This document shows positions 1 through 64,000 of a stretch of 64,000 nt of DNA, in pieces. The notes under the pieces were generated by a model, which had not been told where the DNA came from, made no database searches, and was given only the letters and a program-made list of their open reading frames with translations. Each line of letters begins with the position of its first letter. Within the stretch, counting starts at the first letter, position 1. Both the position numbers and the translations under genes were made by a program. Source of the DNA: an uncultured Bacteroidales bacterium (GTDB taxonomy: Bacteria > Bacteroidota > Bacteroidia > Bacteroidales > CAIWKO01); NCBI GenBank assembly GCA_964599365.1, contig CAZRFL010000007.1:12909-76908 (forward strand), given 5' to 3'.

Positions 1-1232
<1,232 letters not shown>

Positions 1233-1256
1233 TTAATATTTGTTATTTTTTTACTA

Positions 1257-1535
1257 TTAGATGACCATGTAAATATCGTCTTCTCTCATGATCAGATAGG
1301 TTTTGCCTTCGAGGACAACCTCTGTTCCGGAGTATTTTCCATACAATACAGTATCGCCAACTTTTACGGTCATAGGTTCATCTTTTTTACCTTTGCCAAC
1401 GGCAAGTACTTTACCTTTTTGTGGTTTTTCTTTAGCAGTGTCGGGAATAATGATTCCACCTGCTGTTTTTTCTTCGGCCGGAGCCGGTTCTACGAGAACT
1501 CTGTCTTTTGTGGGTGTTCCTAGATTTTTAGCCAT
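1257..1535 (-). CDS. groES: Co-chaperonin GroES
   Basis: 92 aa. Contains ...[36 protein letters not shown]...[14 protein letters not shown], the typical Cpn10 mobile loop and fold. Sits 36 nt upstream of groEL. Confidence 0.96.
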
Positions 1536-1667
1536 ATCTTTATGATTTTTAATGTGATTATGAATATAAAAAAATTATAGTTTTTTAATCGCTTCTGCTT
1601 TGTCACAATTTATGCCAAAGGAAATTAATGGGATTTTGAAGGACAAAATTTCCGATTTAAAAGTATT

Positions 1668-1706
1668 TAAAAAAAAATGTCAGAATGAAAAGTGACATTC
1701 TGACAT
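1668..1706 (-). terminator. Rho-independent terminator downstream of secG
   Basis: Perfect 11-bp stem: atgtcagaatg (1677-1687) pairs with cattctgacat (1696-1706), with an 8-nt loop. On the minus strand the hairpin is followed by a 9-nt U run (A run at 1668-1676 on plus). It lies 22 nt after the secG stop. Confidence 0.8.
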
Positions 1707-1727
1707 TTTATTCAAAAATGCGATTAG

Positions 1728-2048
1728 TTATTTTTTGGGGACAGGAGCGAAATCAACCGGTTGGTTACCGTTATCCATTTGTTGTTTCAGTTCGCTGTCA
1801 ACACTACCTTTGGTTGTTGATCGGGGGATTACAAAAATTGAGGCCATACTTAATACTAAAAGTGCGATAGCCAGTATCCAGGTTGTTTTTTCCAAAAAAT
1901 CAGCAGTCTTTCTAACACCCATGAATTGATTGGATGAAGAGAAATTTGATGCCAATCCGCCGCCCTTTGAATTTTGAACCAAAACAACCAAAACCAATAA
2001 TATGCAAACAATAAAAATTAACACAGAAATTACAACGTATGCTCCCAT
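1728..2048 (-). CDS. secG: Preprotein translocase subunit SecG
   Basis: 106 aa with two TM segments. The motif LVQNSKGGGLASNFSSSNQFMGVRKTADFLEKTTW is typical of SecG. Confidence 0.88.
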   Translation of the reverse strand: MGAYVVISVLIFIVCILLVLVVLVQNSKGGGLASNFSSSNQFMGVRKTADFLEKTTWILAIALLVLSMASIFVIPRSTTKGSVDSELKQQMDNGNQPVDFAPVPKK

Positions 2049-2067
2049 TACTTTAATATTTAATTCT

Positions 2068-2979
2068 TTATTTTCTTAACTTAAATTCCAGATTTTCAAT
2101 TTGGGCTGCAAAGTAACTGCTTTTTCCCGGATATTCCAAAATTAATTTTTTGTATATTTTAATTGATTTTTCGTACAGTCCTTGTGAAATGTAGATTTTA
2201 GCCAAAGTTTCCGATACAATTTCCTCCTTATCCACACTACTATTTTCGGCCATATTCACCGGGCTGAAAAAGTCGCGCTTGGGATTGGACATCCTGGGTT
2301 CTTCTTTGATAAATTTATCGATCAGTGAAAAGTCCTTTTTGGGGGCTGGCAATTTAATTTCCGGTTCAACCTTTCTATCTTCAACCTGGGGATGGTAAAC
2401 TCCGTATGAGGAAACCGTTTTTGAAATTAGATTCAAAAGAAATGGCTCGGACTGCGGATATTCAATGGGGGTGGAAGTTAAATCAGTAATTTTTGGTTCA
2501 GCTTCAGATTCAATAAAATTTTGATTCTCTTCTATTGGTGAAGTAATTTCCTCGGGTATAACTGAGTCAACTTCCAAAACAACCTCTGAAGGTACCGATG
2601 TTTCTTCAATAATTTGTATCTTTTCTATTAATGGTTCCGGCTCTGGAATGGGTTGATCGGATATCTGAAGATTCGTTGCTTCTAAAGGTTCCGTAACCTG
2701 AACCAAAGTAGATTCAGTGACCGGTAACTCTTCTGCTGCCTGCTGTTTTTGTCCGTTAAGCAACCAGTACAAAACCGAGCGGTCATTTATATGAGCCGCC
2801 GAAGTCTTCAATTGCTCATACAACATGATATCATCAGAACTGCTGAGGTATGCCGAATAGAGCATATGGGCCGTCTGAAAATAAGGATACTGGTCAAGAA
2901 TGCTTTTTACATCGAGAGGGTTCAGATTCTTTATTTCAGATGGTTCGGCAATATACCTGATGAAATCCGGCCTGTTCAT
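2068..2979 (-). CDS. Hypothetical protein with an acidic E/P/S-rich central linker and a TPR-like C-terminus
   Basis: 303-aa ORF tightly packed between lptE and secG. The C-terminal AKIYISQGLYEKSIKIYKKLILEYPGKSSYFAAQIENL looks like a TPR helix pair. No specific family recognised. Confidence 0.5.
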   Translation of the reverse strand: MNRPDFIRYIAEPSEIKNLNPLDVKSILDQYPYFQTAHMLYSAYLSSSDDIMLYEQLKTSAAHINDRSVLYWLLNGQKQQAAEELPVTESTLVQVTEPLEATNLQISDQPIPEPEPLIEKIQIIEETSVPSEVVLEVDSVIPEEITSPIEENQNFIESEAEPKITDLTSTPIEYPQSEPFLLNLISKTVSSYGVYHPQVEDRKVEPEIKLPAPKKDFSLIDKFIKEEPRMSNPKRDFFSPVNMAENSSVDKEEIVSETLAKIYISQGLYEKSIKIYKKLILEYPGKSSYFAAQIENLEFKLRK

Positions 2980-2991
2980 AGTTTCAATTGC

Positions 2992-3501
2992 TTACCAGTT
3001 AACGGCTGTTTTATTGAAAACATCGTCTACCAGATAACCTATAATTTCATCCAAAATAGAGCCTTCAACCGAAGCCAAAGATTGTGAACTGGGATAGTCT
3101 GCATAGCGCGAAAATGAGGTTTCGTAATTTTGGCTCTCATTTTTTTTGTTCACAAATCTGATGTTTATTGTAACTGTCAACCGGTTCATGGCGGCGGTTT
3201 GATTCCCCTGAATGGCAATAGGAGCCGTTGCATAACCTGTAATTTCCCCTGAGATGTCAAAATCGCCCCCGCTGTTCACCTGGTTGAGATTGGTTTGCGA
3301 AGTAAATCTCTCCCTCATAGCATCAGTGAGTTGCTGGCTTAACGAAGGTTTCACCAGAGCAGAAGTGTTTTTAAGATAATGAACAGAAAAGGTCTTTATT
3401 TCAGGGGGTATAGAGGCACCGGTAAAGGAATAATTCACCTTGCACGAAGTGACAAAGAAGACAATTGCTGCGAAAAAGCAATATGTAAGAATTTTTCTCA
3501 A
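2992..3501 (-). CDS. lptE: LptE-family LPS-assembly lipoprotein (Bacteroidota type)
   Basis: 169 aa. Lipobox FVTSC, then KVNYSFTGASIPPEIKTFSV...PSLSQQLTDAMRERFTSQTNL...GDFDISGEITGY...AAMNRLTVTINIRF...FNKTAVNW. This matches the pattern I know for Bacteroidota LptE. Confidence 0.8.
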   Translation of the reverse strand: MRKILTYCFFAAIVFFVTSCKVNYSFTGASIPPEIKTFSVHYLKNTSALVKPSLSQQLTDAMRERFTSQTNLNQVNSGGDFDISGEITGYATAPIAIQGNQTAAMNRLTVTINIRFVNKKNESQNYETSFSRYADYPSSQSLASVEGSILDEIIGYLVDDVFNKTAVNW

Positions 3502-3561
3502 GGTAAATTTTTTACAAAATTAGGAAAATATTTTGCTGCAGGCAGTTCAAAATAATTATCC

Positions 3562-4983
3562 TTACATTTTCATAAGCGGATATGATTTCTTATAATAGAA
3601 GACGTAGTTGCAACCGAAATGAACATTTATGTTTTTCGTATGGTAAGGGATTATTGCCGCCAGGATGTTGTCTGTTGCCAAAAATATCTGGAAAGGACCA
3701 AACCTGACAGATGAACCCAGACCGAGATTCAGGAAGTCTCTGTTCATATAGGAATAGCTGACAGCCACATCGAGAATATTACCAAACGTTCTGTTGTACG
3801 CTAATGTGAAAGCAGGATGAATGGTGTTTTCATAAATGTCGGCGCGGAAAACGGCTGTGGCGCGGTCCTTTTTCGAAATATTATAGCTGCCGCTAATATA
3901 GATCTTGGGATTAAGAGGACTGGCATAGAGTTTATTTTCCTGTTCAATGGTAAATATCTTCCCGATTGAATCAACGAGATTACTTAGAATGTCTTCTATT
4001 TTAGCAGTATCGTTTCTTATCAGTTCGTTGATCTCAATGCCTCTGAATGTAAAACTCTTGTCGGTTGACCCATATTTGCGTGTTCCCTGTTTCCAGAAAA
4101 TATAACCGAAGTCGATCAGGCTGGCCGAAACCGACCATTTTTCATCTATTTTATAAGTAGCTCCCACATCAATGCCAAAGCCCGGATTGCTAAAATTAAG
4201 CATATAATTCTTGACATCGGCTGTCTCGAATTTCTCTGTATCTGATGTGTCACCAATGACATCATAAATTTTTTCCGGAGCGGCAGTATGAATGATAACA
4301 TTTGAGTTGGCTGTGAGATCAAAATAATCTTCATCTACTCCTAATGTAGCATCACTCGACTTGGTCCAGATATTTGACAAGCCGAAAAGCAATTTGAATC
4401 TTCCCCCTACGGTCCATTTATTGTCGATCTGATTGGTATATCCAATGGCAAATTCCCGATAATGGGTCATGTCTATTCCAATGCCGTCGAAGTTGGCTTC
4501 CGATCCTATGAATTGCGAATTGCCTAATCCCGCCATGGATATCAGATCTTTCGGATAGGTCAGACGAAACTTAAATTTTTCGGTGAAGGAGAAATTGATG
4601 TATTGGGTGCGCTTGATCTTAAAACCAAAAGAAATCCATTCTATCTGTTGGTTAAGTGTCAGGTAATTCTTTTTTGAGAGTTTTTTGATGGTGTTCTCAA
4701 AGTCAAAGATCAGGGAGTCTTTTTCTTTATCGTAACGCAACAGATTATCCCACCTGAAACCGCTGTTGGAGACGCTGGTATAATTTGAAGACAAAATGGG
4801 AATAAATACCACGGGCATGCAGCCAATGTGATATTTCGGAATTGGCATCAAACCGGGATTATCATAATATTGCTGAGGAACCGAATTGAGGGAATAAATG
4901 GTCATATCGTCCTGAGCAAAGCTTGTGAAAGATACCAGGCAAAGTGTAATTATCGTGAGACAGGAAAGTATTTTTCTTTTCAT
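3562..4983 (-). CDS. Putative outer-membrane beta-barrel protein (family uncertain)
   Basis: 473 aa. Signal peptide ...SFTSFAQ. Alternating hydrophobic beta-strand pattern, rich in aromatic/G/N/S residues. No motif I can name with certainty. Confidence 0.5.
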   Translation of the reverse strand: MKRKILSCLTIITLCLVSFTSFAQDDMTIYSLNSVPQQYYDNPGLMPIPKYHIGCMPVVFIPILSSNYTSVSNSGFRWDNLLRYDKEKDSLIFDFENTIKKLSKKNYLTLNQQIEWISFGFKIKRTQYINFSFTEKFKFRLTYPKDLISMAGLGNSQFIGSEANFDGIGIDMTHYREFAIGYTNQIDNKWTVGGRFKLLFGLSNIWTKSSDATLGVDEDYFDLTANSNVIIHTAAPEKIYDVIGDTSDTEKFETADVKNYMLNFSNPGFGIDVGATYKIDEKWSVSASLIDFGYIFWKQGTRKYGSTDKSFTFRGIEINELIRNDTAKIEDILSNLVDSIGKIFTIEQENKLYASPLNPKIYISGSYNISKKDRATAVFRADIYENTIHPAFTLAYNRTFGNILDVAVSYSYMNRDFLNLGLGSSVRFGPFQIFLATDNILAAIIPYHTKNINVHFGCNYVFYYKKSYPLMKM

Positions 4984-5003
4984 CTGAGTCTTGCTTTTAA
5001 AGG

Positions 5004-6623
5004 TTAATAATTTACTATGAATTTTACCCGTAAAGCAATCCTCACAAGAAGTGAGTAATCGGAATAGAATTTTACCAATTCAGTCCCGCTTTGAGAAGTA
5101 AGAAGTTTGGCTCGTATAAAGATCTTTTTACAATTTTTAAGTGGTACTACCCGGTCGTGTTCCAACCGGCTTTCCGTATGTTTTTGTACGGATTGTGTTA
5201 CCCTGTAATCGGGAGCTCCATTGCAGGGAGCAGCGGTCAAGGTTTGTTGTTCGGGAACTAACAAAGAGTCTATAGCCTGACCGGCATCATTTAGGAAATA
5301 CATCTGCTGTATGGCCTCTACCGGGAACCCATTCGTGGTGTTGATATTGAAAAGCATAAATTCTACCTTGTCCATATCCTGACCGAACTCGAGATCAATG
5401 GTATCGCCCAAGATAAAATTCCAGGCTTTGCCAAACATGGGAATCTCAATCTGAGCATCAACATTTAGTCGGCTGGTATCGAGGGCAAAGTTGTTGGATA
5501 CTCCGCCACCGGGATTAGATAAACCTGAAATGTCTGCAATAAACTTTTTAGGTGCCATGGCTATGGCGTCCCAAATAGTACTGTTGGTTTTATCCAGATC
5601 GAAATGAGTTTCCATAATCTGTCCTAAGCCGGATGCGGCACCAATATTCCATGGAGAAGGAATTCCTGTTCCTGTCAGAGCCACATTACTGGTTCCAACG
5701 GGGCCATCGGTGGCAAAAAAGCTGTTAAACGTAAGTTGCAACGGCATGCCAAAAGAGTTGTAAGCATACACATGGACCATGGGGTTTTCGAAATTGACAT
5801 TGCCTTCAATGGTTTTGTTGAATATACGGATACTAACCGTGTCGTTAGGAAGGTCGAGGAGTATTTGTTTGAAATCGCCAAGAATCTTAGAAAACTTGAT
5901 ACCCTGAAAATATTCGCCCAGACTGAAATTATAGGGTGAATTGTTTGCTCCTCCCGAGCCGTGAAGTGTTACCGTGTAGGTAATGGACAAACGATTTTGA
6001 TTGCCGCCCGTATTGTCGAATAAGATCTTATATCCATCGAGGCTGAACTGAGGAGAAACAGATGACCCCGAAAAATATTCAATATTTTGGTTGAAAGGAA
6101 CTCCACCCATAGTTGCTTGCGGGATACTAACATTGATGGTGGCATTATGATTAAGATTGGAAGAATAGACTACGAAATTGAACATGCCGTCTTTGGCATC
6201 CAGTTCGTCTATCACCGCATTGTTGGGCATGGTAAAAGAATAATTGATGGTATTAGGGGCAGCGGTCAGGTCGGTCCCGAAAGGCAGAGCACCGGTAACG
6301 CTGAAATTGAAAGAACTGTTGAGATTCTGGTTGGGAATGGCCAAAAGATCTTCTGCTTTTTGCGAAAGGATGTTCTTTGTATAAACCAGGTAGAGGAATC
6401 CGCTGCCATCTTCTACAAAAAGATTGTCGTGATCGTAATCATCCAGAATGTCTTTCAAGGTCATATTAGAATAGATCAACGGCACAGCTACATCCGGCGA
6501 CCAGGTTCCGCCCTGTTCAATGCGGTTCACATCGAAGCGGTCTTTATAACAGGAGGTCATGCCCGAAGCAAGCACGAGCAATAGCAGAATAGTTATGTAT
6601 CGATTGATAAATGTTGATTTCAT
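5004..6623 (-). CDS. Hypothetical lipoprotein
   Basis: 539 aa. Lipobox LASGMTSC. N/S/T/G-rich beta-type composition. Codirectional with and 20 nt from the downstream beta-barrel gene. Confidence 0.5.
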   Translation of the reverse strand: MKSTFINRYITILLLLVLASGMTSCYKDRFDVNRIEQGGTWSPDVAVPLIYSNMTLKDILDDYDHDNLFVEDGSGFLYLVYTKNILSQKAEDLLAIPNQNLNSSFNFSVTGALPFGTDLTAAPNTINYSFTMPNNAVIDELDAKDGMFNFVVYSSNLNHNATINVSIPQATMGGVPFNQNIEYFSGSSVSPQFSLDGYKILFDNTGGNQNRLSITYTVTLHGSGGANNSPYNFSLGEYFQGIKFSKILGDFKQILLDLPNDTVSIRIFNKTIEGNVNFENPMVHVYAYNSFGMPLQLTFNSFFATDGPVGTSNVALTGTGIPSPWNIGAASGLGQIMETHFDLDKTNSTIWDAIAMAPKKFIADISGLSNPGGGVSNNFALDTSRLNVDAQIEIPMFGKAWNFILGDTIDLEFGQDMDKVEFMLFNINTTNGFPVEAIQQMYFLNDAGQAIDSLLVPEQQTLTAAPCNGAPDYRVTQSVQKHTESRLEHDRVVPLKNCKKIFIRAKLLTSQSGTELVKFYSDYSLLVRIALRVKFIVNY

Positions 6624-6714
6624 AGGCTATCGTATTTTATTTCTTACAGAGCAAATATACTAATTATTTATGGGATAACACAAAACAGCAGGTTTTTTGA
6701 TTTTACGCAGAAGT

Positions 6715-9462
6715 TTACTCAACAATATAATTGAGCAATTTGGCGCTATCGGAGACGATGATGCTGTTCATTTTTTTGTTGAGCAAACTATTGATCTCAA
6801 TTTCTCGGTTACCTATGGTATAGGCATTGGTTTCCATGAAGCCCTGGTTATTCATCAGTATCAGACGCGATGCATTTTTATCAGGATAAATGATATAGAA
6901 TCTGGACGCACTCAATCGGAGATAAAAAGGTTTGTCGCCCGGTTCGTATTTGTTGAAACTTTCGAATATCTTTTTCTTGTTATGATTGTAAACAAATATC
7001 TTTCCTAGGTCGAAAAAGATGAAATCGTTGTGGCCGTCATTGTTGAAATCGCCGTAAACAAAATAATGCCCGTTGGTGAAAGAATTCATCTTCACTACAT
7101 CCACGGCTCCGTTGGGCGATATGAAAATGAGTTTTCCACTGCGTTCGGTGGTAAGGAGGTATTGTTTTTTACCATCGATGTGAATAAAAAAGCGACTGTT
7201 TTTGGCCTGCAGGAAAGGCTTTTTGTTTTTGAACACTTCATATCCTCTGCGATCGATGACATAAACACGACCATTTTTATCCGTAGCCAAAAGAAAATCC
7301 TTTTTAGCAAAGCGGGCATGTTCCACAGGTTTTAAGACCACTGCCAGAGTAGTGATATTGGTCCATCCTGCGGTGGGTTTTCCGTCGGGAGAATAGTTGT
7401 AGATCTTCTGATTCAGGCAGGGAACCAGAATACGATAGTTGCGGTTGTTGTCGTAATCGATAAGGCTGAGGCCGGCGGTTGCCGCAAAAGGAAGTTTGAT
7501 CTGCTTCTGTCCTGTGTTGGGATCTTTCAACCCCAGCATATGAATGTAGTTCCTCGAATTGAAAACCAGCAAAGCTTTGTTTCCGGGTTTTTGTTCCATC
7601 ACGAATATCTCGCTGACAGGAGTTTCGTCCAGGTGTTTTTTCCAGAGGAGTTCGCCGTTGTGATTCAACAGATACATGTTGTCTGCTATATCGAAGAAGA
7701 TCACTTTCTGTGTATGATCCACAGGGTCGGTAATAATATTGGCTTTGCGGACAATGGTGGTGTCGGCTTTAAACTCCCAGATGGCAGGATTCTCGTCGAT
7801 ATAAAACGAATTGTGTTTCAGATAGCCGTTCATGTAATACTTGCTTCCGCCCGAAGCAAACTGGAAGGCTACTGCCTGAAAATTGCGGAGGTCGCTTTCG
7901 CTTTTCCATAAAGAGCCTGAAATATCGCTGGCCAAATAGGAATTCATCAAGCCGAAACTTTTGCGGATGTTGGCATAGAAACAAAAATTGGCTTCGTCGG
8001 AAACATTGTCCGAAAAGCTTTTGTAGTTCTCGTTCTTGTCGAGGGTCTTGCCCGAGAGGTATCCCGAAAGGAATAGATCGAGCGAAGTAGGCGAACTTCC
8101 GAAGATCACATAATCGTTACTATGGGTGTAGCAAGCCGAATCGAGGGGGGCAAACAATTCGCCAAAGAAGTTGCGGAAAAACCTTTCGGGCAGAAATCTT
8201 TTTATGGCAAAGGAATCTTTTCCGCCTGCGATATTTTCATTGGTATTGGCCGAGATAGGGGCAATGCCTTCCAGGAATTCATCCATATCCTTGATTTTGA
8301 AAATGGCGTAATTGCGGTAGCGTGTTTCGGTATTGGGATTTTCGGTGATAACAAATCCTGCTTCTGTGGTCAGCTGGTTAAAGAAATTTTCTTCAATGTT
8401 GGTGTTTAAAACAGTATCGTAATACGAACAGATATCGCCGTAAGAGCGTTTATGGAAATTGGTTTTCAAAAAATCCGTGTAATCCGAAACGTATTTAGTG
8501 AAATCGCTGAGTCCCCAGAAAAACATCATAGCCGTATTGTCGGGGCAGACGGCGGTGAGCGATATCTGCTGAGGCTTCTGTTTGCTGTAAACCTTGTTGA
8601 AGAGCTGAATGGTATCATCCGAAAGGGCATATCCGTTGAGCAATAGTTCATCACTTTTTACCGTGAGGTCGAGTTCGGCCATATCGGCAGCCAGCGAAAC
8701 ATATTTCATCTCGGTCATGGTATTCCTGACAAAGAACGGCTGAAACAGATTGTCGATATAAGCCATGTCGAGGTAAATGTTGGCATCTACGTTTTTGCCC
8801 GACATGGACCTGAGCCTGGAAAAGGTATCCGTATTGTCAATGCTGACTCCGGTGATAAGTGCGCTGAGGGAACTTTCGATGATGGCAGGAACTTCGCCGG
8901 CTATAAATATACCCTGATAGACGGTATAACAGAAGGAAGGTTTGCCCGGAGTTTTGATGATGCAGATGCGGCTGTCGAGGAATTCGGACCAGGTGATGGA
9001 GCTGGCAGGCGAAATATTTTTACGTATAAAATCATTTACCAAACGGTCGTCGTGAGGGCCGGGAAGATTGATGGTGTAAAGCGGCTTGTAGAAACCCCTG
9101 ATGGGTATCCAGGCTATGTATAAAGGATTTATCAGCAGGTTGTCGGAAATGTTTTTTTCGGTTTTTATAAGTGAATCTGCCAAAGCAATTTTGTGATTCA
9201 TTTGGTTGAAAAAAGGAAGGCATTGCAACTCTTTCCAAATGGCATTGCGCCCATTGATGTGATCCCAGAAACCCTGAGGCGAATTGATCTTGACCAGACA
9301 AACGGCATTGGGAGGAATGGCATTTATGGCAGGAAGTATAGGATCGCTCAGCCGGCGCACTATGGTATAACCCCAAACCAAAAGCACTATGGCAGCTACC
9401 GCCGACACCGAATAAATGATGTATTTTTTTGTATTGGTCTGCCGTTGGTAGGGGTTTCGCAT
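6715..9462 (-). CDS. Large hypothetical membrane-anchored protein
   Basis: 915 aa with a single N-terminal TM (IIYSVSAVAAIVLLVWGYTIV). The C-terminal half has beta-propeller-like repeated segments (...DFNNDGHNDFIFF...). No enzymatic motif seen. Confidence 0.5.
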   Translation of the reverse strand: MRNPYQRQTNTKKYIIYSVSAVAAIVLLVWGYTIVRRLSDPILPAINAIPPNAVCLVKINSPQGFWDHINGRNAIWKELQCLPFFNQMNHKIALADSLIKTEKNISDNLLINPLYIAWIPIRGFYKPLYTINLPGPHDDRLVNDFIRKNISPASSITWSEFLDSRICIIKTPGKPSFCYTVYQGIFIAGEVPAIIESSLSALITGVSIDNTDTFSRLRSMSGKNVDANIYLDMAYIDNLFQPFFVRNTMTEMKYVSLAADMAELDLTVKSDELLLNGYALSDDTIQLFNKVYSKQKPQQISLTAVCPDNTAMMFFWGLSDFTKYVSDYTDFLKTNFHKRSYGDICSYYDTVLNTNIEENFFNQLTTEAGFVITENPNTETRYRNYAIFKIKDMDEFLEGIAPISANTNENIAGGKDSFAIKRFLPERFFRNFFGELFAPLDSACYTHSNDYVIFGSSPTSLDLFLSGYLSGKTLDKNENYKSFSDNVSDEANFCFYANIRKSFGLMNSYLASDISGSLWKSESDLRNFQAVAFQFASGGSKYYMNGYLKHNSFYIDENPAIWEFKADTTIVRKANIITDPVDHTQKVIFFDIADNMYLLNHNGELLWKKHLDETPVSEIFVMEQKPGNKALLVFNSRNYIHMLGLKDPNTGQKQIKLPFAATAGLSLIDYDNNRNYRILVPCLNQKIYNYSPDGKPTAGWTNITTLAVVLKPVEHARFAKKDFLLATDKNGRVYVIDRRGYEVFKNKKPFLQAKNSRFFIHIDGKKQYLLTTERSGKLIFISPNGAVDVVKMNSFTNGHYFVYGDFNNDGHNDFIFFDLGKIFVYNHNKKKIFESFNKYEPGDKPFYLRLSASRFYIIYPDKNASRLILMNNQGFMETNAYTIGNREIEINSLLNKKMNSIIVSDSAKLLNYIVE

Positions 9463-9540
9463 AAAAATTTAGTCAGTATAAAAGTATTACAAAACTGAAT
9501 TCTGTGGAAAAATTTTTACAGATTTAAATCAACAGGTTTG

Positions 9541-9780
9541 TGTTAATTGAAGAAGTTGGAAGTTGGAAGTCCGAAGTGAGGAAGGATATATGGATAAATG
9601 GATGAATGGGAAAATGGATGGACAGAATAGGAGGTTGGAAATCACAAAAGACAAAACTCAAATAAATTCGAAATTCAAAAAAAATAAAATCACAAACATG
9701 AGAAGCCAGGGTTTGATAAATTGAAATTTATAAAATTGGAGTTTATTTGTAATTTGTTTTTTTGTTTTTTGGAATTTCCT
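9541..9780. repeat. Low-complexity 'stutter' intergenic block: 7-bp and 8-bp micro-tandem repeats followed by an A-rich/T-rich imperfect inverted repeat
   Basis: gaagttg-type 7-mer x ~4.5 (9552-9585). atggatNa 8-mer x 4 (9590-9621). A-rich arm 9640-9697 is partly complementary to T-rich arm 9712-9775. Confidence 0.7.
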
Positions 9781-10375
9781 AAAACGGTATTTTCAACTGT
9801 TCGTTCAGCCTGAAACTTTTGCGGTGGTAAGGGGTAATTCCATGCCGGATGATGGCATCGCGGTGGTCGCGGGTGGGGTAGCCTTTGTTTCGGGACCAGT
9901 GGTACATGGGAAATTCTTCGTGCAGTTGCCGCATATAATCGTCGCGGTGGGTTTTGGCCAGCACGGAGGCAGCGGCTATGCTAAGGTATTTTCCGTCGCC
10001 TTTTACAAAACAAATATGCGGGATGCCGGGATAAGGTTTAAAACGGTTGCCGTCTATTAGCAATAGTTCAGGAGTGCTGCCCAGGATCCCCACGGCATGA
10101 TGCATGGCCAGGATAGAAGCATTCAAAATGTTGATTTCGTCTATCACATTATTATCCAAAGGAGCCACGGCCCAGGCCAGTGCTACCTGTTCTATTTCTA
10201 TGCGCAGTTTATCGCGTTGCTTCTCGTTGAGTTGTTTGGAGTCGTTTAGCACAGAGTTCTTATAATTCTTTGGCAAAATAACCGCCGCTGCAAACACCGG
10301 CCCCGCCAGGCAACCTCGTCCGGCTTCGTCGCAGCCGGCTTCTAAAGTGTTTCGTTTATGGTAGGATTTTAACAT
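9779..10375 (-). CDS. rnhB: Ribonuclease HII
   Basis: 198 aa. Contains GCDEAGRGCLAGPVFAAAV (the DEAGRG catalytic motif) and ...DSKQL...SIAAASVLAK. Confidence 0.93.
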   Translation of the reverse strand: MLKSYHKRNTLEAGCDEAGRGCLAGPVFAAAVILPKNYKNSVLNDSKQLNEKQRDKLRIEIEQVALAWAVAPLDNNVIDEINILNASILAMHHAVGILGSTPELLLIDGNRFKPYPGIPHICFVKGDGKYLSIAAASVLAKTHRDDYMRQLHEEFPMYHWSRNKGYPTRDHRDAIIRHGITPYHRKSFRLNEQLKIPF

Positions 10376-10497
10376 TTGGATTTGAAGAGTTTTACCACAG
10401 ATTTACACAGAGAAAAATACTGAATTACACGGAGAAAATCTGTCTGTATGCTTACTTCATTATTCAAAATTCATTACTTCTCCTATCCTAAGACTTC

Positions 10498-11796
10498 TTA
10501 AACCTTCTTCGGCGCCAAAAACTTATTGAAAAGCAACAATCCAATAATAGTCACCACACCAATCAAACTAAAGATAAACCAAAGGGCAGATGGGTTTTTC
10601 AGGGTGTCGACAAAGTACACATACAGATTGGCTCCCAAAACACCTCCAATGCCGCTGCCTATCACTCCGTAAAGGAAAGAATAGCCCAGGTAAAGGGCTT
10701 TTTTGTCAGGAGGAGCAATCAGCCCTACATAGGAAATAAATTTCGGATGTGCGGTCATTTCGCCGATGGAAAAGATGATCATACCGGCAATAAATATCCA
10801 GGCATTGGGCGAGATGGCTAAAATGGCCATGCCTATGGTTCCCATGGTAATCCCCACAATCATAGTGGGTAGTGCCTTGGTATTTTTCACAATGCTCGAA
10901 ACCAAAATCTGCAGCAGGATAATCGTTCCGGCATTGATAACGGTAACGTGTTCGGCCTCGAATTTCCATTGAGGATTATCCATAAACAAACCCAGGAAGC
11001 CATTAACGAAATTGTCGACAGGCGTCATGTCCATGTATTCGCTCAGATACCACAGCACCGTGTCGAACATCTGGAAATACAAAATCCAGAAACCGGAGTA
11101 GATCAAAATCATCACAATAAAACGCCAGTCTTTTATCACCAGTATCATTTCCTTGGCAATGGTAATAAGGCTTTTTGAGTTGGCAGGCCTGACAGGTTCC
11201 TTATAAACAAATAAATTGAGCAGCAGCAACGAACCTGTAACTACTGATGCCATGATGAATATATAGGACCATGAATAACTTTTCAGCCAGGGTATCAGTA
11301 TCAATGGGAATATAAAAGCTCCGAGGTTAATGGCCCAATAAAAAATTCCGAAACCGAGGGTAGAATTACTTTCGTTTGTCGAACGGGCAATGGTTCCCGA
11401 AATTATAGGTTTGAAGAATCCCGCACCGGTAACCATCAGCAGAAGACTGGCAAAAACCAAAGGATATTCAGTGAACTGACTCGTGAAGAAATACCCGGCA
11501 CTCATCACAATAAAAGCAAAGATCAATGTTTTTTTGTATCCGTAGCGGTCGGCCACGGCCCCCGATATAATGGGGAGTAAATATAAAAGGGGAGTAATAG
11601 TGCTTTTGATCACGCCTACGCTTTCTTTCGAAAATCCCAATCCTCCGTCTTTGGTGCTCAGCACCAGATAGACCGAGAGTACCGACATCACTCCGTAGTA
11701 TGAGCCGCGTTCGAAGAATTCCATGGTGATCACCGTCCAGAAATTGCGGGGAAAGCTTCTAAAGCCGGATCGTTTTACAGAGGTTTGTTCCATCAT
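10498..11796 (-). CDS. MFS transporter, POT/PTR2-like peptide permease
   Basis: 432 aa, ~12 TM. The N-terminal FWTVITMEFFERGSYYGV matches the PTR2 ExxERxxYYG signature. Confidence 0.75.
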   Translation of the reverse strand: MMEQTSVKRSGFRSFPRNFWTVITMEFFERGSYYGVMSVLSVYLVLSTKDGGLGFSKESVGVIKSTITPLLYLLPIISGAVADRYGYKKTLIFAFIVMSAGYFFTSQFTEYPLVFASLLLMVTGAGFFKPIISGTIARSTNESNSTLGFGIFYWAINLGAFIFPLILIPWLKSYSWSYIFIMASVVTGSLLLLNLFVYKEPVRPANSKSLITIAKEMILVIKDWRFIVMILIYSGFWILYFQMFDTVLWYLSEYMDMTPVDNFVNGFLGLFMDNPQWKFEAEHVTVINAGTIILLQILVSSIVKNTKALPTMIVGITMGTIGMAILAISPNAWIFIAGMIIFSIGEMTAHPKFISYVGLIAPPDKKALYLGYSFLYGVIGSGIGGVLGANLYVYFVDTLKNPSALWFIFSLIGVVTIIGLLLFNKFLAPKKV

Positions 11797-11819
11797 GAGA
11801 TTTTTAGGCTTACAAAATT

Positions 11820-11853
11820 AAACAAAAATGCCCGGCAATTTCTTACCGGGCAT
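11820..11853 (-). terminator. Terminator hairpin downstream of the rubrerythrin-like gene
   Basis: 8-bp stem: atgcccgg (11828-11835) pairs with ccgggcat (11846-11853), 10-nt loop. On the minus strand it is followed by UUUUUGUUU. It lies 22 nt after the stop. Confidence 0.65.
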
Positions 11854-11874
11854 TTCATAGCACAAAAGCATTTA

Positions 11875-12537
11875 TTATTTTATGGGAATGAATTTATCTT
11901 TTCCGGTAGAGCATAGCTCGCATTCATCCTCCACATCCTTGGTGGTGTAGGTGAATCCGCATTTGGGGCAGACAAGATAATCAGAAGCCAGGGTTTTAAC
12001 TTTGTTGGCAGCCAGGGCATCGCTGGCGGCTTTGTACAGGGTCATGTGTTTCTTTTCGGTTTCGAAAGCCCAGCTAAAAGATTTAATGGCTTTTTCGGCT
12101 TTATCCACTTTTGCCTGATCGATAAATCCCTGGTACATGGCTTCTACTTCGTGTTTTTCGCCGGCATAAGCAGCTTCCAAATTTTCTTTGGTGGTTTTCA
12201 CTTCGAAAGTTTCGGGCGTAACATTTACGGTTTCTCCCATTTCTTCCAACACTTTTTTGTGGTTGGCTGCATGAATGCTTTCCGATTTGGAAGTAGCATT
12301 GAATAAAGAAGCGATCTGAGGCAATTTTTCCTCAGTTGCTTTGGCAGCAAAAGCAGCGTATTTGGCCGAGGCAGTGGTTTCGCCTTGCAGGGCCGCCTTC
12401 AAATTCTCAACTGTCTGATTCACCTTTTTGGTGCTGTCCTGTTGATCTTTGTTTTCACCGTTTTGTTTGTTTCCGCCGCACGATGCGACAAATACTGCCA
12501 TAGCAGCAATCAGTACAAAATTTACAATCTTTTTCAT
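11875..12537 (-). CDS. Rubrerythrin-family protein with a lipoprotein signal peptide
   Basis: 220 aa. Lipobox FVASCGG. Diiron four-helix motifs: LQGETTASAKY, SESIHAANH, YAGEKHEVEAMY, ETEKKHMTLY. C-terminal rubredoxin-like CPKCG...CELCS. Confidence 0.8.
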   Translation of the reverse strand: MKKIVNFVLIAAMAVFVASCGGNKQNGENKDQQDSTKKVNQTVENLKAALQGETTASAKYAAFAAKATEEKLPQIASLFNATSKSESIHAANHKKVLEEMGETVNVTPETFEVKTTKENLEAAYAGEKHEVEAMYQGFIDQAKVDKAEKAIKSFSWAFETEKKHMTLYKAASDALAANKVKTLASDYLVCPKCGFTYTTKDVEDECELCSTGKDKFIPIK

Positions 12538-12558
12538 AATTTTTATTTTTGGTTAAGG

Positions 12559-12990
12559 TTAAATTCCGACCATAAAGTCATAAACCAGCGAACCACCCAG
12601 AAAACCGGTATAGCCTACGGTTACAACCGCAATAAAAAATAAAGCAAAGACCAGCCATTTGAGGCCACTATTTTCTTTTTTAAATATTACCAATATTATC
12701 CTTATGACTGATGCAAGAATCATCACAAACATGGTGATCATGGCAAAAAGTTCGTGACGTTCTTTTAACTCTCCGGCAGCGCCCGACATTTCAGCGGTAA
12801 AAAATTCTCCGGACAGATAAGCTGCCACAGCTCCCAGAGTTCCTAAGATCATAAGATAAAAACCGGCTTTCGACAAACAGGGTTCTTTTTTGTTAAAGAA
12901 CAAACTTATTACATCGAAAAAAAATCCGATGGTTATTAAGGCTACCGGAAAATGAACCAGCATGGGATGAAAGTGACCTGAACTAAGCAT
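12559..12990 (-). CDS. DUF2231-like small membrane protein
   Basis: 143 aa, 4 TM. The N-terminal HPMLVHFPVALITIG resembles the DUF2231 signature as I remember it. Confidence 0.6.
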   Translation of the reverse strand: MLSSGHFHPMLVHFPVALITIGFFFDVISLFFNKKEPCLSKAGFYLMILGTLGAVAAYLSGEFFTAEMSGAAGELKERHELFAMITMFVMILASVIRIILVIFKKENSGLKWLVFALFFIAVVTVGYTGFLGGSLVYDFMVGI

Positions 12991-13020
12991 AGTTTCTAAA
13001 TTTTCTGTAAAACTAATGAT

Positions 13021-15168
13021 TTATCTGATGATATTCATTTCCGTTATCAGATTTTTTGCCCCGGCATACTTGTCGATGATGAACAGAACGTAACGGATAT
13101 CGACGTTGATGGTCCTTTGCAGCTCGGGTTCGAAACAAATGTTGCCGCTCATGGCTTCCCAGTTGCCGTCGAAAGCCAGACCCACGAGGTATCCGTTTCC
13201 ATCTAAAACAGGGCTTCCCGAATTGCCTCCGGTGATGTCGTTATTCGAAATAAAGTCGGTTTTCATGATGCCGTTCTCTCCATATTCGCCGAAATCTTTT
13301 GCCTGATACAAAGCTTTCAATTTCGGAGAAACCACAAACTCCCAACTGCTGGAATCTTCTTTTTGCATGACGCCTTCCAGCGTAGTGTAATACTTATAAT
13401 GCACCGCATCAGAAGGATAATAATCCATCACTTTTCCGTAGGTGAGGCGCATGGTTTGGTTGGCATCCGGGTAATATTTGGTGTCGGGATTCATTTCGCG
13501 CAGCCCGGCAATGAACAGGCGTTTGGCCCCCGAGAGTTTGTTGTACGAATCGTTCCACGATTTGCTCAGGTTGTTATAGCTGTCAGCAAAAGAATTCATC
13601 AGTAGAAATAGGGCGTCCGATTCCAGGGCTTTCAGCGTAGGCTTATTCAGAAATGCATCCGTGCCTTCTCTGCTCTTAAAAAAGGATTTGCTGAACATGG
13701 CTGCCGTGAGTTTGGTAAAATCCGATTTGTACTTACCTACCAGTTTAATGAAGTATTCGGGCTGCTGTTCTTTGGGCACATTTTTGTAATACATGTCGAG
13801 CATGGCAGCAGTGATCTTCATATCTGTAGACAGACTATAATCTTTGTACAATCTTTCTGAACCTTTTTTTAGCTCATTAGTCTTAGCATGTATTTTTGCC
13901 GTATCCTGAACCTTCTCATTGAGCAGAACCAGTAATTCGCCGAAGCGGCGGGTAAAAGACATGGCCTCGCAACCCATAATGGCTTCAGTATAATAAATAC
14001 GGGCGATATTGGTGCTTCGCAAAGCCGTATAAGATTCATTAATAGTGGAAATAACCGTGCCGTATTTCTCTTTTCGGGTATTATCGGCCGTCGCCCAGTT
14101 GTTGAATGCGGCTTCTGTTTGCCTTTTCTTATCAGCCACATTCAGTTTATTCAATGCTTTCACAGTTCCGATAAAGTTCTTCCAATAGTTGGCAATGCCG
14201 GCATATTTCGAAGCATATTTGATGCGGATCTCGTCGTTGACATCCATATCGGCTCGCATGATCTCCAGTTTCTTTCCGCGTATATCGATGCGGTTAGGGT
14301 ATGATTGGGTCAGATAAAAATCGATGCCATAGGAAGTCAGGTAGCGTTCGGTGGTTCCAGGGTAGCCTAATATCATGGTGAAATCATTATTCTTAACTCC
14401 CTTGATGGAAACAGGCAAAGAATATTTGGGTTTCATGGGGACATTCTTGTCGGAATAGGGAGCAGGACTTCCATCAGGGGCAGTGTAAACCCTGAACAAA
14501 GAAAAATCGCAGGTATGACGCGGCCACATCCAGTTGTCGGTATCGGCACCGAACTTTCCTATGGATGAAGGGGGAGCGCCCGCCAGTCGGATGTCTTTAT
14601 AGGTTTGATAAACGAAAAGATAAAATTCGTTGCCTTCGAAAAAGCTTTTTACCACGGCATCATATCCGTTTCCTGAAGTAGCTTCTTTTTGCAGGGTTTC
14701 GGAAATCTCTTTGATCTTTTTGGTGCGCTCGTCTTCGCTCATGGTGGAGTTGAGTTGCGACAATACTTTTTGCGAAACATCTTCAATGCGTGCCAGAAAT
14801 CTGACGGTGAGACCCTGTATGGGTATCTCTTCTCTTGTATTCATGGCCCAGAAACCCTGAGTCAGGTAATCGTGTTCCACCGTGCTTTTCGATTGAATGG
14901 CGCCGTAGCCGCAATGATGATTGGTGAGCAGCAATCCCTGCGAAGAGATCATTTCGCCCGTGCATCCGTTGCCAAAAATAACAATGGCATCTTTCAGGCT
15001 CGATTGGTTCACACTGTAAATTTCTTCGGCGGTGAGCTTGAGTCCCATCTTCTGCATGTCCACATAATTCAGGCGGTCTATGAACAGTGGCAACCACATT
15101 CCTTCGTCAGCAATGGCGAGGCTCTTTCCTGCCACTATGAAAACCAACAATAACAATAACTTTTTCAT
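13021..15168 (-). CDS. S46-family dipeptidyl-peptidase (DPP7/DPP11-like)
   Basis: 715 aa. Signal peptide followed by DEGMWLP. Catalytic-triad contexts LTNHHCG and GGNSGSPVLD. Confidence 0.9.
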   Translation of the reverse strand: MKKLLLLLVFIVAGKSLAIADEGMWLPLFIDRLNYVDMQKMGLKLTAEEIYSVNQSSLKDAIVIFGNGCTGEMISSQGLLLTNHHCGYGAIQSKSTVEHDYLTQGFWAMNTREEIPIQGLTVRFLARIEDVSQKVLSQLNSTMSEDERTKKIKEISETLQKEATSGNGYDAVVKSFFEGNEFYLFVYQTYKDIRLAGAPPSSIGKFGADTDNWMWPRHTCDFSLFRVYTAPDGSPAPYSDKNVPMKPKYSLPVSIKGVKNNDFTMILGYPGTTERYLTSYGIDFYLTQSYPNRIDIRGKKLEIMRADMDVNDEIRIKYASKYAGIANYWKNFIGTVKALNKLNVADKKRQTEAAFNNWATADNTRKEKYGTVISTINESYTALRSTNIARIYYTEAIMGCEAMSFTRRFGELLVLLNEKVQDTAKIHAKTNELKKGSERLYKDYSLSTDMKITAAMLDMYYKNVPKEQQPEYFIKLVGKYKSDFTKLTAAMFSKSFFKSREGTDAFLNKPTLKALESDALFLLMNSFADSYNNLSKSWNDSYNKLSGAKRLFIAGLREMNPDTKYYPDANQTMRLTYGKVMDYYPSDAVHYKYYTTLEGVMQKEDSSSWEFVVSPKLKALYQAKDFGEYGENGIMKTDFISNNDITGGNSGSPVLDGNGYLVGLAFDGNWEAMSGNICFEPELQRTINVDIRYVLFIIDKYAGAKNLITEMNIIR

Positions 15169-15252
15169 GTATTTTTCGTATCAATTAGATTAATCAAGGC
15201 AAAAATAAATAGATTTTGCCAACAGACCGAACTATTTTGGTGTTTATAAATC

Positions 15253-16572
15253 ATGTTCTGTAGGAAATTGTCAATGCAAATCATAAAACAATACGGGGTT
15301 ATCATCCTGCTTTTGTTCATTGGCCTTGTGATTTCAGGCTGCCACCGCGACCTTTCCGATCCCTTTGTTCCCAAGGATAAGAAGTTCAAAACCCAGTTCA
15401 AGTTCGACAAGAAAAGGAACCGTACCGTCGAGAAGCATGTTTCCTTTGCCAAAGAAAAAGGCAAGTTCAAAGATTCATTTGCTGGCAGCCACGGCAGGGG
15501 CAAAAAAGGCGGCGGAAGCCACGACTCCTATTCTTCCAAATCGAAAAAGAGCTATGGAGGCACCCGCTTCAGTAAATCGAAAGGACGTGTGGTAGAAAAA
15601 GGATTTTTACCCTCCAAACGCAACAATGATTCCTACTCTTCCAAGGCGGGCCACAAGGACAAGAAGCACCGCAAGGGCGGCAAAGACTCCTACTCCTCGA
15701 GCATGAAGAAACATGAGAGCGGCAACCGTTTCAGCAAGTCGAAGAACCGGGTAGTCTCTTTCAAAAATGGCAGCAAAGGCAAACGAAACGGCAGCGAAAG
15801 CTTCGGATCCAAGAGAAAGGACAAGTCAGGCAATTTCAGTTTCAGTACCTCCAAAAACCGTGTGGTTTCCAACAAGGGAAGCCGGGGAGGAAACCGTGGG
15901 GGTAAAGACAGTTACGGTTCGAAAGGCAAAAGGAACTCAGGGAATTTCGGGTTCAACAAATCGAAAAAGCGGGTGGTGTCCTTCAAAAAAGGCGGCCGCA
16001 ACCGCATCAGCGGTGCAGACAGCTATGGAGGCAAGACCAACAGCAAGGGCAGCATGTTCCGCTTCGACAAAAAGAGCAAGCGAATAGTCTCGAAAAAGAA
16101 ATTCCTGGTATTCGGTTCCAAGAAAAATAGCCGCGACATGGGTTCCTATGCCGGTAAGAAAAGAAACTCGGGAGGTATGTTCTCCTTTAATTCGAAAAAG
16201 CACAGGGTGACCCGAACCAAGGCGGTCTTCAACGGCTTCAAACGTTTCAGGGCGGGCGACAGCTTCGGAGGAAAGCGAAAAAGCAAGGGAGGCGAATTCA
16301 GCTTCAACGTAAAGAAAAAACGTGTGGGCAAAAGAACCCTGCTATTCAAACCCCGCGACACCGACCCGGGTTCTTTCGGAAGCAAAGGAGGCAAAAGAAA
16401 TTCGCTTTACAAACAGAACTCTTTCAGCAAGAAGAAAAAGCGCATACACCATCGCAACGGCTTCTTCTGGGATCTGTTCGGAGGCCGCAACAAAGTCAGC
16501 CGAAAGAAAGACGAACTGCAACTCGACCTGTTCGATCCGAAACAAAAACACAGAATGCATCTTGCTCGATAA
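15253..16572 (+). CDS. Extremely basic, K/R/G/S-rich tandem-module lipoprotein (orphan)
   Basis: 439 aa. Lipobox LVISGC. About 8 modules of ~37 aa with the pattern DS[YF]G[SG]K-x-SG-x-F-[SGR]-F-x2-SK-x-R[VI]V, for example GNRFSKSKNRVVSFK, GNFSFSTSKNRVVSNK, GNFGFNKSKKRVVSFK, SMFRFDKKSKRIVSKK. It is the only long ORF in the region. An alternative start exists at 15274. Confidence 0.65.
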   Translation: MFCRKLSMQIIKQYGVIILLLFIGLVISGCHRDLSDPFVPKDKKFKTQFKFDKKRNRTVEKHVSFAKEKGKFKDSFAGSHGRGKKGGGSHDSYSSKSKKSYGGTRFSKSKGRVVEKGFLPSKRNNDSYSSKAGHKDKKHRKGGKDSYSSSMKKHESGNRFSKSKNRVVSFKNGSKGKRNGSESFGSKRKDKSGNFSFSTSKNRVVSNKGSRGGNRGGKDSYGSKGKRNSGNFGFNKSKKRVVSFKKGGRNRISGADSYGGKTNSKGSMFRFDKKSKRIVSKKKFLVFGSKKNSRDMGSYAGKKRNSGGMFSFNSKKHRVTRTKAVFNGFKRFRAGDSFGGKRKSKGGEFSFNVKKKRVGKRTLLFKPRDTDPGSFGSKGGKRNSLYKQNSFSKKKKRIHHRNGFFWDLFGGRNKVSRKKDELQLDLFDPKQKHRMHLAR

Positions 16573-16601
16573 TAATAATTAATTTCGCAAAAATATTCCT
16601 G

Positions 16602-17342
16602 ATGGAGTTTGCCGACAGAAAGATACCAGTGTTGTTGTACCACCGCGTCCTGAAAAGAGGCGACGTTAAGGGTCGGCACAAGATCTATATCTACGAGGAT
16701 AAGTTTCGCAGGCAAATGCAGTTCCTGAAACAAGCCGGCTACTCCGTAATCACTTTCGAAGATATTTATTACAACCGGGTTCCGGCGGATGGCAGTCCGA
16801 AGATCATCATTACTTTCGACGACGGCTACGAGGACAATTACAAGACGGCCTTCCCCATTCTGAAAGAATTCGGTTTTCGTGCTGTGATATTTCTGGTAAC
16901 AGGCGTGCAGCGCAACGAATGGGGCATAGTGGAAGGAGAACCGGCCATCCCCATGATGGATGAGCAGATGCTGCAGGAAATGCAGGACTTTGGATTTGAA
17001 CTTGGCGGACATACTGTCAACCATAAAGCCCTCACAAACTTGGGAGTTGAGGAGGCAATGAGCGAAATTTCCGGCTGCAAGACCGATCTGGAACAAAGAT
17101 ACCATAAGCCTGTTCTGAGTTTTTCCTATCCTTTCGGGGCACAGAATCAAGAGATAAAACAAATGGTGGCTCAAAGCGGTTTTATTTATGGAATCGCTAC
17201 CAATACCGGCCCTGACGATCTTTTTTCTGATCTGCTTCAGATCCGCAGAAATGAAATAGGCCCGAGAACGACCTTATGTTCGTTCAGAAAGAAAGCAGGT
17301 GCCTCAAAAAGTGTGTTTAATTTTTTTAAAAAATCAAAATAA
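16602..17342 (+). CDS. Polysaccharide deacetylase (NodB-homology domain)
   Basis: 246 aa. Contains IIITFDDGYEDNY (TFDDG motif), VIFLVTG, and GGHTVNHKAL. Confidence 0.85.
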   Translation: MEFADRKIPVLLYHRVLKRGDVKGRHKIYIYEDKFRRQMQFLKQAGYSVITFEDIYYNRVPADGSPKIIITFDDGYEDNYKTAFPILKEFGFRAVIFLVTGVQRNEWGIVEGEPAIPMMDEQMLQEMQDFGFELGGHTVNHKALTNLGVEEAMSEISGCKTDLEQRYHKPVLSFSYPFGAQNQEIKQMVAQSGFIYGIATNTGPDDLFSDLLQIRRNEIGPRTTLCSFRKKAGASKSVFNFFKKSK

Positions 17343-17343
17343 G

Positions 17344-18216
17344 ATGAAAGTTTCGGGATTTACCTTTGTGCGTAACGGCGTTAAATACGATTATCCTGTG
17401 GTGGAAAGCATACGTTCCATTTTACCGGTGTGCGACGAACTGGTGGTGGCCGTAGGAAATTCGGAGGACAATACCCTCGAACTGATCAAAAGTATCAACG
17501 ACCCCAAAATAAAGATCATTGAGACCATTTGGGACGATAGCCTGCGCAAAGGCGGACGGGTGTTGGCCGTAGAAACCGATAAGGCTTTTGAGGCCATTGC
17601 CGACGATAGCGACTGGGCTTTTTATGTGCAGGCCGACGAGGTGTTTCACGAGAAAGATATGAAGGCCATTTACGATGCCATGGTGCTTTATAAAGACGAC
17701 AAACATGTGGAGGGACTCATCTTCCGTTATCTGAATTTCTTTGGTTCTTACGATTATGTGGCCGATTCGCACAAATGGTTGAAGGATGAGATTCGTGTGA
17801 TACGCAACGATAAAACCATACGCTCGTGGAAAGATGCCATGAGTTTCCGCCGCGATGCCAAGGTGCTTAACGTGAAAAGAGTGGATGCCGACATTTTCCA
17901 TTACGGTTGGGTGAAGGACCCCAGAACCCAGATGGTGAAACGCAAAGATTTCGAAAAACTATGGCACGACGACAACTGGGTGGATAAAAACGTGGGCGAT
18001 GCCGACGAATTCGACTACCAGAACATTGATATGCTTTCGCTTTACCAGGGCACTCATCCCGAGGTTATGAAAGAAAGAATTGAGCGTGTGAACTGGAAGT
18101 TCTCCTTCGATCCCGTGAAGCGGCTGAAAGTTTCCTTCCGCATCAAACTCCTGAACTTCGTCCACAAATATCTGGGCTGGAAGATAGGCTTGTTTAAGAA
18201 TTACAAGGAGATATAA
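17344..18216 (+). CDS. Glycosyltransferase family 2-like protein
   Basis: N-terminus MKVSGFTFVRNGVKYDYPVVESIRSILPVCDELVVAVGNSEDNTLELI and YVQADEVFHE. I prefer the ATG at 17344 (1 nt after the deacetylase stop) over the track start at 17299, which overlaps the upstream gene. Confidence 0.6.
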   Translation: MKVSGFTFVRNGVKYDYPVVESIRSILPVCDELVVAVGNSEDNTLELIKSINDPKIKIIETIWDDSLRKGGRVLAVETDKAFEAIADDSDWAFYVQADEVFHEKDMKAIYDAMVLYKDDKHVEGLIFRYLNFFGSYDYVADSHKWLKDEIRVIRNDKTIRSWKDAMSFRRDAKVLNVKRVDADIFHYGWVKDPRTQMVKRKDFEKLWHDDNWVDKNVGDADEFDYQNIDMLSLYQGTHPEVMKERIERVNWKFSFDPVKRLKVSFRIKLLNFVHKYLGWKIGLFKNYKEI

Positions 18217-18341
18217 GCTGGAAATAGGAATTAAGGCTTATCCCTGTTCGGCTTAGGCCAGCCTAAGTCGTTTCTATTCTTTCTGGTTTCGCCTGATTTT
18301 TTAATCACATAAATCAATAAAATCAGATGAATCATCACCTG

Positions 18342-18356
18342 CCTGCCGAAGGCAGG
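18342..18356. other. Small GC-rich hairpin (6-bp stem, 3-nt loop) between convergent genes
   Basis: cctgcc-gaa-ggcagg, 3 nt beyond the stop of the XRE gene. No adjacent U-run, so it is not a canonical terminator. Same style as the hairpins at 23478-23617. Confidence 0.5.
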
Positions 18357-18358
18357 GT

Positions 18359-18712
18359 TCAGACAATTTCCCCACTTTCAGATATATCTTCTTTCTTATC
18401 GCAATCGAAGCACAACCTTTTACACTCGGGCATGGGGCATTGCCTTAGATGTTGAAAAGCCGGAGCTCCCGTGAAGGCTCTTAATTCGGGGGTGTTGTGA
18501 AATTCAAAATCTGTAACTCCCAATCCTTTATACAGTTTTTGTTTGTTTCTAAAAGAAATCTCTTTTTTCCCGTTTTCAATATCAGAAAGTACACTAATAT
18601 GCAATCCTGAAGTCTCGTGCAGGGTTTGCAAACTCCAATTTTTATCGTTACGAAGCTTCAGTGCCCTTTTGCCAAATTCTTTTAAGTATTCTTTAGATTC
18701 CTTATCTGCCAT
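18359..18712 (-). CDS. XRE/Cro-C1-type HTH transcriptional regulator with a C-terminal 4-Cys cluster
   Basis: 117 aa. HTH_3-like segment WSLQTLHETSGLHISVLSDIENGKKEISFRNKQKLYKGLG. C-terminus CPMPECKRLCFDCDKK (C-x4-C-x3-C-x2-C). Confidence 0.8.
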   Translation of the reverse strand: MADKESKEYLKEFGKRALKLRNDKNWSLQTLHETSGLHISVLSDIENGKKEISFRNKQKLYKGLGVTDFEFHNTPELRAFTGAPAFQHLRQCPMPECKRLCFDCDKKEDISESGEIV

Positions 18713-18969
18713 GGGTTACAGAGTTTTTACCAAATCAAATTTTCATTAATCCGTGAAAACCATTTCTTGACTTGTGCTGGTTAAGAAATTACCTTTACAC
18801 TCACATAGAAAATTTATAATACCAAAAGTAAATTTTTTTTAATTGCGTTCTATTAGTTGTAAAATAATTTTATAGTTCTTTCACATATTACAAGTTTTCC
18901 GCTTGCAGCAAAAGGCAATAGGCGATTGGTAAAATAAACGGAGGGCACTGCAGAATTTATTACAGAGTC

Positions 18970-19242
18970 TGCAGCCTGCGTTATGCATCCTGCACCACGC
19001 GTTTTTCGTTCTGCATTATGCGTTATTCATTCTGCACCATGCGTTATTCATTTTGCACTATGCGTTATTCATTCTGCACTATGCGTTATTCGTTCTGCAT
19101 CATGCGTTATTCATTCTGCACCATGCGTTATTCGTTTTGCACCATGCGTTATTCATTCTGCATCACGCGTTATTTGTTCTGCACCATGCGTTATTTGTTC
19201 TGCACCATGCGTTATTCATTTTGCACCTTACGTTTGCATTTT
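18970..19242. repeat. Tandem array, 13 units of exactly 21 bp (consensus tgcaccatgcgttattcattc)
   Basis: Units start at 18970+21k (k=0..12) with no indels. The ten central units differ only by transitions. It lies between the divergent XRE gene (ATG at 18712) and the orphan gene (ATG at 19346). Confidence 0.95.
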
Positions 19243-19345
19243 GCCTTCAGGAACCTTACCCATAATTTTTTTATCATACAGTTAATCAATAAAATAAAAT
19301 AACAATTGTTTCGTAAACCCAATTATTTATTTAAAATCCAAACCC

Positions 19346-20248
19346 ATGAATTATAAAGTTATTGTACGCGACAAAGCCCAAATGAGGGGCGATAAGTTTC
19401 TCACTGATAATAATACGGCATTGAGTGCCATTACCTCCTATGCACCTATTAAAGCCAAATGGGATGCCGGATTTTTGCTTACGCAAAAAGCCAAACAGAA
19501 AATGTATGAGCAATACGGGTATATCACCTTTGACAAGAAGTTGGTAAGGGCCGAAATGATCAATATTTTTCTGCCCCAACTAGCCAAGGGCAGTAGTCAG
19601 ATGTTTGTGGCCGACAGGCTTGATTTGGCTAAGGCTCTGGATATAGCTCCTACATTTTTAACGCATTGTGGGGGTGAAGCCTGTATAGGTCGTGCCACCG
19701 ATTTGCTGAATATAGTTACCACCAATTCGGGTGTAATTACTTCGATTACCGTCACTGACAGAGCCGATATGACCGATGCACTGAAAGCTTTTAAGGACAT
19801 AAACGGTACTCCACAATCTCTCATTAAAAAGAGAAAAGCCGAAGGCACCGAAATTATGATTCCTTTGCTCAACGATCTGGATGTTACCAAACATTTTTTG
19901 ACCAAGCATATTTCGTCGCATAATCCCGATTTGTTGGCTGACTGGATTGCCATCATCAAGGTGGGTAAGTCGTCGTCGGCACGACATCTGTCGCTGGAGA
20001 TAAAATTGGTTGACGATGTAACGGGGGTGGCTGTGGTGAAGGGAGTAGTTACTTTGAGCAAAGGTATAGAAAAACATAAAAAACTCAGCAGCACAAAAGG
20101 TTTTGCACGCTTCTATAGTGTAATGGTGGGCACCTGGTCGTTTACGGTGGATAGCGAATTATATGAAAGCGCTAACATGTCGAATGTTGGAATTGATAAT
20201 ACAAAAACGGTTAGATTTACCATTAAACTGAAAAAGAAAAACTATTAG
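19346..20248 (+). CDS. Orphan protein: ~215-aa helical N-domain plus a C-terminal carboxypeptidase-regulatory-like (prealbumin-fold) domain
   Basis: 300 aa. The C-terminal IKLVDDVTGVAVVKGVVTLSKG...STKGFARFYSVMVGTWSFTVDSELYES...VRFTIKL fits the CarboxypepD_reg pattern by eye. The N-domain is not recognised. Confidence 0.6.
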   Translation: MNYKVIVRDKAQMRGDKFLTDNNTALSAITSYAPIKAKWDAGFLLTQKAKQKMYEQYGYITFDKKLVRAEMINIFLPQLAKGSSQMFVADRLDLAKALDIAPTFLTHCGGEACIGRATDLLNIVTTNSGVITSITVTDRADMTDALKAFKDINGTPQSLIKKRKAEGTEIMIPLLNDLDVTKHFLTKHISSHNPDLLADWIAIIKVGKSSSARHLSLEIKLVDDVTGVAVVKGVVTLSKGIEKHKKLSSTKGFARFYSVMVGTWSFTVDSELYESANMSNVGIDNTKTVRFTIKLKKKNY

Positions 20249-20401
20249 TCAGCCATTCGCCACTACGGTGGGAAAGAATGATTTACTAATGAGGCGGATG
20301 TTTTTTGTTGTATGGCTGAAAACCGGCTCAAGGGTATTTGTTGCCGCAGACTATTCTGTTGATGCCCGGATTATACTGAAAGCCAGCCCAGGCGAGCAGG
20401 C

Positions 20402-23326
20402 TTATCTCAACATCATTTTACACATTACCTCAACGGGATGCAGGGCTTTGCGGCCGGTGCCGTCTTTGATCTGGTGGCGGCAGGAGGTGCCCGGAGCCAC
20501 AATGAGTTGGTTCATGGGGGTCTTGCGGATGGCGCGAAACAACACCATTTCGCCTATCTTCATCGATATTTCGTAATGCTCTTTTTCGTAGCCAAAGGAG
20601 CCTGCCATACCGCAGCAGCCTGATTTGATCTCTACCACATGGCAGTTTTCGGGTATCTGCAGCATGTTTTTGGTGAAATCGGTTGAGGTGAGGGCTTTCT
20701 GATGGCAGTGTCCGTGGAGTTTTATGTGCATTTCTTTGGTCGAGAACGACTCTTTGCGGATTCGACCGGCCTGAAACTCGCGCATAAAAAACTCTTCGAA
20801 CATCATGCAGTGAGGGGCCATTTTTTCGGCTGCCTCCTGAAGTTCGGGCAGGGCCAGATCGGGATATTCGTCGCGGAAAGTGAGTATGGCCGAAGGTTCC
20901 AGCCCTATCAAAGGGGTTTCGGCGCTGATGATATCTTTAAGTGCCGCAATGTTGAAGTTGGCAATGAGTTTGGCTTTGCGCAACAGTCCTTTTGAAAGGA
21001 AAGCGCGGCCGCTTTCGGCGTGGGCCGGAATGATCACCTCATAGCCCAGGTTGGTCAGCAGTTTCACCACCCTGATACCAATGATGGAATCGTTATAATT
21101 GGTAAACTCGTCGTTAAACAGGTACACCCTTCCGTTGGGGAAGCTTTTCCCTTCAATTTTTTGGGTATATTTTGCGTACCAGGCAGTAAGGGTTTGCTTG
21201 TTCAGCAAGGGTATGCTGCGTTTGGGCGCAAATCCCAGCACCGATTTGATGAAGCCCGAAAACATGGGCGTCTTCGCGAAAAAGTTGAAAGCAGAAGGCC
21301 AGATGGCTCCCAGTTGGTTCACCCGGTTGATGTTGGCTATCATGCGGGTGCGCAGGCTTATGCCGTGCACATCGTAGTAATGCTGCAGAAATTCGGGCTT
21401 ATATTTGGCCATATCCACATTCGACGGGCATTCCGACTTACATCCCTTGCATGAGAGGCAGAGGTCCATCACCTCGTATATCTCCTTATGGTCGAAAGGG
21501 TTTTGTTTTTCGGAATTTGTCAGAAACTCGCGCAACACATTGGCACGGGCGCGGGTGGTGGTTTTTTCGTCGCCGGCTGCCATATAGCTGGGGCACATGG
21601 TGCCGCCGATGATGCTCGATTTGCGGCAATCGCCCGAGCCGTTGCATTTTTCCACAGCCCGCAAAATACCGTGATCTTTAGAGAAATCGAAAACGGTATC
21701 AATTTTCCTTACAGGCTTGCCCGGTTCAAACCTGAGCATGCTGTTCATGGGCGGGGTCTGGGTTATTTTGCCGGGATTGAAAATGCCGTTGGGGTCCCAG
21801 GTCTGCTTGATGTCCTGAAGCAGGGCGTAGTTGCGGTTGCCCACCATCATTGGGATGAATTCGCCGCGGAGGCGGCCGTCGCCATGCTCACCGCTCAGCG
21901 ATCCCTTATATTTTTTTACCAGTCGCGCCGTCTCCAGGGCCACAGTGTGGAACAATTCCACGCCTTTGGGGTCCTTGAGGTTCAGCACGGGCCTGATGTG
22001 CAACTCGCCGGTGGCAATGTGGGCGTAATACACCACGGGCAGGTTCAACTTGTCCAGTATGGCCTGCAGTTCTTCTATATAATCGGGCAGCACTTCGGGC
22101 GCTACAGCCGTATCTTCAATCACGGGCACGGGTTTGGCATCGCCGGGATAATTGCTCAGCACGCCGAGTCCTGCCTTGCGCAGTTCCCACACCTTTTTGA
22201 TGTCGCCGTCCTTCACCACAGGGAAATGGTAGCCAAAGCCGCTTTCCCTCATATCGGCTTCCATGGCCTTGCATTTGGCTTCTATCATGCCGGGCGCCTC
22301 TTCGGCAAACTCTACTATCAGCAAAGCACCGGGCTCGCCCTGAAGAAAGAAGCGGTTCTTCTTTTGGGTGATATTTTCTTTGGTAAGATCCAGTATAGCT
22401 TTGTCCATCAGCTCCACAGAGGTCGGCATATGCCGCAGTGCGATGAGGTTGGCCTGCAGGGCTTCTTTAACCGATTTCATGTGTACGCAAACCAGCACCT
22501 TATCTTTGGGAGGCAGGGGGACGAGGTTGAGTTTGATCTCGGTGATGAAAGCCAGGGTGCCTTCGGAGCCGGCAATCAGCTTGCAGAAGTTGAATTTCGA
22601 GCCTTTTTCGCTGAAAGGCTGGCAATCCATCAGCAGGTCTATGGCGTAGCCGGTATTGCGTCGTTCGAGTGTCCTGGCGGGATATTGTTCGGCAATCTCT
22701 TTCTGGTTATCCTTATCCGAAAGTATCTTATGGATGTTGCGGTAGATGTCGCCTTCCAGGCTGGGCAGGGTAAGCTTTTCCAGAAATTCTTCCTGGCTGA
22801 GTTCGCCGAAAGTGGCTTCGCTGCCGTCGCTCAGAATGGTTTTCAGCTCCATCACATGATCGCGCGTACTTCCGTAGATGAGCGAATGGGCCCCGCAGGA
22901 GTTGTTGCCCACCATGCCGCCCAACATACAACGGTTGGAAGTGGAGGTTTCGGGGCCAAAAAACAAACCCAGTTTTTCCATTTCCTTGTTCAGTTCGTCG
23001 AGCACCACGCCGGGTTCTACCGAAACCCAATGATTTAGTATGTTGAATTTGAGGATGGAGTTCATGTAGCGCGACACGTCTACCACCATGCCGTTACCTA
23101 CCACCTGTCCGGCCAACGAAGTTCCGGCGGTGCGGGGAATGAGGGGTATCTTGTTTTCCGAAGCAAAGCGGACTATCTTTTTGATGTCGTCGGCATTCTT
23201 CGGACGAGCTACGGCCAAAGGCTTTTCGCGGTAAGCGGAGGCATCGGTGGAATAAATGATCAACTGAAGGCTGTCCGTAAACAGGTCACCTTCCAAGGAA
23301 TTCTTCAAATTGAGCAAGTTATCCAC
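20402..23326 (-). CDS. YdiJ-like FAD-linked oxidase fused to Fe-S/CCG domains (probable D-2-hydroxyacid dehydrogenase)
   Basis: 974 aa. FAD-binding IPLIPRTAGTSLAGQVVG. Ferredoxin-type CNGSGDCRKS...CPSY and CLSCKGCKSECPSNVD. Cys-rich CCG-type SGCCGMAGSFGYE. The start codon at 23326 is GTG. Confidence 0.85.
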   Translation of the reverse strand: MDNLLNLKNSLEGDLFTDSLQLIIYSTDASAYREKPLAVARPKNADDIKKIVRFASENKIPLIPRTAGTSLAGQVVGNGMVVDVSRYMNSILKFNILNHWVSVEPGVVLDELNKEMEKLGLFFGPETSTSNRCMLGGMVGNNSCGAHSLIYGSTRDHVMELKTILSDGSEATFGELSQEEFLEKLTLPSLEGDIYRNIHKILSDKDNQKEIAEQYPARTLERRNTGYAIDLLMDCQPFSEKGSKFNFCKLIAGSEGTLAFITEIKLNLVPLPPKDKVLVCVHMKSVKEALQANLIALRHMPTSVELMDKAILDLTKENITQKKNRFFLQGEPGALLIVEFAEEAPGMIEAKCKAMEADMRESGFGYHFPVVKDGDIKKVWELRKAGLGVLSNYPGDAKPVPVIEDTAVAPEVLPDYIEELQAILDKLNLPVVYYAHIATGELHIRPVLNLKDPKGVELFHTVALETARLVKKYKGSLSGEHGDGRLRGEFIPMMVGNRNYALLQDIKQTWDPNGIFNPGKITQTPPMNSMLRFEPGKPVRKIDTVFDFSKDHGILRAVEKCNGSGDCRKSSIIGGTMCPSYMAAGDEKTTTRARANVLREFLTNSEKQNPFDHKEIYEVMDLCLSCKGCKSECPSNVDMAKYKPEFLQHYYDVHGISLRTRMIANINRVNQLGAIWPSAFNFFAKTPMFSGFIKSVLGFAPKRSIPLLNKQTLTAWYAKYTQKIEGKSFPNGRVYLFNDEFTNYNDSIIGIRVVKLLTNLGYEVIIPAHAESGRAFLSKGLLRKAKLIANFNIAALKDIISAETPLIGLEPSAILTFRDEYPDLALPELQEAAEKMAPHCMMFEEFFMREFQAGRIRKESFSTKEMHIKLHGHCHQKALTSTDFTKNMLQIPENCHVVEIKSGCCGMAGSFGYEKEHYEISMKIGEMVLFRAIRKTPMNQLIVAPGTSCRHQIKDGTGRKALHPVEVMCKMMLR

Positions 23327-23477
23327 CTCAGTCGCAATAATTGATTGGAAGTAAAATTACAAATTTATATGAAGTAGGATAAGGAATTGAAAATTATTCT
23401 AACCAAAGCCACCAAAGCCCCCAGACTTTCTGAAACACAAATATTTTTTATCATTGGTGAACGGTTAAAAACATTTC

Positions 23478-23617
23478 GTCCCATACGGGACTTGTATTTA
23501 ATCGGTACCTTTTTTCTACCAATATCAGATCCCTACGGGATCATGTATTTTGATCATTCAATTGTCCCAGAGGGACATAATATTGGTAGAAATATTAACC
23601 ACCGTGAATTCTAAGCC
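23478..23617. repeat. Cluster of four mini-hairpins; two of them are bracketed by a 12-bp inverted repeat
   Basis: Hairpins: gtccc-atac-gggac (23478-23491), gatccc-tac-gggatc (23528-23542), gtccc-aga-gggac (23564-23576), gcccc-atc-ggggc (23605-23617). Inverted repeat: ttctaccaatat (23514-23525) / atattggtagaa (23580-23591). Confidence 0.85.
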
Positions 23618-23791
23618 CCATCGGGGCGAAATATCCAGGAAATACACAGCAATTATGAAATTCCGCGGTATTTTAATGTTTTTTACCGGCCAGAATGATT
23701 TTTTATCTGATCTTATGAATCTTCCTTTGAGATTCTTCGTGCCTCTGTGTCTTTGTGGCAATAAATTTCAGGACTTTTCAGAAAAGAATTT

Positions 23792-24601
23792 CTAATCTTT
23801 CTTGTAGAGGTTCGTACTCTGAAAGATCTTATCCGCTGATTTGGCAATAAAACCCGAATACAATTCTCCGTTTGCATCGGCATAGCGGCGGGCAAACTCG
23901 TAATAGCAGGAGGTCACTTCATGAGTCCCGTCGGTGAACTCCACCGGCTTGATGGCCGCCCTGATGCTCGATTGTTCCAGCAGTTCTTCGGGGGTTCCCT
24001 GAATCTCGCCTTCGGCATCGTTCATAAGAAAACCATGCGACTTGATGAATGCGTTCACTTTCTGTATGCTGTCGTATTTCTTCAGGTGGTTCACACTCAC
24101 GGTGAAATGGTTGGCCGTGAAACCGTTTACATAAAGCCAGGCGGCGTATTCGGTCTCGGCACGCAACTTTTCGTACACTTCAAAAGAAGGCCGGCACCAC
24201 ATGTTTCCCGAAAAAATCAACTCCTCCGAATGCATAAGTGGTGTAGGTATTTTATCAATGCAATCCTTTACAATTGCCTGCAGTTCGCTGCTAAAATCGG
24301 CAGTTTTTAATTCGCTGATGAATACACGGGGCATGTCTTTTTCGGTGGCATGCTCAAAATGTTTGGCAAAGAGATGTTTCTTTTCGAATACATATTGTCC
24401 TTTTTCAACGTATCCTGCGCGTAGAAATACTTTGGAGAGTACATCCACATTGATGCGTGCGTCGTCGAAGGTACGGAAAGCTATATGGTCGTTCACTACC
24501 GTTTCGCCTTCGGCAACAAAGAGGTCGTAAACTTTTTTAACATCGGGGTTTTGCGAAGTATAATCTTCCCAAAGTCGTGAAAATATAAGGTTGGTGGTCA
24601 T
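23792..24601 (-). CDS. DUF1338-family protein (HglS/YdcJ-like 2-oxoadipate dioxygenase/decarboxylase family)
   Basis: Contains LFSRLWEDYTSQNPDVKKVYDLF...VVNDHIAFRTFDD...YVNGFTANHFTVSVN, which matches the DUF1338 pattern as I know it. I prefer the ATG at 24601; the track ORF extends to 24634. Confidence 0.75.
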   Translation of the reverse strand: MTTNLIFSRLWEDYTSQNPDVKKVYDLFVAEGETVVNDHIAFRTFDDARINVDVLSKVFLRAGYVEKGQYVFEKKHLFAKHFEHATEKDMPRVFISELKTADFSSELQAIVKDCIDKIPTPLMHSEELIFSGNMWCRPSFEVYEKLRAETEYAAWLYVNGFTANHFTVSVNHLKKYDSIQKVNAFIKSHGFLMNDAEGEIQGTPEELLEQSSIRAAIKPVEFTDGTHEVTSCYYEFARRYADANGELYSGFIAKSADKIFQSTNLYKKD

Positions 24602-24685
24602 GAGGTTGTTATTTTTACTGATTCCTGATAACAAAATTACTCTTTCTTTTCCGATAAAGAAAGAATTTTCATATCCGAATATATC

Positions 24686-26377
24686 TTAGGCTTCAGCCCA
24701 ATCACCGTTCTCTTTTATAAGGGATATCAGTTCGTTAAGAGCAACAGCTTCGTCAATATTTTTGCGGATAAGATTTTTTCCCTGGTAGAGGTTCACCTTT
24801 CCGGCCCCCGAGCCTACATAGCCATAGTCGGCGTCGGCCATTTCGCCGGGACCGTTCACTATGCAGCCCATAACGGCTATCTTCAGATGTTTCAGGTGAG
24901 ATAACTTTTCAGAGATGTTTTTCAGGGTGCCTTCCACGTTATACGAAGTGCGTCCGCAGGTGGGGCAGGCAATAAAATCGGCCTTCACACGACGCAGACC
25001 CAGAGCCTGAAGAATGGAGAACATAATTTCGGGAAGTTTGTCCTGATGCAAAGGAGCATCCAGGCAAATACCATTAAGCAAACCATCGGTGAGGAAGAAG
25101 GCAAACTCTGCGGAAGCCATTACGATTAGTTTCTCTTCGTCTGCTTCATCGTACTTTTTGTAGAGGACCACAGGTTGTTTGACGCCCTCTTCTTTTATCG
25201 AAAATAATATATTTCTTGCTAAGTGAGTATCTTTCTCAAAGTCATAGTCAAGCAACATTACCTGATTCCCTTTATCATAGGGTTTGTTGAAAATGAATGT
25301 TCGGTGATATTGATTTACTAACGGTATCTTTTCAGCATTATGCGTTTTTACGAAATATTTCTTCTCCGGATCCAGATAATAATCAGGTGAAAATCTGACC
25401 TTGTCATGCTTTGGCTTAAAACTGCTGACAATAACGGGGGGATAATTTCCGCCTATATTGCCCACCGCATAAGTTTCCGTTTTATTAAAGCTATAAGCGT
25501 GGTGAAAGTTATCGCCGGGCAGCTTTCTGTATTTGGCAAATTCATCGCACAACATGCGGGCCACCGGAATTTCCTTCACAGGGTCTTCGGTAAGCGAAAC
25601 ACGAATGGTATCTCCCAGTCCTTCCATCAATAGCTCTCCTATTCCGGCTGCCGATTTGATACGGGCATCCATGCCGGCTCCTGCTTCGGTAACGCCCAAA
25701 TGCAGAGGATAATCATAACCCTTTTCCACCATGCGGGCGGCCAGCAGACGATACGAATAGATCATGGTCTTCACATTGCTCGATTTCATGGAAAGCACCA
25801 GATTATGGAAGCCTTCGGCCGCAAACATCTCAATATATTCCAAAGCCGAAGCCACCATGCCGTCGGGCGTATCTCCATAACGTGCCGTGATGCGTTCCGA
25901 CAAAGAACCATGGTTCACCCCCACGCGAATGGCAGTTCCGTGTTCTTTGCAGATAAGTATAAGGGGTAGCAAACGAAGTCTTATCTTTTCGAGTTCTTCG
26001 CGGTACTCGCTTTCGGTATATTCGGTCTTACCTTGTCCGGCTTTACTTTTGTCTACATAGTTTCCGGGATTGATCCTTACCTTTTCCACAATACGGGCGG
26101 CCACTTCAGCAGCCTCGGGCTGAAAATGTATGTCGGCAATCAGGGGAACCTCGCAGCCTTGCCGGTATAATTCTTCCTTGATGTGGCGGAGGTTTTCGGC
26201 TTCGGCTTTATTACGGGCTGTGATGCGAACCATTTCGCAGCCGGCAGCCACCAGTTGCAACACTTGTTTCACGGTGGCCTGAGTATCCATGGTGTTGGTA
26301 TTGGTCATGGATTGTATCCTGACGGGATGGGTTCCGCCGAGTGCCAGCTTGCCTATATGTATTTCGCGTGTCAGCAT
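24686..26377 (-). CDS. ispG: 4-hydroxy-3-methylbut-2-en-1-yl diphosphate synthase (long form with inserted domain)
   Basis: 563 aa. Contains GGTHPVRIQSMTNT...MVRITA, RVGVNHGSL, and C-terminal CPTCGRT...GCIVNGPGE. Confidence 0.93.
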   Translation of the reverse strand: MLTREIHIGKLALGGTHPVRIQSMTNTNTMDTQATVKQVLQLVAAGCEMVRITARNKAEAENLRHIKEELYRQGCEVPLIADIHFQPEAAEVAARIVEKVRINPGNYVDKSKAGQGKTEYTESEYREELEKIRLRLLPLILICKEHGTAIRVGVNHGSLSERITARYGDTPDGMVASALEYIEMFAAEGFHNLVLSMKSSNVKTMIYSYRLLAARMVEKGYDYPLHLGVTEAGAGMDARIKSAAGIGELLMEGLGDTIRVSLTEDPVKEIPVARMLCDEFAKYRKLPGDNFHHAYSFNKTETYAVGNIGGNYPPVIVSSFKPKHDKVRFSPDYYLDPEKKYFVKTHNAEKIPLVNQYHRTFIFNKPYDKGNQVMLLDYDFEKDTHLARNILFSIKEEGVKQPVVLYKKYDEADEEKLIVMASAEFAFFLTDGLLNGICLDAPLHQDKLPEIMFSILQALGLRRVKADFIACPTCGRTSYNVEGTLKNISEKLSHLKHLKIAVMGCIVNGPGEMADADYGYVGSGAGKVNLYQGKNLIRKNIDEAVALNELISLIKENGDWAEA

Positions 26378-26497
26378 TATGGTTTAAATTTAAAGTGACA
26401 TAAATAATGCACAAACAAAATTAAGTATTTTTTAATGACTTACTGAATGTAACAAGAAATTTCAGTTCCCTGCAAAGACGTGCCTTCCTGAGGTTGT

Positions 26498-27904
26498 TTA
26501 AACAGCAGTGATTTTTTTGTTTCGGGCCATGGAAGCAAAAACACCAATGGTGCAAAGTACTGCAAACAAAATGAACGACACATGCAGGCTTTGCATGAAT
26601 TCGTGCCGGTGTTCAGGTATGTGGGTGGCCTCACCTATATAGAGGTGAATGATGAGGGTAGCGATACCCATACTCAATACCTGCCCTGTCAGTCTCATGG
26701 TGCCAACCGTAGCAGAAACTATGCCGAGATAACGTTTATCCACGGCACTCATAATAGAATTGGTGTTGGGCGATGAAAATATTCCGAAGCCCGCCCCGAG
26801 AATCACGAGGCAAACAATTAGGAAAGCATTGGGCGAGGAAGCATCAAGAAAGGTCAGCAAAAACAGTCCCACCACGATGATTCCCATGCCAATGGACGAG
26901 AGCAGGTTTGAGTTGTACTTATCAGACATGCGTCCCGAAAAGGAAGCAAACAGCGTCATCACCAGGGGTTGGGCGATCAACAGCATACCGGCATCGCGGG
27001 GCGATAGGCCTTTGACATATTGCAAATACAAACTCAGCAGAAAGCCAATGGCAAAGGTGGCAGCATAGTTAATTAGAGCGGCAAGATTCGAGAAAGCAAA
27101 TACCCGGTTGCCTCTGAACAGTTGAATATTCAACACAGGAAAGGGAGTTTTCAGTTCGACCATCACAAACCAAACCATGCCCAGCACTCCCACTGCTGTA
27201 AAAGCAATTGCCAAGGGGTCGGGGAGTTTGGTGAACCCGAACATCAGCATGCTCATGAACACCATGTAGATGAGCGAGCCCTTATAATCGAATTTCTCGC
27301 CTTTGGCATCGGCCCATTCTGTTTTTTTTAGAAATACCAATATCATGATGATCACGAATATCCCGAAGGGAATGGTGATATAGAACAAACTGCGCCAGCC
27401 CAGATATTGCGTCAGTATGCCTCCCAGAAAAGGTGCGGCAGACAATCCCAAATACACCGCCGAAACATTGATGCCTATAGCTTTTCCTCTTTCGTGAGGT
27501 GGAAAGGCAGAAGTGATCAAAGCCATTCCTGTACCAAACATCATGGCGCCGCCCAACCCTTGTATCACGCGGGCGCTTAAAAGCATGGGAGTGGAAACGG
27601 ATACGGCAGACAATAGAGAACCTAGGGTTACGATAATGTTTCCCAAAAGGAATATCCTTTTGCGGCCGGCCATATCGGCTATCTTGCCAAAGGGCACCAA
27701 AAATACTGCCGACGATAACAAAAAGGTCATACCTACCCAACTCATGGTGATGGCGTTCATGCTGAATTCTTCGGCAATTTTCGGCAAAGCAATGTTGACA
27801 GCCGCCCCCAGAAAAGGGTTGATGAAAGAGGTTACTATAACCAGCAGCAGTATGATGTTCTTTTTATTGGCAGCCACAGGAGCATCCATAACAGGGTTTG
27901 ACAT
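26498..27904 (-). CDS. MFS transporter, DHA2 (14-TM drug/metabolite:H+ antiporter)-like
   Basis: 468 aa, ~14 TM. Contains GKIADMAGRKRIFLLG and typical MFS loops. Its ATG lies 2 nt after the stop of the upstream GGDEF gene. Confidence 0.8.
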   Translation of the reverse strand: MSNPVMDAPVAANKKNIILLLVIVTSFINPFLGAAVNIALPKIAEEFSMNAITMSWVGMTFLLSSAVFLVPFGKIADMAGRKRIFLLGNIIVTLGSLLSAVSVSTPMLLSARVIQGLGGAMMFGTGMALITSAFPPHERGKAIGINVSAVYLGLSAAPFLGGILTQYLGWRSLFYITIPFGIFVIIMILVFLKKTEWADAKGEKFDYKGSLIYMVFMSMLMFGFTKLPDPLAIAFTAVGVLGMVWFVMVELKTPFPVLNIQLFRGNRVFAFSNLAALINYAATFAIGFLLSLYLQYVKGLSPRDAGMLLIAQPLVMTLFASFSGRMSDKYNSNLLSSIGMGIIVVGLFLLTFLDASSPNAFLIVCLVILGAGFGIFSSPNTNSIMSAVDKRYLGIVSATVGTMRLTGQVLSMGIATLIIHLYIGEATHIPEHRHEFMQSLHVSFILFAVLCTIGVFASMARNKKITAV

Positions 27905-27906
27905 TT

Positions 27907-28482
27907 TCAGATTTGTTTCAGTTTTTTGTTTTCTTTCAATGCCTGTTCCGCTTTTTCAAGCAAGGTCTCCACGCTGTCTTTTCCCTTTTCAAAAGCTGCC
28001 ACTCCGAATGAAAAAGTAAGGGTGTATTCCATTTTGTGAGTCTCATTTTTATGGATATGGCTTTTGCTTTTCTCAGCAATGCCATTCAGCTTTTCTATCG
28101 TCTCCGCCACAGGGTAAGGCAATATCAGGATAAATTCATCTCCCAACCGGAACCTTGCAAGAAAAGCATTCTCGGGTAATTCTCCTTTTAGAGATTCAAC
28201 AAAGTCTTGAAGCACCTTGTCTCCTAAAGCATAGCTGTGATTATTAAATCTCCTGAACCCATCAATGTCCAGAATGGCAATAGAAAAGTCAGTGTCTTTC
28301 TGCTTATGGATGCGTAAGGTTTTGTTCAGCTTCCTTCGAAAACTTCTATAGTTGGGTAAAGAGGTCAGCTCGTCTGTTTCCGAAAGCCGGAAATAATACT
28401 TCAGCTTGGTAACCAATAGCAGTATGATTGCCAGCAAGGCGACCAGGGCGGGGATGATAAATAATGAATGCTGACAACACAT
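27907..28482 (-). CDS. Single-TM protein with a degenerate GGDEF domain
   Basis: 191 aa with an N-terminal TM. Contains DELTSLPNYRSF, FSIAILDIDGFRRFNNHSYALGDKVL, and ARFRLGDEFILIL. The signature reads LGDEF rather than GGDEF, and NNHSY replaces the usual NDxxGH. Confidence 0.75.
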   Translation of the reverse strand: MCCQHSLFIIPALVALLAIILLLVTKLKYYFRLSETDELTSLPNYRSFRRKLNKTLRIHKQKDTDFSIAILDIDGFRRFNNHSYALGDKVLQDFVESLKGELPENAFLARFRLGDEFILILPYPVAETIEKLNGIAEKSKSHIHKNETHKMEYTLTFSFGVAAFEKGKDSVETLLEKAEQALKENKKLKQI

Positions 28483-28553
28483 ACTATGGTTTTTTCAGGG
28501 ATAAGGCTTAGGCCATGTAAAATGCAGGCTTCCCTTTAGGAGGCCCGTGAAAC

Positions 28554-29978
28554 TTATTTATTTCTTTTTCTCAAAGGATATTCTTTTTTCTGCAGATAGT
28601 CGTAGCGCAGATTGCGTCCCGGCTGATAACACAATGCCATGATAGAATCCTGTGATTCTTTTATGGTGCTGTATTCAGCAAAATCAAGAGTACGTATGAT
28701 GGCTTCGAACACCCTGATGGCTCCCGAATGGTCGCATATAAGGATGCGTTTGCCCAGGTTGCGGTTCAGCAGGTCTACAAAGCTGAAAGCGATTCTCCAG
28801 TCGGCTTCAATCAGTGTCTCGCCTTCGGGATAATGATAAAAACGGTTCTTGAATATTTTGGACACCTTGGCTTTCACATCAGGTGTGATCTCTTTGCCAC
28901 CGCTGTATATTTTGGTGGCCTCTTCAATGATCTCATTTTTGTAGCGGAAGGTCAATGCGCCGTACTTCTGCGAATTCAATCCAAAGACCGCATTGAACGA
29001 CATATTGGTATAGCCTGCTTCCTGAAGGAAGTAACGTGCGGTTTGTTCAGTGTTCTCCGATTCGCTTCCGTAAACCATAATGGGAGCGTCTTTCGACCAT
29101 AGCCACATAGGATATCCGCTTTTGTCCAGCACATCCACAGCCATTTTAAAGTCTTTACCCAATTCTTTGGCAGTGACAATGCCTTCTTCTTTCAGGAAGT
29201 TGCTTTGCGAACCCGAAATACGACGGTTTTTATCCCAGGTGTCCCAATAACCCGAACCAACAAATTCCGGGTTATCTCCACCCGATTCGTGTATGGATTT
29301 ACCATGGCGTATCATGATCAAATGGGTTTGGTTCATGGGCACATAAGCCTGTGGAAACATAGGGATGGCTTTTTCGTTGGGCAGCCAGACGATGGATTCA
29401 TTCATAATGAGGCCGCTGCCGTCTTCCAGCATTCTTCCCGAAGTACGTCTGCTGCCGTCGGGGTTGGTGGCCATATCGTCGGCCAGTATCAGCTTCGAGC
29501 GATAACGGGTCATGGTCGAACCTATGGGGGGAATGTTCTGAGGACATAAATTGTCGCTGAATTTGCTTATGCTGAAAGTCTTCAAAAGCAAACGGCGGAA
29601 GCTGTCGTTTTTGATCAGGCCGTTCCATGCCAGATAAAAGAGCGTTTGATCGGCATTGGGTATACGGTGTTTGATGAATTGGTATTTGCTTTTGATATAG
29701 TTCTGAGGCGACATGTCCTTCTCCAGGGTATCGATAAAGAAATAAACATCCTTACTGATGACCTTCAATTTGTGAACAAAATCGTTGGTAACATCAGCTT
29801 CGCTGAGTTTGATCTTGTCGCCGTATACCAGCTTCAAAAAAGCCACGTCTTGTTTAACACTTTCGAGGGTATGACAATTATGAAATTCGGAATGTTCGCG
29901 GCGCGATATCCCGCTATATGGCTTTACTTCTGGCTTGTTTTCGGCTTTTTCCTGTTTGTCTTTTGCGTTTTCTTTCAT
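28554..29978 (-). CDS. Histidine-phosphatase-superfamily protein with an unknown ~230-aa N-terminal domain
   Basis: 474 aa. Contains LIMIRHGKS (RHG motif), SESENTEQTA, YPEGETL, and ICDHSGAIR (the second catalytic His context). Confidence 0.65.
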   Translation of the reverse strand: MKENAKDKQEKAENKPEVKPYSGISRREHSEFHNCHTLESVKQDVAFLKLVYGDKIKLSEADVTNDFVHKLKVISKDVYFFIDTLEKDMSPQNYIKSKYQFIKHRIPNADQTLFYLAWNGLIKNDSFRRLLLKTFSISKFSDNLCPQNIPPIGSTMTRYRSKLILADDMATNPDGSRRTSGRMLEDGSGLIMNESIVWLPNEKAIPMFPQAYVPMNQTHLIMIRHGKSIHESGGDNPEFVGSGYWDTWDKNRRISGSQSNFLKEEGIVTAKELGKDFKMAVDVLDKSGYPMWLWSKDAPIMVYGSESENTEQTARYFLQEAGYTNMSFNAVFGLNSQKYGALTFRYKNEIIEEATKIYSGGKEITPDVKAKVSKIFKNRFYHYPEGETLIEADWRIAFSFVDLLNRNLGKRILICDHSGAIRVFEAIIRTLDFAEYSTIKESQDSIMALCYQPGRNLRYDYLQKKEYPLRKRNK

Positions 29979-30170
29979 AGTTCTGTTTAATTAAGAATGA
30001 TTCTTCATAAAAAAAAGAGTGCAAATGTACAAAAAAACGGGCTAATAGTATATATATTAGTGCAGAAAAATACAGATCCCCATGTCAGAATTTCTACCAA
30101 AGTTCCTGTTTCTAAAAGATCATTGCCTGATCATAGCTCCTCTTCCCATATCCTCAAACAAGGAATTATT

Positions 30171-31784
30171 TTAGAAGATGAAGTCAGTCGAAAGAAAATT
30201 AGACTTATTGTCCCGTATGATTTCCTTCACAATTTGCTTGTTCATATCGCTGTCCTTGGCTGCAAACAAGGTCCTAATAGAGAAAACCCTTAAGGCATCT
30301 GAAACGGATAAGGTTCCTTCTGCAGAATCTTTTCTTCCAGTGAACGGAAAAATATCCGGCCCTCTCTGACATTGGGAGTTGATGTTTACACGGCAAACCT
30401 GATTGATCAGGGTATCCACAAGCCGGGCTATCTGATCCGAATCGCTGCCAAAAATGCTGGCTTGCTGTCCGTAGTCGGAGTTGATGACATATTCCAGAGG
30501 CTCATTGATATCCTTATAGCTTACCACCGGTATCACAGGACCAAACTGTTCTTCATGGTATATTCTCATGTTGTGGTTCACATTGAATAGTATGGCCGGA
30601 ATGAAGCAGCTGCGGTTATAGCTGCCGCCTCCCGGATTTATCACTCTGGCGCCCGACTTTAGGGCATCATCTATCAGCTCCGTAAGGTATTCCGATTTGC
30701 CCGGCTCCGGCAAGGGTGTGATATTTACATTGGCGTCCCAGGGCATACCCATTTGTAGTTTTTCTACGGCTACCGACAGTTTTTCTAAAAAAGGATGAAC
30801 TATATCCTCATGAACAAAAATAATTTTCAAAGCCGTGCACCTTTGCCCGTTGAACGACAGTGCGCCCATGATGCATTCTTTGACCGTGGCATCCAGATCA
30901 GCATCGTGAAGCACAATGGCGGGGTTTTTGGCTTCCAGTCCCAGCACACATTTCAATCGGTGAGGTTTGGGATGTTGTTTCTTTAAAATATCAGCCACGC
31001 GGCTTGAGCCAATGAAGGCAAGCACATTCACCCTGCCCGATTCCATCAGCGGAGTGATCACTTTTTGGCCATCGCCATACACCGTATTGACAACTCCTTT
31101 CGGAAAAGCTTCTTTAAAAGCATTCAGAAGCGGATAATGCAGCAGCACTCCTAGCTTGGGCGGTTTAAAGATAATGGTATTGCCCATAATGAGGGCGGGT
31201 ATCAGGGTGGTGAAAGTTTCGTTCAGGGGATAATTATAAGGGCCCATGCATAGCACCACTCCCAGGGGTGCTCTTCTGATCTGGGCGATGATGCCCTGCG
31301 AAATAGTGAAACGCGATGAGTCCCTATCGAGGGTTTTCAGGGCCTCTATGGTATCATTGATATAATCCACCGTACGGTCAAATTCTTTTTCGGAATCGGG
31401 AAGGCTTTTGCCTATCTCCCACATTAGCAGGCGGACAACGCTTTCCCTTTGCTCCTTCATCAGGAGTACGAACTTTTTGATGCATTCGATTCTTTGTTCC
31501 ACGGTCATGGCGGGCCAGGCACCTTTGCCATTATCAAAAGCCGCCACGGCGGCCTCCAGGGCTTTCATGGCTTCCTCTTTTTCCATGAGAGGGTAACTGC
31601 CTATGGTGTTGCTGGAGCCTTCTCCGTCCTGCACAAACACGGGCGAATGAACTTCATGTTGCAGGCCTTTCCAATGATGTATCTCTCCGTCGAGGAGGTA
31701 TTCGGTTTGTTCTATAGGGCTGGGCAGCAGGTATGCCTGCGGAATATTGTTTTTTTGCGGGAATGGGTTATCTGATATTTTCAA
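30171..31784 (-). CDS. Aldehyde dehydrogenase family protein (GapN-like, non-phosphorylating)
   Basis: 537 aa. Contains [11 protein letters not shown] (catalytic Glu context), [10 protein letters not shown] (catalytic Cys), and EEQFGPV. Confidence 0.8.
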
Positions 31785-31830
31785 GGTAATAGTATTAAAT
31801 GGTTTATGGAGTTGCAGTACTACTGCATGA

Positions 31831-32415
31831 TTAGTTATCGGCGTATCTTATGATGTAATAGGTCCAGTCGGGTTTGATGAGCTTTTGTTTCACCAGGGTA
31901 ACATTTCTGTCGCCGGCATAAAAGTTTCCTGCAGGGTCGCTTCCTTTTTGAAAAATAATGTAATGCTCGGTGATGCTGTCGCCGCATCGGGCATAAAACA
32001 CGGGATATTTGACCGTGGAATCGGAACGGAAGGAGAAGTTGGTGATGAGCACATCGTTGTTGGTATAGTAAGAATGGGGCGAGAGTTTGTCGATGAGTTC
32101 CAGTGTGGCCGATTCGCTTTGCGGAAGGTATAGTTTCAGCAGATGTTTGGTGGCCGGATAGAAATAAGTTTTTCGCAACGAATCGGGATCGGAGCAGGCC
32201 CGGCCGCTATGGGCGCTGCCTATGTTCTGACAACAGGAGTCGGCGAGCAAAACGATATTTCGTAAGAACATAGTATTGATCTGCTCCAGATCATTAATAT
32301 GAGACAGGGGCAATTCGCGGAAGGAGTTTTTGGTTTGAGTGTCGCAATCGTGGTTGCAGGAAACCATGATAAACAGGGAAAAGATAAGAGTGGCGTACAT
32401 AATGGTCTTGTTCAT
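31831..32415 (-). CDS. Hypothetical lipoprotein
   Basis: The track ORF extends to 32445. The internal start [22 protein letters not shown] gives a clean lipobox. No family recognised. Confidence 0.45.
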
Positions 32416-32888
32416 TGCTTTGTTGCTGAAGAATCTTTGCAGCATAAAACTACATAATTATGGGGAGATAGAGGAGGATTTTTTTCAATTCATAGACACA
32501 AAAGAAGATTCACCGAGGAGACGCTGAGGACGCAGAGAAATCGCCACAATCCAGTAGCCTTAAGCCATGAGTCGTGCCGCACTTCGGTCTTCGGACTTCG
32601 CATTCTGAGCGAAGTCGAAAGGCAGACTTCCTTAATCTACTTAATAAACCCAATCAACTAATTACTGGTTTGCCACGCGCCACTCTTACATTTCATCTAA
32701 GGAGTTCTCTTTGTGGGTCATGGGTTGGAATATTTTACGGCAAATTATTGTTTTTGATGGGGTTGTTGTTAGGTTGAGGCATCGCAAAAAGTTACTTGAT
32801 CCAATTGGAGAATTCATACAAGGCAAATTGTCCTTACTTTGCCTCATGTGACTGTTCAGACGAAATAAATTACAGTTACTGCATGCCA

Positions 32889-33083
32889 ATTGAATGTTTA
32901 TACGACATCCAACACTCTTACTTTATCCTATACGTATGTTCATGCGATACCAAATACTCTTACTTTATGTCATTTGAAAGTTCATAGATGGTAAAACACT
33001 GTTTTCGGATATCGTATGAAAGCACTGATAGGGTAAAACACTCTTACTTTATGTCGTATGAATGTCCGTACGACATAAATTCC
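32889..33083. repeat. Tandem repeat, ~4.7 units of exactly 42 bp
   Basis: The core a(a/c)actcttactttat recurs with 'act' anchors at 32914, 32956, 32998 and 33040 (spacing 42/42/42). The flanking gtatgaaNg... parts are also related. It sits in a 1-kb divergent intergenic region. Confidence 0.85.
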
Positions 33084-33404
33084 TTTTTATTGAGTAGTTC
33101 AACAATAAATAATTCAGGTTATTAACAAAACACAATTAAATTTATGAATAGAAGATGGTATTATTTGATCGAACAGTGTCTTTCCACAACTGAAAACAGT
33201 TCCGAAAAGGTTTATAAGATTATCTCGTTAACATGAAATGCGTTTGAAAAAGTGCAAAAACCATAATCCTGGTGATGCCAATTATGATAGAATTTCTTTC
33301 TGAAACTCTGTGTATCCTCTGTGTCCGCCTGTTGGTGGACTGTGTAATGGCTCCTCCTAACAGACTAAAAGCCTAATAGTCTAAAAGTCTTCAAATTTTT
33401 TTCC

Positions 33405-33412
33405 TACTTTTG
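33405..33412 (+). promoter_or_regulatory. Candidate Bacteroidota -7 promoter box (TAnnTTTG)
   Basis: tacttttg lies 45 nt upstream of the ATG at 33457. This is a sequence match only. Confidence 0.3.
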
Positions 33413-33456
33413 AAAAATATTCTGACCCTCTTTTTCACCCTAAAACCAATAACATT

Positions 33457-34497
33457 ATGATGAAACTGTCTTTCCTGAAAAGAACCTCTGCTTTGTTAGC
33501 CCTTATTCTGCTGCTATCCGTTACGAATGTCAGCAGCCAGTCCAGTACCGATGAGCCTGTGTTGGGCTTCGGATTTTTAAACAAGATCGTTGGATTGTGG
33601 AACGGCAAGGTTGTTACCTCTACTTCTTCGGGTAGTTTCGACAAATGGTATGTCGATTTCCGCCCGGTTTCCCCCTCGCAAGTGTCTCAATATTCTATGC
33701 TGGATTCCAATACGGTGAATATTACTAGCTATTTCGTGGTGAAATACAATAACAAACTGGCCATAGCCCAGCGTACCGAAGGTTGTTTCCAGGACAAATG
33801 CTGCGTTACCTACGAAATAATGGATTCGGTGAACGAAGCTTCGGGTTATTATCGTTTTGTAGATTTTGTAGGCGGAAAGAAAAGGGCTTCCACCATTTAT
33901 CATTTCTCGAAAGAGGGTTTTGTTCAGGAAGTATGGACCAACAAGTTTAATCAATCCCCTGTGTTGAAACTGCATTCGAAGTTCGAACCTGCATTGACCA
34001 GCCGCGAGGCCGCCCGCGATGCCATCAATGAATTTAAGTTTCCTCAGCCCAAAGCAGTGAACGACTTTACAGGCATCTTTGGAAGCATGAAAGAAAGCAT
34101 CTATTTCAATCTCGACGAGGATCCTTATAATGGCGCTTCCCAGCCTCCCATGGGAACGGTTACGGTGAATATCACCATAGACCCTTCACTGAAAACCAGC
34201 AAAACCGATGAGTTATGCCTGTTGCTGACTACCGAACCCCTTTTCGACGGACTGAAATACGTTCCCGAACGCTTGAATTACCTTTCGAAGTACGTGTATT
34301 TGGGGGTTGGAACGAAATCGTATACACTTAAAAACGTGCATCCCGGAAAGTATTATTTGTATTCATACGACGATATCAACGGGGATAAGATGCACAAAAA
34401 GGGCGACTATATGAGTTCCAGCCTGAACAGTAGTTTTACTGTGGGTGCCAACGGCAAGGTCAGCATTGATACTAAGATTGATTTTGTGATTCCTTAA
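33457..34497 (+). CDS. Hypothetical secreted protein
   Basis: 346 aa. Signal peptide ...VTNVSSQ. The C-terminal YTLKNVHPGKYYLYSYDDINGD... suggests a beta-sandwich. No family recognised. Confidence 0.5.
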   Translation: MMKLSFLKRTSALLALILLLSVTNVSSQSSTDEPVLGFGFLNKIVGLWNGKVVTSTSSGSFDKWYVDFRPVSPSQVSQYSMLDSNTVNITSYFVVKYNNKLAIAQRTEGCFQDKCCVTYEIMDSVNEASGYYRFVDFVGGKKRASTIYHFSKEGFVQEVWTNKFNQSPVLKLHSKFEPALTSREAARDAINEFKFPQPKAVNDFTGIFGSMKESIYFNLDEDPYNGASQPPMGTVTVNITIDPSLKTSKTDELCLLLTTEPLFDGLKYVPERLNYLSKYVYLGVGTKSYTLKNVHPGKYYLYSYDDINGDKMHKKGDYMSSSLNSSFTVGANGKVSIDTKIDFVIP

Positions 34498-34625
34498 AAA
34501 GACCACTTAGACACTAATCCGCCGCGGCGGACACTTAGAATCACTAAGAAAACTTAGTGCTCTGAGTGACTTAGTGGTATATTTTTCTCAATTTTCAAGT
34601 AATCCCCTAGAGACGCGCCTCTTTA

Positions 34626-35342
34626 TTATAAAGTCATGGGCACTTCCATCAGCAGGAATTCTGCGTCGGTGTCTGCTTTCAGCGAAAGCGTATCTGTGTC
34701 CCATATCCCAAAGCCGTCGCGGGTGTTGAGTGCCTGAGCATTGATGCTGAGGTCGCCGCTGAGTTCAAAGGCGTAGACTCCATTGCCTTTTGCTTTCAAA
34801 TCGTAAACGGCACTGAACCCCTTGTCGAATTGAGCGATATGGAACCAGGCATTTTGATAGATCCAGACCCCTTCATCGTCCGCATGGGGCGAAAGTATCT
34901 GCTGCAGCCGGTTGTGGCGGTCGGCAATGTTCAGAGCGATTTGGTCGTATCGCGGTGTAACATTCTTCTTATTGGGGTAGACCCAAATCTGCAGGAACTT
35001 GACCTGCTGGTCCTTGTTGTGGTTGTATTCGCTATGGAATATTCCCGAACCCGCGCTCATCACCTGTATATCGCCATGACGTATTACACCCGTATTCCCC
35101 ATGCTGTCTTTGTGTTCCAGGTCGCCTTCGAGGGGTATGGAAATGATTTCCATATTGTCGTGAGGATGCGTATCGAAACCCATGCCGGCTTCTACCGTAT
35201 CGTCGTTAAGCACGCGCAAGGCCCCGAAATGCACACGCTCAGGCTCGTAGTAAGAGGCGAAGCTGAAAGTGTGGAAGCTGTTAAGCCACCCGTGGTTTGC
35301 GTGACCGCGGGTAGCTGCTTTATGGAGAAGGGTGTTTGACAT
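34626..35342 (-). CDS. Pirin-family (cupin) protein
   Basis: 238 aa. Contains RGHANHGWLNSFHTFSFASYY...GFDTHPHDNMEIISIPLEGDLEHKDSMGN. Confidence 0.9.
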   Translation of the reverse strand: MSNTLLHKAATRGHANHGWLNSFHTFSFASYYEPERVHFGALRVLNDDTVEAGMGFDTHPHDNMEIISIPLEGDLEHKDSMGNTGVIRHGDIQVMSAGSGIFHSEYNHNKDQQVKFLQIWVYPNKKNVTPRYDQIALNIADRHNRLQQILSPHADDEGVWIYQNAWFHIAQFDKGFSAVYDLKAKGNGVYAFELSGDLSINAQALNTRDGFGIWDTDTLSLKADTDAEFLLMEVPMTL

Positions 35343-35343
35343 G

Positions 35344-35934
35344 CTATTGTTTTGGTGCCAGCAAACTAACGGTTAAATAAAACTCATCGTAGATGGTCTT
35401 GTCGCCCAAATCTTCGAAGAAGGAGCCCGAACCATATTTAACATTGAATTTAGTCCTGTCGATGGTCAGAGTGGCATAGATGCGCATGCCTTCTTTGCTG
35501 TCGGAAAAAACGGCTTTGATTTCTACAGGCTGAGTGGTTCCTTTGATGGTCATATTGCCTTTCACCAGGGTGATGCCTTTTTCGATTTTAACTGGTTTGT
35601 CTAAAACAAAGGTGGCTTTGGGATAGGTGGCAACTCCAAAAAAATCGTCTGATTTCAAGTGGCCTTCCAGCTTGGTGCGGTAGCCTTCGTCTGTGAGGTC
35701 TACACATTTTATGGTGGTCATATCCACTTCGAATTTGCCTTTTTCTATCATGCCATTGTTGATGGTGAATTCACCTGAAGACAGGTTGATGGTGCCACTG
35801 TGCTCGCCCGTTACTTTTTTACCCAGCCAGTTGATTTTGCTGCCGGCCGGATCGGCTTTGTATTTTGTTTGTGCCTGAGAAGTTATGATGGCTGATAATA
35901 CTACTGCCAGAGTCATTAAGATTGTTTTTTTCAT
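35344..35934 (-). CDS. YceI-family periplasmic protein
   Basis: 196 aa with a signal peptide. Contains SKINWLGKKVTGEHSGTI...KSDDFFGVATYPKATF...GNMTIKG. Confidence 0.85.
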   Translation of the reverse strand: MKKTILMTLAVVLSAIITSQAQTKYKADPAGSKINWLGKKVTGEHSGTINLSSGEFTINNGMIEKGKFEVDMTTIKCVDLTDEGYRTKLEGHLKSDDFFGVATYPKATFVLDKPVKIEKGITLVKGNMTIKGTTQPVEIKAVFSDSKEGMRIYATLTIDRTKFNVKYGSGSFFEDLGDKTIYDEFYLTVSLLAPKQ

Positions 35935-36176
35935 TGTGTTTTGTTTTTAAGATTGTTTTACTTCGTTTTAATTATTAGAGTACAAAATTACTCAGAGCCA
36001 AACACCCCCGAAATGGATAAATCATGGATGCTGTGGTATAAATCAAGGCACAATTGTTTCCCGCTAATTCCGCAGATAACCGCAGATGGAAAATCAAACT
36101 GAAAGAAATCTGCGTAAATCAGCGAGATCTGCGGGAAAAGAAAGAAATTGACAGAGAGAATATGGTCAACCTATAC

Positions 36177-37058
36177 TCACAAAGGTACACTTACCCTGAA
36201 TTCCTGAAGGGATTGATTGGTGTTGGTCTTAAAGAATTTGCTGAAGTGCGAAGGGTCGTCGAAACCCAGGTCGTAGCCTATTTCTTTGGCACTTTTGGGG
36301 GTGAAGACTATCATGCGTTTGGCTTCGAGTATAAGGCGCTGCTGAATGTAGTCCTTGGCCGATACGTCTATGGACGTTCGTATCACCTCGTTCAGATAGT
36401 TGGGCGTCACGAAGAGGGCATCGGCATATTCTTTCACCTGGTGCCATTCATGAAAATGTTCTTCCACCAATGTCTTGAATTTCTTCACCAGACTACGGCC
36501 CACTTCCACCGATTGGGTGTTTTCGGCAGGCGACAGCGAGCAATGCCCGTTGCATTCAATCAGGAAAAGTTTCAGGTAAGCGCCTATGGTCTCCAGATAC
36601 ATGTCGTTGCGGGTTTCGAAGGCCGAGAGCATTTGCCCGGCAAAGAGCTGCAGCGAGGTCGACATTTGTTCGTTGAGTGGCAGGGGAGGTGTGTCGTCGC
36701 TGGAGCGGAAGAGCTTGAGGTTGGAGATGAAATCGTCGCGAATGCTGTTCTTTTCGAGAAATTCGGGAGTGAAGAGTATTACATAGCCCGTGGGATCGGC
36801 ATCGGTTATCACCTGATGTACCTGTTCGGGACTGACGAAAAAGATATGGTTGGGCTGCAGCGCATATTCTCTGAAATCGATGATGTGGCGGCCCGTGGCG
36901 GTGATCGACCATATCACCGAGTAGTAATCGTGGCGGTGAGGTGGGTCGGCTATGCCCCCCGACAGGCGGTTGAGTTCTTCCATGGTGATGATGACGAAAG
37001 GCATGGAGACTCCCTTAAAGAGAAGAGGTAGGGTGTTGATCTTTTTAGAAGGGGGCAT
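36177..37058 (-). CDS. AraC-family transcriptional regulator
   Basis: 293 aa. N-terminal cupin-like PHRHDYYSV. C-terminal double HTH: VKEYADALFVTPNYLNEVI...AKEIGYDLGFDDPSHFSKFFK. Confidence 0.88.
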   Translation of the reverse strand: MPPSKKINTLPLLFKGVSMPFVIITMEELNRLSGGIADPPHRHDYYSVIWSITATGRHIIDFREYALQPNHIFFVSPEQVHQVITDADPTGYVILFTPEFLEKNSIRDDFISNLKLFRSSDDTPPLPLNEQMSTSLQLFAGQMLSAFETRNDMYLETIGAYLKLFLIECNGHCSLSPAENTQSVEVGRSLVKKFKTLVEEHFHEWHQVKEYADALFVTPNYLNEVIRTSIDVSAKDYIQQRLILEAKRMIVFTPKSAKEIGYDLGFDDPSHFSKFFKTNTNQSLQEFRVSVPL

Positions 37059-37252
37059 ATTGAAACTTTACTATACAAAGTTAACCCAATTGTTTGTAAT
37101 AAGGGTAAGCACAGAAAAATTATCTTTTTTATTTTGAGATTTTTAAACCTTTTAACGTGCTGGTATCCTACAATATGGAATATAGCAATAATAAGAAAAA
37201 TAAAAAAGCGACCCATTTAGGAGCCGCTTATCATCTTAATTAAGATAGAGGA

Positions 37253-37600
37253 TTAGTACATCAAGTGTTTTTTACTGGTATTTTTCCAACCTGCGTCACT
37301 TTTATATTCCGAAAAATAGATCACCAGGTCCGCATCGCTCTTATAATCGCAGAAGTAAATAGTTACCTGAGCATCGCTCTTATAGTTGCAGAAATACCAC
37401 AAACCGTCATTTCCTGAAGCATCGCTCGAATAGGAACATTTGTAAACCACCAGGTCGGCATCGCTTTTATAGTTTGCCACGTAAACTTTTACTTTGGCGT
37501 CACTTTTATAATCACAAGAATATACCTTTTGAGCATTAGCGGCTGAGATACCCACCAACAGAGCAATCATAAACACACTGACTTTTAATAGATTTTTCAT
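37253..37600 (-). CDS. Small secreted repeat protein (DUF6150-like), six ~13-aa [DN]YKSDA-x-[LV]-x-[IV]Y units
   Basis: 115 aa with a signal peptide. Contains DYKSDAKVKVYVA / NYKSDADLVVYKC / SYSSDASGNDGLWYFC / NYKSDAQVTIYFC / DYKSDADLVIYFS / EYKSDAGW. Confidence 0.6.
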   Translation of the reverse strand: MKNLLKVSVFMIALLVGISAANAQKVYSCDYKSDAKVKVYVANYKSDADLVVYKCSYSSDASGNDGLWYFCNYKSDAQVTIYFCDYKSDADLVIYFSEYKSDAGWKNTSKKHLMY

Positions 37601-37655
37601 AAAAAATTATAATTTGGTTAATAATGACAAAAATTGTTCCTAAGTTGTTGTTTGG

Positions 37656-37907
37656 TTATATTTTTTTCAAAACAAGAGAATAGCTCTCCATGATAGGGTT
37701 GGCCAATAGTTCTTTGCAGGCCTTTTCTACCAGTGCATTGGCAGTTTTTTCGTCTTTGGCATCGAGTTCAATGGCAATATGTTTTCCTATCCTGACATCA
37801 GCGATTTCCTGAATCCCAATGTTTCTAAGTCCTGATGTAACGGCTTTTCCCTGGGGATCGAGTAGCTCTTTTAGTGGCATGATGTCGATTTCAGCTCTGA
37901 ATTTCAT
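37656..37907 (-). CDS. purS: Phosphoribosylformylglycinamidine synthase subunit PurS
   Basis: MKFRAEIDIMPLKELLDPQGKAVTSGLRNIGI...VRIGKHIAIELD is typical PurS. I use the ATG at 37907 rather than the track start at 37940. It overlaps the pssA 3' end by 17 nt. Confidence 0.85.
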   Translation of the reverse strand: MKFRAEIDIMPLKELLDPQGKAVTSGLRNIGIQEIADVRIGKHIAIELDAKDEKTANALVEKACKELLANPIMESYSLVLKKI

Positions 37908-38652
37908 GTTTTTCCTGTTTGCTTTGGTTATAAAAATCAATTAATGAGAGAACGATGTACAAAATTATGATAAATGGGATAGCGACAAAGTAAAATAGTG
38001 AAATTAATATCAGTGATGATATCAGGAAGATATAGCGAATGCGATTGGCTTTCCATCCGAAGGATTTGAATTTCATCGCAATCAATGGCACATTTGATAC
38101 CAACAGGTAGGATAAGGAAATAGTGGCAGCTATTAGAACAAATGGATGCGTAACAAGATAGAACATCATATCTCCAAAGGGAAGCAATGGCGATTCAAAA
38201 CTACGGCTGGCCATGGGAAGAAATGAAAATATGACCAAAGCATTGGCAGGGGTGGGCAATCCTATGAAATGGTCTGTTTGCCTTTCATCAATATTGAATT
38301 TTGCCAATCGCCAGGCCGAAAAAACAGGTATCATGAACGCAATAAAAGGGGTGTATTCAGGTAAATGAAAACTCCATACGTCCAAACTCATCTTCAGCAA
38401 TTGAAACATGGCCACACCAGGCGCCAGTCCAAAGGAAACCATATCGGCCAGCGAATCGAGTTGCACACCAAGAGCCGATTTTACATGAAGCAATCGTGCC
38501 ACAAAACCATCGGCAAAATCGAAAACTGCCGCAGCCAGGATAAGGTAGACAGCCGTCATGAATTCGCCCTGATAGAGGTAGTATATGGCAACGCTTCCGC
38601 AGATCAGGTTGAGGCTGGTTATATAATTGGCAATGTTTGAACGTAGCTTCAT
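37891..38652 (-). CDS. pssA: CDP-diacylglycerol--serine O-phosphatidyltransferase
   Basis: 253 aa, multi-TM. CDP-alcohol phosphatidyltransferase motif DFADGFVARLLHVKSALGVQLDSLADMVSFG. Confidence 0.88.
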   Translation of the reverse strand: MKLRSNIANYITSLNLICGSVAIYYLYQGEFMTAVYLILAAAVFDFADGFVARLLHVKSALGVQLDSLADMVSFGLAPGVAMFQLLKMSLDVWSFHLPEYTPFIAFMIPVFSAWRLAKFNIDERQTDHFIGLPTPANALVIFSFLPMASRSFESPLLPFGDMMFYLVTHPFVLIAATISLSYLLVSNVPLIAMKFKSFGWKANRIRYIFLISSLILISLFYFVAIPFIIILYIVLSLIDFYNQSKQEKHEIQS

Positions 38653-38709
38653 TTCCTTATTTTAAACAAAAATAAAAATTAAACTTCACTTTAGGCAATT
38701 ACATTTCAC

Positions 38710-38717
38710 TAATTTTG
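38710..38717 (+). promoter_or_regulatory. Candidate Bacteroidota -7 promoter box (TAnnTTTG)
   Basis: taattttg, with its first base 22 nt upstream of the ATG at 38732. This is the same spacing as the box upstream of tyrS. Confidence 0.4.
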
Positions 38718-38731
38718 TAAAAAGACGCAGC

Positions 38732-40138
38732 ATGAAGAATATTTTCACCAAATTACACTTGTTAATTGGTATACTTCTTATTTCCTGTTCCGGAACACAT
38801 TCATCTAAAAACACCCAAACGCCGGAATTGGAAAAGGGGAAAGTAATTCCTTCGGTGGCTTGTGTAAAAAACGTTTCGCACACCTATGCCCTTTATCTAC
38901 CTAAGAGTTTTGTTGCCGACAAAAAATATCCTCTCATCCTTTGTTTCGATGCTCATGGCTCGGGTTATAAGCCGGTAGATTTATTACAGGAACAAGCCGA
39001 AAAATTCGGCTATGTCATTGTTGGGTCTAACGTTTCGAAGAACGGCATTTCCATGCAGGCCAATTTCGAACATTACGACATCTTGCTGGATGATATTTTG
39101 ACACGATTTGGAATAGACAAACTCCGAATTTACACCTGCGGGTTTTCGGGAGGAAGTCGCGTGGCAAGTACCATTGCCATTTCCAAAGGCGGCATTTCGG
39201 GTGTGATAGGTTGTTCTGCCGGATTCCCTCCAGTGAAGGATGGCATTCGTCAAAAGTTCGATTTCTTTGGGTATGCCGGTAACGATGACATGAACTATGC
39301 CGAAATGCTTGCTCTGGACAGGACCCTTGAAAACAGTGGGTTCAGACATCAACTGGTGGTGTTCAACGGAACACACGACTGGCCACCCAAAGAGTATATG
39401 GCCGAGAGCATTGTTTGGACCGAATTGAATGCCATGAAAGATGGTAAAAAGCCAGTTGACAAGTCATTCGTCAGCGAGCAGTTGGCCACTTTCGACAAAC
39501 AATATACCGACTCACAGAATTCTGGCAACGCTTACGAAGAATACCTCCTGACCAAAAAATTAATCAACTATTTCAAAGGGCTGGCTGATGTAAAGAAATA
39601 CGAAGATCAACTGTCTTCATTGGAAAAAGATCAGGCCGTACAGAACGGAATAAAGAAAGCACTGGCTGATGAGCTAAAAGAACAAACGCTTCAGCAACAG
39701 TATGTCGAAAAATTGTCCTCAGAAAATATTGCCTGGTGGAAGGGCGAAGTCAAGCGCCTGGATAATTTCATTGCTACCACAAAGGACGAAACAGAAAAGC
39801 ATTTGCTGAAACGAGTACTCGAATATCTGAGTCTGGTTTTATATTCCAACTGTTCTTCTGCCTACGCCCAGGGTAGCTATGCCGATGCGGAACATTACAT
39901 TGAATTGTACGCCATGATCGATCCCGACAATGCCGAGCCTGAGTTTATGTGGGCACAGATATTTGCCCGCAAAAAAGATATCGAAAAGTCCATATCACAT
40001 CTGAAAAGGTCAGCCGAATTAGGCTTTAAAGAGAAGATTCGCATCGACAACGACAGCATTTTCATTAAACTGAATAACGATAAGCGAATGACAGAAGTAC
40101 TGAATATGATAGCAAATAATCAATCCAAAACACCATGA
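38732..40138 (+). CDS. Lipoprotein with an alpha/beta-hydrolase (esterase-like) N-domain and a TPR-like C-domain
   Basis: 468 aa. Lipobox LLISC. Contains YALYLPKSF...YPLILCFDAHGSG and IYTCGFSGGSRVA (nucleophile-elbow-like G-x-S-x-G). The C-terminus is helical-repeat. Confidence 0.6.
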   Translation: MKNIFTKLHLLIGILLISCSGTHSSKNTQTPELEKGKVIPSVACVKNVSHTYALYLPKSFVADKKYPLILCFDAHGSGYKPVDLLQEQAEKFGYVIVGSNVSKNGISMQANFEHYDILLDDILTRFGIDKLRIYTCGFSGGSRVASTIAISKGGISGVIGCSAGFPPVKDGIRQKFDFFGYAGNDDMNYAEMLALDRTLENSGFRHQLVVFNGTHDWPPKEYMAESIVWTELNAMKDGKKPVDKSFVSEQLATFDKQYTDSQNSGNAYEEYLLTKKLINYFKGLADVKKYEDQLSSLEKDQAVQNGIKKALADELKEQTLQQQYVEKLSSENIAWWKGEVKRLDNFIATTKDETEKHLLKRVLEYLSLVLYSNCSSAYAQGSYADAEHYIELYAMIDPDNAEPEFMWAQIFARKKDIEKSISHLKRSAELGFKEKIRIDNDSIFIKLNNDKRMTEVLNMIANNQSKTP

Positions 40139-40605
40139 GTTTGAGCCAGTCATTAAAGCCTGGAGTACCCCGACGGTGGTTACTTATGTTTGCCGGAGTA
40201 CTTTGGACAGTGGGCGGAGGTATGCTTATTTCCCGTGGTGTAATAGGTCTATTGCCTCACGAATCCAATGCATTTATTGAAATCCCTGTAGGATTCGTGG
40301 CTGGCTTAGTCTTCTATATGGTGTTGTTCAGAAGAATATCAAAGAAACACGTCAACCGTATATTGGCTCTGAAGCCTAGCAAACCCTGTATGTTTTCCTT
40401 CTTTGATGTGCGAGGTTACATAATGATGACCATTATGATTTCGGCAGGAATCACCTTACGAAAACTGAATTTGGTTGATCCTGAAATACTCTATTCATTT
40501 TATGTGTGCATGGGGGTTCCCTTGTTGCTCTCTGCCATCAGGTTTTACTATAATTGGTATATTTACCATAACACAGATTGGACACATGCAGAAGATCAGT
40601 TTTGA
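40135..40605 (+). CDS. Hypothetical 4-TM membrane protein
   Basis: 156 aa. Its ATG overlaps the upstream stop (ATGA at 40135-40138). Confidence 0.5.
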   Translation: MSLSQSLKPGVPRRWLLMFAGVLWTVGGGMLISRGVIGLLPHESNAFIEIPVGFVAGLVFYMVLFRRISKKHVNRILALKPSKPCMFSFFDVRGYIMMTIMISAGITLRKLNLVDPEILYSFYVCMGVPLLLSAIRFYYNWYIYHNTDWTHAEDQF

Positions 40606-41323
40606 GGTTTGTGCCAATTCTTTTCAATCGGCGCTTGCTGCCCGGCAAGGTGGTGCCGACCGCATAGAATTGTGTGCTCAACTGGAGGCTGGTGGAATTA
40701 CTCCGTCAGCGGCATCCATTAAATTAGCTGTCAGAGATCTTAATATTCCGGTATTTGTCCTGATTCGTCCCCGCAGCGGCGATTTCGTTTATGATACCTA
40801 CGATTTTGAACTTATGAAGGAGGATATCAAAATAGCAAAAAACCTGGGTGCTTCTGGCGTTGTTGCCGGCATATTATTGCCCAATGGAGATATTGATTTG
40901 GAGCGAACCTCAGAATTGGTTTCACTCTCCTCGCCCATGCAGTTTACTTTTCACCGTGCTTTCGATCGTGCGCGAAATCCTTATGATGCTCTCGAAGATG
41001 TAATACGAACCGGTGCCGACCGTATCCTCACATCAGGACAAGCATTATCAGCCTGGGAAGGAAGAGCACTAATAAAATCTCTGGTTGAAAAAGCCCGCTC
41101 AAGAATCACCCTTCTGGCAGGAGCGGGTATAAGCCCGGATAACGTAAAGGATATAATCGATTTTACCGGAGTAGCCGAGGTACATGCTTCTTGTTCCACG
41201 AATTTGCCAGGCAATATGGAATACATTTCTCCGCTCGACACTCATCACAATATTACTATTACCGATGTTGAAAAGGTAAAGCAAATAGAGGCCCTAATTA
41301 ATAACCATAACAAGAAATCATGA
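40586..41323 (+). CDS. cutC: CutC-family protein
   Basis: The ATG at 40586 gives [41 protein letters not shown], a typical CutC N-terminus. The track start at 40475 would add a membrane-like extension that overlaps the upstream gene. Confidence 0.85.
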   Translation: [245 protein letters not shown]

Positions 41324-43968
41324 TCAAAAAATTATTCATTCTTCTGTGTCTTTTTGTGAATGTCCTTTTTCTCAATGCCCAGGATAGAACCAAGCATTTT
41401 ATTTCTGATGAAGCTTATCGCCTTCAGGTGATCAAGGCTTTCGATCAGCTGAAGCCATTGGCACAAGGAAGGTCTCTTCAGCTTTTCGATGTCTTTTCAG
41501 GCAAACTGAGTTTGGAAGAGGAAGAAGCTTTGAAATTTCTTTATGCCTATATGCCTTTGAGCGACCTGGCCGATTACGATGGCAGTTTCTACCTGAGACA
41601 GGTTCGTATGTCGTTGCTGGCCCGTGAAACATTCAGCTGGGGCAAAACCATACCCGAGGATATCTTCCGTCATTTTGTTTTGCCCTATCGTGTTAATAAC
41701 GAGAATCTCGATTCCTCCAGAATGGTTTTCTTTTATGAATTAAAGGATCGTATCAAAAACCTTTCTATGGCCGATGCTGCATTGGAAGTGAATCACTGGT
41801 GCCATGAAAAAGTGAACTATAAAGGAACCGACGGACGCACCAGCGCTCCCCTTAGCACCATACGTACGGCTTATGGACGCTGCGGCGAAGAATCTACCTT
41901 CACAGTGACAGCCATGCGTGCTGCCGGTATTCCTGCCCGACAGGTATACACGCCCCGATGGGCGCATTGCGACGACAATCATGCCTGGGTGGAGGTGTGG
42001 ATTGCCGGCAAATGGCATTTCCTCGGTGCCTGTGAGCCTGAACCCGGACTTGATATGGCCTGGTTCGCCGGACCCGTGCTCCGGGCCATGCTTTGCAATA
42101 CTACCGTTTATGGCAACTATAATGGCCCTGAGCAGCAGTTGAAATCGTCAGAGAATTTTACTCAAATAAACCTGATTGAGAACTATGCTCCTTCGAAAGA
42201 ATTGTTTGTGAAAACCGTGGATGAAAAAAACAAACCTGTTGAAAATGCCTCGGTCGAGTTCCAATTATACAATTATGCCGAGTTCTATCCATTGGCTAAA
42301 AAGAATACTGACAAAAACGGAATAGCTTCCCTCATCACCGGTTTGGGCGATCTGATGATATGGGCCTGGTCGGGCAATGCCTTCGGTTATCAGAAAGTGA
42401 CAATAGAGAAAACCGATACCCTGACTCTGGTCTTATATAAAACCCCTAAAACGGTGGATGAGCTTTCCCTGACTTTTGTCCCCCCTGTTGAGCGTCAACC
42501 CAAAGTCCCCGACGCCAGTGGTAAAGATATAAATGACAAAAAGCTTAAAAAAGAAGATAGTCTCCGTTCAGCTTACGTCGCAACATTTATTGATTCGGTC
42601 AGCAGTTGCCAGATAGCCCGTGCGGCAGGCCTCAATTCTGATTCAGTTTGGACCCTGTTGAAATTGAGCAGAGGCAACTGGCCAGAGATATCCCGTTTTA
42701 TCATGGATGGCTCCCTCATCAACAAGACCAATATGTATCAGGTGCTGAACAATGTTTCGGAAAAGGACCTGCACGATACTCCCGAAGCCATTTTGATGGA
42801 TCATCTCAAATATTCTGCAACTAACACTAAAATGCCAAAGGAATTCTTCTGGCAGTTTGTCCTCAATCCGCGCATAGCCGGTGAGATACTCAGCCCCTAT
42901 AAAAAGTTCTTTAACGAAGTTTTTTCGAAAGATTTCATTCAAAATGCGCAGAAAGATCCCTCTTACCTTATTAAATACATTACCTCAGAAATTAAGATTT
43001 CAACCACATCCAATTATTCCCGAAACCCATTAACTCCCAAAGGAACCTACCAACTGAAATATGCCGACCCTGTTTCCCGCGATATTTATTTTGTGGCTTT
43101 GTGCCGTAGTTTTGGTATTCCCGCCCTGGTCGACCCTGCTACCAAGGTCCCTCAGTATTATAAGGATGGCAAGTGGATAGAGGTCTATTTCGAAAAACAG
43201 CTGACCGATAATTGTCCTAAAGTAAAGCTGGTGGTTTCTTTTGATAAGGCTACTGTCGATTTTACACCGGCATATTATACCCACTTTACCATAGCTAAAT
43301 TTGCGGAAGGAGTCTATCGATCTCTCGATTATGAGGAAAGCGATGCTTTTAACAGCTTTCCTGCAACCCTTTCTGTTGATACCGGGCGATATATGGTAGT
43401 TACCGGTGTGCGCAATAACGATGGTTCGGTGAATACTCACCTTAGTTTTTTTGTTCTGAAGGAAAAAGAGGAAAAGAACCTGATACTGCACTTCATTACT
43501 AAAGATAAGAAACCCGAGGCTCTCGGCAAATTGCCACTCGAAAGCTCTTTTGCAGAATTAACTTCCGGAAAAGCTGTGACTCTGAATTCTCAGAGTGCGG
43601 CAAAAGGATTGATACTGGCATGGATCGACCCCGACCGAGAGCCCACCAAACATACTGTTTTGGATTTTCAGCAACTGAAAGATGCATTTGAAAAATGGGG
43701 TGGAGGTGTTGTTTTTCTTCTGGGCGAAGGGAAAAATGCCTCCTTGCTTTCAACCTCTGTCTTCATGGGGTTGCCTCAACAGTTGGTTTACGGCAAGGAC
43801 GACCAAAAATTACTTAAAAAGGTAGAAGGGATACTACGTACAAGTTTCGGCGATAATTATCCCGTATTTCTGGTAATCGATGCCGCAGGCAACATTCTCG
43901 ATTATTCATCAGGCTACAAGATAGGCAGGGGAGAGCAGATCGTTAAAATGCTAAAGTACCTTAAATAA
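41320..43968 (+). CDS. Large secreted transglutaminase-like (Cys-His-Asp) domain protein
   Basis: 882 aa with a signal peptide. Core YGRCGEESTFTVTAMRAAGIPARQVYTPRWAHCDDNHAWVEVW. Its ATG overlaps the cutC stop (ATGA). Confidence 0.8.
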   Translation: MIKKLFILLCLFVNVLFLNAQDRTKHFISDEAYRLQVIKAFDQLKPLAQGRSLQLFDVFSGKLSLEEEEALKFLYAYMPLSDLADYDGSFYLRQVRMSLLARETFSWGKTIPEDIFRHFVLPYRVNNENLDSSRMVFFYELKDRIKNLSMADAALEVNHWCHEKVNYKGTDGRTSAPLSTIRTAYGRCGEESTFTVTAMRAAGIPARQVYTPRWAHCDDNHAWVEVWIAGKWHFLGACEPEPGLDMAWFAGPVLRAMLCNTTVYGNYNGPEQQLKSSENFTQINLIENYAPSKELFVKTVDEKNKPVENASVEFQLYNYAEFYPLAKKNTDKNGIASLITGLGDLMIWAWSGNAFGYQKVTIEKTDTLTLVLYKTPKTVDELSLTFVPPVERQPKVPDASGKDINDKKLKKEDSLRSAYVATFIDSVSSCQIARAAGLNSDSVWTLLKLSRGNWPEISRFIMDGSLINKTNMYQVLNNVSEKDLHDTPEAILMDHLKYSATNTKMPKEFFWQFVLNPRIAGEILSPYKKFFNEVFSKDFIQNAQKDPSYLIKYITSEIKISTTSNYSRNPLTPKGTYQLKYADPVSRDIYFVALCRSFGIPALVDPATKVPQYYKDGKWIEVYFEKQLTDNCPKVKLVVSFDKATVDFTPAYYTHFTIAKFAEGVYRSLDYEESDAFNSFPATLSVDTGRYMVVTGVRNNDGSVNTHLSFFVLKEKEEKNLILHFITKDKKPEALGKLPLESSFAELTSGKAVTLNSQSAAKGLILAWIDPDREPTKHTVLDFQQLKDAFEKWGGGVVFLLGEGKNASLLSTSVFMGLPQQLVYGKDDQKLLKKVEGILRTSFGDNYPVFLVIDAAGNILDYSSGYKIGRGEQIVKMLKYLK

Positions 43969-44008
43969 CGACTTCATCAGGTTTTAGAAGATTTTATTCT
44001 AAAAAGAG

Positions 44009-44016
44009 TATTTTTG
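44009..44016 (+). promoter_or_regulatory. Candidate Bacteroidota -7 promoter box (TAnnTTTG)
   Basis: tatttttg lies 28 nt upstream of the ATG at 44044. This is a sequence match only. Confidence 0.3.
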
Positions 44017-44043
44017 CACCATTATTAAGTAAAAATCAATCCC

Positions 44044-45306
44044 ATGATTAAGAAAACTATTCTCATTATATTGATGTCCATTCCTTTTCTGGCGTTGGCA
44101 CAACAGGAAGAACAAACCCCTGCTTTTGGTATCAGATTTTCGGGCTATGTCAAAAACGACATCTTTTTCGATTCGCGCAAAACCTGTAATGCACTCGAAG
44201 GTGCTTTTTTGCTTTATCCCGACAATGTTAAGTTCGACAATGACAATGTGGATATCAATGCGCATACCCGACTGACTTTTCTGGCCATTCAATCGCGTTT
44301 GCATGGCGATATTTTTGGCCCCGACGCTTTTGGAGCCAAAACTTCAGGTGTGATCGAAGCTGAATTTACCGGCACACAGATTGGCAATGCCAATGGTTTC
44401 CGTTTGCGCCACGCTTATGGAAAATTGTCGTGGGAGTCTACCGACCTCCTCATCGGACAGACCTGGCATCCCATGTTTGTCGAAGGTTGTTTTCCTGAGA
44501 TCATGGCAATGAATACCGGATCCCCGTTTCAGCCTTTTTCGCGCAATCCTCAGATTCGTGTAACCCAAAAACTCAAAGATTTTAAGTTTATGCTTACCCT
44601 GGCTTCACAGTTGGATTTTACCAGCTGGGGCGGCACCGATGGCATACGCAACGCTACCCTGCCCGATATGAATATCCGCATACAATACCAGCATTTTAAC
44701 GAAGACAAAACCCGCGAACTGTTTTTCGGAGCGGGCATTGATTATAAAGTGGTGGTTCCACGCCTGGTTACCGACAGCAATTATGCCACCAATGCCGCTC
44801 TCAATACCTATGCCGCTATGGCTTTTTTCAAACACCGCAGCAAATATATCACCTTCAAAATGGAAGGAGTCTACGGACAGAACCTCTACGATCAGGTGAT
44901 GTTGGGAGGTTATGCTTACAAATATACCACCGACAGTACCACTATTGCACGGGGCGATTTCGATTATACTTCGCTCAACAATGTTTCGGCCTGGGCAGAT
45001 ATTGCCACCAATGGCAGCAAGATACAGTTTGGTATTTATGGTGGATATACCAAGAATTTGGGCTCAAGATTCAATATTCTTAACTGGACTCAGGGCTCAA
45101 AGTTCTTTTCGAGAGGCTGGAATATCGACTATGTTTACCGCGTTTCGCCCCGCATAGTTTTCATCTCTGGTAAAATGAAAATGGGCGTTGAGGGCGATTA
45201 CACCGTGGCCGGATATGGCGATTCAGTCAACAGCCTGGGCGATGTGCAAAATGTAAAACCTGTAAGCAACATCAGGTTGATGTACTCTTTCTTCTATTAT
45301 TTTTAG
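44044..45306 (+). CDS. Outer-membrane porin-like beta-barrel protein
   Basis: 420 aa. Signal peptide ...LALAQQ. Alternating beta-strand pattern. Aromatic C-terminus ...MYSFFYYF. Confidence 0.6.
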   Translation: MIKKTILIILMSIPFLALAQQEEQTPAFGIRFSGYVKNDIFFDSRKTCNALEGAFLLYPDNVKFDNDNVDINAHTRLTFLAIQSRLHGDIFGPDAFGAKTSGVIEAEFTGTQIGNANGFRLRHAYGKLSWESTDLLIGQTWHPMFVEGCFPEIMAMNTGSPFQPFSRNPQIRVTQKLKDFKFMLTLASQLDFTSWGGTDGIRNATLPDMNIRIQYQHFNEDKTRELFFGAGIDYKVVVPRLVTDSNYATNAALNTYAAMAFFKHRSKYITFKMEGVYGQNLYDQVMLGGYAYKYTTDSTTIARGDFDYTSLNNVSAWADIATNGSKIQFGIYGGYTKNLGSRFNILNWTQGSKFFSRGWNIDYVYRVSPRIVFISGKMKMGVEGDYTVAGYGDSVNSLGDVQNVKPVSNIRLMYSFFYYF

Positions 45307-45788
45307 GCTATTAGGCTGTTAGGCTAATAGGCTTTTAGGAAGTGGGCTGCGAGGAATCATGCAAACAAGGTGTTCTTTGCGGTCAGAATTTTTTTAACCA
45401 CAAAGCTCACCAGGAAGTCACCATGGTCACAAAGTAATTCTGCCTCCATCTACTACATTTGGCCAATTAAATCGCCACAGATTCGCAGATTTTATTCTAC
45501 TAAGCAATAATATTCGCTTACGCAGAGCTAAATTTGATTATAATTAACGCTGAGCGTAAATTTAAAAATTTCATTTTTAAATTTTACGAAAGTAATCTGC
45601 GAACGGAGGGAAGCGACCTCACGAAGTCCTATGAAATAAAATAATATTCTGAGTAATCTGCGGCTATGAATTTCAGTTATCCATTAGGGTGATATTAAGC
45701 TCACTTAATCGAAATACTGAAATCTGGCTCCGGTCTTCCGTCTTCTGAATTCTTACTTCTGAATTCTGACTTCTGAATTCTGACTTCC
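45304..45788. repeat. Intergenic block of short-period stutters and inverted 'word' repeats
   Basis: taggctNN 8-mer x 5 (45304-45340, beginning at the porin stop codon). cgcagatt/aatctgcg words in inverted orientation (45478-45490 versus 45593-45600 and 45653-45661). 14-bp unit acttctgaattctg x 3.5 (45738-45788), abutting the HD gene stop. Confidence 0.75.
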
Positions 45789-46432
45789 TAAAAATTCCAT
45801 TCTTCGAAGAAATTCTTCAGAAACTCTTCCATAAACTCATGTCGCTTTTCGGCCAATTCCCTGGCGGCTGAGGTATGCAGCCTGTCTTTGAGCAAGAGCA
45901 ATTTTTCATAGAAATGATTGATGGTATGCGAGACTTTGGTCTTATAAGCCTCGAAATCGTCATGCATCACAGGCAATACTTCGGGATCGTAGATTTCCCT
46001 GTTTTTTGAGCCACCATAAGCAAAAGTCCGGGCAATGCCAATAGCCCCCAGGGCATCCAGCCTGTCGGCATCCTGCACCACGCTGGCTTCTATCGAATCA
46101 GGCGTGGTGTCTTCGCCCGCACCTTTATACGAAACCTGAGCGATGATATGCAGCACCTTTTCTCTGGTTTCTGCCTCCACATCCAGGCTTTTCAGCCAGT
46201 TTTCGGCATGGGCCGACCCGGCAACGTTAAATTTCCAGTCGTCCACATCGTGCAATAAGGCGGCAAGCCTAACTAAAAACAGATCGGCTTTCTCTTTTTC
46301 GGCCAGATACAATGCAAGCTTTTCCACACGATAGATGTGCCACCAATCGTGCCCCGTCGATTCGCCCGCGGAACCCGATTTTACGAATGCTATGGTTTGC
46401 GCTATCATGTTTTGTTGAGTTTCGGTGAGCAT
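45788..46432 (-). CDS. HD-domain phosphohydrolase
   Basis: 214 aa. Contains HDWWHIYRV...AALLHDVDDWK...VQDADRLDALGAIGIAR. Confidence 0.85.
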   Translation of the reverse strand: MLTETQQNMIAQTIAFVKSGSAGESTGHDWWHIYRVEKLALYLAEKEKADLFLVRLAALLHDVDDWKFNVAGSAHAENWLKSLDVEAETREKVLHIIAQVSYKGAGEDTTPDSIEASVVQDADRLDALGAIGIARTFAYGGSKNREIYDPEVLPVMHDDFEAYKTKVSHTINHFYEKLLLLKDRLHTSAARELAEKRHEFMEEFLKNFFEEWNF

Positions 46433-46674
46433 GGTCTGGGTTTATGAAGGGGTTAGGTCTGCAAATTTAGGAAATAATGGGCAGGCGATAACAACAAATT
46501 AGAACAGGGTTGTCTTGAGATATGCGGGGGTTGAAATTTAATAGAATGATTCCGGTTTATGTTGGCGAAGATTTCTTATAATAGGTTGTAATATAAGATA
46601 TTGTGTTGAAATTATTGTGTTTGACAGAATGTAAAATATGGGAAAACGCCTCATTCCGGCATCGTGTTTTATAG

Positions 46675-46968
46675 CTCTGCCTTCAGGCGGCGCGCCTCCG
46701 CCCGAAGGCGGCAGGGCTCTGCCCTCAGCGGGAATACATCCCTCATCAGGCAGCGTGATTCCATTTTCAGGCAGCAGGGCTCCCTCCTCAGGCGGAAGAA
46801 CGCTTCCTTTGAACGACACAACTCTATCCTCAGGAAGAGTCCTGCCATCTCATGTAAGCAAGTTTCCCTCCTCAGGCAGTTCAGCTCCATACTTTGGCAG
46901 TATGCCTCTGCTAGAAGGGGGAATGTTTTTTCCCGAAGCTTTCCCTCCTCAAATTCAGTCTTACTGTA
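46675..46968. repeat. Degenerate tandem array, 14 units of exactly 21 bp (consensus ~ctcYnYcctcAGGcRG-n5)
   Basis: The (c/a)agg-type anchor occurs at 46684, 46705, 46726, 46747, 46768, 46789, 46831, 46873, 46894, 46915 and 46936, with degenerate versions at 46810, 46852 and 46957. All sit within 1 nt of a 21-bp grid. The region is open in several frames on both strands (track ORFs 46638..46976, 46664..46969, 46669..47028, 46538..46819). Confidence 0.85.
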
Positions 46969-47160
46969 AATCCTAAGGTCGTTTAAGAAAACATTAATTA
47001 AAGCGCAGGCAACTTCCCTTTCTTTCATATATTTTATTAACGTTCCTCTCTAGATATTGGTTCCCATGTTGGCTAAGGCTCCAGCCAATTTGCAATTGGT
47101 AAATTGATTTTTCATGGAAAAAAGACATCCCTGTCCTAAGTACCTGATCCCAAACAAAGA

Positions 47161-47194
47161 AAGGCTTGCCCCATTTTGGGGGCAAGCCTTTTTC
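47161..47194 (-). terminator. Strong terminator hairpin downstream of the TlpA-like gene
   Basis: 12-bp stem: aaggcttgcccc (47161-47172) pairs with ggggcaagcctt (47179-47190), 6-nt loop. T-rich tracts on both sides, so it is possibly bidirectional. It lies 24 nt after the stop at 47214. Confidence 0.75.
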
Positions 47195-47213
47195 AATAGC
47201 TTTTATCGCCGTC

Positions 47214-48326
47214 CTACTTCAACAGCTCATTCACCTTCTTATACAGTTCTTCTCCCCTCAGGTTTTTGGCAATAATGCGGCCTTCTTTATCTATCAATAC
47301 GGTATAAGGTATTGCGCTAACATTATACAAAGGCACCACCATCGATTGCCAGAATTTGACATCGCTCACCTGTATCCATGGAAGTTTTTTCGATTTGATG
47401 GCTCCCAGCCAGGCATCGCGGGTTTTGTCCAGCGAAACTCCCATTATCTCCAAACCTTTCGGATGAAAGTCGTTGTATAATTTAATCACATTGGGCATTT
47501 CTTTCATACAGGGTCCGCACCAGGCAGCCCAGAAATCGATGAGCACATATTTGCCCTTGAACGAACTCAGGCTGACATTGGTCCCGCTGGTATCGGGCAG
47601 GGTAAAGTCGGGAGCCATAGACCCTATGCGGGTTTTTTTGGCCGCACGTATCTTCGAGTGCAGGTTCATCACAAAATAATTCGATGGGTATTTTGCAAAA
47701 AGCACGGTATCCATTTTCTCGTAAGTTTCCAGGTTGTCTTCCACCGGAAATGCATCGGGCAGGAAAAGATTGGCCAGCGATGAGGTATTGTTGAGCATAA
47801 AACTATTGAGGGCATTCTTTTTCGAAGCTTCCATTTTTTCGTATTCGGCTGTGTATATTTTTATCAGCGAATCGCGTTTTGGATGGGCCATTGCCTGGCT
47901 CCATAAATTGTTGAGGCTATCTTGTTTGAATTTCGTTTCGTCAATAATTCGTTGGTTCTTAAAAACATAATTGGTTTCCTCGCTGCCTTTGATCTTCAAT
48001 TCTTTCATCAGTTCTTTGGCGTCGGCGCTAATTTCCACCTCTTCGCCGGGTTTCAGAATCATCATAATGAAGTTGTTTTTATCAAATTCCAGCTTATAAA
48101 AATCCGCACCCTTAATATTCTGTTTGATGGAAAATTCGCCTGAGGCCGAAATAGTAGTCTTGCCAAGCTCAGCCATATCTTGTCCAATTCTGATCAGTGT
48201 AGCTGTCGTGAAAGTATTGTTACTTATCTTTCCACTTATACTTACCTGGGGGTTTATCTGCGCATAAACCGAAATAATCGGAAGCAACAAAAGCAATGTA
48301 AAAATTGTGTGTTTAAGTTTTTTCAT
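47214..48326 (-). CDS. TlpA-family thiol:disulfide oxidoreductase (thioredoxin fold) with an N-terminal beta-domain
   Basis: Contains WAAWCGPC (CxxC). The signal peptide starts at MKKLKHTIFTLLLLLPIISVYAQ (ATG at 48326; the track start is 48371). Confidence 0.85.
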   Translation of the reverse strand: MKKLKHTIFTLLLLLPIISVYAQINPQVSISGKISNNTFTTATLIRIGQDMAELGKTTISASGEFSIKQNIKGADFYKLEFDKNNFIMMILKPGEEVEISADAKELMKELKIKGSEETNYVFKNQRIIDETKFKQDSLNNLWSQAMAHPKRDSLIKIYTAEYEKMEASKKNALNSFMLNNTSSLANLFLPDAFPVEDNLETYEKMDTVLFAKYPSNYFVMNLHSKIRAAKKTRIGSMAPDFTLPDTSGTNVSLSSFKGKYVLIDFWAAWCGPCMKEMPNVIKLYNDFHPKGLEIMGVSLDKTRDAWLGAIKSKKLPWIQVSDVKFWQSMVVPLYNVSAIPYTVLIDKEGRIIAKNLRGEELYKKVNELLK

Positions 48327-48419
48327 GATTTGAGGTTTAACAATTCCGGAAAAGCTTATAAAAAAAATCAAAAACCCTGATGTAGGATTTTTGATTTCTT
48401 AAACAATTTGATTTGATTA

Positions 48420-48935
48420 TTAATTCAGTCCCAGTTCTTTTTTTACCAATGGTAAAATATCCTGAGTGGGGTCGGAATATAACAGAACGCCTAATCCTGC
48501 ATCAAAGATGTAAGTAAACTGATTGTCTTTGGCAACTTTTTCAATAGCTGCTTTAGCTTTATCAATAATTGGTTTTAGCAGTTCGTTTTGTTTCTTTTCC
48601 AGATCATCCTGAGCTGATTGCTGAAAAGTTTCTATACGAGCCTGAATATCCTGAAGTTCTTTCTGTTTGGTCTGTTTGATCAAATCTGTAAGATTCGGCT
48701 CCATTTGCTGATACTCGGTATATTTGGTTTCAAGCTCAGTTTGCATACCTTTTAATTGTGTTTCCAGTGTTTTTGCATAGGCTGTAATTTTTGCTGTAGC
48801 AGAGTCTCTGCCTGGCATAAGCTTTAACAATTCATTGGAATCGATATGCCCAAGTTTAACTTTTACCTGAGCAAATGTAGCTGTCGAGAAAGCCACGAAA
48901 AAGAGAATAATTACTGCTTTACTTAAATTTTTCAT
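48420..48935 (-). CDS. OmpH/Skp-family periplasmic chaperone
   Basis: 171 aa. Signal peptide, coiled-coil K/E/Q-rich middle, and position downstream of bamA. Confidence 0.85.
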   Translation of the reverse strand: MKNLSKAVIILFFVAFSTATFAQVKVKLGHIDSNELLKLMPGRDSATAKITAYAKTLETQLKGMQTELETKYTEYQQMEPNLTDLIKQTKQKELQDIQARIETFQQSAQDDLEKKQNELLKPIIDKAKAAIEKVAKDNQFTYIFDAGLGVLLYSDPTQDILPLVKKELGLN

Positions 48936-49005
48936 ATAAATTTTAATTGTTGATTTTTAAATTAATGAGTGCAAAGATACTAATTTTTATTATTGTTAAT
49001 AAGCC

Positions 49006-49602
49006 TTATTTTTCTTTCTTGTCTTCGTTATCATCATTATCATCGTTCTTGTCGTTTTTGCCGTTCTGTGTTTTTATAGCACCCGGTTTATAGCCCAGTT
49101 TATCCAAAACGTCGTCACTTTTATCGTATTTCGAATTCGAATACAGCAAAGTGGTACTACCTGCCTTGTCAAAAACTACAGCATAACCATTAGCATTGGC
49201 AATATCTTCAATAGCATTGGCCACTTTATCCTGAATAGGCTTGATCAGTTCTTTTCTTTTTTTGAAAAGATCGCCATCTTTACCAAATCTTTTTTTCTGA
49301 AGATCTTTGGCTTCTTTTTCTTTGGCAACTATATCATCCTGACGTTTCTTCTTAATATCATCGGGCAATAGCACTGCCTCAGCCTGATAATCTTTATACA
49401 TCTTATCAATAGCGGCGAATTTCAATTCTATCTCTTTTTGCCAGTCCAAAGATATTTTATCTAAAATGTCTTGTGCATCACGATACTCCGACATGTTCTC
49501 CAAAATGTACTCTGAATCAACATAAGCAAATTTTTGGGCATTGGCTTGAAAAGCGAATAGGGGGACAAGGAATAATACTACTAATAATTTTTTCATAAAC
49601 AC
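49006..49602 (-). CDS. OmpH/Skp-family periplasmic chaperone (second copy, D/N/K-rich tail)
   Basis: 198 aa. Contains KFAYVDSEYILENM...KRKELIKPIQDKV. Likely true start is MKKLLVV at 49596. Confidence 0.85.
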   Translation of the reverse strand: MFMKKLLVVLFLVPLFAFQANAQKFAYVDSEYILENMSEYRDAQDILDKISLDWQKEIELKFAAIDKMYKDYQAEAVLLPDDIKKKRQDDIVAKEKEAKDLQKKRFGKDGDLFKKRKELIKPIQDKVANAIEDIANANGYAVVFDKAGSTTLLYSNSKYDKSDDVLDKLGYKPGAIKTQNGKNDKNDDNDDNEDKKEK

Positions 49603-49637
49603 CTCCGTTTGTATTTGTTTGTTAGTTAATCAATTTT

Positions 49638-52259
49638 TTAATCAATAGACTGGTTAATGGAGAAATGGAATTGGCTGCCGCCTTTTCCGACTCCCGGTAT
49701 ATTATCAAAACCATAGCCCCAGTCAAGGCCCAGTATACCGAACATGGGTAAAAATACCCTCACACCAACACCCGCCGAACGATAAATATCAAAAGGATTG
49801 AAATTCTTAAAGTTCAACCAGGCATTACCACCTTCAGCAAAACCTAAAACGTAAACCGTTGCAGATGGGTTAAGCGATATGGGATATCTCAATTCAAGTG
49901 TCAGTTTGTCAAAGATCGCGCCGCCAATGTAGCCCCCATCATTTTTTGGAGTTAGGGAGTTATTGGTATATCCTCTTAATGCTATTAACTCTCTTCCGTC
50001 AAGCGAAAAACCGGATAACCCATCACCACCCAAATAAAACCTTTCAAAAGGAGGAACACCGATCTTTTTATTATACGAACCCAGGAAGCCAAGTTTGGTT
50101 CTGGCACTAAACACCAAATTTCCTGCCAACTTTGTATATACGGCTGCAGTAATTTTCCATTTATGATACTCAATCCATCTGTACTTCTCTTCATCAGTGA
50201 GTTTCGAGTAATCTTCATTTTTAAATAAAGAGTAGGGAGGAGTTAACTGAAGCAATAAAGAAACCTCAGAACCTGAACGGGGATATATAGGCGCATCAAT
50301 TGAATTTCTGGATAATGTAATGGTGTAATTCAGGTTATTTGATGTACCGTCAGTAAAATTAAAAGAAGAGTAATAGTTTTTCAGATTGTAATTTCTGTAG
50401 CTGATCTCATTGTAAAGAGTAAAATAATCATCCGGCCATTTCAATCTGGTTCCCAAACCAACCGAAGCTCCGAGGATATTAATTGCCTGTCGGCTTGCAT
50501 CCGATTTTTTCAAACCATTGGTTTGCGACGAATAATAAATGGAAACACTTAAAGCATGTGGTTTATGTCCACCTAACCATGGCTCCGTAAAGGAAGCATT
50601 ATAAGCTTGATAGTAAGTGCCGTTTGTCTGAACTCTCACGCTGAGTTTTTGGCCATCGCCGGCAGGCAAAGGCTGCCAGGCATCTTTTTTAAAGAAGTTG
50701 CGAGTCGAAAAATTATTAAATGAAACCCCGAGCGTTCCAATAAGCCGACCCATACCCCAGCCACCTGAAAGTTCCAACTGGTCTGAAGAAGTTTCCTCAA
50801 CAGAATACTCTATATCAACGGTTCCATCAGTCGGGTTCGGAATAATGTCCGGTACAATCTTTTCTGCATTGAAATATTTTAGCTGCGCAAGTTCTCTTGT
50901 GGTACGAATAATGTCTGAGCGGTTAAAAAGCTGACCGGGTTTCGACCGTATCTCTCTGATGATAACATGGTCGTTGGTTTTGGTATTGCCGCGAACCGTA
51001 ACTTTGTTGATATAGGCTTGTTTGCCTTCAACAATTCGAATTTCAAGATCGATAGAATCCTTTTCAATCCTTACTTCAACCGGTGTAGCACTAAAGAAAA
51101 GGTACCCATTATCCATATAAAGCGAATAAACATCAAAACCGCTGGGATTGTAACTCAGATTAGTTTCTAAGGCTTTTTGGTTATACACATCACCTTTTGC
51201 GATCTTCAAAATCATGCCCAATTCCTTATCTGAATATTTGGTGTTCCCTATCCAGGTGATATTTCTGAAATAGTATTTCCGACCTTCTTCCAGACGGATA
51301 TTTACATCAATCGTGTTTTGTCCCGATTTTACTATTGTATCTGCCAATATCTTTGAATCACGATATCCAAGTTCATTGTATTTTGCGATCAGCGATAGTT
51401 TGTCTTTTTCATATTCCTCGCGCAAAAACTTTGATGACTTAAATATCCTGAGCACTATACGTGAACCAACATAATTCAGGAAATTGTCTTCAATAGAAAT
51501 GCTGTCTCTAACAAAAATTTTCTTCACACTTTCATATAGCAAGGTATCAGATCCCATAAAAGGATTGAAATAGGTTTGTTCCCTGGTTTTTTTCATCAGG
51601 CGTTTTAACTTCAAGGCAGATACCTGATCGTTTCCTGTGAAATTGATCCTATGTATGTGAACCTTTTTGTGCTTATCGATATCGATATTAAGTCGCGATG
51701 TGAGTTTATTCGAGCTGGAATCAATGATCTCTTTAATGTCCACGTCCACATTATAAAATCCTTTGTCAATAAAATGATTTCTGATAATATCTTTGGTTCG
51801 AATGATGGTATTGCTCGTAATTACATCCCCCTTGGTAAGATTTATTTTTGCCCGCAGGTCATCAACATCCGACTTTTTAATGTTGGAAGAGAAAAGGGGA
51901 GTAGAGAGTAGTCTGGGATGTTCCTTAAGCTGAATTTCAAGCCAAATATTGTCTTCTTCAATTTTGGTGGCCGCAATCTTAACATCATCAAATAAACCTT
52001 GTTTCCACAGATTTTGAATGGCATTCGATATTTTTTCTCCGGGAATAAGGAGGTTTTCACCAACATACAATCCCGTGAGTAATTTACAGATATTTGTGTC
52101 AGTATAATGTACCCCACTAAAACTGAGTTTTTTTATATTGAACTCCTTGGGAGTTGTATAGTCTATATAGCCCTTATCATCTATAATTACTTGTGCCTTT
52201 AAAGTAATAGTACTTATAAACAACAGAAGCAGGAGGGTATTAAGTTTTTTCACAATCAT
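49638..52259 (-). CDS. bamA: Outer-membrane protein assembly factor BamA
   Basis: 873 aa. POTRA-like N-terminal repeats and a C-terminal Omp85 barrel (...RGYTNNSLTP..., ...GVGVRVFLPMFGILGLDWGYGF). Conserved uppS-bamA-skp-skp order. Confidence 0.93.
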   Translation of the reverse strand: MIVKKLNTLLLLLFISTITLKAQVIIDDKGYIDYTTPKEFNIKKLSFSGVHYTDTNICKLLTGLYVGENLLIPGEKISNAIQNLWKQGLFDDVKIAATKIEEDNIWLEIQLKEHPRLLSTPLFSSNIKKSDVDDLRAKINLTKGDVITSNTIIRTKDIIRNHFIDKGFYNVDVDIKEIIDSSSNKLTSRLNIDIDKHKKVHIHRINFTGNDQVSALKLKRLMKKTREQTYFNPFMGSDTLLYESVKKIFVRDSISIEDNFLNYVGSRIVLRIFKSSKFLREEYEKDKLSLIAKYNELGYRDSKILADTIVKSGQNTIDVNIRLEEGRKYYFRNITWIGNTKYSDKELGMILKIAKGDVYNQKALETNLSYNPSGFDVYSLYMDNGYLFFSATPVEVRIEKDSIDLEIRIVEGKQAYINKVTVRGNTKTNDHVIIREIRSKPGQLFNRSDIIRTTRELAQLKYFNAEKIVPDIIPNPTDGTVDIEYSVEETSSDQLELSGGWGMGRLIGTLGVSFNNFSTRNFFKKDAWQPLPAGDGQKLSVRVQTNGTYYQAYNASFTEPWLGGHKPHALSVSIYYSSQTNGLKKSDASRQAINILGASVGLGTRLKWPDDYFTLYNEISYRNYNLKNYYSSFNFTDGTSNNLNYTITLSRNSIDAPIYPRSGSEVSLLLQLTPPYSLFKNEDYSKLTDEEKYRWIEYHKWKITAAVYTKLAGNLVFSARTKLGFLGSYNKKIGVPPFERFYLGGDGLSGFSLDGRELIALRGYTNNSLTPKNDGGYIGGAIFDKLTLELRYPISLNPSATVYVLGFAEGGNAWLNFKNFNPFDIYRSAGVGVRVFLPMFGILGLDWGYGFDNIPGVGKGGSQFHFSINQSID

Positions 52260-52262
52260 TAA

Positions 52263-52997
52263 TTATTGAATTTGCTCACTGGTCATTCCGAATCTTCTTT
52301 CTCTTTCCTGGTAATTTATTATTGCTTTATAAAAATCATCTTTTCTGAAATCCGGCCAAAGAACCGAAGTAAAATACAATTCAGAATAAGCAAGCTGCCA
52401 CAATAAAAAATTACTAATTCGATATTCACCGCTGGTTCTAATTAAAAGTTCAGGATCAGGAATGCCTTTAGTTGAAAGTGAATTAGAGATTATATTCTGG
52501 TCAATATCGGAAACTTCTAATTCATTATTCTTTACTTTTTCTGCAATTCGTTTTACTGCTTCCGTTATTTCCCATTTTGAACTATAACTTAGGGCTAGAA
52601 CAAGTGTCATCTGAGTATTGTTTTCTGTGATTTTGACCGTTTTCATCAGTTCATTGTAACAATCTTTATGAAGACTCTCAATATCTCCAATGGCTCTTAA
52701 ACGAATATTATTCTTTTTTAGTGTTTCAGCTTCATTATTTATTGTTTTTACCAAAAGCTCCATCAAAGCATCCACTTCAAATTTGGGTCTGTTCCAGTTT
52801 TCTGTAGAAAATGCATACATGGTCAAGTACTTTATACCAATTTCAGCGGCTGCTTCAACAGTCTCTCTTACAGCTGTCACACCATGTTGATGCCCAAAAA
52901 TTCGAAGTGCACCTCTTTTTTTAGCCCAACGACCATTGCCATCCATAATAATAGCAATATGTTGGGGCAATTTCTGAGGATTAATTTTTTCTTTCAT
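52263..52997 (-). CDS. uppS: Isoprenyl transferase (undecaprenyl-diphosphate synthase)
   Basis: 244 aa. Contains HIAIIMDGNGRWAKKRG, TMYAFSTENWNRP, and RTSGEYRISNFLLWQLAYSELYF. Confidence 0.95.
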   Translation of the reverse strand: MKEKINPQKLPQHIAIIMDGNGRWAKKRGALRIFGHQHGVTAVRETVEAAAEIGIKYLTMYAFSTENWNRPKFEVDALMELLVKTINNEAETLKKNNIRLRAIGDIESLHKDCYNELMKTVKITENNTQMTLVLALSYSSKWEITEAVKRIAEKVKNNELEVSDIDQNIISNSLSTKGIPDPELLIRTSGEYRISNFLLWQLAYSELYFTSVLWPDFRKDDFYKAIINYQERERRFGMTSEQIQ

Positions 52998-53017
52998 AGA
53001 TTCTTTGAAAACTCAAA

Positions 53018-53872
53018 TTAATCCTTGTATCTGGTTTTGATTTTTGGATGCTGTTTATAAGCTGCGCACCTGACAGCCTTAGTCTTGATGCGTACACATA
53101 CAGTTAATCCTGTAAAAACATACCAGTCTTTGGTACGGGGGTTTCCACGGGCGAGGTCAGTATGAGTGCCAGGAGTAAGCGACCTGTCAGCTAATGCAGC
53201 TGCTTCAGGTCCGTTTTCGGCAGCCAAAATTACGGGATCAGCATAAACAGTACTTACATCATCTATATAATCAGTAAAGGTCTTTCTTATGCCCCATTCG
53301 AGTCCAAGACTTAGAAATCTTGCGGGAGATATTTTCACACCTATTCCAAAAGGAATGGCAATACTTGTTAGGGAATAGGGATTCTTCTTACCTTCCAAAG
53401 TGGTGCCTTGGCCTTCGGTTCCTAAGGCATGTAATGAGTACTTGGTAGAATTTAAAGTCGCCTGTGGATTAAAATTAAAAACGGATGCTCCGGCAAAAAT
53501 ATAAGGCGATATAAAGTGTTTCTTATCTCCCAAAATATACTGCAAAAAATTGAACTCAATCTGAGGCGAAAACTCGAAAATATAGGAACGGAAACTCAAA
53601 TTACGTTCCTCATTGAATTTTGATTTTGCATCACTTCCTTCTAAACCTCCAATGAGAGCTGTTACTTTTAATGCCCACCTTGGAGTAATATTGTAACGAT
53701 AAAGAATTCCCCCGGCAAATTTTGTTTGTAAAAAGTGTTTATTGGGATTTAAATCACCATTATAGTAAGAGCCACCCAGGAATACTCCCACTTCATTTCT
53801 ATAAAGTTCCTGAGCTTTCGATCCAAATTGAAATATAAAGGGGAATATTACTATTAAAAAAAATCTTTTCAT
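53018..53872 (-). CDS. DUF6089-like outer-membrane beta-barrel protein
   Basis: 284 aa with a signal peptide. Contains GGSYYNGDLN, ...TFTDYIDDVSTVYADP..., and ...DWYVFTG. Typical position upstream of uppS in Bacteroidota. Confidence 0.65.
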   Translation of the reverse strand: MKRFFLIVIFPFIFQFGSKAQELYRNEVGVFLGGSYYNGDLNPNKHFLQTKFAGGILYRYNITPRWALKVTALIGGLEGSDAKSKFNEERNLSFRSYIFEFSPQIEFNFLQYILGDKKHFISPYIFAGASVFNFNPQATLNSTKYSLHALGTEGQGTTLEGKKNPYSLTSIAIPFGIGVKISPARFLSLGLEWGIRKTFTDYIDDVSTVYADPVILAAENGPEAAALADRSLTPGTHTDLARGNPRTKDWYVFTGLTVCVRIKTKAVRCAAYKQHPKIKTRYKD

Positions 53873-53885
53873 TTAAACGTCTAAT

Positions 53886-54812
53886 TTATCTGTTTCTGAG
53901 TCTTGGAATAAATCCCTTGCCAATCGTGTAATACATTGATACCATTACAGCCAGGTAAGAATCCCGATCGCGGGGATCTCCTCTTTGTTGTCCGGCAGCA
54001 GTAGCACCCGGAATGTTATTTAATGAAGGATCGGCCATATCAACTGCGAGTTGTCCTTTTGCTTGTAATAACGCATTTTCATCAAAATATGTTGTGCTGA
54101 CATCATCAATATAATCTGTAAACCCGATTCTGGCAGTATATTCAATGCCAATTTCAATAGTTCTTGATATTCTCACCTTAAGTCCAACGCCTAATGGGAT
54201 AGTAAATTGTATGGGAGAAACCTTTGTCCTGGAAGGTATCAGTCCTTGTCCTTCTGTGGATAAAGGTCTGAGGGCATGCCAGGCATCCCCGTATTTTCCT
54301 TTAGAGTTGAAATAATTAATTGCAACACCGCCATAAATGTAGGTAGCATATCTGTAATTCTTCCAGCCTTTAACTCCTTTAAGATAATATTGGTGACCTT
54401 TTTGTTTTATTTCCCATATTACTTCTATTACAGAGGAGAGATCATAAACAGGTGTTCTGAAATTGAGATTTCTGTTCTGCCGAAAAGGTTCTTTTGTATA
54501 AGCATCATTTCCACTTAACCAGGAATAGGTAAAAGCAGATCTTGACGATAAGAATTTTGACAACCTATAACTATATCCAATCTGAAATGCAGGTTTTACG
54601 GCCTGAATATCAAAATCACGCAGGCTGCCTTTAGGTGAACCTATCATGTTAGCACCACCCAAATCCCCAAGAAAATTTGTCGCACCTATACTGATAAATA
54701 TCCTGTGTCTTTCCTGTCGGAATGACCGGCTTGAAAATTTAAATCTATTCTGTGAAAATGACAGATTTACCGTAAATACTGAAATCAGAATAAAAAAGAT
54801 AAAATTTCGCAT
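53886..54812 (-). CDS. DUF6089-like outer-membrane beta-barrel protein (paralog)
   Basis: 308 aa. Shares GFTDYIDDVSTTYFD and RGDPRDRDSY with its neighbour (TFTDYIDDVSTVYAD and RGNPRTKDWY). Confidence 0.65.
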   Translation of the reverse strand: MRNFIFFILISVFTVNLSFSQNRFKFSSRSFRQERHRIFISIGATNFLGDLGGANMIGSPKGSLRDFDIQAVKPAFQIGYSYRLSKFLSSRSAFTYSWLSGNDAYTKEPFRQNRNLNFRTPVYDLSSVIEVIWEIKQKGHQYYLKGVKGWKNYRYATYIYGGVAINYFNSKGKYGDAWHALRPLSTEGQGLIPSRTKVSPIQFTIPLGVGLKVRISRTIEIGIEYTARIGFTDYIDDVSTTYFDENALLQAKGQLAVDMADPSLNNIPGATAAGQQRGDPRDRDSYLAVMVSMYYTIGKGFIPRLRNR

Positions 54813-54887
54813 ATTCCTAGCGTTTGCTAACTTACAAAAGTATATAAAATTTGACAGTTGGCAGTAATATTTCTAATAATTCAAGCA

Positions 54888-55766
54888 TCAATTTCTTTTA
54901 TCCCAACCCCACATGAGTTTTTCGCGCATGGTTGAAAAAAATGACTGATGATTTTGCTGAACTATATTAATATGGAAATCTTCCTTTTTGATCTCCAATT
55001 CAATGGAAGAACTTGTTACTACATTATTGGAATCAAGAGTTACCAGATAATTATCTATCCTTCCTTCAATTTTAAGTTTTATGCACACATTGTCCGGAAC
55101 CACAATAGGTCTTACGGTCAGGTTATGGATCGCAATAGGGGTTAGAATAAAATTATTAGAATCGGGAGTAACGATAGGCCCTCCGCAGCTTAGCGAATAT
55201 GCTGTAGAACCGGTAGGGGTCGATACAATCAAACCATCGGCCCAATACGTATTTAAAAAAACATCGTTGATGTAGGCATGAATCATTATCATTGACGAAG
55301 AGTCTCTTTTATGAACGGTGATCTCATTCAACGCATAATTATCTTCGCCAAAAAGATTGGAAGGCTTTACTAGTTTAATTAGGGAGCGTTTTTCAATTTT
55401 ATAATGTCCTTCCAAAATATTTTCAATGGCATCCGAAATCTCTTCTTTCGAAATACTTGATAAAAAACCCAGTCTTCCTGTATTAAATCCAAGCACAGGT
55501 ATTCCTGAATCTTTAATAAGATTGATCGTTTTTAGGAATGTGCCATCGCCTCCAATACTAAAAAGGAAGTCAACATTATCTTTGATATCGCTATTTTCTA
55601 TAAAAGATGAAGTGCTTTCTCCTATCAGATGTTTTTCCAACAATATTTTATGAAAAGGCTCGTAAATAGTGATCTCGAAATTATGATAATTTAGCTTTCC
55701 CAAAAGTTCCATATAGTAACCCTCAAGTTCTTCTGAGAAATTGGTTGCAAAAAGTGCTATTTTCAT
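54888..55766 (-). CDS. nadK: NAD kinase
   Basis: 292 aa. Contains FSIGGDGTFL, GFNTGRLGFL, and STPTGSTAYSLSCGGPIV. Confidence 0.93.
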   Translation of the reverse strand: MKIALFATNFSEELEGYYMELLGKLNYHNFEITIYEPFHKILLEKHLIGESTSSFIENSDIKDNVDFLFSIGGDGTFLKTINLIKDSGIPVLGFNTGRLGFLSSISKEEISDAIENILEGHYKIEKRSLIKLVKPSNLFGEDNYALNEITVHKRDSSSMIMIHAYINDVFLNTYWADGLIVSTPTGSTAYSLSCGGPIVTPDSNNFILTPIAIHNLTVRPIVVPDNVCIKLKIEGRIDNYLVTLDSNNVVTSSSIELEIKKEDFHINIVQQNHQSFFSTMREKLMWGWDKRN

Positions 55767-55777
55767 AAGCTTTTACG

Positions 55778-56440
55778 TTAAATGTTGAGGTAGTTCATCA
55801 GCGAATCATATCTTTCCTGAAGATCACTCGTATAGTCGGATTCGATGAAGCTGGCTACGATTGTATAGTTATAACGTTCAAATGCCCGAAGAACATTAAA
55901 AACATTCATTTTGTTCAATTTCAAAGTTACTTCGAGTTTGGTGGAATCTATATGGCTGCTGACAAAACAGTTCAGGATTTTCGCATCGTTGGATTCAACA
56001 ATGTGTGAGATTTGTTCCAATGAATAATCATTTTCATTACACTCAATAATAATAATGCCTCCGGGATTTAAGATGGATGCTTTTTTCGAAAATGCCTCCA
56101 ATAAATCAGACAAGGTGATTGCCCCCATGTATCGGTTGTTGCTGTCAATTACCGGGATGATGGATAAATTAAGTTCGCTGGCCAGTGTCATGATCTCGAA
56201 GATGTGCTGATATTGATCTACGCTGGCTTTGGATAAGGAAAGGGTATGATTTCCTATAGATTCTTTCAGGTCGTTTTGAGCATAGATATCGTTTTCAGAG
56301 ATCAGGCCTAAGTACTCAATATTATTTACAATGGGCAAATGACTTATCTTAAGGTCTTCCATGAGTTTCAAAGCATGTTTGCCCGTATCAGAGGTGTGAA
56401 GCGAAATTATGGCGTCGGTCAGTAGTTCTTTGGCAAGCAT
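55778..56440 (-). CDS. CBS-domain pair protein
   Basis: 220 aa. Two CBS-like segments (...HLPIVNNIEYLGLISENDI..., ...IIPVIDSNNRYMGAITLSDLL...) plus a C-terminal ACT-like part. Confidence 0.75.
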   Translation of the reverse strand: MLAKELLTDAIISLHTSDTGKHALKLMEDLKISHLPIVNNIEYLGLISENDIYAQNDLKESIGNHTLSLSKASVDQYQHIFEIMTLASELNLSIIPVIDSNNRYMGAITLSDLLEAFSKKASILNPGGIIIIECNENDYSLEQISHIVESNDAKILNCFVSSHIDSTKLEVTLKLNKMNVFNVLRAFERYNYTIVASFIESDYTSDLQERYDSLMNYLNI

Positions 56441-56481
56441 ATTGAAATGGATGATTTATCAGCTGCAAACTTACTAATTTT

Positions 56482-56489
56482 TAACTTTG
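56482..56489 (+). promoter_or_regulatory. Candidate Bacteroidota -7 promoter box (TAnnTTTG)
   Basis: taactttg lies 18 nt upstream of the pdxJ ATG at 56507. This is a sequence match only. Confidence 0.35.
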
Positions 56490-56506
56490 CATTCAAAATA
56501 TACTGA

Positions 56507-57226
56507 ATGACAAAATTAAGCGTAAATATTAATAAGATAGCAACCCTACGAAATGCAAGAGGTGGAAACTTTCCTGATCTGAAAAAAGTTGCGGCAGATT
56601 GCGAGCGTTTCGGAGCGCAGGGTATTACCGTGCATCCCAGGCCTGACGAAAGACACATAAGGTTTCAGGATGTTTACGATCTTAAGAAAATGGTTACCAC
56701 AGAATTTAATATCGAAGGTTATCCTTCAGATAAATTCATCAAACTGGTGATGGACATAAAGCCGGCACAGGTTACCCTGGTTCCCGATCCTCCTGATGCC
56801 ATTACTTCCAATGCAGGCTGGGATACTAAGAAGAACACTTCCTTATTAAAGGAGATCATAGCTCAGTTTCAAAGCGCTCATATCAGAACATCCATTTTTG
56901 TTGATCCTGTGGATGAAATGATAGAATACTCCAAAGAAACAGGTACCGATAGGGTTGAATTGTATACGGAAGCCTATGCAAAAAACTATTCCGCTAACAG
57001 GGAAGAGGCCATATTCCATTATGCTAATGCAGCCAAAGTTGCTAATAAACTGAGCATAGGATTAAATGCAGGCCACGATCTTAGTCTTGAAAACCTGCAA
57101 TATTTTAATGAAAATATTCCGGGCCTGCTCGAAGTTTCCATTGGCCATGCTTTGATCAGCGATGCCTTATATTATGGACTAGAGAACACCATTCAGCTTT
57201 ATCTGCGACAGTTGAGTACTATTTGA
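56507..57226 (+). CDS. pdxJ: Pyridoxine 5'-phosphate synthase
   Basis: 239 aa. Contains [38 protein letters not shown], and LNAGHDL. Confidence 0.94.
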
Positions 57227-58235
57227 TCTTCGCCGACTCTTCAAATATTACAGTAAGCAGTGTTTGACCCACTGCTTTCAATGAATTCCGGTCAACATTG
57301 TCGATATTGTCTTTGGTGGTATGCCAATATTTGTAGAAACCCGTATTGGTATTTTCGTCGTGATGGATAATATCAATGGTAGGGATCATGGCCAGATTGT
57401 TTATAAAAAAATGATCATCATTGATAGGATTGGTTCGCTGATTAACAAAAGTGCTTCCATAACCAATGCGTGCCGCGGCATCCCAAACCTTGTTTAAGAT
57501 GTCGGGTGCTTTTTCAGCAGAAATGCCTTCATGGGTGAATCGGGCATCTTTAACGCCCACCATGTCGAGCAAAATTCCAAAGTTCGCTTTATAATTGGGT
57601 TTGTGTAGGTTTTTGGCCCAATATTGAGTTCCTAATCCCCAGTTTTCGTCCTTCTGATGTTGGATGTCACCCTTGGGTTCGCCATAGTCTTCGGCATCCA
57701 AAAAGAGAATATCTACCCCAATGTTTATTTTATTTTCCTGTAAAATACGGGCGATTTCTATCAATACTCCCACCCCGCTAGCACCATCATTGGCCCCATC
57801 AATAGGGGTTCGGTGTTTGGTCGAATCTTCATCCCAATCAGCGTAAGGCCGCGAATCCCAATGCGAACACAATAATATTCTGAAAGCGGCATCGGGGTTA
57901 AAGGAGGTGACGATATTGTTGATCTTCAGAACGACCCCGTTATAGGCAACAACTTGAGCTTTCTGCACCATCACATCTTTCGAAAAAGTCTTCATTTTTG
58001 CGATGAGCCACTTTCCGCATTTATCATGAGCCACTGTGTTGTTGACACGTGGTCCGAAATCGGTTTGTTTTTTGGTAAAAATAAATGCTGAATCCTGATT
58101 AAAGGCAGGCACTTTCACCTGAACCGCCACGGAATCCTTTTTCGAATCTTTGTTTTGCTTGGGAGAGTTTCCACAGGAAACAAAAAACAAGGCAGGAATG
58201 GCTCCCATCAGTAAGATTTGCAAAAACTTTTTCAT
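57219..58235 (-). CDS. M28-family metallopeptidase / glutaminyl-cyclase-like lipoprotein
   Basis: 338 aa. Lipobox FFVSC. Metal-ligand contexts [31 protein letters not shown], and WHTTKD. Confidence 0.75.
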
Positions 58236-58244
58236 AGGGTGGGT

Positions 58245-59237
58245 TTAATGATTTACTTTATAAAATGTATAATAATGCTCAAGAGATTGCCTGACCGGAA
58301 TAAATGTAAAATTCAGGGCACTTGCGATTTTTTCATTGGAATAGATCGTTGTGCTTTGCGCGATACGGGCCGTATCTTTATCGAAATCCAGTTTTTTGCG
58401 GGTGAAAAAAGATTTTGCGGCAGCCAGACGCCATGCTATATCGGTCATCAGTTTCGATGCACTTACCGAGGGTTCTTTTGCTCCTGTTATGGCTGCTATC
58501 ATAACTGAAAGATTGCGGAAACTAACATTCTCTGACGAAACCAAAAAGCGTTCGTTTTTAAAATCGCTATCCATCAGCAAAACCATAACCTTTGCCACAT
58601 CGCGCACATCGACAAAGCCATTGGAACCACCCGTATAGTATTTCAGCCCGGCGATGATCTGCCGAAAATATTTGCCAATACCCGCATTTGCTTTCCATGG
58701 GCCAATGATGACCGACGGATTCACGATGATGGTGTCGAGTCCTTCGGCTATGCCGCGCCATGCTTCGAGTTCCGCCTCATACTTGGTTTTTCCGTAAACG
58801 GAATGTGGCTGTTTGTCGTCCCATGCAGATTTTTCGGTAACCACAGTTTCTTTTCCCAAAGCAGCGATACTGCTCACATGACAGAACTTCTTCACTCCCG
58901 ATTTGATAGCAACATTGATGAGATTGGCGGTGCCGGCAACATTATTTTCGAAAACAAGATCGCGGTTTTTGGCCGAAAAAGTCACCGTGGCCGCGCAATG
59001 ATAAATTTGATCGACACCGACCATGGCTTTTTGCAATGAATCAATATCGCACAAATCGCCCTCAACCCATTCGATGCCTGCAAAAAGTTCTTTTTTATGG
59101 TAAAATGCAAAAATCTTTTCCACGAAGGCCGTATCCGACGAAGGTCGTTTCAGGGCCCTCACTTTCTGGCCACAAATACAAAGCTCGAGCAGTAAATGCG
59201 AACCTAAAAATCCCGTACCCCCTGTTACTAATATCAT
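58245..59237 (-). CDS. NAD-dependent epimerase/dehydratase (extended SDR)
   Basis: 330 aa. Contains MILVTGGTGFLGSHL and YGKTKYEAE (YxxxK). Confidence 0.85.
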   Translation of the reverse strand: MILVTGGTGFLGSHLLLELCICGQKVRALKRPSSDTAFVEKIFAFYHKKELFAGIEWVEGDLCDIDSLQKAMVGVDQIYHCAATVTFSAKNRDLVFENNVAGTANLINVAIKSGVKKFCHVSSIAALGKETVVTEKSAWDDKQPHSVYGKTKYEAELEAWRGIAEGLDTIIVNPSVIIGPWKANAGIGKYFRQIIAGLKYYTGGSNGFVDVRDVAKVMVLLMDSDFKNERFLVSSENVSFRNLSVMIAAITGAKEPSVSASKLMTDIAWRLAAAKSFFTRKKLDFDKDTARIAQSTTIYSNEKIASALNFTFIPVRQSLEHYYTFYKVNH

Positions 59238-59535
59238 AAAGTGTCTGAAATCAACACAAAATTAGAATAAAATTGTTGTTGGGAGGCAAAAAAACTATAG
59301 CGCTTATCGGCACAGGCATAGCGCAAGCAGGTTTATGAGTCACATTTTCCAAAGATTCTTTTTCGGCGGACCAAAATTTCTTTTCGTTATGCCATAGTTT
59401 TGCTCGTTTAGTATTTTATTTTCATTTTCAAATAATCCTTTTTCGAAGGTTTCGTTACCATTTTCTGGTAGAAAAGAGCATTTTTATTTTCGTTTATCAC
59501 AAAATTCAACTGCGGACATAAAATATAATGTATCG

Positions 59536-59766
59536 TAGGCACGCGTCGCAAAACAGAAGGCTCGCGTTATTAAATTATATTATCGCATCGCCATAGAATA
59601 TATCCGCGTCGTTATTTACTATAAACGCGTTTAATTAAAAAATATCAGCGCATGAAAAATATAATATCGCTTAAACATGATGCATATCAGCAAACGAATT
59701 ATCGTGTTTCGCGTCCATAAAGATCAAGGTCGCGGTGGCGTGAAATATATTCGCGCCATTATTTTC
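59536..59766. repeat. AT-rich phased array: 11 units of exactly 21 bp, each carrying a (C/A)GC(G/A/T) core (8 x CGCG)
   Basis: Core first bases are at 59542, 59563, 59584, 59605, 59626, 59647, 59668, 59689, 59710, 59731 and 59752, all exactly 21 bp apart. No ORF of 60 aa or more is reported here. The array ends 97 nt upstream of the ATG at 59863. Confidence 0.85.
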
Positions 59767-59862
59767 CCGCAATTTAATCATTATTTTTTTTAATCTTTCC
59801 CCCCTTTTTTTTAAAATAATTATTAATTTTACTCCCATAAAACCCGAAATGCTGATAGTTTA

Positions 59863-60576
59863 ATGGAAGAAATCAAAATTACCAACAAATTCAAGATGGG
59901 CGTTCCCGAACTGATAGGCTTAGGCAACAGATGCCTATCATTATACGAAAAAGATTTTTCAGTATTGGAAACCTATGGAATAAATGAAACCTTTAAAGAG
60001 GCCGTCGAAACTAAAATTGAAGAATTAAGCAACATAGGGTCCGATCCGGAATATCAGGGTGAGGCTATGGATTTTTGTGAAATCAAAGACAAAAATGCTG
60101 ATGATGTAAGGGTGATGATTCGCACCATAATGTCGCGGGTCGAAAATGTATTTAAACCCGGCAGTGGTAAATGGAAACGTTTCGACACCAAGGGATTGAG
60201 TCAAATGAACGATCATCTGTTGGCCCGATGCGGATTCAGAGTAGTGCGCATCTGCAACGTTTATCTGTCGCAACTAACTCCAAAAGGAATTACGCCGGCA
60301 ATGCTAACCGAATTGAATGATTTGACAACACAATTCTACAAAAGTTGGGACGACTTTCATGATGCCGAATGCAATCGTGTTTGCATGACAACCGAACGCC
60401 TGACCCTTGGCAACGAACTGTACGATTTGATTACCGAAATGTACGGATATGGCAAAGACTATTGGTACACCCGCAACGAAGCCAGATACAAGAATTATAT
60501 CATCTACGATACCCCCAGTGGCAAACCCGACAAGGAAGAAGTTACACCCGAAGATCAAGCCCCTCAGCCGGAATAG
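59863..60576 (+). CDS. Orphan helical protein with a P/E/D-rich tail
   Basis: 237 aa. No motif recognised. By eye, the segment GITPAMLTELNDLTTQFYKSWDDFHDAECNRVCMTTERLTLGNELYDLI weakly resembles ITVTDRADMTDALKAFKDINGTPQSLIKKRKAEGTEIMIPLLNDLDVT of the 19346 protein. Confidence 0.55.
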   Translation: MEEIKITNKFKMGVPELIGLGNRCLSLYEKDFSVLETYGINETFKEAVETKIEELSNIGSDPEYQGEAMDFCEIKDKNADDVRVMIRTIMSRVENVFKPGSGKWKRFDTKGLSQMNDHLLARCGFRVVRICNVYLSQLTPKGITPAMLTELNDLTTQFYKSWDDFHDAECNRVCMTTERLTLGNELYDLITEMYGYGKDYWYTRNEARYKNYIIYDTPSGKPDKEEVTPEDQAPQPE

Positions 60577-60590
60577 AATTGAGGATCCCG

Positions 60591-60621
60591 CTCGCTCAGA
60601 TTTGCAAAGCAGCTGAGCGAG
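60591..60621 (+). terminator. Hairpin downstream of the orphan gene (possible terminator)
   Basis: 9-bp stem: ctcgctcag (60591-60599) pairs with ctgagcgag (60613-60621), 13-nt loop. There is no clear U-run. Confidence 0.45.
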
Positions 60622-60715
60622 AATACAGTTAATCCCTCAACCCATCATCCTACTTCAACAGTTTAACCATCTAACAATTTAGCAATATATGCTGAAAGGT
60701 CTCAGCGGAATTCAG

Positions 60716-60723
60716 TATTTTTG
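60716..60723 (+). promoter_or_regulatory. Candidate Bacteroidota -7 promoter box (TAnnTTTG) for tyrS
   Basis: tatttttg, with its first base 22 nt upstream of the ATG at 60738. Confidence 0.4.
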
Positions 60724-60737
60724 CTAAAATTTTACTT

Positions 60738-62012
60738 ATGGGTTTTATTGAAGAATTACGATGGAGAGGCATGATACATGATATCATCCCGGGTACGGAA
60801 GAACAACTGGCAAAAGAAACCACTCAGGCATACATAGGTTTCGATCCTACTTCTGATTCCTTGGGCGTGGGCAATCTGGTACAGGTGATGACCTTGCTTC
60901 ATTTTCAGAAAGCCGGTCACAAACCCATTGCGTTGGTGGGTGGTGCTACGGGCATGGTGGGCGATCCCTCGGGAAAATCGCAGGAACGAAACCTGCTTTC
61001 GGAAGATATTTTGCAGCACAACCTGGCTTGCCAAAAGAAACAATTGGAGAAATTTCTTGATTTCGATTGCGGAGCCAACTCTGCCGAAATTGTCAACAAC
61101 TACGACTGGTTTCGCGATTTCAATTTTCTTGATTTCATTCGCGATGTCGGAAAGCACATGACCATTAATTATATGCTGAGCAAAGACAGCGTTCAAAACC
61201 GTTTGGAGAATGGCATGTCGTTCACCGAGTTCAGCTATCAACTGGTGCAGGCCTACGATTTCTATCATCTTTTCAAAAATCACAACGTAAAGTTGCAAAT
61301 GGGAGGTTCCGATCAATGGGGCAATATCGTATCGGGCACCGAACTCATCCGCCGAAAAGCAGGTGGTGAAGCTTATGCACTTACAACACCTCTAATAAAA
61401 AAGGCCGACGGCACCAAGTTCGGAAAAACCGAAAGCGGTAATGTATGGCTCGATCCGCAGAAGACCTCGCCTTACAAATTTTACCAGTTTTGGCTCAATG
61501 CCAGCGATACGGATGCTGCCAACTATATAAAAATATTTACACTTTTCAATAAGCAGGAGATAGATGCCATTCTGCTGCAGCACAACGAAGCTCCTCAGCT
61601 GCGACATTTGCAAAAGATTTTGGCTAAAGATATCACTACACGCGTGCATTCCGAAGCTGATTATCTGGCTGCGGCAGAAGCTTCTGAGATCCTTTTTGGG
61701 AAAAGTACATCGGATGCTTTATTAAGATTGTCCGAAGAAATGTTGTTGTCGGTTTTCGAAGGAGTTCCTCAGGTGAGTATTCCTATGTCAGACTTTGAAA
61801 GTGGTATGCCCATAGTTGATTTTCTGGGCGAAAAGTCTATGATCACTGCATCGAAAGGCGAGGCCCGCCGAATGCTAAAGGAGGGAAGTATCAGTGTCAA
61901 CAAAAACAAAATAGATGAGTTATTTGTGGTCGACAACCGACATTTTATCCGCGACAAATATATTTTGCTGCAAAAAGGCAAAAAGAATTATTATCTGATC
62001 ATTGCTGTTTAA
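60738..62012 (+). CDS. tyrS: Tyrosine--tRNA ligase
   Basis: 424 aa. Contains [25 protein letters not shown] (HIGH region), KFGKTES (KMSKS region), and a C-terminal S4-like domain. Confidence 0.94.
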
Positions 62013-64000
62013 TCGCCGGGATTCATCGATTTTTCCAGAATCGAGATTAAGGAGAGACGGTCAACAGGTTTCAAAATATAGTTGGTAAAATATCCGGCGA
62101 TATTTTCCTCCATTTCTCTTTCGGTCGAATAAGCGGTAAGTGCGATTATTGGTGTTTTAATATTCAAATTGCGGATCTCGATAGTGGCTTCAATGCCGTT
62201 GATGCCTTCGCCGAGATTAATATCCATCAAAATGGCGTCATAATCGGAACGTTTCACTAATTCAATAGCCATCGAACCATTAGTTGTCGTTTCAACTTCA
62301 TAATTGTTTTTCAGATAGGCGCTGATCAATTCTCCATTGATTTTATTATCATCTACTACTAGGATCTTAGGTTTTATCATATTGGTTTGTTCTGATTTTT
62401 TCATTTGTACCGATGGATAATAATCGGGCTTTTGAATTGGAGCCTCACCGGCGTAAGGTAATAAAAGAGTAAAGGTTGAGCCGATATCTACCCTGCTCTC
62501 GACCAAAATGCGCCCTCCCATCATTTCGGCCATTTTCTTGCATAAAGATAATCCCAGACCGCTGCCTTCGTAAGTGCGGTTCATGCCTTCGCTCACTTGC
62601 CTGAAATCTTCAAATATAAGATTAAAATGATCTTCCGAAATTCCAATTCCTGTATCGGTAATGGCAACAAAAGCATAATTCTCTTCTTGATAAACGATGG
62701 TTCCGGTTTTTATATGGATACTTCCTCTGGAAGTGAATTTAACAGCATTTGTAAGAAGGTTGTTAAGGATTTGCAGCAGGAAATTATGATTAAACGAAGC
62801 AAAAACTTCTTCCTGTATGCTTTTCCTGATCAAAATATTCTTTTTGGCAGCTTCTTCGGCATGAGGTGTGATAGAACTATCGATAAAGCTATTGAGATTT
62901 GCTTTTTGTATTTCAAGGGGTTTGCGGCCAGCTTCCAGTTGCGATAATTCCAAAATGGTGTTCAGCGTACTCATCAGCCTGTTGCTCGAAACCAGAATGT
63001 AATCTAACATAGTTTTCGAATCCGGATCAGTGATTTTCGAAGATAACAATGAAGTAAATCCTATGATACCGGTCATAGGCGTACGCAACTCGTGGCTCAT
63101 ATTGGCAATGAAAGCTGTTTTCAGTTTGTCCGATTCTTCAGCTATCTCTTTTGCCTTTAAGATTTCTTCTTCCGCCTGCTTTTTGAAGATCAAAATAGCA
63201 ATTTGCTCCGAAATAAATACTAACAAATCTTTTTCGTGTATGGTATATCTTAATCCTTCAATATAGCTCTGAACAACAATAACCCCGATAACATTTTTTT
63301 GAGTAATCAGAGGCACACCTATCCAGTCCATAGATTTCGTGCCAATAAACTCTATTTCGTTTGATTTTTCAAGTTCTTCGAGCAATTCAGGATTAGCCAG
63401 AAGGGGTTTGCCATGTCGAAGCACATATTCTGTCAGTCCTCTTTTCAGCTTACGGGGCTGAGGTTTTTCATCTTTCTCATCGACATAATAAGGGAAACTA
63501 AGCAGATCTAGTTCTTCGCTATAGAGGGCGATATAGAAGTTGGCCGCATTCATTAACTCCCCGACAATATTATGAATAGGCTGGTATAGATCCTCCAGTT
63601 TCGAGGCAGTATGAATCAACTGAGATATTTGAAAAGTTGCGGCTTTCGCTTTTTCCGATTGTTTCAGCTCCGTAATATCATTATAAATATTCATTATGGC
63701 CTTTTTCCCGTCGTATTCAATCACGGAGCCATTTACCAGCATGGATATTTCATGCCTGTTTTTTGAATAATGAACTGTCTCGAAGTTCTTGAGGATATTG
63801 TTTTTCTTGAGGTTTTCAAGTTGAATTTGGTCGTACGAAAAGTTCTTCGAAATTTGTTTCAGATTCATTCTCGAAAGCTCTTCTACGGTACCCCCATAAA
63901 CTTCCGAAGCTTTTTCATTTGCTGTGATAATCTGGGCGTTTTCCGGATTAAGGATCAAAATGGCATCATTGGCATGAGCAAAGATAGTTTTGTATTGGTT
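62009..64000 (-). CDS. Hybrid sensor histidine kinase (PAS-GAF-HisKA-HATPase-REC); the 5' end lies beyond the right edge of the window
   Basis: H-box [16 protein letters not shown]-boxes DTGIGI and [12 protein letters not shown]. Receiver ILVVDDN...ILMDINL...LTAY...KPV. The track 'M' at 63958 is a TTG, and the frame stays open to 64000 (...[23 protein letters not shown], a PAS start), so the gene is truncated by the window. Confidence 0.9.

Follow-up and report, generated by a model that had tools for sequence, protein, structure and literature searches.

A conserved pair of genes for a dPGM-like histidine phosphatase-superfamily protein and a membrane GGDEF protein with a remodelled active site in uncultured Bacteroidales

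What holds together the three genes lying between positions 26,498 and 29,978 of this stretch of Bacteroidales DNA (the window, 64,000 nucleotides in full)? They encode a histidine phosphatase-superfamily protein (HisPhos), a small membrane protein with a GGDEF domain (TM-GGDEF) and an MFS transporter, and a preliminary description proposed that a GGDEF-like cyclase makes a nucleotide-derived molecule that the phosphatase trims and the MFS protein exports, or alternatively that the first two form a module controlling the transporter. The open reading frames and their spacing are as described there, all on the minus strand (Table 1); the gap between the GGDEF and MFS genes is 2 nt with the 468-aa MFS reading frame, and 17 nt in some public gene calls that start the protein at Met6 (463 aa). 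Some 44 nt before the ATG of HisPhos lies a Bacteroidetes-type -7 promoter motif, TACATTTG. The pattern scan finds no other motif of this kind either within the 71-nt spacer or where the GGDEF and MFS genes meet; on this strand the next intergenic one, at 26416-26423, precedes ispG. No terminator-like site was found in the gaps between the three genes. The packing is thus tight and operon-like, as had been claimed, with one promoter motif apparently common to all three, and by the promoter-motif scan the genes at this locus are probably transcribed together from one promoter.

Table 1. Positions of genes, domains, motifs and key residues at the locus, counted from the first nucleotide of the window
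Feature	Position	Strand	Remarks
HisPhos gene	28554-29978	minus	474 aa ORF
TM-GGDEF gene	27907-28482	minus	191 aa ORF
MFS gene	26498-27904	minus	468 aa ORF
HisPhos/GGDEF spacer	28483-28553	minus	71 nt
Bacteroidetes-type -7 promoter motif TACATTTG	30022-30029	minus	pattern scan, consensus match only
Single TM segment of TM-GGDEF	28408-28470	minus	aa ~5-25; Kyte-Doolittle 19-residue mean up to 3.1
N80-N-H-S-Y-A-L-G-D88 loop of TM-GGDEF	28219-28245	minus	guanine-binding Asn and Asp kept; one residue deleted, Gly-His lost
Active-site hairpin R110-F-R-L-G-D-E-F117 of TM-GGDEF	28132-28155	minus	one-residue insertion relative to RxGG(D/E)EF
Orphan N-terminal domain of HisPhos	29334-29897	minus	aa 28-215, ~190 aa; AF2 pLDDT mostly >85
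dPGM-like catalytic core of HisPhos	28557-29333	minus	aa 216-474
R224-H225-G226 of HisPhos	29301-29309	minus	RHG nucleophile motif, kept
H417 of HisPhos	28728-28730	minus	second catalytic-core His, kept
N309 of HisPhos	29052-29054	minus	invariant, at the place of dPGM Arg62
S336 of HisPhos	28971-28973	minus	invariant, at the place of catalytic dPGM Glu89

Comparison with other loci separates the first two genes from the third. A GGDEF gene lies directly downstream of the HisPhos gene in 29/29 informative Bacteroidota loci as well as in the window, and in the reciprocal check from the GGDEF side all family members checked (5/5) adjoin a HisPhos gene, directly 3′ of it; because the pair recurs at 29 other loci, the order is not a chance arrangement. 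Its flanks vary between loci, with MoaC/MoaA/MoeA, DnaG, POR and Tpx among the neighbours. Downstream of the pair, the MFS gene is confined to the same species (L043 and contigs L051-L054) and one close relative (L001), and it is missing from the other 27 pair-bearing loci. Of the suggested co-conservation of three genes, the HisPhos-GGDEF part therefore stood and the transporter part did not: the conserved unit is HisPhos plus TM-GGDEF, a cassette of two genes particular to environmental, uncultured Bacteroidales, and the MFS gene is a lineage-specific local passenger outside it.

A pathway of making, trimming and exporting a molecule would fit the three codirectional, closely spaced genes with their apparent single promoter motif, and the same gene order is found in a second species, L001, in which HisPhos is 93% identical. 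However, that linkage is uninformative, since the entire ALDH-to-FAD-oxidase block of L001 is syntenic with the window, and with the MFS gene missing from most pair loci the comparative support for both the export pathway and control of the transporter is gone. The trimming step is called into question as well, as Cloacimonadota carry HisPhos without an adjacent GGDEF or MFS gene (the neighbours being dnaA, groES, trx and lon), and GGDEF-linked and solo HisPhos differ at just 8 group-specific positions, mostly conservatively; solo occurrence with near-identical sequence indicates that the function of HisPhos does not depend on having a GGDEF product to trim. The transporter itself appears to be of an ordinary DHA2-like (EmrB/QacA-type) drug/H+ antiporter type: it matches MFS_1 (E 3e-68), its best NCBIfam model is the DHA2/EmrB model TIGR00711 (efflux_EmrB) at 182.1 bits, below the subfamily cut-off of 230.2, none of the specific resistance models reaches its own cut-off, and its length and crude hydropathy (at least 12-13 segments) are compatible with 14 TM. 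Through the transporter's lack of co-conservation, which the description had itself named as grounds for refutation, comparative genomics largely refutes the proposal, and we now regard it, in either form, as very improbable.

What, then, does the GGDEF protein do? It is indeed minimal, as described: a single TM helix at the N terminus leads through a short stalk to a GGDEF domain (PF00990, 92.1 bits against a threshold of 23.8, E 4e-26; TIGR00254, 84.9 bits against 37.4), and no sensor domain precedes the catalytic domain, just the hydrophobic segment. Family members are 160-205 aa long, and the TM segment is seen in 37/43 of them, the six exceptions being short ORF calls of 161-169 aa. The family is discrete, its members scoring from 263 down to 126 bits and generic GGDEF proteins 107 bits at most, and is marked by R[YF][RK]ΦGDEF, a hairpin insertion, a deletion in ND..GH, and the absence of both an RxxD I-site and a sensor domain. 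The RLGDEF signature noted earlier is present (aa 112-117) but is not a plain G-to-L change, since R-F-R-L-G-D-E-F aligns with R-Y-G-(gap)-G-E-E-F and the hairpin therefore carries a one-residue insertion. All 43 database members read R[YF]R[LFSH]GDEF, with Lys for the second Arg at some loci, and all 43 depart from the (G/S/A)G(D/E)EF signature of active diguanylate cyclases; an RxxD I-site five residues upstream of the hairpin is found in 0/43 (the window protein reads ENAFLA). Alignment also bears out the replacement of NDxxGH by a shorter NNHSY segment, the N..GD spacing being 6 residues in 43/43 members and 7 in 77/77 comparators. We note that loss of the highly conserved Gly-His of this motif counts against an active cyclase. 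The C-terminal Arg of K..GR(N) (PleD R446) is retained in 0/43 members against 76/77 comparators.

Set beside these changes is a nearly complete catalytic site. Across 29 TM-GGDEF sequences D37, D72, N80, G87, D88, R110, G114, D115, E116 and F117 never vary and K186 is kept in at least 90%, so that the metal (D72, D115, E116) and guanine (N80, D88) ligands, R110 and K186 expected of an active diguanylate cyclase are all in place. Equivalences were drawn from alignment to solved GGDEF domains and from PleD, whose counterparts we take to be D327 for the metal Asp, Asn335 and Asp344 for guanine, Arg366 and Lys442. The word degenerate, used for this protein at first, does not suit it: the canonical metal, guanine and phosphate contacts are all kept except R446, and dN/dS is ~0.14 (range 0.09-0.23), indicating purifying selection. 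With the metal-, guanine- and phosphate-binding residues invariant or nearly so, the family is not decaying.

The domain could still be catalytically dead and serve as a membrane anchor, a regulatory partner, or a GTP/c-di-GMP receptor that recruits or gates HisPhos at the membrane. The insertion does break the hairpin, the GH and K..GR motifs are lost, and the GGDEF protein evolves 3-10 times faster than HisPhos; moreover, roughly one GGDEF domain in four is degenerate, and several of the degenerate ones act as receptors (PMC3974145). Such receptors, however, usually rely on the RxxD I-site for binding, and none of the 43 members has one; the conserved residues are catalytic or substrate-contacting, bar a few fold-defining ones (T40, N44, R46, F76 and G160), leaving no separate conserved surface patch. 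Nor does HisPhos show partner-specific adaptation when GGDEF-linked and solo lineages are compared. We consider a dead domain unlikely; retention of D72, D115, E116, N80, D88, R110 and K186 argues for an active enzyme instead. A tight protein complex between the two partners also seems less likely, given the nature of the conserved GGDEF residues. These residues give no positive pointer to any specific link with HisPhos.

HisPhos is under extreme constraint, with dN/dS of ~0.03 (range 0.02-0.05) and 60-93% identity across phyla. It is predicted to be soluble, its maximum 19-residue hydropathy of 0.96 leaving no TM segment, and the AF2 model (pTM 0.85) has its domains confidently packed together, with residues 1-27 disordered. 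An RHG...H arrangement behind a domain of ~230 aa had been reported; the RHG and the second His are there, but as the RHG lies at aa 224-226 the N-terminal part is ~215 aa long. In the model its folded portion has six or seven helices within aa 38-161 and, after them, three beta-strands within aa 180-207. It has no match in Pfam, its best Foldseek match in the PDB has E 0.13 (TM at most 0.26), and a profile search of 1.84e9 representative proteins recovers relatives only within the HisPhos family, in agreement with the earlier remark that it could not be placed.

In the catalytic core the His_Phos_1 match (PF00300) is limited to aa 297-455 and reaches 31.5 bits, where the cut-off is 21.7, the top Foldseek matches are dPGM/BPGM structures (E 4e-11, 17-21% identity), and R224, H225, G226 and H417 are invariant across 52 sequences; profile score, fold, RHG and second His all place the protein in branch 1 of the histidine phosphatase superfamily. 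The second phosphate-pocket Arg and the Glu proton donor of that branch are missing, and Asn309 and Ser336 are invariant instead, an equivalence that follows from motif and fold, the sequence alignment being low-scoring (E 0.21). Secondary-structure positions in the model agree with this placement. With the canonical proton donor and one Arg lost, HisPhos may catalyse very slowly or serve as a binding protein. Assignment as a 2,3-BPG-dependent phosphoglycerate mutase was tried and rejected, with 16.6 bits against 81.7 for TIGR01258 and 16.7 against 366 for PRK14120.

A nucleotide-signal generator next to an effector also recalls anti-phage defence, or some otherwise mobile two-gene cassette. 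The genomic contexts of the pair are variable, the cyclase has a TM segment, Pfam returns the Cas10 palm domain as a weak match (E 9e-4) and the HisPhos N-domain is weakly similar in sequence to Csm2 (E 0.2-0.9). The Cas10 match, however, reflects a shared palm fold and lies below the gathering threshold, the Csm2 lead has no backing from the fold search, none of the three proteins has a PADLOC-DB v2 match at E ≤0.1, and the flanking genes are of the housekeeping kind, with neither integrase nor transposase among them. The constraint and cross-phylum identity of HisPhos are likewise atypical for defence genes, and we give this explanation almost no credence.

Our best reading, held tentatively and with a little less than even confidence, is that the pair comprises a sensor-less membrane cyclase co-expressed with an independently functional phospho-enzyme. 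TM-GGDEF would most likely bind GTP and carry out nucleotidyl transfer of the GGDEF type, the product expected by default being c-di-GMP. Family-wide loss of the K..GR arginine, together with the Arg/Lys gained in the lengthened hairpin, suggests that the triphosphate grip has been re-arranged. Since there is no sensor domain and no RxxD I-site, just a TM helix running into a stalk, the cyclase would act constitutively at the membrane, its output tracking the expression strength of the cassette. HisPhos, which occurs alone in Cloacimonadota, would be the older, self-sufficient partner; it keeps the phospho-accepting His225 and H417, lacks the canonical general acid and one Arg that binds phosphate, and probably acts on a specific phospho-metabolite by forming a phospho-histidine, the orphan N-domain shaping the pocket. 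The two would be linked by co-expression or by a small molecule: either the cyclase would serve as a reporter or relay of HisPhos-pathway expression, or the nucleotide that it makes would act as a modulator of HisPhos. Counting against this reading, the 64-kb window holds no EAL, HD-GYP or PilZ sign of a c-di-GMP network.

Because two bulky residues (Arg/Lys plus Leu/Phe) replace the first Gly of GG(D/E)EF, activity or product could differ from the canonical. In the fullest form of this idea the remodelled site would make not c-di-GMP but a different nucleotide that contains guanine, linear pppGpG for example, and HisPhos would be its dedicated receptor or phosphotransfer and processing enzyme. 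The hairpin insertion, the loop deletion and the loss of R446 are fixed family-wide while catalytic residues stay invariant, HisPhos-GGDEF adjacency is strict, the HisPhos site is non-canonical (N309 and S336 invariant) and the protein bears an orphan cap domain, and diguanylate cyclases were lacking from the first four Bacteroidetes genomes to be sequenced (PMC1183210). Against it, both guanine-reading residues are canonical, so that the protein is not of the Hypr type, and the solo HisPhos of Cloacimonadota is essentially identical in sequence; we judge such a product distinctly improbable. The boldest proposal, about as improbable, is that the R-Φ-R/K-Φ-GDEF enzymes form a new catalytic GGDEF class with a non-c-di-GMP product and an acid-less dPGM-like protein with an orphan domain as dedicated receptor or phosphotransfer partner. 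If true, the longer hairpin and a phosphate-binding Arg in a new position would lead to a guanine nucleotide that is linear or linked in another way, and Bacteroidales would possess a private second-messenger circuit.

Among known systems the closest to TM-GGDEF are the canonical diguanylate cyclases such as PleD and WspR, the nearest solved sequences being PDB 4wxo, 6zxb and 1w25. The GGDEF fold, the DxLT start, the metal-binding Asp, the (D/E)E pair, the guanine-binding Asn and Asp, the Arg before the hairpin and the C-terminal Lys are common to both, whereas TM-GGDEF differs in its R-Φ-[R/K]-Φ-G-D-E-F hairpin with one extra residue and no first Gly, in an ND..GH segment one residue shorter and lacking Gly-His, in having neither RxxD nor K..GR(N), and in replacing sensor or receiver domains with one TM helix only. 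Hypr-GGDEF enzymes, variant GGDEF proteins of altered chemistry that produce cGAMP, are defined by having Ser at the position where an Asp otherwise reads guanine (PleD D344). This type had been raised as a candidate class, and we reject it on alignment: the corresponding D88 is invariant, never Ser or Thr. Natural AGDEF and SGDEF enzymes are active cyclases, and two of them, VCA0965 (AGDEF) and ECA3270 (SGDEF), set a precedent for c-di-GMP synthesis with a first signature position other than Gly and the rest of the site intact (PMC3974145), but theirs is a small Ala or Ser at unchanged length, and that of TM-GGDEF a charged plus a bulky hydrophobic residue, fixed family-wide. Departure from GG(D/E)EF is shared with PelD, PopA and CdgA, c-di-GMP receptors that typically use an I-site or a degenerate active site, and with the highly degenerate ATPase-type domain of YybT/GdpP (PMC3974145); TM-GGDEF is the opposite of the degenerate receptors, with catalytic residues intact and no I-site.

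For HisPhos the best structural matches are GpmA, PGAM1 and BPGM, over aa ~216-470 (TM to target 0.6-0.69). Like dPGM it has the RHG motif, a second His (DHSG against AHGN) and the LN..x-Y-G-A-L....K stretch, in which dPGM Tyr92 and Lys100 have their counterparts. It departs from dPGM in its low identity and NCBIfam scores (~16 bits against cut-offs of 82-366), in the invariant exchanges of Arg62 for Asn309 and catalytic Glu89 for Ser336, in a ~35-aa insertion after the RHG, and in its 215-aa orphan N-terminal extension.

Three open reading frames lie co-directionally in the window, separated by gaps of 71 nt (HisPhos/GGDEF) and 2 nt (GGDEF/MFS), just as the preliminary description had it. The first encodes a histidine-phosphatase-superfamily protein (HisPhos) that matches His_Phos_1 at 31.5 bits (cut-off 21.7), with the match restricted to residues 297-455; the second is a GGDEF protein (TM-GGDEF; E 4e-26), and the third is a transporter matching MFS_1 (E 3e-68), for which DHA2/EmrB is the top NCBIfam model (182 bits, under the 230-bit cut-off). 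The MFS start is ambiguous (window 27890-27904, minus), Met1 giving the 2-nt gap and Met6, used in some public gene calls (463 aa), a gap of 17 nt. Hydropathy confirms that TM-GGDEF is as minimal as first described, with a single strongly hydrophobic segment at about residues 5-25 and otherwise nothing ahead of the catalytic domain; no comparable segment is seen in HisPhos.

Positions of the three genes in the window and of the structural parts of HisPhos
Feature	Position	Strand	Basis
HisPhos	28554-29978	minus	ORF, 474 aa
TM-GGDEF	27907-28482	minus	ORF, 191 aa
MFS	26498-27904	minus	ORF, 468 aa
HisPhos Lys/Glu-rich disordered tail	aa 1-27		AF2 model
HisPhos helical domain	aa 38-161		AF2 model
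HisPhos three strands	aa 180-207		AF2 model
HisPhos alpha/beta core	aa 218-464		AF2 model

Comparison of gene neighbourhoods by tblastn and ORF clustering, anchored on HisPhos, shows that the first two genes form a conserved, Bacteroidales-specific cassette of which the MFS gene is not a part. The 43 genome loci compared derive from uncultured Bacteroidales/Bacteroidota MAGs, Cloacimonadota, and two Nitrospirota-labelled MAGs. A small GGDEF gene lies immediately 3′ of HisPhos in all of the Bacteroidota loci that extend far enough (29/29), and in a reciprocal check of public assemblies five of five GGDEF-family members (P0121, P0144, P0150, P0167, and P0169) lie directly 3′ of a HisPhos gene of 474-483 aa. 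TM-GGDEF is missing from all 13 loci that are Cloacimonadota, Nitrospirota-labelled or unclassified, and in the Cloacimonadales HisPhos stands without it beside dnaA, groES, a thioredoxin gene, and lon. The genes flanking the pair vary by lineage (MoaC/MoaA/MoeA, DnaG, pyruvate:ferredoxin oxidoreductase, Tpx, Por-tail proteins, and others), and an MFS gene follows it only in L043, which is of the same species, and in L001, where synteny with the window extends over the whole ALDH-to-FAD-oxidase block. Of the co-occurrence suggested for three genes, that of HisPhos and GGDEF therefore holds and that of the transporter does not, and the neighbourhood comparison rules out the exporter as a component of the system. 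This finding of a pair and not a trio corrects the tempting but unsupported account in which the three proteins would make, trim and export a molecule; we regard such a pathway as very improbable, since the exporter lies outside the conserved unit. It is well supported that HisPhos and TM-GGDEF constitute a real, selectively maintained module of two unusual proteins.

Two contigs assigned by binning to Thermodesulfovibrionales or Nitrospira (L008:6974-8434 and L009:6974-8347) carry HisPhos genes with 83-84% identity to those of Bacteroidales and no TM-GGDEF, reflecting either recent horizontal transfer or mis-binning; L009 also encodes a canonical 302-aa GGDEF protein with a Cys-rich N-terminal region, about 1 kb upstream of HisPhos (5051-5959). 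One Cloacimonadota MAG (Candidatus Zophobacter franzmannii) has two HisPhos paralogues on separate contigs (L030:7001-8350 and L031:287-1678), with 62% and 60% identity to the query. At L036:419-1854 HisPhos is broken into three tblastn pieces in different frames, and the GGDEF gene 3′ of it is likewise shortened (141 aa); the split gene is either a pseudogene or the result of indel errors in a long-read MAG. In the window lineage the region just 5′ of HisPhos carries an aldehyde dehydrogenase gene (window 30171-31784, minus), its best NCBIfam models being lactaldehyde dehydrogenase and GapN-like, all under cut-off. Upstream of HisPhos in L006 and L041 (~3300-6500, minus) are two unrelated ALDH-family genes (23% identity) in divergent orientation; the repeated presence of ALDH genes here may be coincidence.

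A Bacteroidetes-type -7 motif (TACATTTG) precedes the HisPhos start by about 44 nt. Neither the 71-nt spacer nor the GGDEF/MFS junction contains such a motif; the MFS coding sequence has one, and the next intergenic one on the same strand precedes ispG (26416-26423). No terminator-like site was found in the gaps of the three-gene run, and with Rfam no family in the window attains its gathering score and no credible match at E ≤5 falls around the cassette; hence there is no c-di-GMP riboswitch in the window, and the scan speaks against riboswitch or leader control of the cassette. As far as such motif evidence goes, the three genes are thus plausibly a single transcript in the window genome. 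The motif TAnnTTTG occurs 79 times in the whole window, compared with 61.6 ± 7.6 in shuffles, and many sites closely precede a gene start, as at 23360-23367 ahead of the FAD/Fe-S oxidase gene; counts and placement fit a Bacteroidota origin.

Elsewhere the window is unremarkable chromosomal sequence, encoding BamA, OmpH, UppS, NAD kinase, PdxJ, TyrRS, RNase HII, LptE, and peptidases. That the pair might be a defence cassette is the least probable reading that we considered, as PADLOC gave no match and the flanks are housekeeping genes, which together speak against a defence system. Pfam scans of the larger window ORFs revealed no EAL, HD-GYP (HD_5) or PilZ domain. A 214-aa HD-domain protein (45788-46432, minus; PF01966, E 4e-12) has no HD-GYP (HD_5) match at E ≤1e-4 and so provides no evidence of a c-di-GMP phosphodiesterase; we note also a hybrid sensor kinase with PAS-GAF-HisKA-HATPase-REC architecture, encoded at the edge of the window (62009-63958, minus), and five sizeable ORFs (346-539 aa) without a Pfam match at E ≤1e-4 (5004-6623, minus; 15253-16572, 38732-40138, 44044-45306, and 33457-34497, plus).

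HisPhos is strikingly constrained (dN/dS ~0.03), with homologues 60-93% identical across two phyla (Bacteroidales and Cloacimonadota), a mean column identity of 64% in the family, long invariant stretches in each half, and a histidine-phosphatase site without the usual acid, making it a clear target for structural and functional work. In Foldseek the core of the AF2 model (52 sequences; pLDDT 85, pTM 0.85) groups with cofactor-dependent phosphoglycerate and bisphosphoglycerate mutases (E 4e-11, 17-21% identity), and the family profile places GLNSQKYGAL opposite LNERHYGAL and SESENTEQT opposite S..SRANDT of a dPGM chain. The nucleophile motif R224-H225-G226, H417, and the equivalents of dPGM Tyr92 and Lys100 are kept, whereas the phosphate-pocket Arg62 of dPGM is replaced by Asn309 and the catalytic Glu89 by Ser336, both of them invariant. 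Because the sequence alignment is weak (E 0.21), these equivalences rest on motif and fold, and they fit the strand and helix boundaries of the model. By fold, RHG and second histidine HisPhos belongs to the histidine-phosphatase superfamily, and it lacks the Arg and the Glu tested for and falls below the dPGM thresholds. GGDEF-linked and solo HisPhos proteins differ consistently at just eight positions, mostly conservatively, which speaks against partner-specific adaptation; the two Nitrospirota-labelled solo copies have the Bacteroidales state at seven of the eight. To judge from these sequences, HisPhos apparently has the same role whether or not the cyclase accompanies it.

The N-terminal part of HisPhos was reported as unplaceable and about 230 aa long; it is indeed unplaceable, and RHG is present, but since RHG occupies residues 224-226 the unplaced part is closer to 215 aa. 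Pfam finds no match in it, and a separate, confident model (pLDDT 78) retrieved nothing from the PDB by Foldseek better than E 0.13 or TM 0.26. An exhaustive HMMER search of its profile against 1.84 billion representative proteins recovered only one full-length 50%-identity cluster and same-family fragments, with no remote homologues in other architectures among these representatives. The N-domain is therefore an orphan, confined to this one architecture and with no case of fusion to GGDEF. The HisPhos family profile matches four CRISPR type III Csm2 small-subunit chains weakly at residues 18-123 (E 0.2-0.9), and a Csm2-like domain would have been striking beside a Cas10-palm-like GGDEF domain; Foldseek of the confident model gave no Csm2 and nothing significant, so we treat these matches as probable compositional noise.

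A profile built from 29 TM-GGDEF members defines a discrete family of 43 clusters (161-205 aa, 263-126 bits), with identity inside the family down to about 28-30%, beyond which scores fall to ≤107 bits (generic GGDEF proteins). In alignment with solved GGDEF domains and a canonical panel, LARFRLGDEF lies opposite LARYG-GEEF, with one extra hairpin residue and R-L replacing the first Gly; the signature had been read correctly as RLGDEF, but the change is a one-residue insertion in the hairpin, not a point substitution. The replacement of ND..GH by a shorter NNHSY is borne out, FRRFNN-HSYALGD aligning with FKRINDRHGHAAGD with one residue deleted and Gly-His gone. All 43 database members have R[YF]R[LFSH]GDEF (the second Arg of the hairpin is a Lys in some loci) and an N..GD spacing of six residues, compared with seven in canonical domains, and none of the 43 has an RxxD I-site or a K..GR motif. 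Most of the 77 comparators belong to a single REC-GGDEF clade, so that they illustrate the canonical state without sampling it; a more diverse canonical panel agrees with the result.

Fixed across the family are D37 (at the start of DxLT), D72, N80, D88, R110, and G114-D115-E116-F117, and K186 is nearly invariant. With equivalences from our alignments and PleD numbering from established structural knowledge, we take D72 to be D327 (metal), N80 and D88 to be N335 and D344 (guanine recognition), R110 to be R366, and K186 to be K442. The conserved residues are the catalytic and substrate-binding set plus a few fold-defining ones, which speaks against a decaying or purely structural domain and favours predicted GTP binding and catalysis. 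Across five fairly close pairs (two for MFS), dN/dS is 0.09-0.23 for GGDEF, 0.02-0.05 for HisPhos, and 0.05-0.08 for MFS; the GGDEF gene is less constrained than HisPhos, yet clearly maintained. TM-GGDEF departs from the GG(D/E)EF signature, K..GR and the I-site and retains every metal and guanine residue tested; it is diguanylate-cyclase-like by these residues and should not be classed as a proven diguanylate cyclase. We consider it unlikely, if a serious alternative, that the domain is dead and serves as a scaffold or receptor. The Hypr (Ser) type is excluded by the retained Asp88. The C-terminal Arg is lost and the lengthened hairpin has gained a basic residue, which together suggest a re-arranged triphosphate grip; a product other than c-di-GMP, with HisPhos as the dedicated partner, seems decidedly unlikely.

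The reading that we tentatively prefer, with somewhat less than even confidence, is that TM-GGDEF would be a nucleotidyl cyclase acting on GTP, tethered to the membrane and free of both sensor and feedback control, and HisPhos an older, autonomous phospho-enzyme with a pocket shaped by the orphan domain. The TM helix and stalk would hold two GGDEF domains together, so that output would be governed mainly by the amount of cyclase made, i.e. by cassette expression. Coupling through co-expression or a small molecule would be more likely than a tight complex, because the cyclase conserves essentially the active-site set and HisPhos has no partner-specific changes.

Our literature searches for the HisPhos/GGDEF gene pair found no paper describing it. 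The first four Bacteroidetes genomes to be sequenced encode no diguanylate cyclases (PMC1183210). A GGDEF family that is discrete and maintained by selection in environmental Bacteroidales would show how the order uses or re-purposes GGDEF chemistry. Present rules of thumb would wrongly annotate this family as 'degenerate'. Enzymes with AGDEF and SGDEF are active, showing that the first signature position is not sacrosanct (PMC3974145); they carry a small residue there with length unchanged, whereas the TM-GGDEF family is a natural experiment in which two residues replace the first Gly and the catalytic residues are all fixed.

Follow-up and report, generated by a model that had tools for sequence, protein, structure and literature searches.

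The spacer that separates tlpA from an HD-domain phosphohydrolase gene (HD) in an uncultured Bacteroidales bacterium contains a real tandem array of 21-bp units, designated array A, which has kept its phase without an indel and is one of a class of arrays with mutually unrelated units and a fixed period of 21 or 42 bp. We tentatively favour, with somewhat less than even confidence, its interpretation as a non-coding, helically phased element that would act as a multi-site protein-binding platform modulating or insulating the HD promoter. The analysis covered a stretch of 64,000 nucleotides, referred to as the window, together with further loci designated by their L or P numbers. The features of the tlpA-HD locus, in window coordinates, were as follows.

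46675-46926, no strand assigned: core of array A, 12 units of 21 bp, delimited by autocorrelation, a leave-one-out phase test and per-column information content.
46927-46968: units 13 and 14 of the first-pass annotation, indistinguishable from the flanks (−6.1 and −14.2 bits, with the best scores at other shifts).
45788-46432, minus strand: HD-domain phosphohydrolase gene, downstream of array A (Pfam HD, E = 3.9e-12).
47214-48326, minus strand: tlpA, a TlpA/AhpC-type thiol-disulfide oxidoreductase gene (370-aa form), upstream of array A (Pfam AhpC-TSA and Redoxin; P0002 is 100% identical).
46462-46469, minus strand: −7 promoter box of the HD gene, TAAATTTG (TAnnTTTG), found by motif scan.
47160-47191, minus strand: intrinsic-terminator hairpin with a 13-bp stem, conserved in L001 and L086.

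Autocorrelation over 46675-46968 returned self-identities of 0.465, 0.433, 0.437 and 0.471 at lags of 21, 42, 63 and 84, with other lags at approximately 0.25, and the value at lag 21 corresponded to z = 8.1 in comparison to 2000 shuffles (0.255 ± 0.026). Tandem Repeats Finder detected only two short pieces of the array, which is expected when units average 44% identity. The mean pairwise identity was 0.44 over the 14 units originally claimed and approximately 0.5 among the 12 supported ones. The phase of each unit was evaluated with a leave-one-out position weight matrix at shifts from −10 to +10, the 99th percentile of random 21-mers (4.1 bits) serving as the yardstick. For units 1-6, 8 and 10-12, the highest score was the one at shift 0 (9-20 bits). 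Units 7 and 9 were decayed (−2.1 and −0.9 bits), and the later units stayed on the 21-bp grid. Based on these scores, array A consists of 12 units and is indel-free over 252 bp. The first-pass annotation had described 14 units on an indel-free grid, each with a [CA]AGG anchor; the tandem array and the grid held, the latter over 12 units, while the unit count had to be reduced and the literal anchor was present in 8 of the 14 claimed units. Columns 2-3 and 11-12, which it had singled out as nearly invariant, were indeed the best conserved. The plus-strand consensus was CTCcatCcTcAGGcaGcatgc. Information peaked at columns 2-3 (TC), 11-12 (AG) and 16 (G) and was near zero at columns 5, 14 and 19-21, the conserved and non-conserved columns giving a site-plus-spacer layout inside each unit. 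The spacer including array A was present on four further contigs of the same species (four samples, three from JGI and one from Logan) at equal length and with 1 mismatch in 781 bp, i.e., effectively as one clone; array A is therefore not an assembly artefact. All its copies derive from one near-clonal population, and the host is known from metagenome assemblies only.

Array A lies between the terminator that closes the uppS-bamA-ompH-ompH-tlpA gene row and the HD promoter. The HD box, which precedes the HD start codon by 30 bp and is 206 bp away from the edge of array A, was the single canonical Bacteroidetes −7 box in the 781-bp spacer, and the HD promoter segment was 96% conserved in L001 and L086. 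On contigs P0013 and P0016, from relatives with 65% and 59% TlpA identity, tlpA and HD are separated by 7 and 3 bp, the compact arrangement being seen at L092 11110-11113 and on the P0013 contig as opposed to 46433-47213 in the window. Since the two genes are 3-7 bp apart in distant relatives, the 781-bp spacer is a clade-specific insertion. Judged from these gene orders, the ancestral state is a tight tlpA-HD operon, which was split in this clade when a stretch with a terminator, an array and a new promoter was inserted. In the closest relative (L001, L086; HD 94% and TlpA 84% identical), the terminator and promoter segments were 86-96% conserved, and the middle of the spacer contained a different 21-bp array, AGATTTACGCTGCGTTTATCT in approximately 8 copies. 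The unit of this array was the best match of array A in profile comparison, at r = 0.36 and P = 0.17 against a column-permuted null. In L088 (TlpA 70% identical), a degenerate 21-bp array of approximately 24 units, L088a (11144-11640), directly follows tlpA; it has an ATACA anchor and one 1-bp phase slip and lies between convergent genes, the downstream synteny being different. The window, L086 and L088 thus share a 21-bp array after tlpA, each with another unit sequence.

Further arrays of this kind were identified in the window and in L088.

18968-19240, plus strand: array B, 13 units of TCTGCACCATGCGTTATTCAT with 81% mean identity.
32826-33077, no strand assigned: array D, period 42, composed of two alternating 21-bp units and situated between divergently oriented genes of unknown function; all six frames contain stops.
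59537-59767, plus strand: array C, 11 units with a CGCGTC anchor every 21 bp and stops in all six frames.
L088 18684-19060: array L088b, 18 degenerate 21-bp units, 370 bp upstream of a paralogous pair of unknown genes.

Seven mutually unrelated unit families with a period of 21 or 42 were distinguished (A, B, C with L095 and L096, D, L086, L088a and L088b), and every long (at least 8 units) non-coding array seen in the DNA of this clade had a period of 21 or 42 bp. Tandem Repeats Finder detected no period-21 array in 80 more distantly related HD loci (approximately 628 kb), and an autocorrelation scan of the same loci gave weak signals only. When all profiles were compared with each other against a column-permuted null, significant likeness was limited to C/L095/L096 and L088a1/L088a2; array A matched nothing, and no motif common to all families was found. 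An anchor, YnGC[CG]T, apparently shared by the reverse strand of A, B, C and L086 when inspected by eye, was rejected by the same comparison. The array spacers had no flanking sequence in common, which argues that the arrays arose in place. A mobile element was also discounted, as no shared flanks and no other copies of the A unit were present in the window or in the fetched loci. Arrays C, D and L088a1 had stops in all six frames, and the phase of the arrays is therefore not a reading frame. The genes adjacent to these arrays gave no matches in Pfam, NCBIfam, PHROGs or PDB sequences. Array D is flanked by 31831-32445 (minus strand) and 33457-34497 (plus strand), and array B ends 106 bp before gene 19346-20248. 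The last, mutated unit of array B forms a canonical −7 box, TACGTTTG, at 19229, 110 nt before this gene, and array B may have supplied its promoter. The gene itself belongs to no Pfam family and is represented by 126 clusters at 50% identity; its confident AlphaFold model (pLDDT 94) combines a helical N-terminal domain, for which the PDB gave no match, with a transthyretin-like beta-sandwich at the C-terminus.

Array C was the conserved member of the class. Its counterparts, at L095 14-223 and L096 393-623, are located upstream of orthologs (64-66% identity) of gene 59863-60576. The profiles of the three arrays correlated at 0.57-0.70 (P ≤ 0.001), and their cross-matrix scores were +3.6 to +7.9 bits per unit in register versus −11 to −16 out of register. 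In the C-type arrays, 110-113 nt separate the first base of the final CGCG anchor from the ATG, and this base is approximately 72 nt upstream of a conserved TA[AC]TTTTA −7 box. The gene family of 59863-60576 is lineage-restricted (5 protein clusters among 5.8 billion proteins), and its AlphaFold model is of low confidence (pLDDT 38.7). The conservation of array C in three species shows that at least one member of the class has long been constrained in its anchor, its phase and its distance to the promoter, outside the transcript and at the level of DNA. Together, the period kept by seven unrelated families, the six-frame stops and the conservation of array C point to constraint on the phasing of DNA.

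With regard to mechanism, each 21-bp unit corresponds to two turns of B-DNA, and the conserved bases of every unit therefore share one helix face over approximately 250 bp. A DNA-binding protein is predicted to occupy the units head to tail, every two turns, and to insulate the HD promoter, 200 bp downstream, or modulate its activity. A distance of 9-10 bp separates columns 2-3 from columns 11-12, which would suit contacts in adjacent major grooves. The array might have originated by slippage amplification of a two-copy operator, and would then represent an expanded version of the two-site, 21-bp-apart operators of AraC/HTCS-type and LytTR-type regulators. In Bacteroides, the motifs of HTCS (AraC-type) regulators are direct repeats at an average distance of 21 bp, which were interpreted as setting the monomers two helix turns apart on one side of the DNA (PMC3878776). 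LytTR sites are imperfect direct repeats of 9-10 bp with an 11-12-bp spacer, which gives a 21-bp period (PMC2766830). Array A resembles the HTCS operators in its direct repeats with approximately 21 bp between centres, held in array A to an exact 21-bp grid; the HTCS operators, however, comprise two sites, are conserved across orthologous promoters and have a cognate regulator encoded nearby. Conservation of the motif upstream of orthologous genes was observed for array C, and not for array A in comparison to L086. The sites of LytTR regulators (AgrA/ComE/SilA) share the 21-bp period with array A but occur in two copies, and array A, unlike them, has no LytTR core of the GTT type; none of the window genes scanned was recognised as LytTR. 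No AraC or LytTR operator of 10-14 copies is known to us. Tandem direct repeats of 17-22 bp, present in many copies, helically phased and cooperatively bound by one protein, are characteristic of plasmid iterons and type II partition centromeres (e.g., the 22-bp iterons of R6K and the 20-bp repeats of pSK41 parC). Unlike iterons, array A is found in a chromosomal housekeeping context (bamA, ompH, tlpA, tyrS), and 64 kb contain several 21-bp arrays whose units are unrelated. No rep or par genes were found, the neighbours of array A being tlpA, HD, ompH and an unknown secreted protein in a chromosomal gene order. By analogy, array A would work like a direct-repeat operator with additional sites or like an iteron array on the chromosome, but copy number, context or conservation sets it apart from each of these families. 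Literature searches yielded no account of phased 21-bp arrays, either in Bacteroidota or in bacterial promoters.

Several observations weigh against a binding platform. The copy number is 12, not two; no regulator gene adjoins array A and no binding protein was identified. An operator recognised by its sequence would not be expected to give way to an unrelated unit at an orthologous gene, as array A does in L086, and the 206 bp to the −7 box is far for a classical activator site. L088a, placed between convergent genes, has no downstream promoter, and at least two units of array A are decayed. The sole transcription factor noticed among the window genes scanned was an AraC-family regulator (cupin and helix-turn-helix; 36177-37058, minus strand), recognised by sequence motif and a PHROG transcriptional-regulator hit; nothing ties it to the arrays.

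The main rival explanation, which we consider unlikely although it accounts for several of these points, is a neutral or selfish minisatellite generated by slippage in a dispensable spacer and now decaying. The 21-bp period would then go back to a lineage mutational bias or to seeding by two-copy operators already in place, rather than to a present function. Fast turnover at the locus, with unrelated units in the window, L086 and L088a, is consistent with such an origin, as are the decayed units 7, 9, 13 and 14, the phase slip in L088a between its convergent genes, the origin of the arrays in place, and the similarity between the units of array A, which does not drop with distance, as in an old, non-homogenised array. 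Bacterial VNTRs and minisatellites are likewise intergenic head-to-tail repeats with rapid turnover between close relatives. Their periods, however, vary widely within a genome, whereas the period here is uniform over seven unrelated families. Array C, moreover, has been conserved over a long evolutionary distance, its anchor, phase and promoter distance remaining intact while the orthologs downstream fell to 64-66% identity. At a unit identity of approximately 50%, roughly 100 substitutions are implied over the 252 bp of array A, and 3-5 indels would be expected if our own estimate of the indel-to-substitution ratio (0.03-0.05) is applied; none was seen.

It is also conceivable, if rather improbable, that the two-turn period itself, irrespective of the unit sequence, is the property selected or generated, either through a shape-reading architectural protein or through lineage-specific amplification of 21-bp operator seeds. 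If a period-reading protein were involved, the arrays would be a bacterial counterpart of nucleosome-positioning arrays; if seeds were amplified, 21-bp operators would grow to arrays of 10-25 copies and then become upstream elements. Under either version, promoter-upstream phased arrays would be an undescribed general feature of genome architecture. A sequence-independent architectural element in the narrower sense, in which the two-turn repeat bends one way and aids wrapping or looping on a nucleoid protein, the period alone being selected, was judged improbable to a greater degree. The tlpA-HD locus, where three species share a period and not a sequence, is in line with it, as is the lack of a cross-family motif. 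The predicted static curvature was, however, inconsistent between arrays: in a wedge model, B, C and L095 were straighter than the controls, and D (strongly, at a ratio of 0.55), L086 and L096 were curved. Array A was not predicted to be curved, its end-to-end to contour ratio being 0.923 versus 0.945 ± 0.034 for shuffles and 0.908 ± 0.066 for genomic segments. The CGCGTC anchor retained by array C also points to sequence-specific recognition.

A further possibility, a structured non-coding RNA or part of a 3'-UTR produced either through tlpA read-through or by a promoter that escaped recognition, appears very unlikely. Both strands of array A folded better than shuffles (z = −2.3 for the plus and −3.2 for the minus strand), and the T-tract of the terminator is weak (CTTTGTTTGG), which makes read-through conceivable. 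The folding is, however, explained by the partly palindromic unit (CCTCAGG, GCC-N4-GGC). Rfam gave no hit at the gathering score and weak, chance-level hits at E ≤ 10, the HD box was the sole promoter box in the spacer, and the C-type arrays lie upstream of their own promoter, outside the mRNA.

The remaining alternative is a small heptad-repeat protein. Over 46675-46968, stop counts were [4,0,0] for the plus and [0,11,4] for the minus frames, so that three of the six frames were open, and all three corresponding ORFs terminate at the array edges.

46669-47028, minus strand: 119-aa ORF with L-[RK]-x-E heptads, called by gene finders on related contigs; codon score −0.106, read as spurious.
46638-46976, plus strand: 112-aa ORF with an ATG start and [LP]-P-S-[SG]-G heptads; codon score −0.127, read as spurious.
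46664-46969, plus strand: 101-aa ORF with a GTG start and S-[ALI]-[FLI]-R heptads; codon score −0.236, read as spurious.

The openness in several frames on both strands that had been reported from the sequence was confirmed, with two plus frames and one minus frame, the frame at 46638-46976 being an addition to the first-pass annotation. The heptads were also as it described, with S-[ALI]-[FLI]-R on the plus strand and Leu in 10 of the 14 heptad rows of the minus-strand ORF. Like small heptad-repeat (coiled-coil-like) proteins, array A has seven codons per 21-nt unit and heptad translations. A codon-usage log-odds model trained on 38 window genes placed the three frames between −0.11 and −0.24 bits per codon, in comparison to 0.27 ± 0.09 for real genes (minimum 0.013) and within the range of shadow ORFs (−0.09 ± 0.18). 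AGG accounted for 8 of the 17 Arg codons of the 101-aa ORF versus 14% of those in the window genes. The 119-aa ORF gave self-hits only among 5.8 billion proteins, none of the three frames matched Pfam, and a motif scan found no Bacteroidetes-type promoter box upstream of any of them. Within-column shuffles seldom stayed open (P < 0.0002), rejecting that null; a position-specific first-order (dinucleotide) model, in contrast, reproduced the open frames (P = 0.15-0.59), which were therefore not taken as evidence of coding selection. No period of 3 was present in unit conservation (information by codon phase 0.68/0.60/0.76), and variation was not concentrated at third codon positions. Gene callers also placed a 56-aa ORF with a heptad-like repeat on translation inside L088a (11218-11388) and a 61-aa ORF inside the L096 array (455-640). 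The translations of array A contain frequent Pro and Cys, unlike heptad-repeat proteins. The original inference that phase keeping despite divergence reflects constraint was upheld; of the two causes then offered, helical phasing of a DNA element was favoured, given the six-frame stops in sister arrays and one array conserved across species, and reading-frame maintenance was left without a homolog, codon bias or period 3. With the nearest relative carrying an unrelated array instead, a heptad-repeat protein is barely credible, and the heptad "proteins" are most likely by-products of the 21-bp period.

Other repeats were noted as well. Short tandem 8- or 16-bp repeats of TTAGGCT[AG]/AGCCTAA occur at 45303-45339, 33356-33390 and L001 1110-1164 (intergenic); at 45303 and in L001 they immediately follow a stop codon, at 33356 they lie upstream of gene 33457-34497, and they may constitute a separate repeat family. 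Directly downstream of the HD stop codon, CTTCTGAATTCTGA is repeated in 3.3 copies with a 7-bp sub-period (45742-45787). The gene at 37253-37600 (minus strand) encodes a secreted 115-aa protein with 13-residue YKSDA repeats; with its 39-bp period, it is a real coding repeat, in contrast to the 21-bp arrays. In L092 and L094, a 115-aa gene of equal period (39 bp) adjoins purS. Restriction-site logic was rejected, as CCTNAGG was not avoided in the rest of the window (8 sites seen versus 10.7 expected). A CRISPR array, with repeats of 23-50 bp and unique spacers, was rejected as well, since the units of array A are contiguous and have no repeat-spacer structure. A metagenome scan with a back-translated, clade-specific TlpA peptide returned 12 chance loci, none with tlpA, and a scan of viral contigs for three TCAGGC anchors 21 bp apart matched at least 120 contigs, the pattern being too unspecific.

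For annotation, these results imply that gene finders turn such arrays into spurious heptad-like hypothetical proteins (119 aa here, 56 aa in L088 and 61 aa in L096), and that orphan ORFs with a 21-nt periodicity should be distrusted in Bacteroidota. The tlpA-HD locus also documents how an operon was split, with terminator, array and new promoter inserted between its genes. Array A is itself modest, and the class-level pattern of unrelated units, a fixed two-turn period and one promoter-conserved member matters more. If the arrays are functional, as in the binding-platform interpretation that we tentatively favour, this lineage would rely on long, helically phased arrays of operators, with 10-25 copies in place of the two sites of other bacteria, and would offer a natural system for studying cooperative binding along one helix face and the birth of regulatory DNA by amplification.
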